64,000 nt of DNA. Origin: Squalus acanthias. Lineage: Eukaryota. Made by a program: the position numbers and the translations under genes. The notes below the pieces were generated by a model. It was not told the origin of the DNA, searched no databases, and worked only from the letters and a program-made list of their open reading frames with translations. Shown one piece after another: positions 1-64,000 of this stretch. Positions within the stretch are counted from its first letter, which is position 1, and every line of letters starts with the position of its first letter. The stretch is taken from NCBI GenBank assembly GCA_030390025.1, contig CM059432.1:83454001-83518000 (forward strand), read 5' to 3'.

Positions 1-2886
1 CGCCCATCCCTAATTGCCCTTGAGAAGGTGGTGGTGGTGAGCCGCCTTCTTGAACCGCTGCAGTCCGTGTGGTGAAGGTATTACCACAGTGCTGTTAGGT
101 AGGGAGTTCCAGGATTTTGACCCAGCGACGATGAAGGATCGCCGATATACTTCTAAGTCAGGATGGTGTGTGACTTGGAGGGGAACTTGGAGGTGATGGT
201 ATTCCCATGCGCCTGCTGCCCTTGTCCTTCTAGGTGGAAGAGGTCGCGGGTTTGGGAGGTGCTGCTGAAGAAGCCTTGGTGAGTTGCTGCAGTGCATCTT
301 GTAGATGGTACACACTGCAGCCACGGTATGCCGGTGGTGGAGGGAGTGAATGTTTAAGGTGGTGGATGGGGTGCCAATCAAGCGGGCTGCTTTGTCCTGG
401 ATGGTGTCGAGCTTCTTGAGTTGTTGGAGCTGCACTCATCCAGGCAAGTGGAAAGTACTCCATCACACTCCTTACTTGTGCCTTGTAGATGGTGGAAAGG
501 CTTTGGGGAGTCAGGAGGTGAGACACTCGCTGCAGAATACCTAGCCTCTGACCTGCTCTTGTTGCCACAGTATTTATGTGGCTGGTCCAGTTAAATTTCT
601 GGTCAATGGTGACACCACCACAGGGTGTTGGTGGGGGATTTGGTGATGGTAATGGCGTTGAATGTCAAGGGGCGGTGGTTAAACTCTCGCTTGTTGGAGA
701 TAGTCTTTGCCCGGCACTTCTGTGGCACGAATGTTACCTGCCACTTATCAGCCCAAGCCTGAACGTCGTTCAGGTCTTGTTGCATGCGGGCATGGACTGC
801 TTCATTATCTGAGGAGTTGTGAATGGCACTGAACACTGTGCAGTCATCACCGAACATCCCCATTTCTGACCTTATGTTGGAGGGAAGGTCATTGATGAAG
901 CAGCTGAAGATGGTTGGGACTAGGACACTGCCCTGAGGAACTCCTGCAGCGATGTCCTGGGGCTGTGACAATTGACCTTCAACCACCACAACCACCGTCC
1001 TTTATGCTAGGTATGACTCCAGTCAGTGGAGAGCTTTCCCCGATTCCCATTGACTTCAGTTTTACTCGGGCTCCTTGATGCCACACTCGGTCAAATGCTG
1101 CCTTGATGTCAAGGGCAGTCACTCTCACCTCGCCTCTGGAATTCAGCTCCTTTGTCCATGTTTGGACCAAGGCTGTAATGAGGTCTGGAGCCAAGTGGTC
1201 TTGACGGAACCCAAACTGGGCATCAGTGAGCAGGTTATTGGTGAGTAAGTGCCGCTTGATAGCACTGTCGATGACACCTTCCATCACTTTGCTGATGATT
1301 GAGAGTAGACTGATGTGGCGGTAATTGGCTGGATTGGATTTGTCCTGCTTTTTGTGCTTCCACATTGTCGTATAGATGCCAGTGTTGTAGCTGTACTGGA
1401 ACAGCTTGGCTAGAGGCGCAGCTAGTTCTGGAGCACAAGTCTTCAGCACGATAGCTGGGATATTGTCGGGGTTCATAGCCTTTGCTGTATCCAGTGCACT
1501 CAGCCATTTCTTGATATCACGTTGAGTGAATTGAATTGGCTGAAGACTGGCTTCTGTGATGGTGGGGCCTTCAGGAGTAGGCCGATATGGACCATCCACT
1601 CGGCACTTCTGGCTGAAGATGGTTGCAAACGCTTCAGCCTTGTCTTTTGCACTCATGTGCTGTGCTCCACCATCATTGAGGATGGGGATATTCATGGAGC
1701 CTCCTCCTCCCATTAGTTGTTTAATGGTCAACCACCATTCGCCTGGTGCTGCTCCTGGCATGCTCTTCTACACTCCTTATTGAACCAGGGTTGGTCCCCT
1801 GGCTTGATGGTAATGGTAGAGTAAGGGATATGCCGGGCCATGAGGTTACAGATTGTTGTGGAATACAATTCTGCTGCTGCTGATGGCCCACAGTGCCTCA
1901 TGGATGCCCAGTTTTGAGCTGCTAGATGTGTTCTGAAAATATCCCATTTAGCACGGTGGTAGTGCCACACAACACGATGGAAGGTGTCTTCAGTGTGAAG
2001 ACGGGACTTCGTCTCCACAATGACTGTGCAGTGGTCACTGCTACTAATACTGTCATGGACAGATGCATCTGTGACAGGTAGATTGGTGAGATGAGGTCAA
2101 GTAGGTTTTTCCCTCGTGTTGGTTCTCTCACCACCTGTCGCAGGCCAAGACCAGCAGTTATGTCCTTCAGGACTCAGCCAGCTCGGTCAGTAGTGGTGCT
2201 ACTGAGCCACTCTTTGTGATGGACATTGAAGTCCCCCACCCAGAGTACATTCTGTGCGCTTGCTACTCTCAGTGCTTCTTCCAAGTGGTGTTCAACATGG
2301 AGCAGTACTGATTCATCAGCTGAGGGAGGGCGGTAGGTGGTAATCAGCAGGAGGTTTCCTTGTCCATACTTGACCTGAAGCAATGAGACTTCATGGGGTC
2401 CGGAGTCAATGTTGAGGACTCCCACGGCCACTCCTTCCTGACTGTATACCACTGTGCCGCCACCCCTGGTGGGTCTGTCCTGCCGGTGGGACAGGACATA
2501 CCCAGGGATGGTGATGATGGAGTTTTGGGACATTGGCTGAAAGGTATGATTCTGTGAGTATGACTGTGTCAGGCTGTTGCTTGACTTGTCTGTGGGACAG
2601 TTCTCCCAATTTTGGCACAAGTCCCCAGATGTTGGTGAGGAGGACTGGGCTGGGTGTGCCGTTGCCGTGTCCGTAGCCGGTGCCGAAGTTGATGCCGGGT
2701 GGTCCGTCCGGTTTCATTCTTATTATTGTGTTTCATAGCGGTTTGTTACAACTGAGTGGCTTGCTAGGCCATTTCCAAGGGCAGTTAAGAATCAACCACA
2801 TTGCTGTGGGTCTGGGGTCACATATAGGCCAGACCAGGTAAGGACGGCAGATTTCCTTCCCTGAAGGACATTAGTGAACCAGATGG
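1..2886 (-). mobile_element. Degraded non-LTR retrotransposon (CR1/Jockey-group LINE): frameshifted APE endonuclease + reverse transcriptase; 3' end runs off the window
   Basis: Minus-strand ORF pieces give APE motifs (VILTESYL, TTYRPP, VGDFNVH, LLDL) at 1922-2717 and RT motifs (NPANYRHISLLS, QFGFR, ALDIKAAFDRVWH, GVPQGSVL, FGDDCT) at 603-1761; 5' UTR-like segment at 2718-2886. Confidence 0.9.
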
Positions 2887-4144
2887 TAACAGGATGTAAG
2901 CTTTTACTCTTCCTTCACTACATGGTAAGTTCCTGATTTCAGTCAGGCCATAGATAAAATAGTGAAGTGAATGGCAGCTACTCCCTTATGTAGAAAGACG
3001 GAAATTGGATGGCAAGTGACTGAGGCCTGTCTTTGCGCATCTCCTAGAAACCAGTTGCAGAATGACATTGGTAAAGGCCTGGGATGGCATTGCCGTAGAT
3101 GACCTAAAAAGGGAGGGGTGGGGGGAATAAAAAAAATCAAATAGGAAAGCATATTTTAATAGATATAGAGTGGGTTTAAACAGTGGCATCAGAACCTCCA
3201 TGCAAACCAGTATTGGGGTTGAACCAAACCTGTTTGTAGAAAATTATGGTATATCCCTATTGGCATCTTCTTGTGATGTAGAGATAATTAGCTCTTCCCA
3301 ATTCAAGAAACCGAGTACCTGTATATGGCAGACAGGATTACCTCTTTCAGAAAACAAAAGGGATGAACTATGTTAATTCAGTAGGATTGTGAATTCAGCA
3401 GACATTTGCACCCAGTGTGTGTGGGGGGGGGGGTTGGGGGGGGGGTGCAGATGGAAGGAACAACTTCCAAAAATTAATGTCATGCAATTGTACTTCACAT
3501 CTTCCTCACATTTATAATTAAGAATAAGAACTGTGAGTGCATCATATTAATGTTCAACTTGGTGTGAAATAGAATTGAGGGAAAACATCTGTTCCAAGCC
3601 TTACAAGGGCCACATAGCCACTAGAGCAGGAGTTAGATTTGTTTTTTTTGTTGAAAAATACGCAATTATTTAAAAAAGAGCTTTCAGCATAGACTCCAGA
3701 TTAATCATGTTAAGCTTAAAAAGCTTTGGAAATAGCAAAATTGTTGCACTACCACACTCCCTTAGCTAAAACAAAATCATCACGTACATCAACAGAGCTG
3801 CAAAAAGTTAATATGAACTACAAGGGAAGATTTGATGAAATGCAAAATATTTGTGTCTGCGTGCATTTTCTATTTTTAAAGTATTTTTCTTGTTTTGTTG
3901 TCCATCTTCTATCACCATAAAGAGTGGAACCTGATACATGCAATCCCGTGAGAGGTGAGACTTTTTCCTTATGGCCTCTGTAAAATAGCAACCAAGTTGT
4001 GAACTATACACACTGGAATTGTAAAATAAAAAGACAGAGTGAAACAGTAGCAGGAAATTATGAACCATGAACAAGGCCACTGATTTATGGTTTTCATCGA
4101 ATCACAGAATTAGATCCTCAAACAATGGTAAAAATTAGGAAGAG

Positions 4145-4237
4145 AAAATCAAAATACCGCAGAAGCTGGAAATCTGAAAAAACCCAGAAACTGCTGGAAA
4201 CACTCAGCAGGTCAGTCAGCTTTTGTGGGAAGGAAAG
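4145..4237. repeat. Fragment of a common short interspersed repeat (possibly a Penelope-like terminal repeat)
   Basis: aataccgcagaagctggaaatctgaaa...ctgctggaaacactcagcaggtca resembles an abundant shark repeat as I recall it; no second copy in the window. Confidence 0.35.
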
Positions 4238-7200
4238 AAAGAAAAATGAAGAGGATTTGATTTATTTAGTCATCGTAAATCAGCCTGACTATGAATCTAT
4301 TCATAATTCAGTTTCCTGTGCAATAACTACCAAAGTCAAACTACATTTCCTAGCACCCTTCAGAGATAAGGGTGGGCTGTGGGCAATTGGGAGAGATTAC
4401 ACAGATGGACAGATGCAACAGGGAATTGTCTCCTAACAGTATGGACAAGCTTCTTGGAACTTTCTTTTGGGGCCTATTCAGAAGAGCATTCCCAGCATCC
4501 CTTGCAAATTCTCGAAATCCATGAAAAACTGTGATTTTTAAAAATATCAGTCACAGGGTAAAATGACCAAATACACAGCAACAAGAAGGTAACGCATTTC
4601 ATTAATGTTCCTGTCTTTGCTGATGTAACCTCAAACACTATTATGTTAACTACACTCACGCTATTCACTTGCTTGCACTCTACTGCTTGTGGAGGTAAAA
4701 AGTGAAAAACAAAAATGGGAAAGTAGGCTAAAACTTCTGGAAAAATATATAACACGTTGAGGAGCGAAGGTCGTATTGTCCAGCAGCCTGAGTCGATAAG
4801 AGGTGCAATGACCAAGGCCATAATGACAAGGTAAAATCTGTATTGATAGACAAAGGCACACAGAGTAAGTAGAGAGAACTCACAAGGCAAAACTAGATTT
4901 ATTACATTTATTTAGTATGGTAGACAAGGACCAAAGTTTATTCATTCCCAGAGGGTTCCCAAATGCTGCTTTTTATTGTTTCATACCTTTCCCTGACCTT
5001 AATATTAATTCTCTGATGACTGATGGTTGGTAGTAGTTATGGTGGTGCAGTTAAAGCTGCCCCCACCTCCCCCCATAGGCTTAACCCACATCCATAATGG
5101 AAAAAGCAACATTAGATGTAACTACTGCTGGAACTTATTTAATTTTTTAAAATCAAAAACATAGTGAAATAATTAAGACGTAAGTAAAAGTCTAGTAAAT
5201 GCAATTAAAAAGAGGGAAAGTAATCCTCTTCATACTCCGTAAGGAATTTATTTAGTGACTAAACTTTTCTGACATGAATCAGACACTATTTTACAGTGCC
5301 ACAAGCAATATGTCATTCTGATAGAAACTGCATTTGCAAATTAGGAACAAGTGGAAGATTTTAACTGTAATAACAGCTTTATTCTTAAAATAAATATGAA
5401 AAATATGAGTTCATTTTAAAATAATTAAATGAATCAATCTTGTTTTCGCTGTCTTGAGACCACTATGTAAGCCAGATGGAATTCCTAGGAATTGTTTAAA
5501 TTATGCTATTTGTATCTAGTCTGGCATATGGCGGCACCAGTGAGCTCACCTGAAAAGCATGCACACCAACACTGTCTTTGGTCTATGAAACAGTAGTTGG
5601 TTTGAAAATAAACATAAAGTGCATTAATCGCTTCTTGGTTCAGATCAAATTCAGTTTTCTTATGTATATGAAAGCCTTTTAACTGTCGTCACTATTATGC
5701 CTATTGTCAGAAGCACTCTATAAAAACAGCCAGTTGCAAGGGATTAACCAGTGGTAAACTGGCACTTATCTAAAGGCTGCAGCTTTACTTTGTTGGGAGG
5801 TAAATACCTTTGGACAGGGACAAAAAGATTAAATTTAAAAAAAAATTGTTTTTTAATTTTTTTGAAACCTCCAAAATTTCAACTTCAAAGATTTAACATT
5901 CTTAATTTGTATGCTAAGTCTCTTGTATTTATAAAGCATAATTAAAGGCAAGTTCTAGCCTAATGAGCTTCCAAGCAAAAATGTGGCTTTGATTATCAAG
6001 ACTGCGGGCCAGCCATAGATGTGGTTGCAATAAAAGGGATTTTTAACTGTCTTTTAGACTCTTTTGACAGTTGATTGCCTTATGGAAAGAATATGCCCTA
6101 AATTGGTTCACTTGCGGCTTCTGTGGTATTAAGAGCTGTATTCTGATTCAGGGATCTGTCCTTAATGCTGAGTTGTTAAATCACAGAACCCATGCTAACA
6201 AATTGCTCCTGTCAAAGACAGATTACACAATGAAAAGGGTTAATTATATGCAATCTGTTTTCTTGATGATCAGAGCAGTGTGTTACTTTTTAAAAAGCAC
6301 TGGTTTTCCTCAGAGTTAAATGTTAAGGGTATTCCAGTACAATACATGGAACATCTGATGACCTCCATAACATTTGAAGGCTACCTGAACTGCACACATC
6401 ATAGAAGATTAGAGAGAAAGGGAAGCAAAATGTTTTTCTCTTTTTAACCCCCTAGAATGACTAATCTAAATGCTCATGTAGTGGTTTGGGGATCAACAAT
6501 TAGTGAACAACTGGAACTGTCAGAGTTGCAGAACCTTTAACTGGTTCTGTACATTGATGGGGTTCTTCGCTCTAATTCAGCTACTTGCTTAATGTTCTCA
6601 TGGCAGTGGTACGTTCAGGTTTTCTACTGAATCTAGTTCCCTGGCTTGTTGCAAGGTCCCTCAGGTAGAATTGAGAAGCTGCAATACCCAGGTGCCCTCT
6701 TGCAGGTGGCATTACAATTGCTGCGTTCATTAACTTTGACTAATAATAATTAGAAATAATGCTTGAATTGTATTAACATGGCAATGATATGAACGGGACC
6801 AAGTTGGTTCCTTTCCTTTGTCCAGGTAATTCGCTAAGATGGTACATTTCAAATTTTTGGGACTCAATAATCACCAAATAGTACCAACAATTTCAGGACA
6901 TTTACAGAAATAAACATATCTTAATGAAGAAGCAATTCAAATAAAGTTATATTAAGCTGATATATTTTTTGGTGTGTCCATCCAATATTTAATTGGTTAG
7001 TCTAGACTTCTGTAGAGAAATTGCTTATAATTATTAACAATGGCTGAAGTGCTAGTTTTGACTGGAGGGCTAATTTCAATATTAGTAATTTATAGTATGA
7101 AAGGTTAAACATTCTTATTTTATATGTTGCTTCTAAGATTCAGCTTTTGAAAGGTGCTTCTAAAATTTTTAGACAGTTAGTTTGGATGAACATTTGAACA

Positions 7201-8278
7201 AACGTCTGGAGGGAAATGAGCTGAAGTTTCTTCAGATTAGTAAACAACAACGGAATTGCAGTTAGAATAGGTTTAATATCTTTGAATGATAATCTACACT
7301 GTAGCATCTGAGAGACTTCAATATCACTGGTAAAGTAATTGTGAGCTCCTACAAAATGACCACATCCTTGGTACTTGTTTTTCAGCAATTCCTGAGAGAC
7401 AGTTGTATCATCGTGTCGAGTAACTGCACCATCAATCATTAATTACTGCCCAAGGATTGGAACACTGTTGCTATAATTCATCCATCCAGCACTAAGTTGA
7501 AGAGGTTGTATGCATTTCTTATGTTGCTACTGTACATGGGGGATTAAGATTCAATTATTTTGCACTGCTGCTAATCACATTTATAATCATATTGTTACTA
7601 TGGCTATAATGACAGTAAATTGCATTTTTGTTAAACAGTACGAGCGGTGCCATGCTAAGCCCCAACTGAGCTAAATTAAATTAAGTAGCAAATTCTTATC
7701 AATTTTGTATTATTCACAGTAACTGCTCTTATTTGAGTTATTTTATGTCAGGCAACCTAAGAATATTTGACAACAGAATGTAATTAATTCCAGAAATAAA
7801 TCCAAATCAATTTTTCTTCTGCTATGTCACCTACAGCCAACAGCATTCCTGTATGAAAGTCTCCAACTGAGGCTGAAAAGGCTTCAATAACATAAATATC
7901 TCACTCTGACTCAGATTGTTCATTGTGCTGCCCTGTTTGGATGGATTTACCATGTTCAGGAAAATTGGAATACAGTTAGTAAATCAGCTTTGGGCAAGAT
8001 ATCAATCTGTTCATGGCATTGCAGTCAGCATTAAACCAAAGAATGTAACACCCCGAAACACCTATTTTTAGCAACACCTGGAAATTGCCCCATAACCTCC
8101 TCCCTCATTATAGAAGATGAAAAATCTCTTCAGTCAACATGTTAAAAAGCAACTAACAGAAATAAATCAATCTTTTGCATCTAAAATAGGTGGTTGGTTT
8201 CTTTCTTTATATGTGGAGAAAGTTTGAATTCAACATTTCCACTCTTCAAGTTTCCCTGCCTCTTTCCATAGAGTCTTA

Positions 8279-8900
8279 GGGGGCAATTTTAACCCTACCC
8301 AGCAGAAACCATGCCGGTTGGCAGTTGAAACTGCCCAGATTACTTAACCACTTAGGAGTCGCTGGGAGCTGACCCTGATTTTAACCTGCTCCACTGAGCA
8401 GGTGGCAAGGACACCCAGCCACAATCGACCGTGTCCTTCTTTACATATGTATATCGTTCCAGATGACATCATTGGGACCCGACTGCAATTTTAATTCAAT
8501 GGCCTGAATGGGAAGACGTGTGGCTTTCCCATCAAGTGAAGACACTGAGGGAAAGGATCGGGGTCAGGTAAATTTTTCTATTTTCCTTGTGGGGCCAGGA
8601 GATGCTGTAATGCTCCTCCAGGCCCCTCAAGGAAAGCTTAGGGCTCCCCTGCTGTGGACTCGCCTCCTTCCTGATTACAAGACCCCCACAAGACAGCGCT
8701 GGCAGCTGATCCTGCTGTCTACCTGGTGTCAATGGGCGCCGCTATTTTTTGCTGCTTTGCGGGTGGGAAGTTGACCACTGATATTTAAATGAGGCCTGGG
8801 AGTTAAAAGGCCCCGGGCTTCATTTCTGGCGTAACGTCTGAGTTTCTAACTCACACTGCTACACATCCACCCAAAACTCACCTGGAGTTAAAATCAGGCT
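8279..8900. mobile_element. Non-autonomous MITE, Harbinger-like termini
   Basis: Starts gggggcaattttaacc and ends gttaaaatcaggc (imperfect inverted termini); GC-rich island in AT-rich flanks; similar layout to 59973-60797. Confidence 0.5.
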
Positions 8901-9162
8901 TTCAGCCTTCCTCTTGTAGATCAACTCTCACTTCTGCCCAGATATCACTCCATACCAATGAAAATTCAGCATCAGCTTTATCTTACAGAAGGAGATATTT
9001 TGCCACACCTAGCAAAAGCCTGACTTCCCAATATGATCCTATGTATCAGGGAGTTTGTGCTTTTGGTCTCATCCAGCACCACACATGAGCGCCAGCACCT
9101 TTGAGTAATAACACTGGTACTGGCTAAGATGAGAGTCATGGGTAATGTCACTTAGGAATGTA

Positions 9163-9223
9163 AAATAAATGCTGGCCTTGCCAGCAACACCCACATCCCA
9201 TGAATTAATAAAATTAAAATAAA
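9163..9223 (+). repeat. 3' tail fragment of a LINE/SINE
   Basis: aataaatgctggccttgccagcaacacccacatcccatgaat followed by an A-rich tail, with a short gctggc...gccagc hairpin. Confidence 0.5.
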
Positions 9224-9654
9224 CTTTCATTGAAAAAGTCCAAATATTCTTCAATTTATTTTCCCTGGACCATGTTTTAACTCATGCATTTCCTTGACCA
9301 GCCTTCACAGCAACATGCACGGAGGCTGTCTGACTAGCAGAAGCTTACACAGGCCTGGACATACTGCTCACTTGTCTCAGGCACGAGCCGACCCCCCTCA
9401 TTATCACATTTAAAAGAAGGCACCGTTGTACAAGATAAAAGCAACTTATTTAGACTCAGCAGTTGGTAGCAAAACAACGGTGTGTACCACTCTCTATATA
9501 ACAGCAGAACAGGATTTAAATAAATAAACCAACTGTAGTCAGATAGACATTCACTTTCACATGCGGTATCATTTCTGTTTCTAGAATTAAACATTTCTTT
9601 ACTCAGTTGCTTCTTAAGAACAGGCAATATACTCTTTATAGTATTGTTATACCA

Positions 9655-9743
9655 GGGGTACGGTAGCATAGTGGTTATGTTACTGGACTAATAATCCAAA
9701 AGCCTGGACTAATGATCTGGAGATATGAGTTCAAATCCCACCA
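9655..9743 (+). repeat. tRNA-derived SINE head (Pol III A and B boxes), truncated
   Basis: A box tagcatagtgg 9664-9674 and B box gagttcaaatccc 9727-9739. Confidence 0.65.
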
Positions 9744-10399
9744 ATATTGTCACAATATTATCTGCTCACATGCATATTGCTAGAAAGGAAAGAGACATAA
9801 GGGGCTAGTTCCACAATGTAGGGATCTCCCAAGATGAGGGTGCTTTGGTAATCAAAGGGTGGGAATCAGGAGGGAGTTCTCCATCATGCCAGGAGACCAG
9901 CTCTGGTTCAATGGGGAGTGTAGCAGGAGCAGTATCAGGCATACCTTAGAATGAGGCACCAATAGGCTTCCCAACCCTCCTGGAATGAACAGAAGTTTCC
10001 CAGAATCAGGGAAACCGATGGAGGCACAGCTCAGGAGGTCAGCTTTTTAAATTTCCCGCCGCAGTGTGCCCCCTCCCCCGCTCCACGACATCACTGGCTG
10101 CTGTCAAAGCCTCAGGCTCGGTGACATTACCCGACCACCGTTGCAGGGAGCTGCAACCGCATAGAGCGCCGTCGGGAGGGGGCTGGAGAGTTGGGAATCG
10201 GGAGGCTTGGGAATCGTGGGTGTTCATACAGGGAATCTCTGAACTTGTGAGGACTCTGAAATTGGGGGAGGTATGAAAATGGCGGGGCTCTGAAATTGGG
10301 GGGGTGGGGGTTGAAATCAGGTAAGGTCTGTATTTTCGGGGGGGGGGCGGGGGGTGGGACTAGAGAGTGGGGGGGAGAAGAGAAGGAGATGGGAAAGGG

Positions 10400-13300
10400 G
10401 ATCGGGGAGACATCGAGACTGGGGAATGGGGGCTCGAGGAGAGGGGGAATGGGGAATGGGGGCTCGGGGAGAGATGGAGACTGGGGAATGGGGGCTCGGG
10501 GAGAGATGGAGACTGGGGAATGGGGGCTCGGGGGGAGAGATGGGGAATGGGGGCTCGGGGAGATGGAGACTGGGGAATGGGGGCTCGGGGGGAGAGATGG
10601 GGAATGGGGGCTCGGGGGGAGAGATGGGGAATGGGGGCTCGGGGGGAGAGATGGAGACTGGGGAATGGGGGCTTGGGGGAGAGAAGGAGACTGGGGAATG
10701 AGGGCTCGGGGGAGAGAAGGAGACTGGGGAATGGGGGCTCGGGGAGAGAGATGGAGACTGGGGAATGGGGACTCGGGGAGTGAGATGGGGAATGGGGGCT
10801 CGGGGGAGAGAAGGAGACTGGGGAATGGGGGCTCGGGGAGAGAGATGGAGACTGGGGAATGGGGACTCGGGGGAGAGAAGGAGACTGGGGAATGAGGGCT
10901 CGGGGGAGAGAAGGAGACTGGGGAATGGGGGCTCTGGGAGAGAGATGGAGACTGGGGAATGGGGGCTCGGGGAGAGAGATGGGGAATAGGGGCTCGGGGA
11001 GAGAGATGGAGACTGGGGAATGGGGGCTCTGGGGGAGATGGAGACTGGGGAATGGGGTCTTGGGGGAGAGAAGGAGACTGGGGAATGGGGGCTCAGGGGA
11101 GAGAAGGATACTGGGGAATGGGGGCTCGGGGGAGGGATGGAGACGGGCATGAGGGCTCGGGGAGAAAAGGAGACTGGGGAATGAGGGCTCGGGGGAGAGA
11201 TGGAGACTGGGGAATGGGAGCTCGGGGGATAGAAGGAGACTGGGGAATGGGGGCTCAGAGAGATGGAGACTGGGGAATGGGGACTCGGGGAGAGATGGAG
11301 ACTGGGGAATGGGGGCTCAGAGAGATGGAGACTGGGCAATGAAGGCTTGGGGGAGAGATGGAGACTGGGGAATGGAGGCTGGGATAGAGATGGAAACTGG
11401 GGAATGGGGGCTTGGGGAGAGATGGAGACTGGGAAATGAGGGCTCGGGGAGATGGAGACTGGGGAATGGGGGCTCGGGGAGAGATGGAGACTGGGGAATG
11501 GGGGCTCGGGGAGAGATGGAGACTGGGGAATGGGGGCTCGGGGGGAGAGATGGAGTCTGGGGAATGGGGGCTCGGGGAGAGATGGAGACTGGGGAATGGG
11601 GGCTCGGGGGGAGAGATGGGGAATGGGGGCTCGGGGAGATGGAGGAGACTGGGGAATGAGGGCTCGCGGGAGAGAAGGAGACTGGGGAATGGGGGCTCGG
11701 GGAGAGAGATGGAGACTGGGGAATGGGGACTCGGGGAGTGAGATGGGGAATGGGGGCTCGGGGGAGAGAAGGAGACTGGGGAATGGGGGCTCGGGGAGAG
11801 AGATGGAGACTGGGGAATGGGGACTCGGGGGAGAGAAGGAGACTGGGGAATGAGGGCTCGGGGGAGAGAAGGAGACTGGGGAATGGGGGCTCGGGGAGAG
11901 AGATGGAGACTGGGGAATGGGGGCTCGGGGAGAGAGATGGGGGCTCGGGGGAGAGAAGGAGACTGGGGAATGGTGGCTCGGGGAGAGAGATGGAGACTGG
12001 GGAATGGGGGCTCGGGGAGAGAGATGGGGAATAGGGGCTCGGGGAGAGAGATGGAGACTGGGGAATGGGGGCTCTGGGGGAGATGGAGACTGGGGAATGG
12101 GGGCTCGGGGGAGAGAAGGATACTGGGGAATGGGGGCTCGGGGGAGGGATGGAGACGGGCATGAGGGCTCGGGGAGAAAAGGAGACTGGGGAATGAGGGC
12201 TCGGGGGAGAGATGGAGACTGGGGAATGGGAGCTCGGGGGATAGAAGGAGACTGGGGAATGGGGGCTCAGAGAGATGGAGACTGGGGAATGGGGACTCGG
12301 GGAGAGATGGAGACTGGGGAATGGGGGCTCAGAGAGATGGAGACTGGGCAATGAAGGCTTGGGGAGAGATGGAGACTGGGGAATGGGGGCTCGGGGGAGA
12401 GAAGGATACTGGGGAATGGGGGCTCGGGGGAGGGATGGAGACGGGCATGAGGGCTCGGGGAGAAAAGGAGACTGGGGAATGAGGGCTCGGGGGAGAGATG
12501 GAAACTGGGGAATGGGGGCTTGGGGAGAGATGGAGACTGGGAAATGAGGGCTCGGGGAGAGATGGAGACTGGGGAATGGGGGCTCGGGGAGAAATGGAGA
12601 CTGGGGAATGGGGGCTCGGGGAGATGGAGACTGGGGAATGGGGGCTCGGGGAGAGATGGAGACTGGGGAATGGGGGCTCGGGGAGAGATGGAGACTGGGG
12701 AATGGGGGCTCGGGGTTAGAGATGGGGAATGGGGGCTCGGGGAGATGGCGACTGGGGAATGGGGGCTCGGGGGGAGAGATGTGGAATGTGGGCTCGGGGG
12801 GAGAGATGGAGACTGGGGAATGGGGGCTCGGGGGAGAGAAGGAGACTGGGGAATGAGGGCTCGGGGGAGAGAAGGAGACTGGGGAATGGGGGCTCGGGGA
12901 GAGAGATGGCGACTGGGGAATGGGGGCTTGGGGAGGGAGATGGGGAATGGGGGCTCAGGGGAGAGAAGGAGACTGGGGAATGGGGGCTCGGGGAGAGAAG
13001 GAGACTGGGGAATGGGGGCTCGGGGAGAGAGATTGAGACTGGGGAATGAGGGCTCTAGGGAGAGATGGAGACTGGGGAATGGGGGCTCGGGGGAGAGAAG
13101 GAGACTGGGGAATGGGGGCTCGGGGGAGAGTGGAGAATGGGGGCTCGGGGAGATGGAGACTGGGGAATGGGGGCTCGGGGGGAGAGATGGAGACTGGGGA
13201 ATGGGGGCTCGGGGAGAGATGGAGACTGGGGAATGGGGGCTCGGGGAGAGATGGAGACTGGGGAATGGGGGCTCGGGGGGAGAGATGGGGAATGGGGGCT

Positions 13301-14230
13301 CGGGGAGATGGCGACTGGGGAATGGGGGCTCGGGGGGAGAGATGTGGAATGTGGGCTCGGGGGGAGAGATGGAGACTGGGGAATGGGGGCTCGGGGGAGA
13401 GAAGGAGACTGGGGAATGAGGGCTTCCGGGAGAAGGAGACTGGGGAATGGGGGCTCGGGGAGAGAGATGGCGACTGGGGAATGGGGGCTTGGGGAGAGAG
13501 ATGGGGAATGGGGGCTCAGGGGAGAGAAGGAGACTGGGGAATGGGGGCTCAGGGGAGAGAAGGAGACTGGGGAATGGAGGCTCGGGGAGAGAAGGAGACT
13601 GGGGAATGGGGGCTCGGGGAGAGAGATGGAGACTGGGGAATGAGGGCTCTAGGGAGAGATGGAGACTGGGGAATGGGGGCTCGGGGGAGAGAAGGAGACT
13701 GGGGAATGGGGGCTCGGGGGAGAGTGGAGAATGGGGGCTCGGGGAGATGGAGACTGGGGAATGGGGGCTCGGGGGGAGAGATGGAGACTGGGGAATGGGG
13801 GCTCGGGGAGATGGAGACTGGGGAATGGGGGCTCGGGGGGAGAGATGGAGACTGGGGGCTCGGGGAGATGGAGACTGGGGAATGGGCGCTCGGGGAGAGA
13901 TGGAGACTGGGGAATGGGAGCTCTGGGGAGAGATGGGGAATGGGGGCTCGGGGAGAGATGGAGACTGGGGAATGGGGGCTCGGAGAGATGGAGATTGGGG
14001 AATGAAGGCTCCGGGGGGAGATGGAGACTGGGGAATGGGGGCTCGGGGGGAGATGGAGACTGGGGAATGGGGGCTCGGGGAGAGATGGAGACTGGGGAAT
14101 GGGGGCTCGGAGAGATGGAGATTGGGGAATGAGGGCTCCGGGGAGAGATGGAGACTGGGGAATGGGGACTCGGGGAGACGAAGATTGGGGAATGGGGACT
14201 CGGGGAGACGGAGACTGGGGAATGGGGGCT
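10400..14230 (+). repeat. G-rich minisatellite array 1, ~28-32-bp unit GGAGACTGGGGAATGGGGGCTCGGGG(GA)nGAT
   Basis: Direct reading; variant units recur at ~1012-bp and ~563-bp spacings. Confidence 0.97.
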
Positions 14231-14874
14231 CCCACCAATATTGTCACAATATTATCTGCTCACATGCATATTGCTAGAAAGGAAAGAGACATAAGGGGCT
14301 AGTTCCACAATGTAGGGATCTCCCAAGATGAGGGTGCTTTGGTAATCAAAGGGTGGGAATCAGGAGGGAGTTCTCCATCATGCCAGGAGACCAGCTCTGG
14401 TTCAATGGGGAGTGTAGCAGGAGCAGTATCAGGCATACCATAGAATGAGGCACTAATAGGCTTCCCAACCCTCCTAGAATGAACAGAAGTTTCCCAGAAT
14501 CAGGGGAACCGATGGAGGCACAGCTCAGGAGGTCAGCTTTTTAAATTTCCCGCCGCAGTGTGCCCCCTCCCCCGCTCCACGACATCACTGGCTGCTGTCA
14601 AAGCCTCAGGCTCGGTGACATTACCCGACCACCGTTGCAGGGAGCGCCGTCGGGAGGGGGCTGGAGAGTCGGGAATCGGGAGGCTTGGGAATCGTGGGTG
14701 TTCATACAGGGAATCTCTGAACTTGTGAGGACTCTGAAATTGGGGGAGGTATGAAAATGGCGGGGCTCTGAAATTGGGGGGTGGGGGTTGAAATCAGGTA
14801 AGGTCTGTATTTTCGGGGGGGGGGTGGGACTAGAGAGTGGGGGGGAGAAGAGAAGGAGATGGGAAAGGGGATCG

Positions 14875-17800
14875 GGGAGACATCGAGACTGGGGAATGGG
14901 GGCTCGAGGAGAGGGGGAATGGGGAATGGAGGGTTGGGGAAATTTGGAGACTGGGGAATGGAGGCTCGGGATAGAGATGGAAACCGGGGAATGGGGGCTT
15001 GGGGAGAGATGGAGACTGGGAAATGGGGGCTCGGGGAGAGATGGGGAATGGGGGCTCGGGAGAGGGATGGAGACTGGGGAATGGGGGCTCGGGGAGAGAT
15101 GGAGACTAGGAAATGGGGGCTCGGGGGGAGATGAAGACTGGAGAATGGGGGCTCGGGGGGAGAGATGAGGAATGGGAGCTCGGGGAGAGATGGAGACTGG
15201 GGAATGGGGGCTCGGGGAGAGATGGAGACTGGGGAATGGGGGCTCGGGGCGATGGAGACTGGGGAATGGGGGCTCGGGGAGAGATGGAGACTGGGGAATG
15301 GGGGCTCGGGGAGAGATGGAGACTGGGGAATGGGGGCTCGGGGAGAGATGGAGACTGGGGAATGGGGGCTCGGGGGGAGAGATGGGGAATGGGGGCTCGG
15401 GGAGATGGAGACTGGGGAATGGTGGCTCGGGGAGAGAGATGGGGAATGGGGGCTCGGGGGGAGAGATGGGGAATGGGGGCTCGGGGGGAGAGATGGAGAC
15501 TGGGGAATGGGGGCTTGGGGGAGAGAAGGAGACTGGGGAATGAGGGCTCGGGGGAGAGAAGGAGACTGGGGAATGGGGGCTCGGGGAGAGAGATGGAGAC
15601 TGGGGAATGGGGACTCGGGGAGTGAGATGGGGAATGGGGGCTCGGGGGAGAGAAGGAGACTGGGGAATGGGGGCTCGGGGAGAGAGATGGAGACTGGGGA
15701 ATGGGGACTCGGGGGAGAGAAGGAGACTGGGGAATGAGGGCTCGGGGGAGAGAAGGAGACTGGGGAATGGGGGCTCGGGGAGAGAGATGGAGACTGGGGA
15801 ATGGGGGCTCGGGGAGAGAGATGGGGAATAGGGGCTCGGGGAGAGAGATGGAGACTGGGGAATGGGGGCTCTGGGGGAGATGGAGACTGGGGAATGGGGG
15901 CTCGGGGGAGAGAAGGAGACTGGGGAATGGGGGCTCTGGGGGAGATGGAGACTGGGGAATGGGGGCTTGGGGGAGAGAAGGAGACTGGGGAATGGGGGCT
16001 CAGGGGAGAGAAGGATACTGGGGAATGGGGGCTCGGGGGAGGGATGGAGACGGGCATGAGGGCTCGGGGAGAAAAGGAGACTGGGGAATGAGGGCTCGGG
16101 GGAGAGATGGAGACTGGGGAATGGGAGCTCGGGGGATAGAAGGAGACTGGGGAATGGGGGCTCAGAGAGATGGAGACTGGGGAATGGGGACTCGGGGAGA
16201 GATGGAGACTGGGGAATGGGGGCTCAGAGAGATGGATACTGGGCAATGAAGGCTTGGGGGAGAGATGGAGGCTGGGGAATGGAGGCTGGGATAGAGATGG
16301 AAACTGGGGAATGGGGGCTTGGGGAGAGATGGAGACTGGGAAATGAGGGCTCGGGGAGATGGAGACTGGGGAATGGGGGCTCGGGGAGAGATGGAGACTG
16401 GGGAATGGGGGTTCGGGGAGAGATGGAGACTGGGGAATGGGGGCTCGGGGAGATGGAGACTGGGGAATGAGGGCTCGGGGAGGGATGGAGACTGGGGAAT
16501 GGGGGCTCGTTGGGAGAGATGGAGACTGGGGAATGGGGGCTCGGGGAGAGATGGAAACTGGGAAATGAGGGCTCGGGGAGGGATGGAGACTGGGGAATGG
16601 GGGCTCGGAGAGATGGAGACTGGGGAATGGGGGCTCGGGGAGAGATGGAGACTGGGGAATGGGGTCTCGGGGGGAGAGATGGGGAATGGGGGCTCGGGGA
16701 GATGGAGACTGGGGAATGGGGGCTCGGGGAGATGGAGACTAGGGAATGGGGGCTCGGGGGGAGAGATGGGGAATGGGGGCTCGGGGAGATGGAGACTGGG
16801 GAATGGGGGCTCGGGGAGATGGAGACTGGGGAATGGGGGCTCAGCGAGAGATGGAAACTGGGGAATGAGGGCTCGGGGAGGGATGGAGACTGGGGAATGG
16901 GGGCTCGGGGGGAGAGATGGGGAATGGGGGCTCAGAGAGATGGAGACTGGGCAATGAGGGCTCGTTGGGAGAGATGGAGACTGGGGAATGGGGGCTCGGG
17001 GAGAGATGGAGACTGGGGAATGGGGGCTCGGGGAGAGATGGAGACTGGGGAATGGGGGCTCGGGGGGAGAGATGGGGAATGGGGGCTCGGGGAGATGGAG
17101 ACTCGGGAATGGGGGCTCGGGGAGATGGAGACTGGGGAATGGGGGCTTGGGGGGAGAGATGTGGAATGTGGGCTCGGTGGGAGAGATGGAGACTGGGGAA
17201 TGGGGGCTCGGGTGAGAGAAGGAGACTGGGGAATGGGGGCTCGGGGGAGAGAAGGAGACTGGGGAATGAGGGCTCGGGGGAGAGAAGGAGACTGGGGAAT
17301 GGGGGCTCGGGGAGAGAGATGGAGACTGGGGAATGAGGGCTCGGGAGAGAGAAGGAGACTGGGGAATGGGGCCTCGGGGGAGAGAAGGAGACTGGGGAAT
17401 GGGGGCTCTGGGGAGAGATGGGGAATGGGGGCTCGGGGAGATGGAGACTGGGGAATGGGCGCTCGGGGAGAGATGGAGACTGGGGAATGGGGGCTCTGGG
17501 GAGAGATGGGGAATGGGGGCTCGGGGAGAGATGGAGACTGGGGAATGGGGGCTCGGAGAGATGGAGATTGGGGAATGAGGGCTCCGGGGGGAGATGGAGA
17601 CTGGGGAATGGGGACTCGGGGAGACGAAGATTGGGGAATGGGGACTCGGGGAGACGGAGACTGGGGAATGGGGACTCGGGAGGAGATGGAGACTGGGGAA
17701 TGGGGGCTCGGGGAGAGATGAAGACTGGGGAATGGGGACTCGGGGAGACGGAGACTGGGGAATGGGGGCTCAGAGAGATGGAGACTGGGCAATGAGGGCT

Positions 17801-18981
17801 TGGGGGAGAGAAGGAGACTGGGGAATGGAGGCTGGGATAGAGATGGAAACTGGGGAATGGGGGCTTGGGGAGAGATGGAAACTGGGGATTGAGGGCTCGG
17901 GGAGGGATGGAGACTGGGGAATGGGCGCTTGGGGGAGAGAAGGAGACTGGGGAATGAGGGCTCTAGGGAGAGATGGAGACTGAGGAATGAGGGCTCCGGG
18001 GGGAGAAGGAGACTGGGGAATGGGGGCTCGGGGGAGAGATGGAGACTGGGGAATGAGGGCTCTAGGGAGAGATGGAGACTGGGGAATGAGGGCTCGAGGG
18101 AGAGATGGAGACTGGGGAATGGGGGCTCGGGGAGACGGAGACTGGGGAATGGGGGCTCGGGGGAGAGAAGGAGACTGGGGAATGGGGGCTCGGGGGAGAG
18201 ATGGAGACTGGGGAATGGGGGCTCGGGGAGATGGAGACTGGGGAATGGGGGCTCGGGGGAGAGATGGAGACTGGGGAATGGGGGCTCGGGGAGATGGAGA
18301 CTGGGGAATGGGGGCTCGGGGAGAAGGAGACTGGGGAATGGGGGCTCGGGGAGATGGAGACTGGGGAATGGGGGCTAGGGGGAGAGATGGAGACTGGGGA
18401 ATGGGGGCTCGGGGAGGGTGAGATGGAGACTGGGGAATGTGGGCTCAGGGGAGAGATGGAGACTGGGGAATGAGGGCTCCGGGGGGAGATGGAGACTGGG
18501 GAATGGGGGCTCGGGGAGAGATGGAGACTGGGAAATGAGGGCTCGGGGAGATGGAGACTGGGGAATGGGGGCTCGGGGAGAGATGGAGACTGAGGAATGG
18601 GGGCTCGGGGAGAAGGAGACTGGGGAATGGGGGCTCGGGGAGAAGGAGACTGGGGAATGGGGGCTCGGGGAGATGGAGACTGGGGAATGGGGGCTCGGGG
18701 AGCGATGGAGACTGGGGAATGGGGGCTCAGGGGGAGAGATGGAGACTGGGGAATGGGGGCTCAGGGGGAGAGATGGAGACTGTGGAATGGGGGCTCAGGG
18801 GAGAGATGGAGACTGGGGAATGGGGGCTTGGGGAGAGATGGAGACTGGGGAATTGGGGCTCGGGGAGAGATGGAGACTGGGCAATGGGGGCTCGGGGAGA
18901 GATGGAGACTGGGGAATGGGGGCTCGGGGAGAGATGGAGACTGGGGAATGGGGGCTCGGGGAGAGATGGAGACTGGGGGCT
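14875..18981 (+). repeat. G-rich minisatellite array 2, same unit
   Basis: Direct reading; same variant units as array 1. Confidence 0.97.
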
Positions 18982-19089
18982 CGCAATCAGGTGTCACATG
19001 GTCAGATGTCATGTGGTCAGAACATCACATGATCAAACCTCCTGGAATGCCCCCAACCAGATTTGGCCACCATATCCACAACCAATGGA

Positions 19090-20092
19090 GCAGAACAAAG
19101 GCTACGGGCCCTGATAACATTCTGGCTGCAGTGCTGAAGACCAGTGCACCAGAACTAGCTGTCCTCTTAGCCAAGCTATCCCAGGGCAGCTATGACACTG
19201 GCATCTTTCTGACAATGCAAAAAAATTGCCCAAATATATCCTGTCTACAAAAAACATGATGAATGTACCCAGCCAATTACCACCCTATTAACCTACCCCC
19301 AATCACCAGCAAAGTGATGGAAGGAGTCGCCAGTCGTGCCATCAAGCAACACTTAATCACCAGTAACCCGCTGACCGATGCTCAGTCCAGAACTACTCAG
19401 CTCCAGAGGTCATTACAGCTTTGATCCAGTCATGGATACCAGAGGTGAGGTGAGAGTAGCTGACTTTGAGATCAAGGCAGCATTCAACTGAATATGGCAC
19501 CAAGGAGCTCCAGCAAAACTGAGGTCAATAGGGGTGGTCAAAGGGAAACCCCTCCAGTGGCCGGAGTCATACCTGACATAAAGGCAGATGGTCATGGTTG
19601 TTGGAAGACAATCATTTCAGCTCTAGGACGTTGCTGCAGGACTTCCTAAGAGTAGTGTTATGGCCATCCATCTTCGACTTGTTCATCAATGAGCTTCCCT
19701 GTATCATAAGTTCTGGGGTGGGGCTGTTTGCTAATGATTTCACAATGTTCAGCTCCATTCGCAACTCCTCCAATAATGTAGCATCTCATGCTAACCAACA
19801 AGGGGATCTGGACAAGATCTAAGCTTGGGTTGACACGTGGCAGGGAATATTCGTGCCACATAAGTGCTGGGTAATGACCATCTCCAATCAGAAAAGATCT
19901 AACTAACTCCGTCGACCTTCAATGGGACCACTATCACCAAGTCTCCCACCATCAACACCCTGATGGTCACTGTTGACTAGAAGATTAATTGGAGCAGCCA
20001 CATCAACAATGTGACTACAAGAACAGGGCGGAGGCTGGGTACTCTGAAATGTGTGACTCACCTCCTGACCCCTCAAAGCCTCTCTACTGTCT
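19090..20092 (+). mobile_element. Degraded RT region of the same LINE family as 1-2886
   Basis: KATGPDNILAAVLKTSAPELA matches KAMNPDNIPAIVLKTCAPELA of the first copy; GLFANDFT (RT DD box); ends at actcacctcctgacccctcaaagcct. Confidence 0.85.
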
Positions 20093-20358
20093 ATAACATA
20101 GCAACATAGGAATAGAAGTATGCCATTCAGTCCCTCGAGCCGGTTCTGCCTGTTGGGTAATAATATGATTTTAACGCTGCTGCCTACATCCAAAGAACAA
20201 ATAATAAAAAAAATATAAGCAGTTATCAGTGACACTGGTGGTTTTAGGATTAATAGTTTACTATTGCCAAGCCAATCCTAATAATATCATCAGTACTCAG
20301 TTTTTATATAAAAATATTCAAAAATCAATTGAAATAGAAAGACAAAGTAGATGTTAAA

Positions 20359-21171
20359 GGCCCATAATTTGCGTTCAGCAGCAAAGCATAGGCATTCGCC
20401 GCTGGCCCCAAAGAAAGCTTCCCATAAAGATCTTGCGATCTCTGTGGCGAGAAGTTGGGTTTTTTTGACGTGCAGTTGAGGTTAGTGTAAGTTAACGGGG
20501 AAGTCCTAACGCGAGCTGCTGTGACGTCAACAAGCTGTCTAAGCAGTCAATCGTGATGCAGAATTCTCACATACTGGGAACCAGGAAGTGAATAAGCTCC
20601 TTTTATTCTAACTTTTTAATAATGTTATAGAAAACAAAGCAAAGATTGGGGCTCTCACATTGGGAAAAGGTAAACCTGAAATAAATATGAACAAACTTTT
20701 AAAAAATATAATTTTTTTTAAAGTTTCTTAAAAATTGCAATTATTATTAAAATGAGAAATTTGATTAAAATTAGTTTTTCAGGGCCATAACGTTTGTTTA
20801 GCAGTCAATACGCTGTTAAAACCCCAGTTACACCTAATCTAACAAGGTCTAACTTTTAATTGGGTACTGAACAGCAATGTTACCACAGAAAAACCAAAGT
20901 TTTCGTCGGTTTCCCTGATTTCCCTGATTACACTGATTGCTGTCTGTGGGGCGGGGGGTGGGGGGGCGGTGTTGCTGGTGGTGGTTAGGGGAGGTGGGTG
21001 GTGGGGGGCACAGCGCAGTCAGTGTCGGAGCAGTGAATGACTGACCGCAACTTTAGGATTTCCGCGTTAGGATGCGCGTGCACTAAATCCTGAAGTTGTG
21101 GTCAGTTTCAAAGGGGTAATAACAGTGAATGCTGTCCGTTCGCTGTTATTAACCACTGAAAATTCTGGGCC
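20359..21171. mobile_element. Non-autonomous Harbinger-like MITE (~0.8 kb)
   Basis: Termini ggcccataattt / aaattctgggcc are inverted repeats resembling those of 39164-39916; AT-rich centre; TSD not preserved. Confidence 0.6.
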
Positions 21172-21310
21172 AGTGTTTATCAAAAATCTTGGGGGATGAA
21201 TTTCCATGAAAGTTCTCCTGCTTATCTGCCATAACGCCAGTGGAAGAGACGCAGAAATCCCAGAAAAATGGCATAAACAGTATTTATGCCATTTTTCCGA
21301 GGTTACCGCA

Positions 21311-21533
21311 GCCTAGGCCCTAAGCTCTGGAAGTCCCTTCCTAAACCTCACCGCCTCTCTACCTCTCTTTTCTCCTTTTTAATGTTCCTTAAAACCTACC
21401 TCTTTGACCAAGCTTTTGATCACCTGTCCTAATATTTCCTTGTTTGGCTCGGTGTCAAATTTTGTCTGATAACGCTCCTGTGAAGCGCCTTGGGACGTTT
21501 TACTACGTTAAAGGCGCTATATAAATACAAGTT
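21311..21533 (+). repeat. L2-type LINE/SINE 3' end fragment
   Basis: ccctaagctctgg...aagcgccttgggacg...ggcgctatataaatacaagtt; related copy at 30340-30551. Confidence 0.65.
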
Positions 21534-24500
21534 CATAGAAATATAAAAAGTTACAGCACAGAAGAAGACCATTCGACCCATCGTGTCTGTGCCGGTCGAA
21601 AAAGAGCTACCCAGCCTAATCCCACTTTCCAGCTCTTGGTCCGTAGCCTTGTAGGTTACGGCACTTCAAGTACATATCCAAGTACTTTTTAATGTGATGA
21701 GCATTTCTGCCTCGACCACCCTCTAGGTGAAAAAAGTTCTCCTCAACTCCCCTCTAATCCTTCTACCAATTACTTTAAATCTATGCCCCCTGGTTATTGA
21801 CCTCTCTGCTAAGGGAAATAGATCCTTTCTATCCACTCTATCTAGGCCCCTCATAATTTTATACACCTCAAGGAAGTCTCCCCTCAGCCTCCTCTGTTCC
21901 AAAGAAAACAACCCCAGCCTATCCAATCTTTCCTCATAGCTAAAATTCTCCAGTCTTGGCAACATCCTCGTAAATCTCCTCTGTACCCTCTTTAGTGCAA
22001 TCACATCCTTCCTGTAATGTGGTGACCAGAACTGTACACAGTACTCTAGCTGTGACCTAACTAGTGTTTTATACAGTTCAAGCATAACCTCACTGCTCTT
22101 ATATTGTATGCCTCGGCTAATAAAGGAAAGTATCCCGTATGCCTTCTTAACCACCTTATCTACCTGTCCTGCTACCTTCCGGGATCTGTGGACATGCACT
22201 CCAAGGTCCCTCTGTTTCTCTACACTTCTCAGTATCCTACCATTTATTGTGTATTCCCTTGCCTTGTTTGCCCTCCCCAAATGCATTACCTCACACTTCT
22301 CCGGATTGAATTCCATTTGCCACTTTTCTGCCCACCTGACCCATCCATTGATATCTTGCTGCAGTCTACAGCTTTCTTCCTCACTATCAACCACACGGCC
22401 AATTTTTGTATCATCTACAAACTTCTTAATCATACCTGCTACATTGAAGTCTAAATCATTGATGTATACCACAAAAAGCAAGAGATCTAGTACTGAGCCC
22501 TGCGGAACCCCACTGGAAACAGCCTTCCAGTCAGAAAAACATCCGTCGACCATTACCCTTTGCTTCCCGCCACTGAGCCAATTTTGGATCCAACTTGCCA
22601 CTTTCCCTTGGATCCCATGGGCTTTTACTTTTCTGACCAGTCTGCCATGTGGGACCTTGTCAAAGGTCTTGCTAAATCCATGTTGACTACATCAAACGCA
22701 CTACCCTCATCGACCCTCCTTGTTATCTCCTCAAAAAATTCAATCAAGTTAGTCAGACACGACCTTCCCTTAACAAATCCATGCTGACTGTCCTTGATTA
22801 ATCTATGCCTTTCTAAATGACAATTAATACTGTCCCTTAGAATTTTTTCCAACAATTTACTCACCACCAAGGTTAGGCTGACTGGCCTGTAATTATTCGG
22901 TCTGTCCCTTTCTCCCTTTTTAAACAACGGTACAACGTTAGCAGTCCTCCAATCCTCTGGCATCACACCGGTAGCCAGAGAGGATTGGAAAATGATGGTC
23001 AGAGCCTCCGCTATTTCCTCCCTTGCTTCCCTTAACAGCCTGGGATACATTTCATCTGGGCCTGGTGATTTATCTACTTTCAAAGATGCTAAACTTCTTA
23101 ATACTTCCTCTCTCACTATGTTTATCTCATCTAATATTTCACACTCCTCCTCCTCAACTACAATGCCTGCACCGTCCCTTCCTTTTGTGAAGACAGACGC
23201 AAAGCACTCATTAAGAACCATACCCACTTCTTCCGCCTCTACACACCGGTTACCTTTTTGGTCTCTAATGAGCCCGACTCTTTCTTTAGTTATCCACTTG
23301 CTCTTTATGTATTTATAAACCATCTTTGGGTTTTCCTTGATTTTACTTGCCAATATTTTTTCATGCCTCTCTTTGCTTTCATAATTTCCTTTTTAATTTC
23401 ACCTCTGCACTTACTATACACCTCTAGGCTTTCTGCAGTATTTAGCTCTCGGTATCTGACGTAAGCTTCCCTTTTTTGCCTTATCCTACCCTGTATGCCC
23501 CTTGACATCCAGGGGGCTCTAGATTTGGGAGTCCTACCATTTTTATTTGTGGGAACATATTTGCTCTGAACCCTCACTATCTCCTCCTTGAATGCCTCCC
23601 ACTGTTCTGACACTGATTTACCTTCAAGTAGCTGTTTCCAGTCCACTTTTGCTAAATCACATCTCAGCTTAGTAAAATTGGCCTTTCCCCAATTGAGAAC
23701 TTTTACTCCTGATCTATCTTTGTCCTTTTCTGTAACTACACTAAATATAACTGAATTATGATCACTACCACCAAAATGCTCTCCCACTGATACCCCTTCC
23801 ACCTGCCCAGCTTCATTCCCTAAAACCAAGTCTAGAACCGCCCCCTTTCTTGTTGGGCTTGCTACGTACTGGCTAAAAACGTTCTTCTGAATGCATTTTA
23901 AGAAATCTGTACCCTCTATACCTTTTACACTGATTCTATCCCAGTTAATGTTAGGGTAGTTGAAATCCCCTACTATTACTGCCCTATTGTTTTTGCACTT
24001 CTCAGAAATTTGCCAACATATTTGCTCTTCTATTTCCTTCTGACTATTTGGGGGTCTGTCGTACACTCCCAGCAGTGTGATTGCACCTTTTTTGCTCTTC
24101 AGTTCAACCCATACGACCTCATTTGATGATCCTTCTAACATATCATCCCTCCTCACAGTTGTAATTGTTTCTTTAACCAATATTGCGACCCATCCCCTCC
24201 TTTTTTATCCCCCTCGCTATCTCGTCTGAAAACCCTATAACCAGGAATGTTGAGCTGCCATTTCGGCCCTTCTTTCAGCCAGGTCTCAGTAATAGCGATG
24301 ATATCATACTTCCACGTGTGCCCTCAGGTTATATGCCTTATTCACTAGACTCCTTGCATTGAAGTATCTACCATTAAGCACTGCCAAACCCATTTGTTGT
24401 CTATTTTCTAGCCTTTGTTTCCTCTGCCTTCCAAACTCACTTACTAATTTTCTGCCTTCCATTTCCAACTTTGCTTCTCTCCCTTCTGAATCTACGCGCA

Positions 24501-24582
24501 GGTTCTCATCCCCCTGCCAAGCTAATTCAAACCCTCTCCAACAGCACTAGCAAAACTCCCCGCAAGGATATTGGTCCCAGCC
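21534..24582 (-). mobile_element. CR1 LINE, nearly complete ORF2 with frameshifts
   Basis: ORFs 23305-24180 (APE: YDRPPNS, VGDFNYP, LDLVL, SDH), 22625-23353 (KSPGPD, NYRPVSLT, QHGF) and 21723-22601 (GVPQGSVL, FVDDTK, LEYCVQFWSP); CR1 3' tail near 21534. Confidence 0.95.
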
Positions 24583-24744
24583 CTTTCTTGTTGTTCTGCT
24601 GAGGTTACTTTGGGCGATTGGGAGAACGCCCATGGAAATTCACCCCCTTAGTTTCTGTTGGATTCTATTTTTAAAAAGGTGTCTAAATGATGTTGGAAGA
24701 TAAAAATAAATGTACAAATCAAAATGCTTTTGTCACTGTTAGAT

Positions 24745-27700
24745 CATAGCAAGGAGACAGAGGAAAGCGTGTCAGGAAGGGACATAAGGTATGGAGTAAA
24801 AGGTAAAGTGTTAAAAAAGGAAAAAGCAGGAACTAAATGTCACAAAACATATTTGAAAGTTCTTTATCTGAATGCACGTAGCATTCGTAACAAAATGGAC
24901 GAGTTAACGGCAAAAATAACTACGTATGGGTATGATCTTGTGGCCATTACAGAAACATGGCTGCAGGGTGACAACGACTGGGAATTAAATATGCCAGGGT
25001 ATTTAACAATCAGGAAGGACAGGCAGGAAGGAAGGGGAGGTGGGGTGGCTATGTTAATAAAGGAAGGAATCACTGTAATACAGAGAAATGATATTGGGTC
25101 AAAGGATCAGGACAATGAAACAGTTTGGGTGGAGATAAGGAATAATAAGGGGGGGGAAAAACACTAGTGGGAGTAGTATATAGGCCTCCTAATAGTTGCA
25201 ACTCATTAATCAGGAAATAGTTGGGGCATGTAATAAGGGAACAGCTATAATTATGGGGGATTTTAACTATCATATTAACTGGACAAATCAAATTGGGCAG
25301 GGCAGCCTTGAGGAAGAGTTTATTGAGTGTATTAGGGATGGATTTCTTGAGCAGTATGTAACTGATCCTACAAGGGGGCAAGCAACCTTGGACCTGGTCC
25401 TGTGTAATGAGTCAGGATTAATTAATAATGTCCTAGTTAAGGATCCCCTTGGAATGAGTGACCATAACATGGTTGAATTCCATATCCAATTAGAGGGTGA
25501 GAAGGTTGGTTCTCAAACAAGCGTACTGAGCTTGAATAAAGGAGACTATGATGGTATGAGAGCGGAATTGATTAAAGTGGACTGGGAAAATAGATTAAAG
25601 GGTAAGACGGTACATGAGCAGTGGTGTTCATTTAAGGAGTTATTTTACAACTTTCAAAAAAAATATATTCCACTGAGGAAAAAAGGGTGTAAAAGAAATG
25701 ACAGCCATCCGTGGCTAAGTAAAGAAATTAAGGATAGTATCAGACTAAAAACAAGGACGTATAAGGTAGCCAAACTTAGTGGGAGGATAGAAGATTGGGA
25801 AGTCTTCAAAAGACAGCAAAAAGTAACTAAAGGATTGATTAAAAAAGGGAAGATAGATTATGAAAATAAATTAGCAAAAAATATAAAAACAGATAGCAAG
25901 AGTTTCTATAGTTATATAAAAAGAAAAAGGGTGGTTAAGGCAAACGTAGGTCCCTTAGAGGATGAGACCAGGAAATTAATGGTGGGAAACATGGAGATGG
26001 CAAAAATGCTGAACAAATATTTTGTTTCAGTCTTTACGGTAGAGGACACTAAGAATATCCCAACACTGGACAAACAGGGGGCTCTAGGGGGGGAGGAGCT
26101 AAATACGATTAAAATCACTAAGGAATTGGTACTCAGTAAAATAATGGGACTCAAGGCGGATAAATCCCCTGGACCTGATGGCTTACATCCTAGGGTCTTG
26201 AGGGAAGTGGCAGTAGGGATTGTGGATGCTTTGGTAATAATTTTCCAAAATTCCCTGGACTCAGCAAAGGTCCCGGCAGATTGGAAAACTGCTAATGTAA
26301 CACCCTTATTTAAAAAGGGTAGTAGGCAGAAGGCTGGAAACTATAGACCAGTTAGCCTAACATCTGTGGTGGGTAAAATTCTGGAGTCTATTATTAAGGA
26401 GACAGTAACGGAACATTTAGATAAACATAATTTAATAGGACAAAGTCAGCATGGCTTTATGAAGGGGAAGTCATGTCTGACAAATTTGCTTGAGTTGTTT
26501 GAGGACATAACGTACAGGGTGGATAAAGGGGAACCAGTGGACGTAGTGTATTTAGACTTCCAGAAGGCATTCGACAAGGTGCCACATAAAAGATTATTGC
26601 TCAAGATAAAAAATCACTGGATTGGGGGTAATATTCTGGCATGGGTGGAGGATTGGTTATCTAACAGGAAGCAGAGAGTTGGGATAAATGGTTCATTCTC
26701 GGACTGGCAACCAGTAGCCAGTGGTGTTCCGCAGGGGTCGGTGCTGGGTCCCCAACTCTTTACAATCTATATTAACGATTTGGAGGAGGGGACCGAGTGT
26801 AACATATCAAAGTTTGCAGATGATACAAAGATGGGAGGGAAAGTAGAAGGTGAGGAAGACATAAAAAACCTACAAGGGGATATAGACAGGCTGGGTGAGT
26901 GGGCGGAGATTTGGCAGATGCAATACAATATTGGAAAATGTGAGGTTATGCACTTTGGCAGGAAAAATCAGAGAGCAAGTTATTATCTTAATGGCGAGAA
27001 ACTGGAAAGTACTGCAGTACAAAGGGATCTGGGGGTCCTAGTGCAAGAAAATCAAAAAGTTAGTATGCAGGTGCAGCAGGTGATCAAGAAGGCCAACGGA
27101 ATGTTGGCTTTTATTGCTAGGGGGATAGATTATAAAAACAGGGAGGTATTGCTGCAGTTATATAAGGTATTGGTGAGACCGCACCTGGAATACTGCATAC
27201 AGTTTTGGTGTCCATACTTAAGAAAAGACATACTTGCTCTCGAGGCAGTACAAAGAAGGTTCACTCGGTTAATCCCGGGGATGAGGGGGTGGACATATGA
27301 GGAGAGATTGAGTAGATTGGGACTCTACTCATTGGAGTTCAGAAGAATGAGAGGCGATCTTATTGAAACATAAGATTGTGACGGGGCTTGATCGGGTGGA
27401 TGCGGTAAGGATGTTCCCAAGGATGGGTGAAACTAGAACTAGGGGGCATAATCTTAGAATAAGGGGCTGCTCTTTCAAAACTGAGATGAGGAGAAACTTC
27501 TTCACTCAGAGGGTAGTAGGTCTGTGGAATTTGCTGCCCCAGGAAGCTGTGGAAGCTACATCATTAAATAAATTTAAAACAGAAATAGACAGTTTCCTAG
27601 AAGTAAAGGGAATTAGGGGTTACGGGGAGCGGGCAGGAAATTGGACATGAGGCTGAGTTCGGATCGGTCAAGGCCCTGTGGGTGGCGGAGCGGGCCCAGG

Positions 27701-27850
27701 GGCTGAGTGGCCGGGTCCTGCTCCTACTTCTTGTGTTCTTTAGATTTGAGGTTAGGATCAGATCAGCCATGATCTTATTGAATGGCGGAGCAGGCTCGAG
27801 GGGCCGATTGGCCTACTCCTGCTCCTATTTCTTATGTTCTTATGTTCTTA
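24745..27850 (+). mobile_element. CR1 LINE, 5'-truncated, ORF2 largely open (725-aa ORF 25196-27373) with frameshifts near both ends; doubled 3' UTR
   Basis: APE (YLNARSI, AITETWL, GDFN, SDH) and RT (LDFQKAFDKV, GVPQGSVLGP, FADDTK); ends in (ttcttatg)n. Confidence 0.95.
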
Positions 27851-28017
27851 TAACATGCATGGTCCAGATTAGAATGAAATACATCCCTAGACCTCCACTT
27901 CACTGGCTCTGAGGTTGAAGAATTTATGCTGTAGATAGTAGAGGTGAGCAAATACATCCTGATTTTTGTTCCCTTTCAACTTGACCTGGAATTTGAGTTA
28001 TATTTTAATTTGAACGC

Positions 28018-29251
28018 TTGCACCCAGGCTCTCCAATGACTCCCTCCATATGCTTATGGAGAGAGTCACAGCATGCAGGGGGGTTCTCTTCCCTTCTAAG
28101 GGTGGAAGAGACCTCCTCAGGACACCAACTTACCTTGCACCTCCACCCAACCCTCTCTATCTACTTTATCACTTCCCCATCTCACTAGCCACCCCTCACA
28201 CTCACCCTCATCCTACTGCAAGCATACCAGCTAACAACACACAAGGGTAGGCACTTGAGAGGTTTAGCCAATGTCCATGTGAAGTTTCTGGTAATGTGTT
28301 ATCATACAGTGAAATCTCTTTTTCAAAAGTGCCCCTTATTGGACAGATCTGAGCGAACCTTGAGAAGTGTCTTACTGAGTTCCAGTGAGTGCTCAGACAT
28401 AACTCTGCCCCGCCCCCCCTCCATCCCCCGCTATAGTGATGTGTGTGCATGGAATGGCTTGGACATTAAAGGGATGCTTCACGGTGCTGGTGTGGGTTGG
28501 TGTCAACCTGGCACATCATGAGCCAGCCAGGGTTTACAGCGTCAAGTGAAGAAAATCTGGCCATGGTGATGCCATCGCTGGCCTCCCGGCAGCATCAGGT
28601 GATGGCGGAGAAGGTTGGTGATGTTGTTGATGATGTTGGTGTTGGGGCTAATCGTGGAAGGATTCGGAGGACCAAGGTCTGATTGTTTCAATGGCTCCGA
28701 TGTTGCTGCAATAGATGGCAGCTGCAGGTGAGATGACAGAAGCGATCTGCCAATGGTGAGAGAGGTTCTCCCAATGAGGTGGCACTGGACATACAGTTGG
28801 ATCTAAAAACTTGTAAGCTAAAGAAATCTCTATATGTATTAAAAATGCAGTAACCAACATTTTCTGTGCTCTGAAACTCACCATCTGCAACATGGCATCC
28901 TTGACACCACTTCTGCAGCGGTCAGCTTTTCAGAAACATCAGAGCAGACTCAAAACATGCCAGGTTGAGCTGATGTGTTCCCCGAACAGTGGATAACCAG
29001 TGGGGGAGAAGGTAAAATTACAAGTAAGCCTCAAAATACTCTTAAATTGACTCTTAACAAGCCATTTAAGTAGGTGAATTGTCTCCCCCGCCGCTTGGTG
29101 TCGGGTCAGTTTTGCGTTGATAGACCCGACACCAGGGAGACTCATGTGGAGGCGGGTTGACAGCGGGTTTCCTACCCATTGTCAATCTTAGCGATTTTGA
29201 CAGCGGACCCGCCTCCAAACCTGCCCCCTCAGCGCGATTAAATTTGCGGCC
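28018..29251. mobile_element. Internally deleted Harbinger derivative with a Myb-like exon-1 remnant (+)
   Basis: APRLSNDSLHMLMERV...VLFP at 28020-28100; colinear with 35468-36890 but lacks ~210 bp of it; right end aaatttgcggcc. Confidence 0.6.
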
Positions 29252-29524
29252 AAAGTAATTGGCCTAGAATTTCTACACTGTTTGCGGTGTAACTTCAGGA
29301 TATAATAATTTTTAGCAGCAAAATAGAAGCCTTTCCCACCAGTTTCCTGTCCCAAGATTAATTGTCCTGAACTCTCTTGCACTTTTTGACCCTTCCTGAG
29401 ATCTGCCTGCTGAGTCCCAAGCTCATTTAAATATATTATAATAAAATCATGAGTCATTTGGTTTACCTTGGCTCATCTGTCAAGAAAAACGTATCTACAG
29501 CCTCACCTCCTCGTTACAGTTTCC

Positions 29525-29985
29525 AGTGTTTCTTGAATGACTATGGCTTTTGCCTCAACTACCCTACCTAGAACTCTATTCCAACTGTTGATTATTCTTC
29601 GTGTGAAGAAATACTTCCTGGCATAATTCCTAAATTTGTCTTCCACAAGTTTGAACCTGTGCCCTCTTTTCCTATTATCATGGCTTACTTTGAAGTAGGT
29701 TTACCAATTCCTTCCATTTAGCATCTTAGATACTTCTATAAGACTTTGTTCACCACCTTCTTTTAAGGTTAAAGAGTTCCAGTTTCTCTAATTTTCCTCC
29801 ATAGCTGAATCCTCTGATGCTGGAAATCAATCTTGTAGTTCTTTCAAGGGGTGACCAAACGTGGATACAGTACCTAGGTGCAGCCTGACTACAGCACTAT
29901 GTTGTTTCACCATGATATCCTCTGACTTATATTCTGCTGATTTAGCAATATAATTTAGCATTTGGTTTGCTTTGTTGATTGCTGA
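29525..29985 (-). mobile_element. Old CR1 RT/3' fragment
   Basis: KANQMLNYIAKSAEYKS...VRLHL resembles the CR1 ORF2 C-terminus; a further fragment lies near 30670-30800. Confidence 0.6.
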
Positions 29986-30339
29986 TCTGAATAACTTTAT
30001 TGGTCCTGATATTGCCCTCCCCCACCCTACTTGGACGTTGGGCAGATGGAGTGCACCAGAAGTGTGCTTCACTGACCAGGCTCAAGTATGCCTGAATTTT
30101 GTGGGCTGGGTCATTGAACACAGCTCAGTTGCACCCCGATCTGAGGGGACCAGGCACCATTGTAAATGAGTGCCCTTTGATGTTAGCAGAGGAAACTGAG
30201 TTGTGAGGGTTGTGAACATGCAGCTTCTGACTCATTGCTATGTCAATGTTACTCTGCTCCTTGATAGAAGCCCTTGAAATCCTGGAGCAATGTAATGGGG
30301 CTGTGGGCTGATGTAAAGGGTCTTCATCCCCTTCTAGAC

Positions 30340-30551
30340 TCTAAGCTCTAGAATTCCCTCCCTAAACATCCACATTTCAACCTCTCTCATCCTTTAAGAC
30401 CCTTCTTAAAACTTACCTCTTTAACCAAGCTTTTAGTCACCCATCCTAATATCTCCTTCTTTGGCTTGGTGTCAGTTTTTGTCTGATTACGTTCTTGTGA
30501 AGCACCTTGGGATGTTTCTTACATTAAAGATGTTAAAGTTGTTGTTGTTGT
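30340..30551 (+). repeat. L2-type LINE/SINE 3' end fragment with (gtt)n tail
   Basis: Similar to 21311-21533. Confidence 0.6.
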
Positions 30552-30988
30552 TTACCTCTCTGTAGTCCCAGGAATTAGGAAGAACAATAAGTGCAAACAC
30601 TACTAAAACCTGTAAATCTCTTTCAACCTCACCTTTAGCTAGTTCTACATCATGTCTGGAGTATCTATGTCACCCATTTTTTTCTTCCAATGTGCAATGT
30701 TTTACATTTCTGTACTAAACTTCATTTGCCACTGTTCTGCCCATGTACAGGTCACATTAAAATCTATCTGCCATTTCATAGCCCATCTGCTTAGTTGGTC
30801 TGGATCCCTTTTAAAGGATCAAGCCATTCAGGCCATTCTTAATCGTAGGCAATCTAAATTGGTCCAAAATTCAAATTCTTTTGATCATCCAATTTGTCCT
30901 GATTCTGCATTAGTTTCTGATGATCTAATTCAAGTGTAAACTATTTCATTCAGTAATGTCACATTTAGTAATGTCACATTTAGTTACA

Positions 30989-32025
30989 GGGCTGCTTGAG
31001 GTTGTCCTGCAAGGCCGCTGAAAGTCAGCAGCCTTCCACAAGCCATTCTGCAGCCACTGGGGTAGCACTTCGTAGAAGCACTAGGACAGGCAAAGGCACA
31101 CGGAAAATAGGCATTAAGGGGATGCACAAGAGTGATTAGTTGACTTTGTTATAAAATATTGCATGGATATATGGATAAAGTTTGATTGGAAAGTTTGCTT
31201 TGTGGTGGCTTTTATTTCAGTATTGTGGCCAAGAGGATGCTGTGATGGTCTGGAACAAAGGGATGATAAGGTGTGTGACTGTTGTACAATGCAGTTTTTG
31301 GGTTGTGTTCAGTGGAACTGTAGTCGAATGAGGCGATCGCGGACTGCTCGGCCAGAGACAGAAAGTACTGGTTGCCTCCTCCCTTCCTCCTGCTCCTCCT
31401 CTTCCTCTTCCTCCTTCTCCTCTTCCTCTTTCTTCCCTCTGCGAGCAGCTTGTCCTCTTCTTTGATGCCTCTCCTCCATCTCCTTGTCATGCTGCAGACC
31501 AAGGGGGATGGCAACTACAACACTCATGACTGGGAGCAAGTGGTCTGACCAGAACCCTTGAAGTCAGAACCAAGACTTTCTCCATTTGCAGCATCACTCC
31601 CTGTCACCTCACCAACTTTAAACAACTCTGGAAAGCACTTCTAGAAACTTACACAGAGCCAGTAGAAATTAATTAACAACTAACCTGAGAGTGATTGCTG
31701 ATCCCTTTAAATATCGCTGGGGGGGGGGATCTTCCTGCTGCTGAACACGTGTTCAGCTGTGCGAGGTTAAGACAGGGTGTTAGCTCCAGCGTTGAGGATG
31801 AATTTGGCAGCGCTGGCATTAAATCAGCATTGCATGCTGATTGACATCACGATCTGCCAACTCTACATACTTCCGGAGCACGCTCCTAATGCTCGCCCTG
31901 ACCAAAATGGCGTCCGGCGCGGCCCACACCAGAAGCGTGCGCGCGTGGCGTGGACGCCATTTTCAACACAAAACGGCACCCGTGGCGCTGAAAACTCATG
32001 CACTACCGAGCCGAATTTCTAGCCG
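30989..32025 (-). mobile_element. Truncated transposase-deleted Harbinger (same family as 54325-57341, opposite orientation)
   Basis: 3' end of Myb-like gene (+, 30989-31139), intergenic polyA region, in-frame N/C-terminal transposase fusion (31309-31527, -), promoter motifs, terminus cgaatttctagccg. Confidence 0.8.
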
Positions 32026-33984
32026 AATCACTTTAAACTTGGAGTGCATCATATATGCAAGTCATGTTTTTTCCTTCGGGTGAGAGCTTGCTTTTGTGGT
32101 GTGACCTACATGTAGGAGCACTCTATATGTATGTCATTGTAGTAATTAAATGTTCAGAAGTGCAGTTAAATTATATTTTAAGTACACATGTTCTGATGAT
32201 TGTCTTTTGAATTTATTCCTGCAAGATCTCAAATCTAATCAGCACTTGGCTGTCTTAAATTGGTAAATGACTCATCTTGGTCCAACATAACATAACTAAT
32301 GACAATTAGAATCAAATGCCATCACAGAGTTTAAGTGCGAGGGAGAGCTTCATGTGCCTGATAATAAGTGAATTAAAATAACATAATAAAAGTAAATCAA
32401 AGATGCATCTTTCTTAGCCTTGTTCACTTTCAAATGTCTTCAAAAATGTAAAGAAAGGAACAGGGAAAAGAAAAAGGTAAAAAGTTAAGGGATTTTCTTG
32501 CTCATTTAATATATTATGAAACAGTTAATTGCCAGCCTTTTACTATGCTGATGGTAGAGTAACTTTTCATGTATTACAAACTTGTACTGCCAGAGCTAAA
32601 ATAGACAGGGTCACTGCTTTAAAATAAAAAAAATGTGCATGAGATAAAAATAGTGAAAGGAAAATAAAAGAAACAAAAAGAAAACTAGCAACCCCATAAA
32701 AATAGTACAAATAAAATACAGCAAGAACCAACCAAAATAAGAATATAAAACATGAGGAACAGATAAAAGGAAAATAGATAAGAAAAAAAGTAAGAATTGA
32801 ATATTTAGAAATAAAAAGAGTCTAAACATTAAACAGTGCTGACTCTGCCAGTTGCCTGAGGTAAAAGGTTATGAATCAGACTATGTTCTCAACCCTTCTG
32901 TGCAACTACAGGTAAAACAGTGGACAATAGGCAGCATTACTGAAAGGACAACCCAGTATTTATATATATGTATTAAACTATATATCTGTGGATATATTTA
33001 AGCTATGTCTGCTTTAGTTTGTGTTTTTTTTGCACATGCTGCAAATGGACAAATATATTTAATGTGTGGTATTTTTAGATGTAACGTGTAACATAAAAAT
33101 AATGGTTATTTCTTCCTTCCTGAAAAACTAATATTGTGAGAAGTGAACATATGGTATTCTCATTGCACAATTAAAAATATAATTGACAGTTACAGTATTA
33201 AGTGATCTTTGAAGTCGAGTTCTTTTTAAACTTGCTATGTATTAAGCCAGTGCTAATCTGATTATGAACTGTGATACAGTAAATCTACTGTAAAAACGTA
33301 CCATGCAGCAGTTTTAAACTTGATACCGTACTGCTACGTGAGAACTGTTTGTACAGCTAACTTGAAAGGCTCTTTGATGTAATTTTATTGTCCAGCTGTT
33401 TTGTAAGAATAAGCAATGCTAAAATGTATTTTCATTACTTTAGCTTGCAAAATATATTTTCCAACATTGAACTTTAGAACCACACACATTTAAGTTGATT
33501 GTCCTAAAAATAAGGCTGCAGTGTTGCTTTTCTCTTTTTCCCTCCTTTAGTTTTTCCTTCAATTTTATTTTCTTACTTCTCCTTTCTTGAGGGAAGCAAT
33601 TCATTTGAAGCATCAGATACTGGCAGATCTCTTCAGATGCCAAAAGCCCATGCGGCTGAATTTCTTTGGTAGTTTCACCAGACTCCTGCCATAACACCAG
33701 TGGAGTCTGGCAGAAGCCCTTGGAAACAGGCCGGGTCCTGCATACGCTGAGCCAAGACCTTAGTTGAGAAATGTTAGTTGCCCTGTAAGGGGTGGAGCCG
33801 CTGCCTACCCATGAGGTCTCCAGGGGGAGTGGGCCTAGGCTCCCTCCTCTCCATGGCATCCAGGTGTTGGAGTTCCTAGCAGCATGTGGCAGGTGAGTAG
33901 TGGATACCTGCCAGTCCCATGCAAATCACTGACCCCACAAACTCCTTTGCAGGGTACTGGTGGACACGACTCTGGCGCAATTTA

Positions 33985-34193
33985 TCCCTCAACCAATATC
34001 ACTAAAACAGATTAATGGTCATTTACCTCATTGTTGTTTGTGGGACCTTGCTGTGCACAAATTACCTGACATGTTTCCTTACATTACAACAATGACTACT
34101 CTTCAGAGGTAAGTCATTGGCTGTGACATGCTTTGGGATGTCCTGAGGTCATGAAAGGCACTATATAAATACAAATTCTTTCATTTCTTTCTT
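33985..34193 (+). repeat. DeuSINE-type (SacSINE1/AmnSINE-like) 3' part
   Basis: gtttgtgggaccttgctgtgcacaaatt...gaaaggcactatataaat followed by a (tttc)n tail; family recognised from memory. Confidence 0.6.
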
Positions 34194-35467
34194 TATATTC
34201 CCCTCCAGTATGGGGTACGGGGCGATGAGGGTCTTGGGTTTTGCTGTGGTTTGCCCTGAAGGTCACTCTGTGAGGAGGTACAGTCAAAGTGAGGCGAGGC
34301 AGATAATTATGTTTTTTTCCACCCCAAAATGAAACCACTTGTGGAATATTTCTTTCACTCCAGTTCGGGAGTAATGAAAGTCATCTGAATTAAAGTGGTA
34401 GATTCGAATGACATCCTTGGAATTTGATACTTTGGAGCTTCTGACAGACAAATGCTTTCTAGCCTTTCCACTGCCAGGTTAACCTCCCCTGGCCATTCTA
34501 ATAGAAAGTTTGGTCAACAATGTCGGGTGTATTTCACCAATTCAAAATCAACTAACCCATGTTCTTTGTGCAGCTGATGTATAAGCAAGATTATCAGTTA
34601 CTTGGTGGCTGCAATAAAACATTGAAAGGAAACAGTTAGTCAGGAAAAAGCATAGAAACTTGAACTGGGGAGAATTTTCTTTTATTGTGTTAGACTGCAT
34701 CACAGGCCAATAAAAAGGATACATGAAGGCAGAAAAAATACTGTGCTGGTTTATTGATTTGTCATTTGCTGTTGTGTCTTCTTGCAGAAGATGGTATAAA
34801 ATGTCAGGAAATTCGGCACCTAAACTGCCTTTATTCTAACTACTTGAGGAAAGACTCCTTTACATCAGTGCCCTGTGGAACTAAGATTTTTCCACAAAAG
34901 TTTGTGTAATTTAACAAAACTGTTTCCAGTTAGAACTGCAGAGTAGGTCAAGGCAAAGGCTGTCACAAATGAGCGATCTTCTTTTCTCTCTGACATTCGG
35001 GAGAGAAAGATAAGGACAAGGACAGGAAGTTTAGAGGATTATATGCCTGTACTTATTCCCACACAATACCATCATTGATGATATAATATTTGTCTTGTCA
35101 ATCTTTTCATATGCTTTACAGTCACGCATTAGTTGCCAGTTTTGCAAGGTCAAATATTGTAGAATGGTTCATAAGTGGCATATCATAATTATGTTTATTA
35201 TTGATTTCCTTTGGGAACCAAGTCAATTTAATGGGACATAAGCTTAAAATTTGCAGTTTTCTGCTGGTGTCACAGAGTCTACCTTCTGATGAGCACGGGT
35301 TTGCACAGGTATGGACTTGATGTGCTGTATACTGCATTTACAGTAAAGAAACTGACCAGCATTCAGGAGGCTGTACTGCCACCCAGTGTGAGCTTCATTA
35401 GCGGGTTGAGAATTATACTAATTGATCCCAGGCCAGATTTCACGTTTTTCTCGCTGACTCCACCACT

Positions 35468-36890
35468 GTGACTCCCTCCATATGCTTATGGAGGGAGTCA
35501 CAGCACACAGGGAGGTCCTCTTCCCTTCCTATGGGTGGAAGAGACCTCCTCAGGAGATCAACACAGCCTGGTTGCACATTGCAGAGGAGGGCACAAGCAG
35601 GGATGTTGTCAGGAGGACCAGGCTGCAGTGCTGCAAACGATTCAATGATCTCAGTAGATCACAAAACAGTACAAAGCCACACTCAACCTCATCCTGCTGT
35701 GCTTCTCATCACATCCCCATCACTCTGCCTTCCCTACCCTACTCCTGCACATCCTTACTCACACCAACTTACCTTGCACCTCCACCAATCCCTCTCTATC
35801 TACATTATCACATCCTCATCTCACTAGCCACCCCTCACACTCACCCTCATCCTAGTCCAATCATACCAACTAACAACACACAAGGGTAGGCACTTGGGTG
35901 TTTTATGCAATATTCATGTAAAGTTTCTGTTAATGTGGTGTCAAACATTGAAACCATTATTTTCAACATTTTGCGTTCTTGGACAGATTTGTGTGCACCT
36001 TTGGAAGTGGCTTAGTGAGTTGCAGTGAATGGTGAGACATAACGGTACCTCCCGCAATGGTGATGAGTGTGAAAGGAATGGCTTTGGCATTGTAGGGATG
36101 CTTTATGGTGTTGGTGTGGGGTGGTGCCAACCTGGCGCATCATGTGGCAGCATCAAGTGAAGTAAATCTGGCCATGGTGAGGCCATCTCTGGCCTCCTGG
36201 GCAGCAATGTGGTCAGGTGATGATGCCCTGTGTCCTGTGCAGCATCAGTTGATTGCGGAGAAGGTTGGTGTTGTTGTTGGTGCTGCTGGTGTGCCTGGTG
36301 CTGCTGGTGTTGGGGCTGATTGTGGTGGGATTCTGAGGACCAAGGTGAGAGAGTATAAAGGGCACCCATGCTGATGGAATAGATGGCAGGTGAAGTAGAG
36401 ATGACAGAAGCGATCTGTCAATGGTGGGAGAGGTAATGAGGTGAGACTGGATGGAGACTTGTGTAAAGACTTGCAGCATCCTGAATCTGTAGTGGAAATG
36501 CAGTTTAGAGAAGCTAGTGGTTAAGGGAACATTTCTCAATCAGCTGAAAGCTTTGACTTGACATTTGAAGCTGTCAACTCATCAGCTGATTCAATGGCCA
36601 CTGACCTCCCGCCTCAGCTTCACAGACGAGGTTTAGGCACAGCAGGAAACCGGTGGGCGACCTGTCAAATCTAAAAAGCTGGGAAAGAAACCATCGATAA
36701 GTGTCTGTAAACAAGCCACTAATGATTTTAATTGCCTCCCCCGCCACTGCCTGTCGGGTCGCTCAGCGCTGGCAGACCCGACATCGGGTAAGTCCAGTGT
36801 GCACGTTTTGACAGCGGGTTCCTGACCCGCTGTCAATAATTTTAAATTTAACAGCTGACCCGCCACCTGAGCGCTGGCAAAATTCCAACC
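35468..36890. mobile_element. Internally deleted Harbinger derivative with Myb/SANT exon-1 remnant (+) and possible transposase 5' remnant (-)
   Basis: ORF 35482: REVLFP...AWLHIAEE...RRTRLQCCKRFNDLSR, homologous to PRTHVQCRKKFNDLTR of the intact element; terminus aaattccaacc. Confidence 0.7.
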
Positions 36891-37076
36891 TAATTTACCA
36901 ACAGTTTTCATACAGTACTTTTTCTTGAAGTGGGAAATAATAGAACCGACTTGATTTTTGCTCCATTGATTTGAATGTAACGAAAATTGGGTTAGTTCTA
37001 CAATGCACAGATGCTCTACAGGGTTACTGCCCAGGTGGCAAAGTTGAAAATGACCCCAGTATGTCCATATTAGTCA

Positions 37077-38240
37077 TTACCCCAGCACCTATGTTTACGG
37101 ATCCAGACAATTCTACCTGGGCATATTAGAGGAGACCTGTCTTTGCCACTTCTGGTTCACAATGGAAGGTGTCACAGAGTTATGCCATTTCCTCTACAGT
37201 GACTTTACCACAGGGACTGGTCTTCCTATAGATGTAAAAGTCACCATTGTTTTAAGCTTTCATACGATCAGATCCTTCCAAGGCACTTAAGGAGACACGT
37301 GTTAGATCAGCCTGTCTGCTGACCACAGATGAATCAAGCAAATGCTTGACACAATGGCTGCTTCTGTGCTCACCAGCCGTGATTTGACACCCATTCATTT
37401 TAATGGACAGAAAACAATCACAGGCTAGCGAATGCAGAAACAGTAAATCCGATCAATGTTTTCAAGGGGCAAATCTTCATCACTTTCTCTGTGGAAAGGA
37501 AGCTTCAGCTGGAGATGGCACAGAACTTTTACCAGGTGACTGAGCTCCCAAAATAGATGGCACCCGTGTGGGTATCATGGCTCCTCACATCCACCACACA
37601 GCCTACATGAACAGAAAAGGCTTTCATTCCATTGATGCTCAGATGGTGTTGGACCACAGGAATAAGATTACGCAAGACAATGCCCAATATCCTGGAAGCA
37701 CCCATGATGTGCTCAGTAGGTGGCAGTTCCCATTGCTTGGATTATTTGAAGGTTCAGATAGACTGGACGGATGGCTGCTTGGAGACCAGAATACCTTCTT
37801 CAGCCCTGACAGATAACTTCCTGAGAAACCCATGAACACCAGCAGACATAAATACAATGAGACACACACCTCAGCCATAATTACTGCTAAGCACACTATT
37901 GGTGTGCTGAAACAAAGGGGGTGAATTTCCATGGGGGTTCTCTCCCTTGTCTGCAGTAACTTCAGTGGAAGAACCATGGAAACATGGGAAAACGGTGTAA
38001 CCACCGTTTGTGACATTTTGTGAGGGTTTCTGCGGCTCTTCTGCTGAAGTTATGGTGGATGAGCGGGAGGACCCCCACAGAAATTCACTGCCAAAGATTC
38101 TGCAGTTTGGCTAGGCACCCAGTGAAGCTCTCAGAATCATCATGGCCTGCTGAATACAGTAGAACGAGCAGGAGACTCACGGTCCACCGTTAGCAGAGGA
38201 GGAAGGATGGCAAAGAGGAGGATGAAATGGAGAAAGCATA
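37077..38240 (+). pseudogene. Fossil Harbinger (HARBI1-like) transposase with frameshifts and inserted MITEs
   Basis: EETCLCHFWFTMEGVTELCH, IDGTRV, NRKGFHSIDAQMVLDH, YPGSTHD, GWLLGD and IGVLKQ|RF all align with the 42099-43259 protein. Confidence 0.85.
37917..38092. mobile_element. 176-bp palindromic MITE with AAA target-site duplication
   Basis: TIRs gggggtgaatttcc / gaaattcactgcc; aaa at 37914-37916 and 38093-38095; removal restores CTG AAA CAA AGA TTC (LKQRF). Confidence 0.85.
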
Positions 38241-39163
38241 AGTGCAGCCAGTAATTCCCAAATCTGGTTCATGCACACTATTCCTGATCACTTAATCACC
38301 AAGTGATGTCCACATAAACTCCATGCTATACATTCCATATTACATCATCCTGTCGCTTATTGATCCATTTCCCAAAAATAAACTCTCCAGACTAAGAAGA
38401 AATAAAGTCGACAATATTTATTAATTGATATGTACAAGTTTTCTACTGCCTAGCACCATGCTTCCCTTCGTGATCCCAAGATTTTGATCTTCCAGAATTC
38501 CCTAGATTCTAGAATGGTCCCCTTGAATTGAAAGGTAGCAAATGTAATGCCACTGTTCAAGAAAGGAGAGTGAGAGAAATAGGCCAGTTAGCCTGACATC
38601 AGTAGTAGGGAAGATGCTAGAATCTATTATTAAGGACATGGTAACAGGGCACTTGGAAAATCACAATATGATTAGGCAGAATCAACACGCTTTTATGAAA
38701 GGGAAATCCCGCTTGACAAATCTATTAGAGCTTTTTGAGGGAGTGACTAACAGGGTAGATAAGGGGGAACCAGTGGATGTAGTATATTTGGATTTTCAGA
38801 AGGCATTTGATAAGGTGCCATTCAAGAGGTTGTTACACAAGATTAGGACTCATGGAATTGGAGGTAATATATTAGCATGGATTGAGGATTGGTTAATGGA
38901 CAGAAAACAGAGAGTAGGAATAAATGGGTCATTTTTGGGATGGCAGGGTGTAACTAGTAGAGTGCCGCAAGGATCAGTGCTTGGGCCTCAACTATTTACA
39001 GTCTATATTACTGGCTTAGATGATGGGACCGAGTGCAATATATCCAAGTTTGCTGACAATACAAAGCTAGGTGTGAAAGTAGGCTGTGAGGAGGACGTAA
39101 AGAGGCTGCAAAGGGACACAGAGTGGTTAAGTGATTGGGCAAGAAGCTGGCAGATGGAATATA

Positions 39164-39916
39164 GGCCCAGAAATTCGCCTCTCCGGCTTGCCGCGGGGGT
39201 AAGGATCGCGCGCGCACTTACCTACCGCGCCTGCCGTTGTGTTTTGGGCCCACGGGAACTTCAGCTCCTGGGCCTGCTCCAAGTGCCGGCACGCAGTGTT
39301 TGCGTGTCTCAGGGGCGCAGTTAGTGCGATGCGTCCCCTGGGATCACGTGGGCCATGGAGAGCCAATGGCAGCAGACCATCTTTCATTCATAGAACCTGT
39401 CAAATCTGTGAATTGAAATCGGCCCTAAAAGAACAGCTAAACTTAAAATAAATTAAAAAAAAACCCATCACATTTATAAAATAACTATAGTTAAATAAAT
39501 TAACCACTTTAAACAAAAATTTAAATTTTTGAAAAAATTAAAAGACTTTTTAAAAGTGATAAAAATAAACTTACCTTTCTTTAAAGTATCTAAAAAAGAT
39601 AAACCTGTTGAAATTTTTTTTAAATTATACTTAATTAACCACTTACCTTGTTGAAAACGGGTCTTGCGCCTCCTTTTCATAAGCGTAGGTTCTTCACTAC
39701 TTAACCTCCTGTAGAAACCTGAAAAAAAATCTAAGTTTGCTGCGTGCGCGCAGCCTCTACCGCGCACGCGGTTCACCTAGGAACTGCCCCCTTCACCAGA
39801 CCAGAAGTTCCGGTTTCCCGCGCATGCGCAGTGCATGCAGGAAACCAGCACTTCGGGACGTCTTACGGGTAAGTACGCACTGTGTACTCACCCGGGAACG
39901 GCCGAATTTTTGGCCC
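39164..39916. mobile_element. 753-bp non-autonomous Harbinger-type MITE, ATA TSD
   Basis: Termini ggcccagaaattcg / cgaatttttggccc; ata at 39161-39163 and 39917-39919; empty site atggaatATAatgtggg is CR1 sequence; CpG-rich arms, AT-rich core. Confidence 0.9.
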
Positions 39917-40197
39917 ATAATGTGGGCAAGTGTGAAATTATCCACTTTAGTAGGAAGAATGGAAAAACAGAATATTTTTTAAAAGGTGAGAGATAGTAAA
40001 TGTTGGTATTCAGAGGGATTTGGGTGTCCTTGTACATGAATCACTGAAAGCAAATGGTATGTTAGCCTTTATTGCAAGGGAGTTGGAGTACAAAAATAAG
40101 GCAGTCTTGCTGATATATAGCGCTTTGGGGAGACCACACCTGGAGTACTGTGTACAGTTTTGGCCTCCTTACCTAAGGAAGGATATACTTGCCTTGG

Positions 40198-41386
40198 ACT
40201 TTCAAAAGGCTTTCGATAAGGTCCCGCATAAGAGATTAGCGTGTAAAGTTAAGGCACATGGGATTGGGGGCAAGGTATTGACTTGGATAGAGAACTGGTT
40301 GGCGGACAGAAAGCAGAGAGTAGGAATTAATGGGTCTTTTTCCGAGTGGCAAGCAGTGACTAGTGGGGTACCGCAGGGATCGGTCCTTGGATCCCAGCTA
40401 TTCACAATATACATTAATGATCTAGATAAGGGAACTAAATGTAATATCTCCAAGTTTGCAGATGACACAAAGCTGGGTGGGAGTGTGTGCTGTGAGGAGG
40501 GTACCGAGAAACTCCAGGATGATTTGGACAGGTTGGGTGAGTGGGCAGAAGCGTGGCAGATGCAATATAACGTGGATAAATGCGAGGTTATCCACTTTGG
40601 TGTCAAAAACAGAAAGGCAGGCTATTATCTGAATGGCAATAGATTGGGAGAAGGGGAAGTGCAACGAGACCTGGGTGTCCTTGTGCACCAGTCGCTGAAG
40701 GTAAGCATGCAGGTGCAGCAGACGGTGAAGAAGGCAAATGGTATGTTGGCCTTCATAGCGAAAGGGTTTGAGTATAGGAACAGGGATGTCCTGCTGCAGT
40801 TGTACAGGGCCTTGGTGAGACCACACCTTGAGTACTGTGTGCAGTTTTGGTTGCCTTATCTGAGGAAGGATGTTCTTGCCATGGAAGGAGTTCAGCGAAG
40901 ATTCACAAGGCTGATACCTGGGATGGCAGGAATGACATATGAGGAGAGATTGGGTCGATTGGGCTTATACTCGCTGGAGTATAGAAGAATGAGAGGGGAT
41001 CTCGTCGAAACATATAAAATTCTGACAGGTCTGGAAAAACTAGATGCAGGAAGAATGTTCCCGATGGTCGGAGAGTCCAGAACCAGGGGTCATAATCTAA
41101 GGATAAGGGGTAAGCCATTTAGGACAGAAATGAGGAAGAATTTCTTCACCCAGAGAGTGGTGAACCTGTGGAATTCTCTACCACAGAAGGTAGTTGAGGC
41201 CAAGTCATTAAATATATTCAAGAATGAGTTAGATATATTTCTTAAAGCTAAAGGTATCAAGGGATATGGGGAGAAGGCAGGTACAGGGTACTGAGTTTGG
41301 ATGATCAGCCATGATCTCATCGAATGGCAGAGCAGGCTCGAGGGGCCGAATGGCCTACTCCTGCTCCTATCTTCTATGTTTCTATG
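40198..41386 (+). mobile_element. Younger 5'-truncated CR1 inserted into the older CR1
   Basis: Uninterrupted RT C-half (DFQKAFDKV...FADDTK...KAGTGY stop) plus 3' UTR hairpin and (ttctatgt) tail; host resumes at 41387. Confidence 0.9.
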
Positions 41387-41754
41387 AGGCTGTGCAACGA
41401 AGGTTCACTCGATTGATTCCTGGGATGAGAGGGCTGTCTATGAGCAGAGATTGAGTAGACTAGGCCTATATGCTCTGAAGTTTAGAAGAATGAGAGATGA
41501 TCTCATTGAAATGAATAAAATTCTTAGCGGGCTTGACGCTGAGAGGCTATTTCCCCTGGCTGGGGAGTCTAGAACTAGGAGTCATAGGGGTAAAAATTCA
41601 GTTGGTTGCGCCTCCCGTTAGCGCCTTAAATGGGCGCTAATGGGGCGTTAAGGCGCTAACGCCCGGGCGCAGCGCTGTTTGCGCCGCTCGAGAACTTAAC
41701 TTAAGATTGTGCGGCGGCGCTAAAACTTACCGCTGCGACCACCTGCGCGCGCAG

Positions 41755-41903
41755 ATTGTGACGTAATTCCGTGGTGCAACGCCCTTGGGGCGCCCCGGAG
41801 CGGAAATTGAGTGGCACCCCCTGCCTTACCGCCTGGCGCTTCCAACGACCGGAAGACTGGAACGTTATCAATCGGTGTGGGGCTGGGGGGGGCGCTATTT
41901 AAA
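41755..41903 (+). promoter_or_regulatory. Putative transposase promoter (CRE-like TGACGT plus TATA-like TATTTAAA)
   Basis: gattgtgacgtaat near 41755 and tatttaaa 41896-41903; equivalent motifs in related elements near 54426/54564 (+) and 31839/31706 (-). Confidence 0.5.
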
Positions 41904-42098
41904 GGGGGCCTCTTCCTGTCTTTTTCTGTGGTCGACATTTATGCACCACTCGTTCTGAGAGAGAGAGAGAGATTCGGAGAGAGAGAGAGAGAGACTTCTA
42001 CATTGACTCAACGCTTTGTGAGGTAGTTTTGCCTAGTTCATCCTAACTTTGCTGCTACTTTCGTTGCTGTACCTCATTACTTTTCTGGCAAAGAGAAT

Positions 42099-43259
42099 AT
42101 GGGGGCTGCAATGATTGGGGGCGTCGTCCTGCTCCAGCTCAATCGGAGGAGAGTGAGACGCAGACAGAGAGTGGCAATGATGGCCAGACGGAGGAGGGCC
42201 ATCAGGCGCATGTACAGGAGAGCTTACCCTCCCAGGGTATATCGTGAACAGCTCTCCTACATCCACATGTCCGAGGAGCTGTGTTTGCGAAGGCTGCGAT
42301 TCAGCAAGGAGGTGGTCACTGAGCTCTGCCACCTGCTGCAGCCAGATCTGCAGCCTCAGCTGAGGTCCAGGACGTCTCTGTCGGTGGCAGTGAAGGTCAC
42401 AGTGGCTTTGAACTTCTACGCCACTGGCTCATTCCAAGCTGCTGTTGGGGACCTCGCCAATATCTCCCAGTTTGCGGTGCATCGCTGCATCCGGCAGGTC
42501 ACCAATGCCCTCTTCACAAGGAGACGAGACTTCATCTCCTTCCCTATGACCCCAGACAAGCAGCATGACCGTGCTATGGGCTTTGCGAGGGTAGCGGGCT
42601 TCCCCATGGTGCAGGGCGCCATTGACTGCACGCATGTGGCTTTGCGTGCTCCGCGAGAGAATGCAGAGGAGTTCCGGAACAGAAAGGGGTTCCATTCCTT
42701 GAATGTGCAGTTGGTCTGTGACCACAGACAGGTGATTCTCGCTGTCAATGCCCACTATCCGGGCAGCTGCCACGATGCTTTCATCCTGCGCCAGAGTACT
42801 GTGGCAGAAATTTTCGAGGCACCGCATCAGCCAGTTGGTTGGCTTCTGGGGGACAAGGGGTACGCATTGAGCACCTGGCTGATGACACCGCTCCGTGCGC
42901 CAAACACCCCTGCTGAGCTGCGGTACCAGGAAAGCCAACAAGCAACCAGGAACATTATTGAGCGCACAATCGGCGTGCTCAAACAACGATTCCGCTGTCT
43001 GGACCATTCCGGAGGAGCCCTGCAGTACTCGCCTGAGCAAGTTTCCAAATTCGTAGTGGTGTGCTGCATGTTGCACAACATGGCAATCCTCAGGACGCAG
43101 CCAATGCCACCAGGCCTTGCAGCACCACAAGAGGAGGAGGAGGAAGAGGAGGAACAGGCCGAGGACGATGATCAGCAGCAGCACCAAGGCAGGAGGGCGG
43201 CCCACAATGGTCAAACTGCAAGGGCCGTCCGTCAACGACTAATAGCAAGCCGCTTCTAG
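42099..43259 (+). CDS. Harbinger DDE transposase (HARBI1-like, DDE_Tnp_4 type), 386 aa
   Basis: ATG-to-TAG ORF with GAIDCTH, NRKGFHSLNVQ, YPGSCHDA, LGDKGY, RNIIERTIGVLKQRF, CCMLHN; catalytic acidic residues present. Confidence 0.95.
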   Translation: MGAAMIGGVVLLQLNRRRVRRRQRVAMMARRRRAIRRMYRRAYPPRVYREQLSYIHMSEELCLRRLRFSKEVVTELCHLLQPDLQPQLRSRTSLSVAVKVTVALNFYATGSFQAAVGDLANISQFAVHRCIRQVTNALFTRRRDFISFPMTPDKQHDRAMGFARVAGFPMVQGAIDCTHVALRAPRENAEEFRNRKGFHSLNVQLVCDHRQVILAVNAHYPGSCHDAFILRQSTVAEIFEAPHQPVGWLLGDKGYALSTWLMTPLRAPNTPAELRYQESQQATRNIIERTIGVLKQRFRCLDHSGGALQYSPEQVSKFVVVCCMLHNMAILRTQPMPPGLAAPQEEEEEEEEQAEDDDQQQHQGRRAAHNGQTARAVRQRLIASRF

Positions 43260-43370
43260 GGCCCCTGCCAGTGCTGCAAACACGAATCAACCCAGCACGC
43301 AACCCCTAAGCCGGCCAAGGCACCAATAATTCCAACCACCAGCCATGTATATTTTGAATACAGAAACTTA

Positions 43371-43424
43371 TTTATTGTACAAACTCTGTGTGTGTCAATT
43401 CCTCATGACAAACTCAGAAATAAA
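43371..43424. terminator. Opposed polyadenylation signals of the two Harbinger genes
   Basis: tttatt 43371-43376 (AATAAA on -) and aataaa 43419-43424 (+), between the two stop codons. Confidence 0.55.
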
Positions 43425-43551
43425 CACAAAAAAACAGTCAATAACATAACTGGTTCTCACAACCTGGAGATAATGTCCAAAACACTAAACAAAAGTTGGG
43501 CCATGAACCTCGGCCTTTAATAAAAAAATGACCAGCATTTTGGCACACCTC

Positions 43552-44618
43552 CTACTTTTTGCCCTTCGAGGGTGATCTCCTTCCCTTGCGCACTTCCCCC
43601 CTTCTAACCCTACTGCTCCTCCGTAATGGGACCTCAGTGGCTGCAGCAAGGCTGGTGGAAGGCTGCTGCTTGTCAGACCCTGACACTGCAGATGCCCCTG
43701 AAGGACGGCCTCGACCACTTCTGGGCCTGGAGGGCCCGGCTGCAGACTGCACCAACTCTGCATGGGCGGCAGCAGTCTGTCCTACAGGCGGTGGCAAGTG
43801 CAGTGGAGAAGTGACAGTGTTGGCAGCAGGAATGCTGTCATCGTGAGAGAGGACAGCAACTCCCTGCTCGCCCGACACACTGGCACTCCCACGGGGCAGC
43901 ACTTCAGCATCCGGAGCAATTTGCCGGAGAACAGATTGCTGGCCTGCAGCGGCGCGGTGACAGCCCCGGGGACATGTGCACGAACCATCGAGGATGGCAG
44001 CAGTCAGTGCTCGCGTGGCCTCAATCTGAGTCTGCATGAGAGCAGTCTCAGATGGATTCCTGGCAGCCAGTGACTGAATTGCAGCAGTAAGCTTTAGTGT
44101 GGCATCCGCCTGTGCTACAGCGAAGTGCTCCACACTCCTTGCCAGTGCCTCAATGCATTCGGGCACCCTTCCCACTGCACCCATGAGCTCAGTGTGCATG
44201 CCCACCGCCTGGCTGTTCATTTCTGCAATCAGCCGCTCCTCCTCTGCGTCCATTGCATTAGGAGTGTCTGGCATACTCTCCCTCTGGGGAGAAGGCTCCC
44301 GTTCTTCCCTCCCCCCCCCATGGCGTGGCTGCAGCCCGCTGGGTCCTGGAACTTCACCATCATCAGCCCCTTCCCCCCTGCTCCCCCGTTCTTCCCTCCC
44401 CCCGCAATGGCGTTGCTGCAGCCCGCTGGGTCCTGGAACTTCACCATCATCAGCCCCTTCCCCCCTGCTCCCCTCCGGGGAAGGCGTGTTCCCAGTGTGG
44501 CCATGGGCTTCCTCGGGAGAGGGTGGCACTGATGCTCCGGCTTCCTCTTCCTCCTCAGCTGCAGCATCACTCCCAGTGGCAGCTTCAGGGACCATCTCCT
44601 CAGCTGGTGAATCACCAT
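43552..44618 (-). CDS. Harbinger Myb/SANT-like protein, exon 3 (acidic/low-complexity and helical region, basic C-terminus); spliced product 488 aa
   Basis: Acceptor cctgctttcag|AT; the phase-1 join is in frame with ORF 43552-44595; TAG at 43552-43554. Confidence 0.85.
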
Positions 44619-44777
44619 CTGAAAGCAGGGAGGTACAAGAGTGGCTTTAGCGTGAGGACAGGGTGGCAGTAAGGGAGGAATAAGTGCAGCGAGTTAGCAA
44701 GTTGGATTGAAAGTGTCAAAGGCTGGTATTGTGAGGGACAAGTGGAAGGACAGAGGACAAAAAGGTGATGACCTTAC

Positions 44778-44940
44778 CATTGCTGTCCACAACGGGGTCG
44801 GCGTCTCCAGTGGCGACGGGACCGATCACCCGGCTTGCCACAATCCTGTGGACGCGCTCCTCCAGATCGCTGAGGGGTTGCAGCTGAAGCCGCCCTCCAC
44901 CCGTCCGTTGCTGCTGTCTCCGATTATGAGCCAGCTTAGC
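44778..44940 (-). CDS. Harbinger Myb/SANT-like protein, exon 2 (163 nt)
   Basis: Acceptor ttttcttgcag|GCT; AKLAHNRRQQQRTGGG...LSDLEERV; donor G|GTAAGG (phase 1). Confidence 0.88.
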
Positions 44941-44967
44941 CTGCAAGAAAAAGGACAGCATCTGAGT

Positions 44968-45130
44968 CAATATACAGCCATGGTCTTGCCTGATGTGCCT
45001 CCCATAGGTGAATAGCCCTTACAATATGCAGCCATGGTCTTGCCTGATGTGCCTCCCATAGGTGAATAGCCCTTACAATATGCAGCCATGGTCTTGCCTG
45101 ATGTGCCTCCCATAGGTGAATAGCCCTTAC
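44968..45130. repeat. 3 x 54-bp tandem repeat inside intron 1 of the Myb-like gene
   Basis: gccatggtcttgcctgatgtgcctcccataggtgaatagcccttac at 44977, 45031 and 45085. Confidence 0.95.
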
Positions 45131-45278
45131 TGTATGCAAAGTGTGGAATGTGTGTGTGTGTTTGATGAAAGGGCCATAGGTGTTGCATGAGTGTTGTGCT
45201 TTGGGGTTTTAAGACCCTCTGGCCATAGAGTGAGGTTGAGATGGAGGGATGGAGAGGTATTGAGAAAAAGCCACTCAC

Positions 45279-45515
45279 CCTGACGACCCGAGTGAGGTCA
45301 TTGAACTTTTTGCGGCACTGGACATGGGTCCTGGGCACCATGCTCCTGGAGGAGACGCTCTGAGCCACCTCCCTCCACACTCTTCTGAACTCGCGTGGCA
45401 AAGGCCTCCTGCCACTCTCCGGGAACAGCATGCATCGTCTGCGCTCCACTGCGTCAACCAGAGCATCCAAGGCCCGCTCGGTGAAGCGATGAGCGCGTTC
45501 TCTCACCCTCTCCAT
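45279..45515 (-). CDS. Harbinger Myb/SANT-like (trihelix) DNA-binding protein, exon 1 (79 codons)
   Basis: MERVRERAHRFTERALDALV...WREVAQSV...PRTHVQCRKKFNDLTRVVR then donor AGG|GTGAGT (phase 0). Confidence 0.9.
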
Positions 45516-45945
45516 GCTTGGCAGCAAAATGGATTACAGGTCTCTCCAGGCTGAGATTCAAGGCTGCAATGAGCAGGGTGTGGCTGGGGAGCAAGTGGCC
45601 CCCCCCGCTTTAAGAAGTGTCCGGCGCCAGTGTGTCTGTGTTCCCTCGCTAACTGGCAGCAGCTGCGCTGCGCTCGTGCGCTGAGGTCGCGCCTCACTCC
45701 TAGGCCTTTGTGCCTTAAGAGAGGTGTGCAGCGCCTAATTTAGCGCTCCACTCACCTCCCGGGGCGGTAAAAGTGAAGTTTCCTGTCAGTGCCGATAATT
45801 AGCGCCAGGCGCTAATATTTGCGCGCGGACGATATTTGCGCCCCAAATGGGGCGCGACCTAATTTCTACCCCATAGTCTCAGGATAAGGGGTTGGCCATT
45901 TTGGATTGAGATGAGGAGAAATTTCTTTACTCAGAGGATTGTGAA

Positions 45946-46119
45946 CAATGTTCCCTTTAAGTTGCATGGCTGCCCGGCAGCGCAGCGCTCTAGGGGTCCC
46001 AAGCAGCCGGTGAGCTGGCTTTTAAATTGAAGAAATCGCGCATTTGTGGAATTTTGAATGTGCCTCGTAGCCTGTTAAAGGGGCCATGCAGCCCAAAAAA
46101 AAAATTACAGGGAACATTG
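45946..46119. mobile_element. 174-bp hAT-type MITE
   Basis: Perfect 11-bp TIR caatgttccct / agggaacattg; 8-bp TSD attgtgaa (45938-45945) / cttgtgaa (46120-46127), one mismatch. Confidence 0.85.
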
Positions 46120-46817
46120 CTTGTGAATCTTTGGAATTCTCTACCCCAGAGCTGTGGATGCTTAGTCAATGAGTATGTTCAAGACTGAGATCGATAGATT
46201 TTTGGGCACTAAAGGAATCAAGGGATATGGGGATCGGGCGGGAAAGTGGAGTTGATGTAGAAGTTCAGCCATGATCTTATTGACTGCGGAGCAGGCTCGA
46301 GGGGCCGCAGGGGCTATTCCTGCTCCTATTTCCTAAGTTCTTACGTTCTTATAAAGTGTGCTTTTACTACTTCCTGACCTAATGCTATATTTAGGGGCTC
46401 CGAGTGTGAGCAACAAGTTTGATAGCAAGCGTCTTGTTCATTTATTGCAATTGCTGTACGTAAATTAAAAAAAGTGGCAATTCCCTTATTCTCAAAGGAT
46501 TTATGTGATAAAGACCCAGATTTTCCTGCGCTATTGTAATGGATCATCTACATTGTAGGCGTGAAAGAAAGAGGAAGTTATGGAGTAAGTGACTTATGGT
46601 ATTACTTACACCACATCATATTTTCCTGTGCTGCTCCGCCATTACCGTCACCGAAAAATATATTCCTATTGAAATTACGCTCGCCGAAAACAGTGAGAAA
46701 TTAATTATCACAGCTCCACGCCATTAAAATCAATAGCGATCGAGATTTTCCTGGATTTTCACCCCGCTGTCACTTAGACTCAAAATTAATGACAGTGGTG
46801 GCCTGGCAGCGACATGG

Positions 46818-49000
46818 TCATAGAGTCATAGCGGCACAAAAGGAGGCCATTCGGCCCATCGAGTCTGTGCCGGCTCTCTGTAGAGCAATCCAGTCAGTCC
46901 CATTCCCCCACTCTATCCCCGTAGCCCTGCAAATTTATTTCCCTCAAGTGCCTATCCAGTCTCCCCTTGAAAACATTGAGTGTCTCCGCTTCCACCACTC
47001 CCGTCGGCAGTGAGTTCCAGGTCCTCACCACTCGCTGTGTAAAAAAGTTTTTCCTCACATCCCCCCTGTATCTCTTGCCCAAAACCTTAAATCTGTGTCC
47101 CCTAGCCCTTGTACCATCAACTAGTGGGAACAGCCTTTCTCCGTCTAACCTATCCAAACCCGTCATAATCTTGTACACCTTTTGTGAAGGAATGAGCCAT
47201 ACCTATTCAGAAAAATACACCATTCTATGAAAGAATTCTGACCTTATTAAAACATGACAAACTGGGTTTAGAAATCTAAAAACCTAACAATGGAGAAGCT
47301 GTATTGTTAACAGCATTCTGGCTATGGGGATGGGATGGTTGTTGACACTGAATCAATAACCTTATTGAAACAGAAGGTTGGAGGCTCCCGATGGTCTGAA
47401 TCTTTGGAAAGAAGACAATGGTGCATCCTGGTTAAGGTGTTCTAAATTACACTTTGGAAAGAAACACATAAAATTAAGAAACATATGCCTTCGTAAAAAT
47501 GACATCAAGTAAAAGAAACACCTGCCGTCACATCGTTTTTATGTTAAACTTAGAACACCTACGGAGGAGAGACACGAGTCTGTGTTACGACCAGCTGAGG
47601 TGACTTAAGAATTGCATAGATCACCCTGGTTGAGGTGTTCTAATTTACACTTCGTAAAGAGACACAAACAGAAGGCCTTGGTAGAGATGACATCAAGTGA
47701 AATGCACCTACTGTTACACCGTTTTTTTATGGTGGGCTTGGGACACCTGGGGTACAGACATAATTCTGCATTGCTACCAGCTGAACTGACTGTAAGAATA
47801 GCAGGGGTCAGCAGAAAAATGACTAGAGATAACTAGATTACATCAGCAGAAAACTTCAAAGGAAATACCACTGAAAAAGGATATAAATATTGAACTTTCA
47901 AATGGGATGATAGTCTCGCTGTAAAGGGGCAAATCGATTCTCAGGCTTCAGAGGCAGGCTCTGTAAGTCTACAACTCTTTGTATCTTGGGGATCAACGGT
48001 ACTGTATTTGATTTTGGTGGATATCCTGGAATAAGACTAAGAACTGTAAAACTGTAGCGAAATTAAGATCTGATAATAAGAATTGTAAGCTTACTCTTTT
48101 TTGGAAATGTTAATGTTGCGATTGAAACACCTACTGTAATTACATGTCGATTCTTTAATAAATCTATATATTTTTAAAATTGTCTCACATAATACTTCTG
48201 TATCAAACTCGCGAACTCAATCTCTGTACGCTCTTTGGTGAGGAGTTGCAGAATTCTGAGGGAATTTTCCGGACCCTCATAATATCCGGAACGTTACAGT
48301 CTAGCTAAACTTATTAAAAGTGCTATCTAGAGGACGGTAACATTTTCAGGTTGTTCCTTTCCTTTGGGGAGAGATAGTCTGGACCTTTAGACCCAATTAA
48401 GCGTCTTTAGGATTTGGCTACCTCAAACTTTAGTTGAAAGTGAACGTCTGAGGAATACGCCTGATCTGGGGTAGCCCTAAAGGGGCTAGGACTAGTAATT
48501 ATCCCTTCACTTTATCAAATCACCCCTCAACCTCCTTTGCTCTAATGAAAACAAATCCAGCTTCTCCAACCTGTCCTTGTAGCTAAGACCCCCACCCCCG
48601 GAACCATTCTGGTAAATCTCCTCTGCACCCTCTCAAGGGCCTGCACATCCTTCCTAAAGTGTGGTGACCAGAACTGGACACAATACTCCAGTTGTGGCCT
48701 AACCAGCGCTTTATAAAGGTTCAGCATAACTTCTCTACTTTTGTACTCAATACCTCTATTTATGAAGCCCAAGACCCCATATGCTTTGCTAACCACTCTC
48801 TCAATATGTCCTGCCACCTTTAGGGACCTATGCACATTTACTCCCAGATCCCTCTGTCACTGCACACGCTTTAAAACTGTGCCACTAAGTGTATACTGCT
48901 TCTCCCTGTTCCTTCTGCCAAAATGCATCAACTCACACTTCTCTGTATTAAATTCCATCTGCCACTTGTCTGCTCATTCTGCTAGCCTTTCTATGTCCTG
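46818..49000 (-). mobile_element. CR1 3' fragment split by an LTR-like insert (46818-47182 and 48510-49000)
   Basis: ORFs 48542-48835 (LVRPQLEYCVQFWSP) and 46894-47178 (YKIMTGLDR...FFTQRVV) are consecutive CR1 ORF2 segments. Confidence 0.9.
47183..48509 (+). mobile_element. Solo LTR-like element, 1,327 bp
   Basis: TG...CA ends (tgtgaagg / ccttca); 4-bp TSD cttt at 47179-47182 and 48510-48513; TATA-like box near 47882; AATAAA 48157-48162; ~200-bp internal direct repeats; no long ORF. Confidence 0.8.
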
Positions 49001-50583
49001 TTGGTTTGTCGCTCCTACATGTTAAACATATTTTCAATGCCCCCAGAAAATTTATACTTAGCTTTAGCAAAAGCAGTTGGGCCAGAAGCAGTGCTCAGCA
49101 GTGAGTAGAATAGGCTCCGTTTCCGATTTATCATCGTCCTCATATATCCAAGATGCCCCATTGCCCTCCCTGGAGCCCTCCTGCACTGCGCTCTTCCGGT
49201 TCCAGTTTGCAGTGTGAATTGGAGTAGTGACGAATGCCGAGACTGCCCGCACCTGCCCGCTTTGTTTAAAGTGATAAACGTTAGAATGAATAGATGGAGC
49301 TCCAGGAAGGAGCAGAGGCAGCAGTTAAAGCAAGTTGCGAGAAGGAAGAAGAGTATTTTTTAAAAACTTCCTAAGTGCACTGTGAGCTGGTTACAATCTC
49401 CCGGCAGTTTATCAGACCTGCTCTGGTCCCAGTCTCCTTGCTGGAAGCAGGAGTCAGAACTGAATACACATCCCACTCATACACAGACACCTCAGTGCAC
49501 ACACAGTCCGCTTGGCATCTTTACATTGACCGTTGGCTGTGCCCCTTCTCATTCGCCGCTATGCCCTCTGTGACATATTCTAATTAGAAATGCAGGAAAA
49601 TATGGAGTGAGTTACCAACAGTGAGCTCAGTGCATGAGATTTCAAAATTTACAGTATCTTTGCCTTAACTATGAACTAAGAGAATACCACCAGTGAGTTA
49701 TCTTGCTGGGGCGCGATCAGGCTTCTGGGCTGCTATTGAGCCGTGTACTTTCCAATTTGATGCGTACAAATGTGTTAAAATTTGACTTGGTTATATCTAT
49801 GATATAGTCATATCAGTTGTTGAACTTTTAAGCCTCAGTTGGCTGAAAAACAATGGGGGAGAAATTAACTCGCTGAAATATTGGCCGACAGCATTCCTAA
49901 GGTAGTGGAGGAGAAGGGGTTTACAATTTAAAACGCCATTTTGCAAAGCAAGGAAATCATTTAAAAAATATTTTTAATCTTCAGCTAGCACTGTCGGCCA
50001 TGTTATGATGTGACAGGCAATGCAGCCAATCCCCATACCCAACAAAGGGCAACGATCCAACTGCAATGCAAATACAGAAATGAGCTATTATGGAAATGAG
50101 TCCGATGCTGGGAGATCTGCTGGGGTCAAGGCTCATTGGGATGGACAGACAAGAAACTCACACCACCACTGATCTGGAAAGATTGCCACCCGATTGAAAA
50201 ATCCGCCTCTAAGGAGTTTAAAAACCAGCTGCAGTTAAAATCCATGTCCCAGCCTAACTCAATACAAACAACGTGAGTACAATGCAGTCTGACCTCTGAA
50301 GTAGATACATACTATGAGGTAAACTCTCATTTTACACCACCTGGGCAATAATCTGGAGGAGAGCAGATTGTCTGCTCTTTTCTAATGGAATGAATATTGG
50401 GCGGGTTCTATAATATGCAGGTGATCCTCTCCGCCAGGAGGGGGAAGACAAAAATTTATCCTGATATGCTTGCTCAGTTGTGACAGCCAGTTACTTTTGA
50501 ATGCAGCTGAGAGTTAGTCAATCTAGGGCTCCAGAGACTGCTTTTCAGGTATTAAATGACCTGAAGCTGTTTAACAAGGTATG

Positions 50584-53500
50584 TTGAGTTGAGTAGAGTG
50601 GAATTCAGCTGAGTGGAGTAGAGTTAAGCTGAGTGGAGTTGAGCTGAGTGGAGTGGAGTTGAGCTGAGTTGAGTGGAGTTGAGTGGAGCTGAGTTGAGTG
50701 GAGTTGAGTGGAATTGAGTTGAGTGGAGTTGAGTGGAGTTGAGTGGAATTGAGTGGAGTTGAGTGGAGTTGAGTTGAGTGGAATTGAGTTGAGTTGAATG
50801 GAATTGAATTGAATTGAGTTGAGTGGAGTTGAGTTAAGTGGAGCTGAGTTGAGTTGAGTGGAGTTGAGTAGAATTGAGTTGAGTTGAGTTGAGTTGAGTG
50901 GAATTGAGTTGAGTTGAGTGGAGTTGAGTGGAATTGAGTTGAGTGGAATTGAGTGGAGTTGAGTGGAGTTGAGTGGAATTGAGTTGAGTTGAGTGGAGTT
51001 AAGTTGAGTGGAGTGGAGTGGAGTGGAGTGGAATTGAGTTGAATTGAGTTGAGTGGAGTTGAGTGGAGCTGAGTGGATTGGAGTGGATTGGAGTGGAGTT
51101 GAGTTGAGTTGAGTGGAGTTGAGTTGAGTGGAGTTAAGTTGAGTGGAGTGGAGTTGAGTGGAGTTGAGTGGAGTTGAGTGGAGTTGAGTTGAGTGGAGTG
51201 GAGTGGAGTGGAATTGAGTTGAGTTGAGTTGAGTTGAGTTGAGTGGAGTTGAGTGGAGTTGAGTGGAGCTGAGTGGATTGGAGTGGAGTTGAGTTGAGTG
51301 GAGTGGAGTGGAGTTGAGTTGAGTGGAGTTGAGTGGAGTGGAGTTGAGTGGAGTGGAGTTGAATGGAGTTGAGCTGAGTGGAGTGGAGTGGAGTTGAGTG
51401 GAGTGGAGTGGAGTTGAGTGGAATTGAGTTGAGTTGAGTGGAGTTGAGTGGAGTTGAGTTGAGTGGAGTGGAGTTGAGTGGAGTGGAGTGGAGTGGAGTG
51501 GAATTGAGTTGAGTTGAGTGGAGTTAAGTTGAGTGGAGTGGAGTGGAGTGGAGTGTTTTGGAGTGGAGTTGAGTGGAATTGAGTTGAGTTGAGTGGAGTT
51601 GAGTGGAATTGAGTTGAGTGGAGTTGAGTGGAGTGGAGTTGAGTTGAGTGGAGTTGAGTGGAGTGGAGTTGAGTGGAGTTGAGCTGAGTGGAGTGGAGTG
51701 GAGTGGAGTGGAGTGGAGTTGAGTTGAGTTGAGTGGAATTGAGTTGAGTTGAGTGGAGTTGAGTGGAATTGAGTTGAGTTGAGTGGAGTGGAGTGGAGTG
51801 GAGTTGAGTTAAGTGGAGCTGAGTTGAGTTGAGTGGAGTGGAGTTGAGTAGAATTGAGTTGAGTTGAGTTGAGTGGAATTGAGTTGAGTTGAGTGGAGTT
51901 GAGTGGAATTGAGTTGAGTGGAATTGAGTTGAGTGGAGTTGAGTGGAATTGAGTTGAGTTGAGTGGAGTTAAGTTGAGTGGAGTTCGAGTGGAGTGGAGT
52001 GGAGTGGAGTTGAGTGGAATTGAGTTGAGTTGAGTGGAGTTGAGTGGAATTGAGTTGAGTGGAGTTGAGTGGAGCTGAGTGGATTGGAGTGGAGTTGAGT
52101 TGAGTTGAGTTGAGTGGAGTTGAGTTGAGTGGAGTTAAGTTGAGTGGAGTGGAGTGGAGTTGAGTGGAGTGGAGTGGAGTTGAGTTGAGTTGAGTTGAGT
52201 GGAGTGGAGTGGAGTGGAGTTGAGTTGAGTGGAGTTGAGTTGAGTTGAGTGGAGTTGAGTGGAATTGAGTTGAGTGGAGTTGAGTGGTGCTGAGTGGATT
52301 GGAGTGGAGTTGAGTTGAGTGGAGTGGAGTGGAGTTGAGTTGAGTGGAGTTGAGTGGAGTGGTGTGGAGTTGAGTGGAGTGGAGTTGAGTGGAGTTGAGC
52401 TGAGTGGAGTGGAGTGGAGTTGAGTTGAGTTGAGTGAATTGAGTTGAGTTGAGTGGAGTGGAGTGGAGTGGAGTGGAGTTGAGTGGAGTTGAGTTGAGTT
52501 GAGTGGAGTTGAGTGGAATTGAGTTGAGTGGAGTTGAGTGGAGTGGAGTTGAGTTGAGTGGAGTTGAGTGGAGTGGAGTTGAGTGGAGTTGAGCTGAGTG
52601 GAGTGGAGTGGAGTTGAGTGGAGTGGAGTGGAGTTGAGTTGAGTTGAGTGGAATTGAGTTGAGTTGAGTGGAGTTGAGTGGAATTGAGTTGAGTTGAGTG
52701 GAGTGGAGTGGAGTTGAGTTAAGTGGAGCTGAGTTGAGTTGAGTGGAGTGGAGTTGAGTAGAATTGAGTTGAGTTGAGTTGAGTGGAATTGAGTTGAGTT
52801 GAGTGGAGTTGAGTGGAATTGAGTTGAGTGGAATTGAGTTGAGTGGAGTTGAGTGGAATTGAGTTGAGTTGAGTGGAGTTAAGTTGAGTGGAGTTCGAGT
52901 GGAGTGGAGTGGAGTGGAGTTGAGTGGAATTGAGTTGAGTTGAGTGGAGTTGAGTGGAATTGAGTTGAGTGGAGTTGAGTGGAGCTGAGTGGATTGGAGT
53001 GGAGTTGAGTTGAGTTGAGTGGAGTTGAGTTGAGTGGAGTTAAGTTGAGTGGAGTGGAGTGGAGTGGAGTGGAGTGGAGTTGAGTTGAGTGGAGTGGAGT
53101 GGAGTGGAGTTGAGTTGAGTGGAGTTGAGTTGAGTTGAGTGGAGTTGAGTGGAATTGAGTTGAGTGGAGTTGAGTGGAGCTGAGTGGATTGGAGTGGAGT
53201 TGAGTTGAGTGGAGTGGAGTGGAGTTGAGTTGAGTGGAGTTGAGTGGAGTGGTGTGGAGTTGAGTGGAGTGGAGTTGAGTGGAGTTGAGCTGAGTGGAGT
53301 GGAGTGGAGTTGAGTTGAGTTGAGTGAATTGAGTTGAGTTGAGTGGAGTGGAGTGGAGTGGAGTGGAGTGGAGTTGAGTGGAGTTGAGTTGAGTTGAGTT
53401 GAGTTGAGTTGAGTGGAGTGGAGTTGAGTGGAGTGGAGTGGAGTTGAGTGGAATTGAGTTGAGTTGAGTGGAGCTGAGTGGATTGGAGTGGAGTTGAGTT

Positions 53501-54348
53501 GAGTGGAGTGGAGTGGAGTTGAGTTGAGTGGAGTTGAGTGGAGTGGAGTTGAGTGGAGTTGAGCTGAGTGGAGTTGAGTGGAGTGGAGTGGAGTTGAGTT
53601 GAGTTGAGTGGAATTGAGTTGAGTTGAGTGGAGTTGAGTGGAATTGAGTTGAGTTGAGTGGAGTGGAGTGGAGTGGAGTTGAGTGGAGTGGAGTGGAGTT
53701 GAGTGGAGTTGAGCTGAGTTGAGTTGAGTGTGGAGTTGAGTGGAGTTGAGTGGAGTTGAGTGGAGTGGGGTGGAGTGGGGTGGAGTGGAGTTGAGCTGAG
53801 TGGAGTGGAGTGGAGTTGAGTGGAGTTGAGTGGAGTGGAGTGGAGTGGGGTGGAGTGGAGTTGAGCTGAGTGGAGTGGAGTGGAGTTGAGTTGAGTGGAG
53901 TGGAGTTGAGTTGAGTGGAGTTGAGCTGAGTTGAGTTGAGTGTGGAGTTGAGTGGAGTTGAGTGGAGTGGAGTCGAGCTGAGTTGAGTGGAGTTGAGTGG
54001 AGTGGAGTGGAGTGGAGTTGAGTAGAGTTGAGTGGAGTTGAGTGGAATGGAGTGGAGTTGAGTTGAGTGGAATTCAGTTGAGTGGAGTTGAGTTGAGTGG
54101 AGTTGAGTGGAGTTGAGTTGAGTTGAGTGGAGTTGAGTTGAGTTGAGTGGAGTTGAGTGGAGTTGAGTTGAGTTGAGTTGAGTGGAGTTGAGTGGAGTGG
54201 AGTTGAGTTGAGTTGAGTTGAGTGGAATTCAGTTGAGTGGAGTTGAGTTGAGTGTAGTTGAGGGGAGTTGAGTTGAGTTGAGTGGAGTTGCGTTGAGCTA
54301 AGTGGAGCTGAGTGGAGTTGAGTTGAGTGGAATTCAGTTGAGTAGAGT
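50584..54348 (+). repeat. 3.8-kb pentanucleotide satellite (GAGTG/GAGTT, with GAATT and GAGCT variants)
   Basis: Direct reading; rare variants recur at ~0.9-kb spacing. Confidence 0.97.
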
Positions 54349-57341
54349 CGCAGTGGTCCCCATTTGGGGCAGTTCGATAGAGCAGCTGTTGCCTGCGTTC
54401 GGCAGAAGAATGCTAATGAGGCAAATTGTGACGTCAATCAGTGTGTAATGCTGAATTGACACACGACCTGCTATTTTGGACATCGCCATTCAACTGTACG
54501 CCCTCTCTAAAGCACGCACAGCTGAACCTGCTTTCAGCTGCATAATGGAGCCCCCACCAGTGCTATGTAAAGGGACACATGCAACTTTGAGAAAAGTTGC
54601 TTTTTGTTCAGGTATTGTTTCCTGTACAGTTTATTTGAGTTGTGGCTTGTTGTAAGACATTTAAAAAGTTGTTGAAGTGTGCCGGGAGTTCAGGGAGTGC
54701 TGCTGGATGTTTGCAAAGCTTTGGCTCTTAAAGGAAGGCCTTTGAGAAGATCACTTGCTCCCAGTCCTGGGTGTTCTAGTTGCAGTCCCCCTTGGGCTGC
54801 AGCATGACATGGAGATGGAGCAGAGGCAGCAAAGGGGACAAGCTGCTCGCAGAGGGAGGAGGAGGAGGAGAAGAGGAAGAAGCAGTAGAGGAGGAAGCGG
54901 AAGAGGAGGAGGAGGAAGAGAGGAGGAGGAAGCAGAAGGAAGGAGGAAACCCAGACAGTCCCTTTCTGGCTAGAATATCCGGGATCGAATCATTTGCCTG
55001 CGGTACCAGTGACCACAACCCCAATTCCTCATTCAATATTAGTCCCACACCTTCTGACCATCACAGCGTCCTCTAGGCCACAATACTGAAATAAAAGCCA
55101 CCGCAAAGCAAACTTTCCAATCCAACTTTTTCCATATATGCATCCAATATTACATCAAAGAATCAACTAATCACCCTTGTGCATTCCCTTAGTGACTGTC
55201 TTGCGTGTACCTTTGCCTATCCTCGTGCTGCTATGCAATGCTACCCCAGTGCCTGCAGCACGGCTGGTGGAAGGCTGCTGACTTTCAGTGGGGGAGACTG
55301 CAGATGGCCTTGCAGGACAACCTTGAGGAGCTCTGGGCCTAGTATGCCCGGCTTCGGACTCCACCACCTCGGCATGGGCGGCAGCAGTCTGGGCTGGTTG
55401 ACAGGCAACAGCAAGGGCATTGGTGGAGTGGCAGTGGTGGAAGGATGAATGCTGTCGTCCCGCGAGAGGACAGTAGGGTCGTCCTCCACAGATCCATTAT
55501 CACTCCCACGGGGCAGCACCTCAGCAATCCTAGCAATCTGCTGGAGTACAGACTGCTGGACTGCTGTGACACCCTGCAAGCCCTTTTCAACACTCGTAAA
55601 CCCAGCCATGATGGCAGCAGTCTGAGCTTGCATGAATTCAGTCTGAGCTTCCATTGCAGCACTCAGACGTTGGGTGGATACTGCTTGTGCTGCAATAGAA
55701 GCAGAGACTTTGGCCATCAGACGCTGCATGATGGTTGGATCCACAAGTGCGGTAATGGATCTGCCCACCCCTTCCACGCTGGAAAGGATGGGCTCCACGC
55801 TCTGCGCAAAGCCCTGTGCAAGGTTGAAGCCAGACTCCTCCATGCTCCTTGACATTGCATTCAGGCTTTCTGGCAGGCCTCCCAATGCACCAAGCATTTC
55901 ATTGTGCATACCCATCAGCGTTCTTCTGTAGGCCGCCCCATCGAAGTCTTCATCTGAGTCCTGAGCAGTAGAACTCATGTGCAACCTCGCCGTCTGGGGA
56001 GCTGGCAGCAGCCCACTCGTGTCCAGTGTCTCACCGTGTGCAGATCCCGCATCGAACCTATCCTCTAAAGTACGCGCATTGTCAATATCTGAGCTGGTGG
56101 CTGGGAGTTGAAATCGAGTGATGGTGTTTCTTTTTCTTCTTCACTCTCCTCTCCCTCTTCTTGTTCAACCACTGACTGGGCAGGCTGGATTTCTTGGGTG
56201 TCTGAAATGATAAAGGCACATGGTGTGGTGAGGGGAGAGGGGGAAAGCAAGAGGTACATGGTTGCACCATGTTTAGATTGTAAATTAGAAGAGATTGTGG
56301 GATGGGGGGAAGTGGGATGTAAGAAGGAGGATAATGTATGAGGTTACCAGCATCTTGTATTCTTTCAGATCCGCCACTGGCCATGGGCTCAGCCATGTCC
56401 CTGCCAAGAATGGCCAGCACCGTCTCCTCCATGGGGGTGAGGTGATGCAGGCGAGCCTGTCCCCCACCGATTAAATTCTGCTGGTGCTGGTTATGCGCCA
56501 CCTTTTCCTGCAAGAGAAAGGGAAGTGTGTTAGTGAGTGTGGTGTAATGTGTTTGGGTGATGTGGCTGCCATGGTTGAATAACTGACCGTGTTCAGTCTG
56601 TGAGATGTGCATGTGAGGCTTGCAGCAGTGGTAAGTGTATGAGGGTGAGGTGAATCTAGGAATGTGAGGTGTGCCTCGTGTTTGGTAGATTGTTGATAGG
56701 TGAGCGATGGGGGTGCGGTGCATTGAGCAGTGTGTGAGGCTAGTGGTGCAGTTGGTAAGAGATGGCTTTTAAAGATGCATTCACTGACCTTGACCACTTG
56801 TGTGAGGTCATTAAACTTCTTTCGGCACTGGAACCACGTCCTGGGGGCGACACTGGCAGTGACCATCTCGGCGATCTGGTCTCACATCCTGCTTACAGTG
56901 TTTCTGGATGGCCTTCTGGCCCCCTGTGGGTAGAGGACCTCTCTTCGAGTATTTGCCCCCTGCACAAAGGCCTCAAAGGCTGCGTCCCGAGACCCTGGGT
57001 GCCGCTTCCCTGGCCCGTTGGGCCATTTTGGTTAGTGCTGAAGCAGTTTTAAAATTTTTGCTCACCGGAAGGCAGCTCACCTTTAAGAGTTGCAGACTGC
57101 CTTTAAGAGGCACAGGCTAGGTTGAAGTAAAGCTAGCCTCGCACGAACATCGCAAACTTTGGCCCCCTACTGAGCACACAGCCAGTCAGCAGCACATTCT
57201 GCGTTGGGCTGTGCGCTGCTTTCATGCGAAGTAGCAGGCAGCATGAATTTTACGTGCTGTCTGAATTCCTTTCAACGGGTGCGGGCAGATCGCGCATCGT
57301 GATCCCCGCACCTGTTTTTGTGCCTAATCCAATTTCACCCC
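54325..57341 (+). mobile_element. Transposase-deleted Harbinger retaining a full-length (pseudogenised) Myb-like gene
   Basis: Right TIR aatttcacccc (57331-57341); fused transposase N- and C-terminal remnants near 54770-55010; 3-exon Myb-like gene on the - strand; left end merges with the satellite. Confidence 0.85.
55167..57026 (-). pseudogene. Myb/SANT-like Harbinger gene, exons 57026-56789, 56507-56348, 56201-55167; frameshifts and an in-frame TGA
   Basis: MAQRAREAAPR...PRTWFQCRKKFNDLTQVVK | EKVAHN...GGG...LTPMEE | ...GMHNEMLGAL...; same intron phases (0, 1) as the intact gene. Confidence 0.85.
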
Positions 57342-59576
57342 GGTTGTTTTTCTTAAGAGGAGTTGGTTAGTATATCTACTGTAAATATATGTATGTTTAT
57401 ATTACTGTTTTATTATTGTTTTATATTCACTTGTTCATCTTTTGTTCAATAAATTTGCTTCTTAAAGTCTAAAATGAGTTCTGATATTTTAATATTCTGC
57501 TACTTTTCAAAGACGGAAGAGTTAAAATCTCTCGGGTCTCATGCTGCGGTGGCCCAGACTGTTTGCCAGCTCCCACGGCCCCTCCTCACATGACTCTTGC
57601 TCCCAGTTAAAATAGACCCTTTAGAAGCTGAAGTACTCAGAGTAAGAGAGACAGAAAGCCTCAAAAGTGTGGTGCGGGGTGGTCACACCATAGGTAATCG
57701 ATATGGTAAATTCCCAATCTCAGACAAGCCATCAATGGACCTATTGATTGGAGCTTAAGCATTTTGTTAATGGGAGGAAGGGCAAAATCAGAGGGTACTG
57801 TGCTGCTAGGCCAGAGGGTTGTGTTGTTTGAAGGACAGCAGCCAAGGGTTAAATAATTGGCATAGACAAATATTCAGGAATTTTATTTCATTACCTTTAG
57901 GATAAGAGAGTATTCATGCAAAACTTTTTATCAGGAGAATAAATGGGCAAAGTCCACAACAGGACAGAGTGTATGTGGCGTGTGGAAGAATTAATAGCTG
58001 AGGCCTTTTGTTGTTCCATGCTTTCTTATGTTCTTATCCTACGATCTCCTAACACATGGCACTAATGTGCTTCCGTGACATGGAGTCACAAATTAAATGT
58101 ATTCTAATCTTGTTGAATTTTTGTAATGATGAAAATCATAAAGCGAGGTATGCTTTGGGGTTGAAATTCCACTTTGTCCTATTTTTAGCGTGCCTTTTAA
58201 TGTGTTCATATCAAATTCTTGCATGCACTATTTTAACAAAGTTATTACCCATTTAACAAACTTTATTTTACTGGGGTTCAATGTCCTTTGTGCACTATTT
58301 AATTCAAACAAATTAATGACTTTGTTAAATTAGTGAACACAGGATTTTACTCAAATGTATTAACCATTGCACGGAAAATAGCACACAGAGGAATTTCAAC
58401 CGCAGCAAAACAAAGTACTGATTCCAAAATGGAATATGATATGCAATCTTACTCTCTGTCTACAATCTACCAAAAACACAGGCTTATTAAAAGCAAAGAT
58501 GAGTACAATAAATGCAGTCTAAAAATGTGGTGCGGCTTTTGAAAGTAAACAATGTTGGGATTGTTAATTTATATTTTCTGGCGAAGTCTCTGAATAAGGA
58601 CAGTTTCTCATTTGGAGGGGATGGTATCTGAATTATATTAACTGCTGGTATCATACTACACTGGCCATGGACGCTGTTTGCTTTTAAAGGCAAGAAATAG
58701 TCTCATAATATCTAAGAATACATTTAAAAAGACCTATTTTGGTAGCTAGTCCACTTTGTAAAACTATAGTGCAGCTAGTTCATGGATAATACAGCTATAC
58801 ATTTGGTCCAAGCTCATGAAAATCACAGTGCACCTATTGTATTAGTGTTTCCTTACGTGGCAGACCTGACAAGAGACATTTACTTTTGATTTGATAAGGA
58901 TCTGTCCATTAATCTGAATAAGGAAGGCATAAATTGTAATGCTGTTAAAAAAAGCCTTCCAAGCCATACCTCTTCGAATTGTAAAAGAATTGCATGCTTC
59001 AGCTTGTATTAGCAGATCACACTATCTCTGTGGTTCCTCTGAAAATATATGTGCTGCCAAAAAGACCATTACCAGGACAGAGTGGGCATATAGAGTTACA
59101 CCTGAAGCTTATACATGAACCTTGTATCACCACTATGTTCTCATCTGGAAACTGATTCAAAAATGTTACCACATTACATTAAAAACAATGGGATTGGCCC
59201 CTAATACAGTTAGAATGGATAGACAAAAAAGGCTGATTCTACTGGTCTGATATTTAGCTTCATAGCCCCAAAAAGATTAATAATTTCCATGTGCACATTG
59301 GGAAATATTACTTAATAGCTTGTAGGCCAGGACTGATTTAAGCATGTTCCCAGATTATATGAGAATTTATTCTGTGGGGGGTGATTAATAATTTTCACTC
59401 CTCACAGGATGGACAGTTCACATGAGGATATTGCAAATGATAATTCACTGATGTGAATTTGCGACTTAATGGTTGGTATCCTTTGTTTGATCAAGGAATT
59501 TAAGAACAGGTCTAAAGAGGTGCTTGATACTCCATTATAGTTCAAATTAGCTACTGACTTTACCCCCTCACCATTT

Positions 59577-59764
59577 GGGTGGTCATTTTAACCTAACTCG
59601 CCAGATGGGAAACCACGGGATCAGGTGGAACGCCGGTTTTACACTTCGGCCATTATTACTTTTTATTGACTTCCATGGAAAGTGAAATCGGACGGGGTGT
59701 GAAGCCAGTGTTGCACCTGATCCGGTCAGTTTCCCGACAGGTGGGTCAGATTAAAATTGCCCCC
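59577..59764. mobile_element. Palindromic MITE (~190 bp)
   Basis: Arms are imperfect reverse complements (ggtcattttaacc / ttaaaattgccccc; gatcaggtg / cacctgatc). Confidence 0.65.
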
Positions 59765-59972
59765 TGAGCAACAGCAAGATATTCAACCTCAGGGGACATC
59801 ATACCTGAACCCGATTCTATCCACACCTGATCGATGTTAATGCACATTCACCTTCCAGCAAAAGCTTGGCTGATATTTTGCCTTTCCCAGCAAAACAGAA
59901 ACCTCAGTTACAGTGGGAGCTCTCTTATTTTCAATACAGACAATGTAATAATTTCAGCATTTTTTTAGACAA

Positions 59973-60797
59973 GGAGGGAATTTTAACCCCAAATAACGGG
60001 TGGGTTTGGGTCGGGTGGGAGGTTAAAATGTTCAAAATCTAAATCCCGACCCCAACCCACCTCCAACTCGCCTATTTCCGGTTTAAACAGAGATCGAGCA
60101 GGGGGATGAGCAACCAACCCGCTCCCAGGAGGCGGGTTGCCAATTTAAATATTATAATGAGGCTGCATGTCTCATATTGATCCACAATTTCAAATTTAAC
60201 TCTGGCCAACCGGGTATCCCGGGCGTTGGGAAGCCTGCTGGTTAAAGGGAGACAAGGACTGCTGGATCCAGGAGGTAAGTGCCTTTCCACTTACCTGCTG
60301 GATCCAGCGTACCTGCCTCACCAATCCCCTGCGATCGGACCCCCACCCACCAACACTTCCGACCTCCCTCCGACCACTCCCACGAGGGCTACAACCTCCT
60401 CCACGAGGCCTCTGATCTCAGCACCCCCCCCCCGAGGCCTCCACTCTCACCCCCACCTGAGGCTTCCAATCCCCGACCCCGCCCCGGCCTCCAACCACCC
60501 TGCCCAGCCTCTGATCCCTCTCAAGCCTCCGATCTCTGACCCTACCCCCCCCCCCCCAAACCTCCAATCCCCCCTCTCTCCTCTCTGCTCCCTGACTGCG
60601 GCCTGGTGCCGAAGGCCTACCCGTCCGACAGCCAGTCAGCCTCTCAATCTGGCTGGCTGTGGCTGGGAAACGGAGAAAAAAAATCAGGTCTGCCGTTAAA
60701 TTCAGCAGGGCCTGAGGGAAACCTGTTCGTCCGGGTTTCCCGAACTCAATCCAGTCCCCCCATGCTCCCTCCCCGCCTCCGAGTAAAAATCCAGCCC
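59973..60797. mobile_element. Non-autonomous MITE, Harbinger-like termini, C-rich interior
   Basis: Starts gagggaattttaacccc and ends gagtaaaaatccagccc; GC-rich island similar in layout to 8279-8900. Confidence 0.5.
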
Positions 60798-63700
60798 TCT
60801 GGCACTGTTCCCACTGAAGGGTATAGGAAGCACACTCAGGTTTATCAGTTTCGGTGTGAGGATTTTACTGGCAGAGTTTAGCTCCTTTGGAGGTAGTGTA
60901 GCCATTCACAACGGGAGTGTGATTTGGTGAGGCAGCTTTGCGGTGGTGATCTGATATTCAAGCTGCATTGCCATTTCCTTTCATTGCTGTTTACCTGAAT
61001 TGTAGCTGAGTTCTGATTGCTGATTATTGCCACCAGATGACAAATAGAAAAATAGTTGGACTACAGTACTATCAAATCTCAAAGCAATAACAACATAGTG
61101 ATTAAGAAGATTGGCTTATTATAGTATATTCATATCGATAATTGATTCTTTTTTCTTTTTTACAGAACAGTGGAATATGTTTTATGTAACCCTTAAAGCA
61201 CTAGTCATGTGCTGTGCCGGCTGTACGCACTACCACTTTATTCAGGATGGTATCAGTTATTAAAGGGGCAGACTGCTAATGGTACAGCGTCTTGCAAGAG
61301 AATTAAAAAAGTTTATAAACAAGTGAAGCAATCAGCGACACAGTATCATAATTGTGTCAGTGCACTACAAATTTATTAGTTATGATTTTACTTTCAAGAA
61401 AGCGAACTCTCCCTTTAAGTTAAAAAAAACTCACTGAAAAGCAGCTCAGACTTCAATTTCCAATTCAAATAGAGAGGCCTCTTCCCGGGTGAAACAGATG
61501 GCGTTTGCCCTGTTTGTCTAATCTCTATGCAGCAATGCAAAAAAAAACACGCTGTAGATCTTCTCAAATTCACTGTTAAAGGATATTTTTGTGGATTTGA
61601 AAGTACGTATATAATTATAATGTTAATGTTCTACCACACTTTTGATGACGTTATGGCAGCACAAATAGTCCAAAGAAACTTAGGGCCATAGTTTAGTATC
61701 CTCAATGCTATTAGTAAAATACCTTCCCTGATTAACATAGCCACTTCCATCCTAAATTTATTCCAAAGTTTTTATTAATATTCACAGTACAAAACTTAAT
61801 TCTCATTGGGTAGTGCAGTGGTTTTGCCTCTTGTCTTTTCATCACTAGCCTAGAGAGGACTGTCTCTTCTACACTTTCCAATATCTAAACCATCAGACCA
61901 GGAACTTTAGGCATACAAGGAGAATGATCCCAATCAATTGTAGTGAGGACCTACTGATTCCCTGACCTAATTAAACCCCAGAGTCAAGAACAGATTAGTT
62001 CAACCCTTAAACCCACATTGTTCCCAATGCAAGCACAAACACGGCGAGAAAACTAAAACATCGATATATTCTTGCAAGCATTGTGCAATCAAAATGTGCT
62101 GTATTTCATAAATATGTATATCAAGAATGTAAACTCTTGATAATACAACTTTAAAAAGTGGAAAAAGAAAGGATATGCGTGTGTATTTGTGAAAGAGAAG
62201 GGGAGAGGGAGCAAGACAATCCTCTGTCTCTAAACTGCTACTAATTTTATTAACACCAGGTGGCATTATGCCTGCACTACATCACAGTTTGTTCGTGGAC
62301 TATACTCTGCCTTCACTATCTAAACACACTGCTGATCCAGGCTAATTTACAGGGCATGACTTGATGCTGATGTACTTTAAAATCTGACATTTCAGATTTA
62401 TCCACCCTTTTCTCCAGTGTCAAAAGACTTGATGAAAATAATGAAGTTTTCCACATTCCCCAAATTCTCAACATGAGGGTTGGCAAATATGTTGATGTTT
62501 CTTTGTCAAAAAACTTTGCTATGGTGCTGATACAGTCTGGCAAAGTCTGTCAAAAAAGCACTGTTATGCAGAAACAAAACTTAAAACAATCCACTTTTGG
62601 AATAATTCCACCAGCAACACATTGCATAAACACAAATGATGGCTTTCCTTTGTCAAAACGTTTGTCAAGTGTTAGTAGAGGTTTGTTGGATGTACCAGCA
62701 AGTAATTAAGCAACATGATGATTCTTAAGACAAAAAGATTGACAGAGAAAAACATCGATACACCAATGTCATGTAAAGATCCTAGTATTCAGTTAACATG
62801 CCCCACTCTGAAAGTGAAAAAAGTACTCGAGAGAACTACTTTATGACTGGATCAGTATGCTGTGTGGAATGCCTGCTTTAAATTGTTGTTTCTAAATTAG
62901 AGGTGCTTCACATTACCAGTGCAGTATTGCCTACACATTACAGTTATAAATGCCTTGGATTCCTCATGGCACAAGGTAAAATAGATTCTATTAGACCTGT
63001 GAGCACGGGTGGCTTGCTACAATCTGCTTTTGGTGGAAACTGGAATGTCTCCCGATCACCCACACAACTGTTTGCAGAGAGAGCTATTACACCTCCCTGG
63101 ATTTTGGTTAGACTGTCAAATTAGAGGATCCACTGAGCAGCTCCATCAGACTGGTTAAAGAGAAAGAGAAATGCAAAACAACTGACTTGTTAACTTGCAC
63201 ATGAAGGAGCACAAGAAACAAAGCGAGGGTTTAATAGATAAAACTCAAAAAAACAACTAGCTTTCAAATTAGCTGAGTTGTTTTAATTGTGAGAGCTACA
63301 GGTCACCGCCACTCATTTTGTTTCCTCATACTGCTTGCAGGCCTCAAGACCAATCAATAAAATGTGAGTAACCCTGCCTGTGAACCAGAATGAATAGTTC
63401 AACCACAAAAGCAACAAAAGAAGGCAAGGATCTTTTCATGTCCTTTCATGTGTACTTAAAAGGAATCTCCCCATTAGTCCCCCATTTTCCAAAGCTAAAA
63501 TAATTATGATTAATGTGCAACGTTGAAGTGCTAAAAATGACTAAAGCACCTTGGGCAAATTACTTTATGTGCTGATTTTACCTCAGACCCTTTGCACTGC
63601 TGCCCGGGAACTTCCCCAGGCCAGTTTTCCTGAAGATGTTATCGACACTCAGGCTTCTCAACATGAAATAGTCAAAAATTAGATTAAAAAACAAAAGGGT

Positions 63701-64000
63701 GGTAATGTTAACTAAAGCACTCTTAAAACTGTATGATTCTTAAAAAAGATATATTCCCTCTTTAATCTAAAGTAAGAAGAAAGTCGAAATGTGCAAGAAA
63801 ATTGTGCGCACAAATCTGACAACGCAAATATGTCATCAGATTAGAAATACATGGAGAGGTCCATCCAAAAGGAAGCAGCTTTAGAAATAAGTGACAATAC
63901 AAGAAATGACAAGATGCATTCACCATTGCATTCATTATCCCCTTATTATTGTTGGATGTATGAGTAAACTTTTGAACATGATTACTTTGTCCATTGACTT

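Follow-up and report, generated by a model that had tools for sequence, protein, structure and literature searches.

The element at positions 41587–45872 of the window (the complete 64,000 nt stretch of Squalus acanthias DNA that was analysed) is best read as one intact representative of a two-gene Harbinger family of high copy number, which has transposed in successive waves and is likely to be still mobile in the germ line, an account which we consider probable. The waves reach up to the youngest interval that can be resolved by sequence. The element is a new member of a known superfamily, and shark Harbingers and intact vertebrate Harbingers both have precedent. An initial annotation had described it as complete, young, two-gene and possibly active; the first three attributes stood, and the window copy itself turned out not to be special: open copies are numerous, and its wave precedes that of the youngest clade of the family.

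Anatomy of the element and its two genes

The element is bounded by an exact ATA target site duplication (TSD; left 41584–41586, right 45873–45875) and by short, imperfect terminal inverted repeats (TIRs; 41587–41598, plus strand, and 45861–45872, minus strand), in which 11 of the 12 terminal bases are complementary (13/16 over a longer span). This asymmetry is the norm across the family, the same ends being found in the 28 nearest copies. The TIR length of 12 nt lies inside the range of 5–1042 bp of PMC4482050 (in part) and below the usual 25–50 bp given by PMC9179366. A 7 nt motif (TAGCGCC-like, both orientations) occurs ten times in a left subterminal cluster (41606–41897), four times in a right one (45763–45842) and not at all in the 3,726 nt interior; the motif was picked from the element ends, so that its enrichment there is no independent test. 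By analogy, these repeats are predicted to be Myb-binding sites. The host site is a LINE 3′ fragment, presumably of the CR1 type, which is split by the element into a left part (41381–41583) and a continuing right part (45876–46345), both on the plus strand. The flanks align in order with the LINE at 39990–41385, in which an RVT_1 match was found, and contigs from the putative RNA runs described below join across the element at this site.

The transposase open reading frame (42099–43259, plus strand, 386 aa) gave a DDE_Tnp_4 Pfam match (E 5e-38), and its catalytic triad D176/D252/E288 is intact; a search of solved structures with this protein returned no real match (best E 0.013). The convergent Myb-like gene on the minus strand consists of exon 1 (45279–45515), intron 1 (44941–45278, 338 nt), exon 2 (44778–44940), intron 2 (44619–44777, 159 nt) and exon 3 (43552–44618), and joining of the exons across the GT-AG introns yields a stop-free protein of 488 aa. 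TIRs, TSD, transposase and spliced partner gene had all been proposed in the initial annotation, and their coordinates were reproduced. Exon 1 carries a Myb/SANT-like DNA-binding domain (Myb_DNA-bind_5, E 8.6e-10) and gave a single match in a search for longer proteins. Exon 3, a low-complexity, fast-changing C-terminal part with a basic tail, had no Pfam match; it contains an 87 nt in-frame tandem duplication (44298–44473, 29 aa), the unit of which is present once in older waves and two or three times in young ones. A 54 nt tandem repeat (44968–45138) of copy-variable unit number lies within intron 1 (230–608 nt among copies), and intron 2 measures 159 nt in all 113 aligned genomic copies. 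Where the 3′ ends of the two genes converge (43371–43524), candidate AATAAA signals lie at 43371 (minus strand) and at 43419 and 43519 (plus strand), from which the transposase and Myb transcripts would overlap.

Splicing had been proposed for the Myb-like gene as a whole; the joint of intron 2 (44618–44778) was found in three of four putative RNA runs (X17, X18 and X19, from two studies; the RNA nature of the four runs is a guess), and for intron 1 the support comes from protein homology, in that the alignment with a sawshark relative (P0006) runs ungapped across the exon 1–exon 2 junction. The intron 1 joint was absent among the 15 joints listed, to which 58 further ones are to be added, an absence that is no evidence either way. 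Contigs from the putative RNA cover both genes and carry, among the variant sites listed, older-wave alleles at 21 of 40, so that they may stem from older waves rather than from the young clade or the window copy.

Shared variants of the transposase core (15 synonymous to 11 nonsynonymous, pN/pS 0.23) and of the Myb N-terminus (9 to 3, pN/pS 0.11) look selected; whole-gene tests that compared shared with single variants gave no significant result (p 0.36 and 0.58). The retention of CpGs, described as good in the initial annotation, is weaker than had been stated. The observed/expected ratio is 0.56 in the element and 0.33–0.34 elsewhere in the window, yet other 2 kb bins reach 0.53–0.61; in the 28 nearest copies, 78 of 226 variants are CpG transitions, which indicates that the copies decay in the manner of methylated DNA. 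CpG retention was rejected as a sign of activity.

Copy number, waves and target sites

Near-identical copies in the source assembly, which the initial annotation had proposed to look for, were abundant: exact genome-wide matches numbered 7,545 for the left end, 2,819 for a transposase 30-mer and 1,838 for a Myb exon 1 30-mer (which covers wave-variable sites), with 0 matches for the reversed-pattern controls. The family occupies about 0.3% or more of the genome. Half of the search words were also present in five further organisms (labelled C–G). A position-ordered sample of 60 loci, 6 of which were dropped (missing end, short or chimeric), left 54 full-length copies for analysis; the transposase frame was open in 41, the Myb frame in 29 and both in 25. 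The window copy ranks among roughly a thousand open copies in the genome. A lone 3 bp match has a 1-in-64 chance, but of the 100 copies for which both ends were available, 87 carry a 3 bp duplication of their own; 13/100 were mismatched (10 of 110 loci had no end in the stretch taken, and L019 and L026 were mis-bounded).

The family tree is ladder-like, with waves of accumulating diagnostic changes. The window copy is part of an earlier wave and stands 11 substitutions apart from its group; its closest relative is 16 substitutions away (113 aligned copies), and no copy identical to it turned up in the set studied. Each of its proteins differs from the group by one amino acid; the copy may thus be competent, yet outside the current source lineage.

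Target preference was derived from 155 distinct sites, some of which are repeat hot spots, so that they are not fully independent. The target is a palindrome of about 15 bp (roughly ARASWC-NWN-GWSTYT, central 3 bp duplicated), and 131 sites have both an A at position −5 and a T at position +5. Its flanks match those of the zebrafish element Harbinger3_DR (consensus from PMC3016246, in part) at 7.5 of 12 positions, versus 3.6 for shuffled flanks and 4.0 for the best of 500 shuffles. The 3 bp core is looser than that of Harbinger3_DR, with an A/T centre in 152 sites and ATA/TAT in 42. The TWA duplication of the narrow PIF/Harbinger group of PMC4482050 (in part) was found in 34/155 sites, the CWG of NuwaI in 4/155 and the TNA of NuwaII (target C|TNA|G) in 35/155, the flanking C and G both being present in 60/155.

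The youngest clade and probable present-day activity

The youngest clade (about 100 copies, from 100 exact matches genome-wide) is separate from, and far younger than, the wave of the window copy. Sixty of its loci were fetched, of which 8 were dropped (missing end), and L109 was left out; 61 copies in total were analysed, with a TSD in 58 and both frames open in 50. Eight of the 61 equal L084 at every aligned base and lie at unrelated sites, each flanked by a duplication of its own; L084 and L111, likewise at unrelated sites, are identical letter for letter across 4,288 nt. Such identity between dispersed copies suggests very recent transposition. Clade-diagnostic positions of the window are 41770, 42491, 43409, 43428, 45309 and 45627. 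Unique flanks are found, for example, at L114, L116 and L117 and at the copies free of changes L111, L152, L161, L168, L175, L170, L189 and L199. A derived genotype inside the clade is represented by three substitution-identical copies (L170, L189 and L199). Private substitutions (mean 1.8) are over-dispersed relative to a single burst (p 0.0013), so the ages of the copies are spread; CpG transitions account for 30 of the 110 private changes, which points to germ-line methylation. Identical dispersed copies with intact genes, one of the features expected of a naturally active element, were thus found in this clade and not for the window copy. From the sequences, present-day activity of the family appears likely.

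We regard as doubtful, if well short of negligible, that the family died out recently or has been silenced completely, in which case movement would have ceased long ago in terms of years, with slow shark mutation alone keeping frames open and copies identical. With a rate of 7e-10 per base per generation, measured in another shark species (PMC10587355, in part), one substitution per 4.3 kb takes about 240,000–330,000 generations (some 3e5 per copy), and identical copies need not be new. Even the youngest clade carries its private substitutions, CpGs decay, the putative RNA alleles derive from older waves, and both frames are open in 8 of 19 copies of the oldest sampled class. Extinction is opposed by a young end without a gap, in which 16 of the 61 copies have no private change versus 10 expected under one burst, and by nested genotypes, each with identical copies, in a continuous succession with no visible stop.

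It is very unlikely that the identity was produced by gene conversion, or by assembly polishing that homogenised the repeats, instead of recent transposition. Copies do recombine, as seen from the mismatched TSDs and from a three-site tract of older alleles that crosses part of the youngest clade, but copies without any substitution between them vary in the number of tandem-repeat units (4,228–4,450 nt) and lie on several contigs with their own flanks and TSDs. Shared flanks, checked for segmental duplication, mostly reflected independent insertions, in both orientations, at one shared position within other repeats; local duplication is suggested for three pairs (L042/L043, L096/L098 and L163/L164). 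A domesticated HARBI1/NAIF1-like pair of host genes, suggested by the database name ‘putative nuclease HARBI1’ of relatives, is refuted by copy number and TSDs, since copies with ends and TSDs are dispersed in their thousands instead of single, many of them are broken, and the window element sits within a LINE fragment.

Continued germ-line mobility of the family is the preferred reading. By analogy with the known system, the product of the spliced Myb-like gene is expected to bind the subterminal motifs and to guide both nuclear entry of the DDE transposase and its recruitment to the 12 nt ends, and the transposase would excise the element, insert it into the palindromic site of about 15 bp and duplicate the central 3 bp. 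More tentatively, and as something possible rather than expected, we propose that the youngest clade is transposing in the shark germ line today and that its two native genes could, without reconstruction, move a marked element in cell culture into a Harbinger3_DR-like palindromic site, the relaxed core of which fits no published TSD group.

Relation to known Harbinger elements

The mechanism of vertebrate Harbingers was established with a rebuilt zebrafish element, for which both proteins are required, the Myb protein binding the element ends and the transposase (PMC2836001, in part). Harbinger3_DR (NuwaI-2_DRer in PMC4482050, in part) resembles the window element in anatomy, domains and target site: it is likewise about 4.2 kb long with a 12 bp TIR, DDE_Tnp_4, Myb_DNA-bind_5 and a palindromic 15 bp target. 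It differs in its need for consensus reconstruction, in its copy number (293), in its CWG duplication and in its Myb protein of 221 aa versus 488 aa. Besides the NuwaI features present here (TIR of 12–61 bp starting with GGG, two ORFs with Myb/SANT), the element shares with NuwaII (e.g., NuwaII-4_XTro; PMC4482050, in part) the two ORFs, a TIR starting with GG and the preference for C and G beside the TSD, and its first catalytic block is identical to that of NuwaII-4_XTro at 29/56 positions versus 20/56 for NuwaI-4_DRer (hand count); NuwaII is defined, however, by the TNA duplication, which is infrequent here.

A precedent for intact and expressed vertebrate Harbingers exists in sea kraits (Harbinger-Snek; PMC8437027, in part). 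Harbinger-Snek was acquired horizontally and makes up 8–12% of its host genome, in which near-identical copies are few, unlike the present family with its small genomic share, closest proteins from other cartilaginous fishes and clade of identical copies. Transposases of other sharks and rays annotated as HARBI1 share 45–66% identity with that of the window (closest 65–66%, with 66% as the maximum) and represent gene models, not described element families. A quick tree, which gives strong support to no small clade, places the window transposase among them. The sawshark gene model P0006 unites Myb and transposase, which implies a common strand, whereas they are convergent in the window element. 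The rice elements Ping/Pong/mPing share the two-protein mechanism (by analogy), the 3 bp TSD and associated MITEs; they are plant elements with a 9 bp target preference and proven natural activity, and were called the only naturally active members in 2010 (PMC2836001, in part). The literature searched yielded naturally active Harbingers for rice only, a 2024 survey of 130 DNA transposons falling outside its scope; PMC10288884 (in part) yielded nothing on animals.

Harbingers were earlier reported as absent from the cartilaginous-fish lineage (PMC4482050, in part), PMC9179366 called for more of these fishes to be checked, and later shark repeat tables merely list them (PMC8455134, PMC12498223); the present data add element-level detail. 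The element is a good candidate for a transposition assay, the youngest clade being the best source of a copy, and would, if active, be a native, site-selective vertebrate Harbinger to be tested without reconstruction. An intact native pair with a defined 15 bp preference offers a direct test system and possibly a site-selective tool for gene delivery. The ladder of waves and the roughly one thousand open copies document well the way in which a cut-and-paste element with two genes can endure where the host genome mutates slowly.

Structure and affiliation of the window element

The element (41587-45872, 4,286 nt) is bordered by an ATA triplet on either side, and its two ends can pair at 11 of the 12 terminal positions (13 of 16 over a longer stretch), the same terminal mismatch being common to its nearest copies. 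The plus-strand transposase frame (42099-43259) encodes 386 aa with a DDE_Tnp_4 match (E 5e-38) and the catalytic triad D176/D252/E288. Three minus-strand exons, joined across GT-AG introns of 338 nt and 159 nt, give a stop-free Myb-like protein of 488 aa; exon 1 matches Myb_DNA-bind_5 (E 8.6e-10) and, if left unspliced, its frame continues to about 182 aa. The features described in the initial annotation (TIRs, ATA TSD, transposase ORF and spliced Myb-like gene) are all present in the sequence, and its description of CpGs as well retained holds only modestly (0.56 in the element vs 0.33-0.34, yet up to 0.61 in other bins). A 7-nt subterminal motif, chosen from the element's own ends, has 10 copies in the left subterminal region, 4 in the right one and none in the 3,726-nt interior.

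On every feature tested, the element belongs to the PIF/Harbinger superfamily, and it fits no narrow TSD-defined group. Sharks and rays supply nearly all of its closest protein relatives (identity at most 65-66%), and a quick tree placed the transposase among these without a strongly supported small clade; the host would thus be a cartilaginous fish, likely a shark. Many shark/ray gene models among the database relatives (P0001-P0120) carry the name 'putative nuclease HARBI1' and probably represent transposon-encoded transposases mistaken for host genes in annotation; in one of them (P0006), the Myb gene and transposase are fused.

Zebrafish Harbinger3_DR is entered in the cited part of PMC4482050 with 4,204 nt, a 12-bp TIR, CWG and 293 copies, and has the same two Pfam domains as the window element. 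The same source puts the number of two-ORF families that it calls 'potential active' at 88 + 11 + 22 and says that sharks have none of that group. By analogy with Harbinger3_DR (PMC2836001, in part), the Myb-like protein would bind the element ends and the transposase and bring the latter into the nucleus, both proteins would be required for transposition, and the element, once excised, would insert elsewhere and duplicate 3 bp of the target. In the cited portions of other sources, no Harbinger was found in elephant shark and more species were called for (PMC9179366), Harbingers are among the listed repeat content of whale shark and grey reef shark (PMC8455134, PMC12498223), sea-krait Harbinger-Snek has 269 intact copies with RNA across both genes (PMC8437027), and in carp 9.1% of the insertion polymorphisms are due to PIF-Harbinger (PMC13583293). 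A literature search with few subscription papers in scope found neither an account of a shark Harbinger family nor a study that assayed a native Harbinger from an animal.

The host site is a LINE fragment split by the element, both halves of which align in order to the LINE directly upstream. LINE reverse-transcriptase/endonuclease fragments were located at 979-1767, 21723-24204, 25196-27373, 38548-39324 and 39990-41294, one being open across 725 aa. The remnant of another, related Harbinger Myb-like gene lies at 55226-56980 (minus strand; exon 1 broken) and is 36-62% identical in protein sequence to the 488-aa product; no transposase was found beside it, and a satellite starts at 54348 on that side. 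Older plus-strand remnants comprise a Myb exon (35473-35658, 40%) followed by transposase pieces (37114-37918, 41%); if these come from one element, its genes were arranged in tandem and not convergently. A further short match lies at 31018-31085. Two long G-rich tandem arrays (10379-18978 and 50586-54348) consist of about 270 copies of 32-33 nt and about 380 copies of 10 nt; long ORFs within them were rejected as repeat artefacts.

Copy number, waves and selection

Cut-and-paste elements can gain copies via repair or replication timing. Exact 30-mers matched the 3.7 Gb genome 7,545 times (left end), 2,819 times (transposase) and 1,838 times (Myb exon 1, where the 30-mer covers sites that vary between waves); reversed controls gave 0 matches. 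The first 60 transposase matches along one contig (C1) formed an ordered sample (54/60 analysable), which is biased to young copies because a single contig was used and an exact match was required. The transposase was open in 41 of the 54, Myb in 29 and both in 25, and 23 combined both open frames with all three catalytic motifs. Scaled up from this one-contig sample, open two-gene copies number on the order of a thousand genome-wide, and the family occupies at least 0.3% of the genome.

Twenty left-end matches lacking a transposase match were sampled: 14 were non-autonomous elements (726-895 nt), five were older long copies (92-95%) and one was only partly covered. Two non-autonomous families share the element's ends (L092-L110 and one copy beside L019), one of about 893 nt (matching the element at 90% on the left and 84% on the right; members 0.8-2.5% apart, with one outlier) and one of about 730 nt; together they probably account for most of the 7,545 left-end matches.

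The copies form a ladder of old, middle and young classes as diagnostic changes accumulate, the old class lying 2.4-3.2% from the window copy. The window copy belongs to a star-like cluster (12 sampled copies) and departs from its majority sequence by 11 substitutions; these alter a single amino acid in each protein (transposase residue 18, Myb residue 205) and leave the subterminal motifs unchanged. Its nearest relative is 16 substitutions distant, and both frames are intact in 25 of the 28 nearest full-length copies.

When variants common to at least 5 of 111 copies were counted, the transposase core (15 synonymous, 11 non-synonymous; pN/pS 0.23) and Myb residues 1-133 (9 and 3; 0.11) look to be under selection, and the Myb tail (5 and 29; 1.99) does not. 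Single variants in Myb were neutral (0.84-1.04), and Fisher tests over whole genes did not reach significance (p 0.36, 0.58). The tail (43552-44618) diverges fast between waves, which may reflect relaxed or positive selection; its common variants cluster near residues 309-342, and young waves acquired an in-frame 29-aa duplication there.

Putative transcripts and splicing

The element stretch was contained in 20 of 24 listed sequencing runs (seven organism labels plus unlabelled rows); no run is on record as RNA, and the RNA status assigned to four is a guess. These four putative RNA runs cover both genes when aligned to the window. Three of them, from two studies and two organism labels, join 44618-44778 exactly as intron 2 had been predicted, and this intron is kept in 113/113 aligned genomic copies. 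The intron 1 joint was absent among the 15 joints listed out of 73; splicing of intron 1 is supported by protein homology, in that a sawshark protein spans the exon 1-exon 2 junction gap-free (residues 5-113, 47%). The putative transcripts would derive mostly from older waves, because their contigs carry old-class alleles, rare in the young class, at 21 of the 40 variant sites listed out of 211. In five further organism labels (C-G; runs X9-X12, X15 and X16), 0.53-0.58 of the 31-letter words of the element are present, which suggests an identity to it of about 98%, either through close relatives sharing the older waves or through between-species transfer.

Target sites, the youngest clade and mobility

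Of 155 distinct target sites, 152 have A or T as the middle base; the triplets include ATA/TAT (42), TWA (34) and CWG (4), and A at -5 occurs together with T at +5 in 131. The flanks matched the Harbinger3_DR consensus, as stated in the cited part of PMC3016246, at 7.5 of 12 positions (shuffled, 3.6). Twelve of 182 loci (L003, L011, L018, L020, L053, L065, L120, L149, L165, L177, L189 and L200) are inserted, in both orientations, at one position of a single host repeat, and another 13 lie within a short tandem tail motif; such repeated use of a site marks target hot spots within other repeats.

The youngest clade is a separate branch from that of the window copy, its proteins differing from the window's by 2 and 5 residues. 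The ordered sample held one pair of copies with zero substitutions between them, and a search from one of the pair returned a letter-for-letter twin 87 Mb off along with six further copies that differ by 1-5 changes, every one carrying a TSD of its own. Near-identical copies, sought in the source assembly as the initial annotation had proposed, are many. A diagnostic 32-mer of this clade has 100 exact matches. The set analysed (n=61; 52/60 newly sampled, 9 from earlier sampling) contains 58 copies with a TSD and 50 with both frames open; eight match at every aligned base, and 16 are without a private substitution (mean 1.8). A derived genotype within the clade again comprises three substitution-identical copies, and the overall spread exceeds the single-burst expectation (p 0.0013). 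Eight loci inside the clade (L150, L164, L170, L179, L182, L185, L189 and L199) show older-wave allele tracts and mismatched TSDs, both of which point to recombination or conversion between copies.

At the only direct shark rate located, 7e-10 per base per generation, given for a different species in the cited part of PMC10587355, one substitution per copy takes about 240,000-330,000 generations; at this rate, copy identity by itself is no proof of movement today. CpG transitions make up 78 of 226 variants among the 28 nearest copies and 30 of 110 private changes in the youngest clade, as expected for methylated copies. The window element is a genuine and intact copy belonging to a large, very young Harbinger family, for which the youngest clade rather than the window copy is the best assay candidate, and this family is likely still mobile.

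Follow-up and report, generated by a model that had tools for sequence, protein, structure and literature searches.

A one-ended shark Harbinger relic with a deleted transposase core and a decayed Myb-like gene

Harbinger elements in the window

The window, by which we mean the whole 64-kb stretch of DNA that was analysed, consists mostly of LINE fragments, together with two satellites and several Harbinger pieces. Three of these pieces are labelled here: the element under study (A, 54346-57341), an inverted copy (B, 30987-32024) and an intact neighbour (C, 41587-45872). The features outside A are as follows.

9736-18978: G-rich minisatellite, 9 kb in units of 32-33 bp; a 4.5-kb duplication within it contains TIR-like motifs at 10060, 10286, 14554 and 14764
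30987..32024, minus strand: B, truncated relative with a left TIR, the same transposase loss and the last ~50 Myb codons only
31527-31312, minus strand: mini-ORF of B, in frame and open, 72 codons
35473-35658, plus strand: decayed Myb exon 1, from one or two older Harbingers
37114-37918, plus strand: decayed transposase core, likewise from one or two older Harbingers
39164-39917: Harbinger-type MITE, ~750 bp, with matching inverted ends, splitting a LINE reverse transcriptase frame
41587..45872, plus strand: C, intact two-gene Harbinger with both TIRs and an ATA target duplication, 9 kb from A
42099-43259, plus strand: DDE transposase of C, 386 aa (PF13359, E 5e-38)
45515-43552, minus strand: Myb-like gene of C, three exons, 488 aa, open (PF13873, E 1e-9)
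50583-54345: pentamer satellite, 3.8 kb of GAGTG/GAGTT units with internal higher-order repeats, taking the place of the left end of A

C, which the first-pass annotation does not mention, fixes the ancestral layout, with two genes that converge, and is evidence of an intact transposase in this genome. It apparently sits inside a LINE fragment and is possibly young; exon 3 of its Myb-like gene contains an 87-bp tandem duplication and intron 1 a 54-bp triplication. C belongs to another subfamily, with a similar TIR and a Myb-like protein 40% identical to that of A, and we use it as a structural reference and regard it as a possible trans donor for A-type ends. The two older Harbinger pieces (35473-35658 and 37114-37918) both lie on the plus strand and are not convergent. 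Element A itself is made up of the following parts.

54346..54766, plus strand: left subterminal and transposase 5' region; the terminal ~90 bp and left TIR are missing, and it adjoins the pentamer satellite
54767..54856, plus strand: transposase N-terminal remnant, 30 codons, with a mutated start (CTG, against ATG in B)
54857..54934, plus strand: (GGA)n purine tract of 78 bp with the deletion junction, examined by three-frame translation
54935..55012, plus strand: transposase C-terminal remnant, 26 tail codons containing a premature TAG in addition to the original TGA, matching P0005 residues 369-390
55013..55168, no strand assigned: spacer between the convergent genes, with AATAAA at 55090 on the transposase strand
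55169..56201, minus strand: Myb-like exon 3, with frameshifts near 56108 and 55392; matches four shark proteins at 43-54% identity
56348..56507, minus strand: Myb-like exon 2, open, placed by AG/GT sites and by alignment to C and P0001-P0003
56789..57026, minus strand: Myb-like exon 1 (Myb/SANT domain), with a frameshift near 56987 and TGA in place of a conserved Trp (56884-56882)
57027..57341, minus strand: promoter side of the Myb-like gene, with the right subterminal region and the TIR (inward reading GGGGTGAAATT), which is of the type found in C

The first-pass annotation had begun the element at 54325, a position that falls inside the pentamer satellite; A starts at about 54346, at the edge of that array. 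B and C have a subterminal motif at a distance of 164-167 bp from their terminus; in A the motif recurs, but only 75 bp separate it from the first base at the satellite edge, and we judge from this that the left end of A (~90 bp including the TIR) has been lost. The right terminus is present, with a PIF/Harbinger TIR of the C type ending at 57341. Of the 3-bp target-site duplication that marks such elements, A and B each lack one flank, and C has ATA on both sides. A TATA-like motif is common to A and C and is visible in B too. The TIR-like motif at 49855 was considered as a left end for A and rejected, as it shows no similarity to A or B and belongs to a separate small element. Extra TIR-like motifs of the A/C type occur at 49855, 58157, 59990 and 8295, making the window rich in Harbinger-derived ends.

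Loss of the transposase core in two copies

In both A (54767-55012, plus strand) and B (31527-31309, minus strand), an N-terminal transposase remnant is joined to an acidic tail. In a local search of 124 proteins, the N-terminal part matched residues 1-32, and the C-terminal part residues 369-390, of P0005, a 396-aa HARBI1-like protein of Pristiophorus japonicus (E 2e-7 and 1e-4, respectively, for A). The N-terminal part further matched P0008 and P0009. The A remnant is 53% identical to the N-termini of these three proteins and 77% identical to that of B. Since P0005 has an Arg run from residue 31 and an acidic tract from residue 352, about 310 codons are missing from A and B, including the DDE core. 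The three catalytic motifs of the C transposase (at 174, 251 and 285) all fall within the lost stretch, and tblastn with this intact transposase as the query found no core sequence at A or at B. The earlier description of some 30 transposase codons joined to a Glu-rich tail in both copies is thus borne out, and the transposase core is absent from both, as expected of a DNA-binding-only lineage. Loss of the same stretch in two copies calls for shared descent or a deletion hot spot; chance is an unlikely explanation.

The junctions differ in detail. Read in the N-terminal frame, the purine tract of A gives six Arg codons; one frame on, it gives a run of Glu, and a second shift restores the first frame. 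The stretches coding for Arg and for Glu have a perfect direct repeat of 14 bp in common. The B junction is in frame and has no Arg run, whereas A keeps up to six Arg codons with the frame change. In the 4.3 kb of C, the longest exact repeat with copies at least 300 bp apart is 12 bp, and the Arg/Glu repeat reaches only 8 bp, tied with four other pairs. Sharks and rays head the transposase match list (best 120 of 319 hits); among those 120, 21 relatives reach both ends of the protein and 7 of the 21 have both RRR and EEEE runs.

A functional in-frame mini-protein was considered and rejected: the B frame is open, but in A the start is mutated, a stop is present and the frame is kept only by way of two shifts. 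The 72-aa mini-ORF of B had no match among 1.84 billion representatives, and a comparison of its N-terminal part with longer proteins returned one candidate and none that scored, so that no direct parent was found; both are weak tests with very short queries. A 23-base pattern common to A and B had no matches in metagenome and viral contigs.

The alignment of B with A is limited to 54395-55335 of A, over which the two are 69-75% identical overall. The first reading had taken B for a second copy of a family that kept its Myb-like gene; B retains only about 50 Myb codons and therefore provides no evidence for Myb retention, and with two copies at this level of identity a 'Myb-only family' is not confirmed. 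Identity between A and B is uneven, amounting to 63, 54, 89, 63, 76, 88 and 83% over seven segments (chi-square p 3e-13). By part, the 5' region stands at 54%, the N-remnant at 89%, the C-remnant at 63% and the spacer (55071-55170) at 88%, and the two remnants differ from each other in divergence (Fisher p 5.5e-5). At the protein level, A and B have 23 of 30 residues in common in the N-remnants and 13 of 25 in the C-remnants, the latter hardly below or above what the B C-remnant has in common with the full-length P0057 (14 of 25) and P0005 (12 of 25). Changes at the three codon positions of the remnants number 13, 7 and 16, a bias that is not significant (p 0.17). After a single deletion followed by neutral change, adjacent dead segments should diverge alike, and those of A and B do not. 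This pattern favours separate parents or later recombination, with the qualification that divergence of this kind does not prove separate events.

We also observed that the N-remnant (54751-54858 against 31540-31433), at 89% identity between flanks of 54-63%, has no synonymous bias. Recombination between subfamilies or a cis-acting role may lie behind its high identity.

The Myb-like gene and its relatives in sequencing runs

In A the Myb-like gene is split into three exons bounded by GT/AG sites, its intron phases are those of C, and it is convergent with the transposase gene. Read through its lesions (X), it encodes 477 residues that are 52% identical to P0001-P0003 and 40% identical to the C protein. 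P0002 and P0003 carry PF13873, whereas the scores of exon 1 of A for PF13837 (E 0.024) and for PF13873 (E 0.035) stay under the Pfam cut-off. The four proteins matched by the Myb-like exon come from Heptranchias perlo and Pristiophorus japonicus, which, with the sharks and rays at the head of the transposase list, points to a cartilaginous fish as host. Altogether the gene has three frameshifts and one stop (56884-56882); A therefore has the second PIF/Harbinger gene, with its Myb/SANT-like domain, as a pseudogene and has no intact DNA-binding gene. These results agree with the first-pass annotation, which had described a three-exon Myb-like gene, since decayed, retained alongside a polyA region, promoter motifs and one terminus; a single AATAAA (55090), the TATA-like motif and the right TIR (57341) are present. 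A search of metagenomes with Myb exon 3 gave 144 pattern matches, none of which was confirmed. One P. japonicus protein model, P0010, has Myb/SANT and Harbinger DDE domains fused (PF13873 and PF13359), as either a real fusion or an annotation artefact.

Words of A were found in sequencing runs of six organisms; 20 of the 23 rows hold part of A, and none holds half of it. Four of the 23 runs (X1, X6, X9 and X18) were compared with A at 80% likeness, leaving out 54846-54947. Three DNA-type runs, from three organisms, yielded 41,158, 71,959 and 54,039 contig matches, and X18, a putative RNA run, yielded 1,614. The differences described below are drawn from those listed, namely 40 of 565 substitutions, 12 of 23 indels, 15 of 1,160 joints and 24 of 8,225 loose ends. 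That X1 contains the A locus itself follows from a contig identical to 57301-57520, which spans the terminus and continues into the flank. In X1, 355 places differ from A in at least 20 of 100; changes of the A>G plus T>C kind (131) exceed those of the G>A plus C>T kind (52), an excess that would fit an element aged by deamination.

Indels that compensate for the frameshifts of A are common in these contigs. Among the indels listed, one at 56108 occurs in at least 60, 84, 80 and 8 contigs of the four runs (66, 38, 36 and 46% of depth), one at 56986 in at least 24, 19, 18 and 0 contigs (61, 40, 47 and 0% of depth), and one at 55391 in at least 37, 43, 40 and 7 contigs (at most 2% of depth in the DNA runs, 37% in X18). 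Loose ends at 55397 number at least 156 contigs in X6 and at least 142 in X9. The frameshifts of A are therefore not family-wide. Their absence from many relatives fits an open Myb gene in the family, as far as can be judged from contigs in which deleted and full-length elements are unsorted and from listed substitutions that do not include the stop site; it does not bear on selection after the transposase was lost.

Short-repeat deletions are common in the family, and they recur within the Myb-like gene as well. Joints from 55330-55332 to 56109-56134 appear in all four runs, among the joints listed, and in X6 at least 98 contigs break off from A after 55332 to resume at 56096, which amounts to a 763-bp loss (55333-56095) in Myb exon 3 between two GAGCT motifs. 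A 208-bp loss (56435-56642) across an 11-bp repeat was seen in at least 1, 5, 8 and 1 contigs of the four runs. At 80% likeness such joints may stem from sister subfamilies. They show that losses in the A family affect the Myb-like gene and not the transposase gene alone. The deletions 55333-56095 and 56435-56642, common to three organisms, may mark old amplified non-autonomous subfamilies.

Origin of the deletion and comparison with known Harbingers

Element A is what remains, dead and with one end, of a Harbinger that had suffered an internal deletion and that belonged to a very abundant shark and ray family. It is a real but ordinary relic, a deletion derivative of an already described kind. 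How it lost its core is best explained, in our judgement, by a deletion guided by repeats and probably recurrent, a reading that we hold to be somewhat on the probable side. The N-terminal Arg run of the parent (AGG/AGA) and its C-terminal Glu run (GAG/GAA) would be one and the same (GGA)n repeat at the DNA level, about 0.9 kb apart; repair or replication may have slipped from one run to the other, removing the core between them. The Myb-like gene would have been spared because it lies outside both repeats, and not necessarily by selection. A and B would probably descend from separate events in related subfamilies, and, as long as it had two ends, such a derivative could have been mobilized by the transposase of an intact relative acting in trans, as any non-autonomous element could.

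Several results point this way. The remnants match full-length relatives, the junction lies within the purine tract in A and in B alike, and the 14-bp repeat of A is longer than any exact repeat at least 300 bp apart in C. Neither the phase of the junction nor the number of Arg codons is the same in A and B, the divergence of the two copies is uneven, and relatives show other deletions between short repeats (5 and 11 bp). Of the two explanations offered by the first-pass annotation, these results favour deletion between GAG/AGG-rich tracts. Against the reading as a whole stand the mere 8 bp of Arg/Glu repeat in C, the codon-position bias of p 0.17, the failure to find a direct parent and the apparently open family Myb gene. 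Recurrence in particular is weakened by there being two copies only: (GGA)n tracts are unstable, and a single deletion common to both copies may have been followed by changes of phase and length. An N-remnant at 89% beside flanks of 54-63% requires recombination between subfamilies whether there was one deletion or several.

One ancient deletion might instead have founded a Myb-only lineage with a selected DNA-binding gene, which would recognize its own ends, borrow transposase from relatives such as C and later recombine, A and B being dead members. We consider this unlikely, if worth retaining. It would account for the loss of the same gene region in two copies that are 25-30% apart and for the greater similarity of the N-remnants to each other (77%) than to any of three full-length proteins (45-53%). 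Subterminal sequence differs among A, B and C, which would favour a private end-binding protein, the frameshifts of A are missing from many relatives, and there is precedent in C. inopinata and sea kraits. However, B has no Myb gene, the uneven divergence of the remnants is incompatible with a single deletion and uniform neutral change thereafter, and derivatives that destroy the Myb gene recur in three organisms.

A single deletion might also have produced an ordinary non-autonomous lineage, amplified by virtue of both ends and shortness, with the Myb-like gene as neutral cargo. The loss common to A and B agrees with this, as do the decay of the Myb-like gene in A, its absence from B and its trimming in further derivatives, but the mosaic divergence of A and B and their differing junction phase do not, and we find it distinctly unlikely. 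A collapse of the assembly across the purine tract is extremely improbable: the contig comparison leaves out 54846-54947 and so supplies no bridging contig, but two diverged, oppositely oriented copies show the junction, and an intact relative with similar tracts was assembled in full 9 kb away.

The concept of a DNA-binding-only Harbinger is already known (PMC8437027, PMC13668399). Sea kraits have multi-copy solo-ORF variants of Harbinger-Snek, which the text available ascribes to large deletions, with 452 intact DNA-binding-only copies in L. colubrina and 2263 transposase-only variants (PMC8437027). Like A, some of these are vertebrate Harbinger variants with the DNA-binding protein alone; unlike the multi-copy, intact Snek variants, A is decayed and one-ended, and the available portion of that report names no Arg/Glu breakpoint repeat for Snek (PMC8437027). 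In C. inopinata, expanded MADF-only derivatives accompany one intact DDE gene, whose supply in trans is proposed and presented as hypothetical (PMC13668399). These elements, Harbinger-1M_cIno and -2M_cIno, resemble A as internal deletion products with a DNA-binding gene and no DDE gene, but they are recently active, with intact nematode MADF genes and both TIRs, whereas A holds a shark Myb/SANT pseudogene (PMC13668399). Fish Harbingers of the Harbinger3_DR type encode a DDE transposase together with a Myb-like protein, which binds their ends and serves to import the transposase; C fits such autonomous elements, whereas A and B are without the catalytic core (PMC9179366, PMC9392472). Repeated internal deletion between short direct repeats is also described for Ozma, a Tc1/mariner element with microhomology-derived MITEs, in which one parent gave several derivatives across 6-8-bp repeats; the Ozma products are non-coding (PMC3814204). 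The newt genome was tried as a precedent for transposase-less Myb Harbingers and was not borne out by the accessible text (PMC5741667). A literature search, with subscription papers, Repbase entries and supplements outside its scope, found no core-deleted shark Harbinger and no Arg/Glu codon repeat as a breakpoint.

If the hot spot is recurrent, it would give a sequence-level reason for the splitting of a two-gene transposon into single-gene offshoots. A bolder and quite unlikely proposal is that the Arg and Glu that the shark Harbinger transposase needs write a (GGA)n hot spot into its gene, repeatedly excising the catalytic core, and that some of the products are long-lived Myb-only lineages with a selected, subfamily-specific end-binding gene, drawing on a transposase pool common to several shark species. 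Given such a hot spot, the very large shark family would allow selection on DNA-binding-only offshoots to be told apart from mere frequency, a question that is hypothetical in what is available of PMC13668399. For teleosts the available text of PMC9179366 reports no single-ORF Harbinger, and for elephant shark none, and it names other cartilaginous fish as a gap; the abundant Harbingers found here in a cartilaginous fish, one of them intact, bear on that gap.
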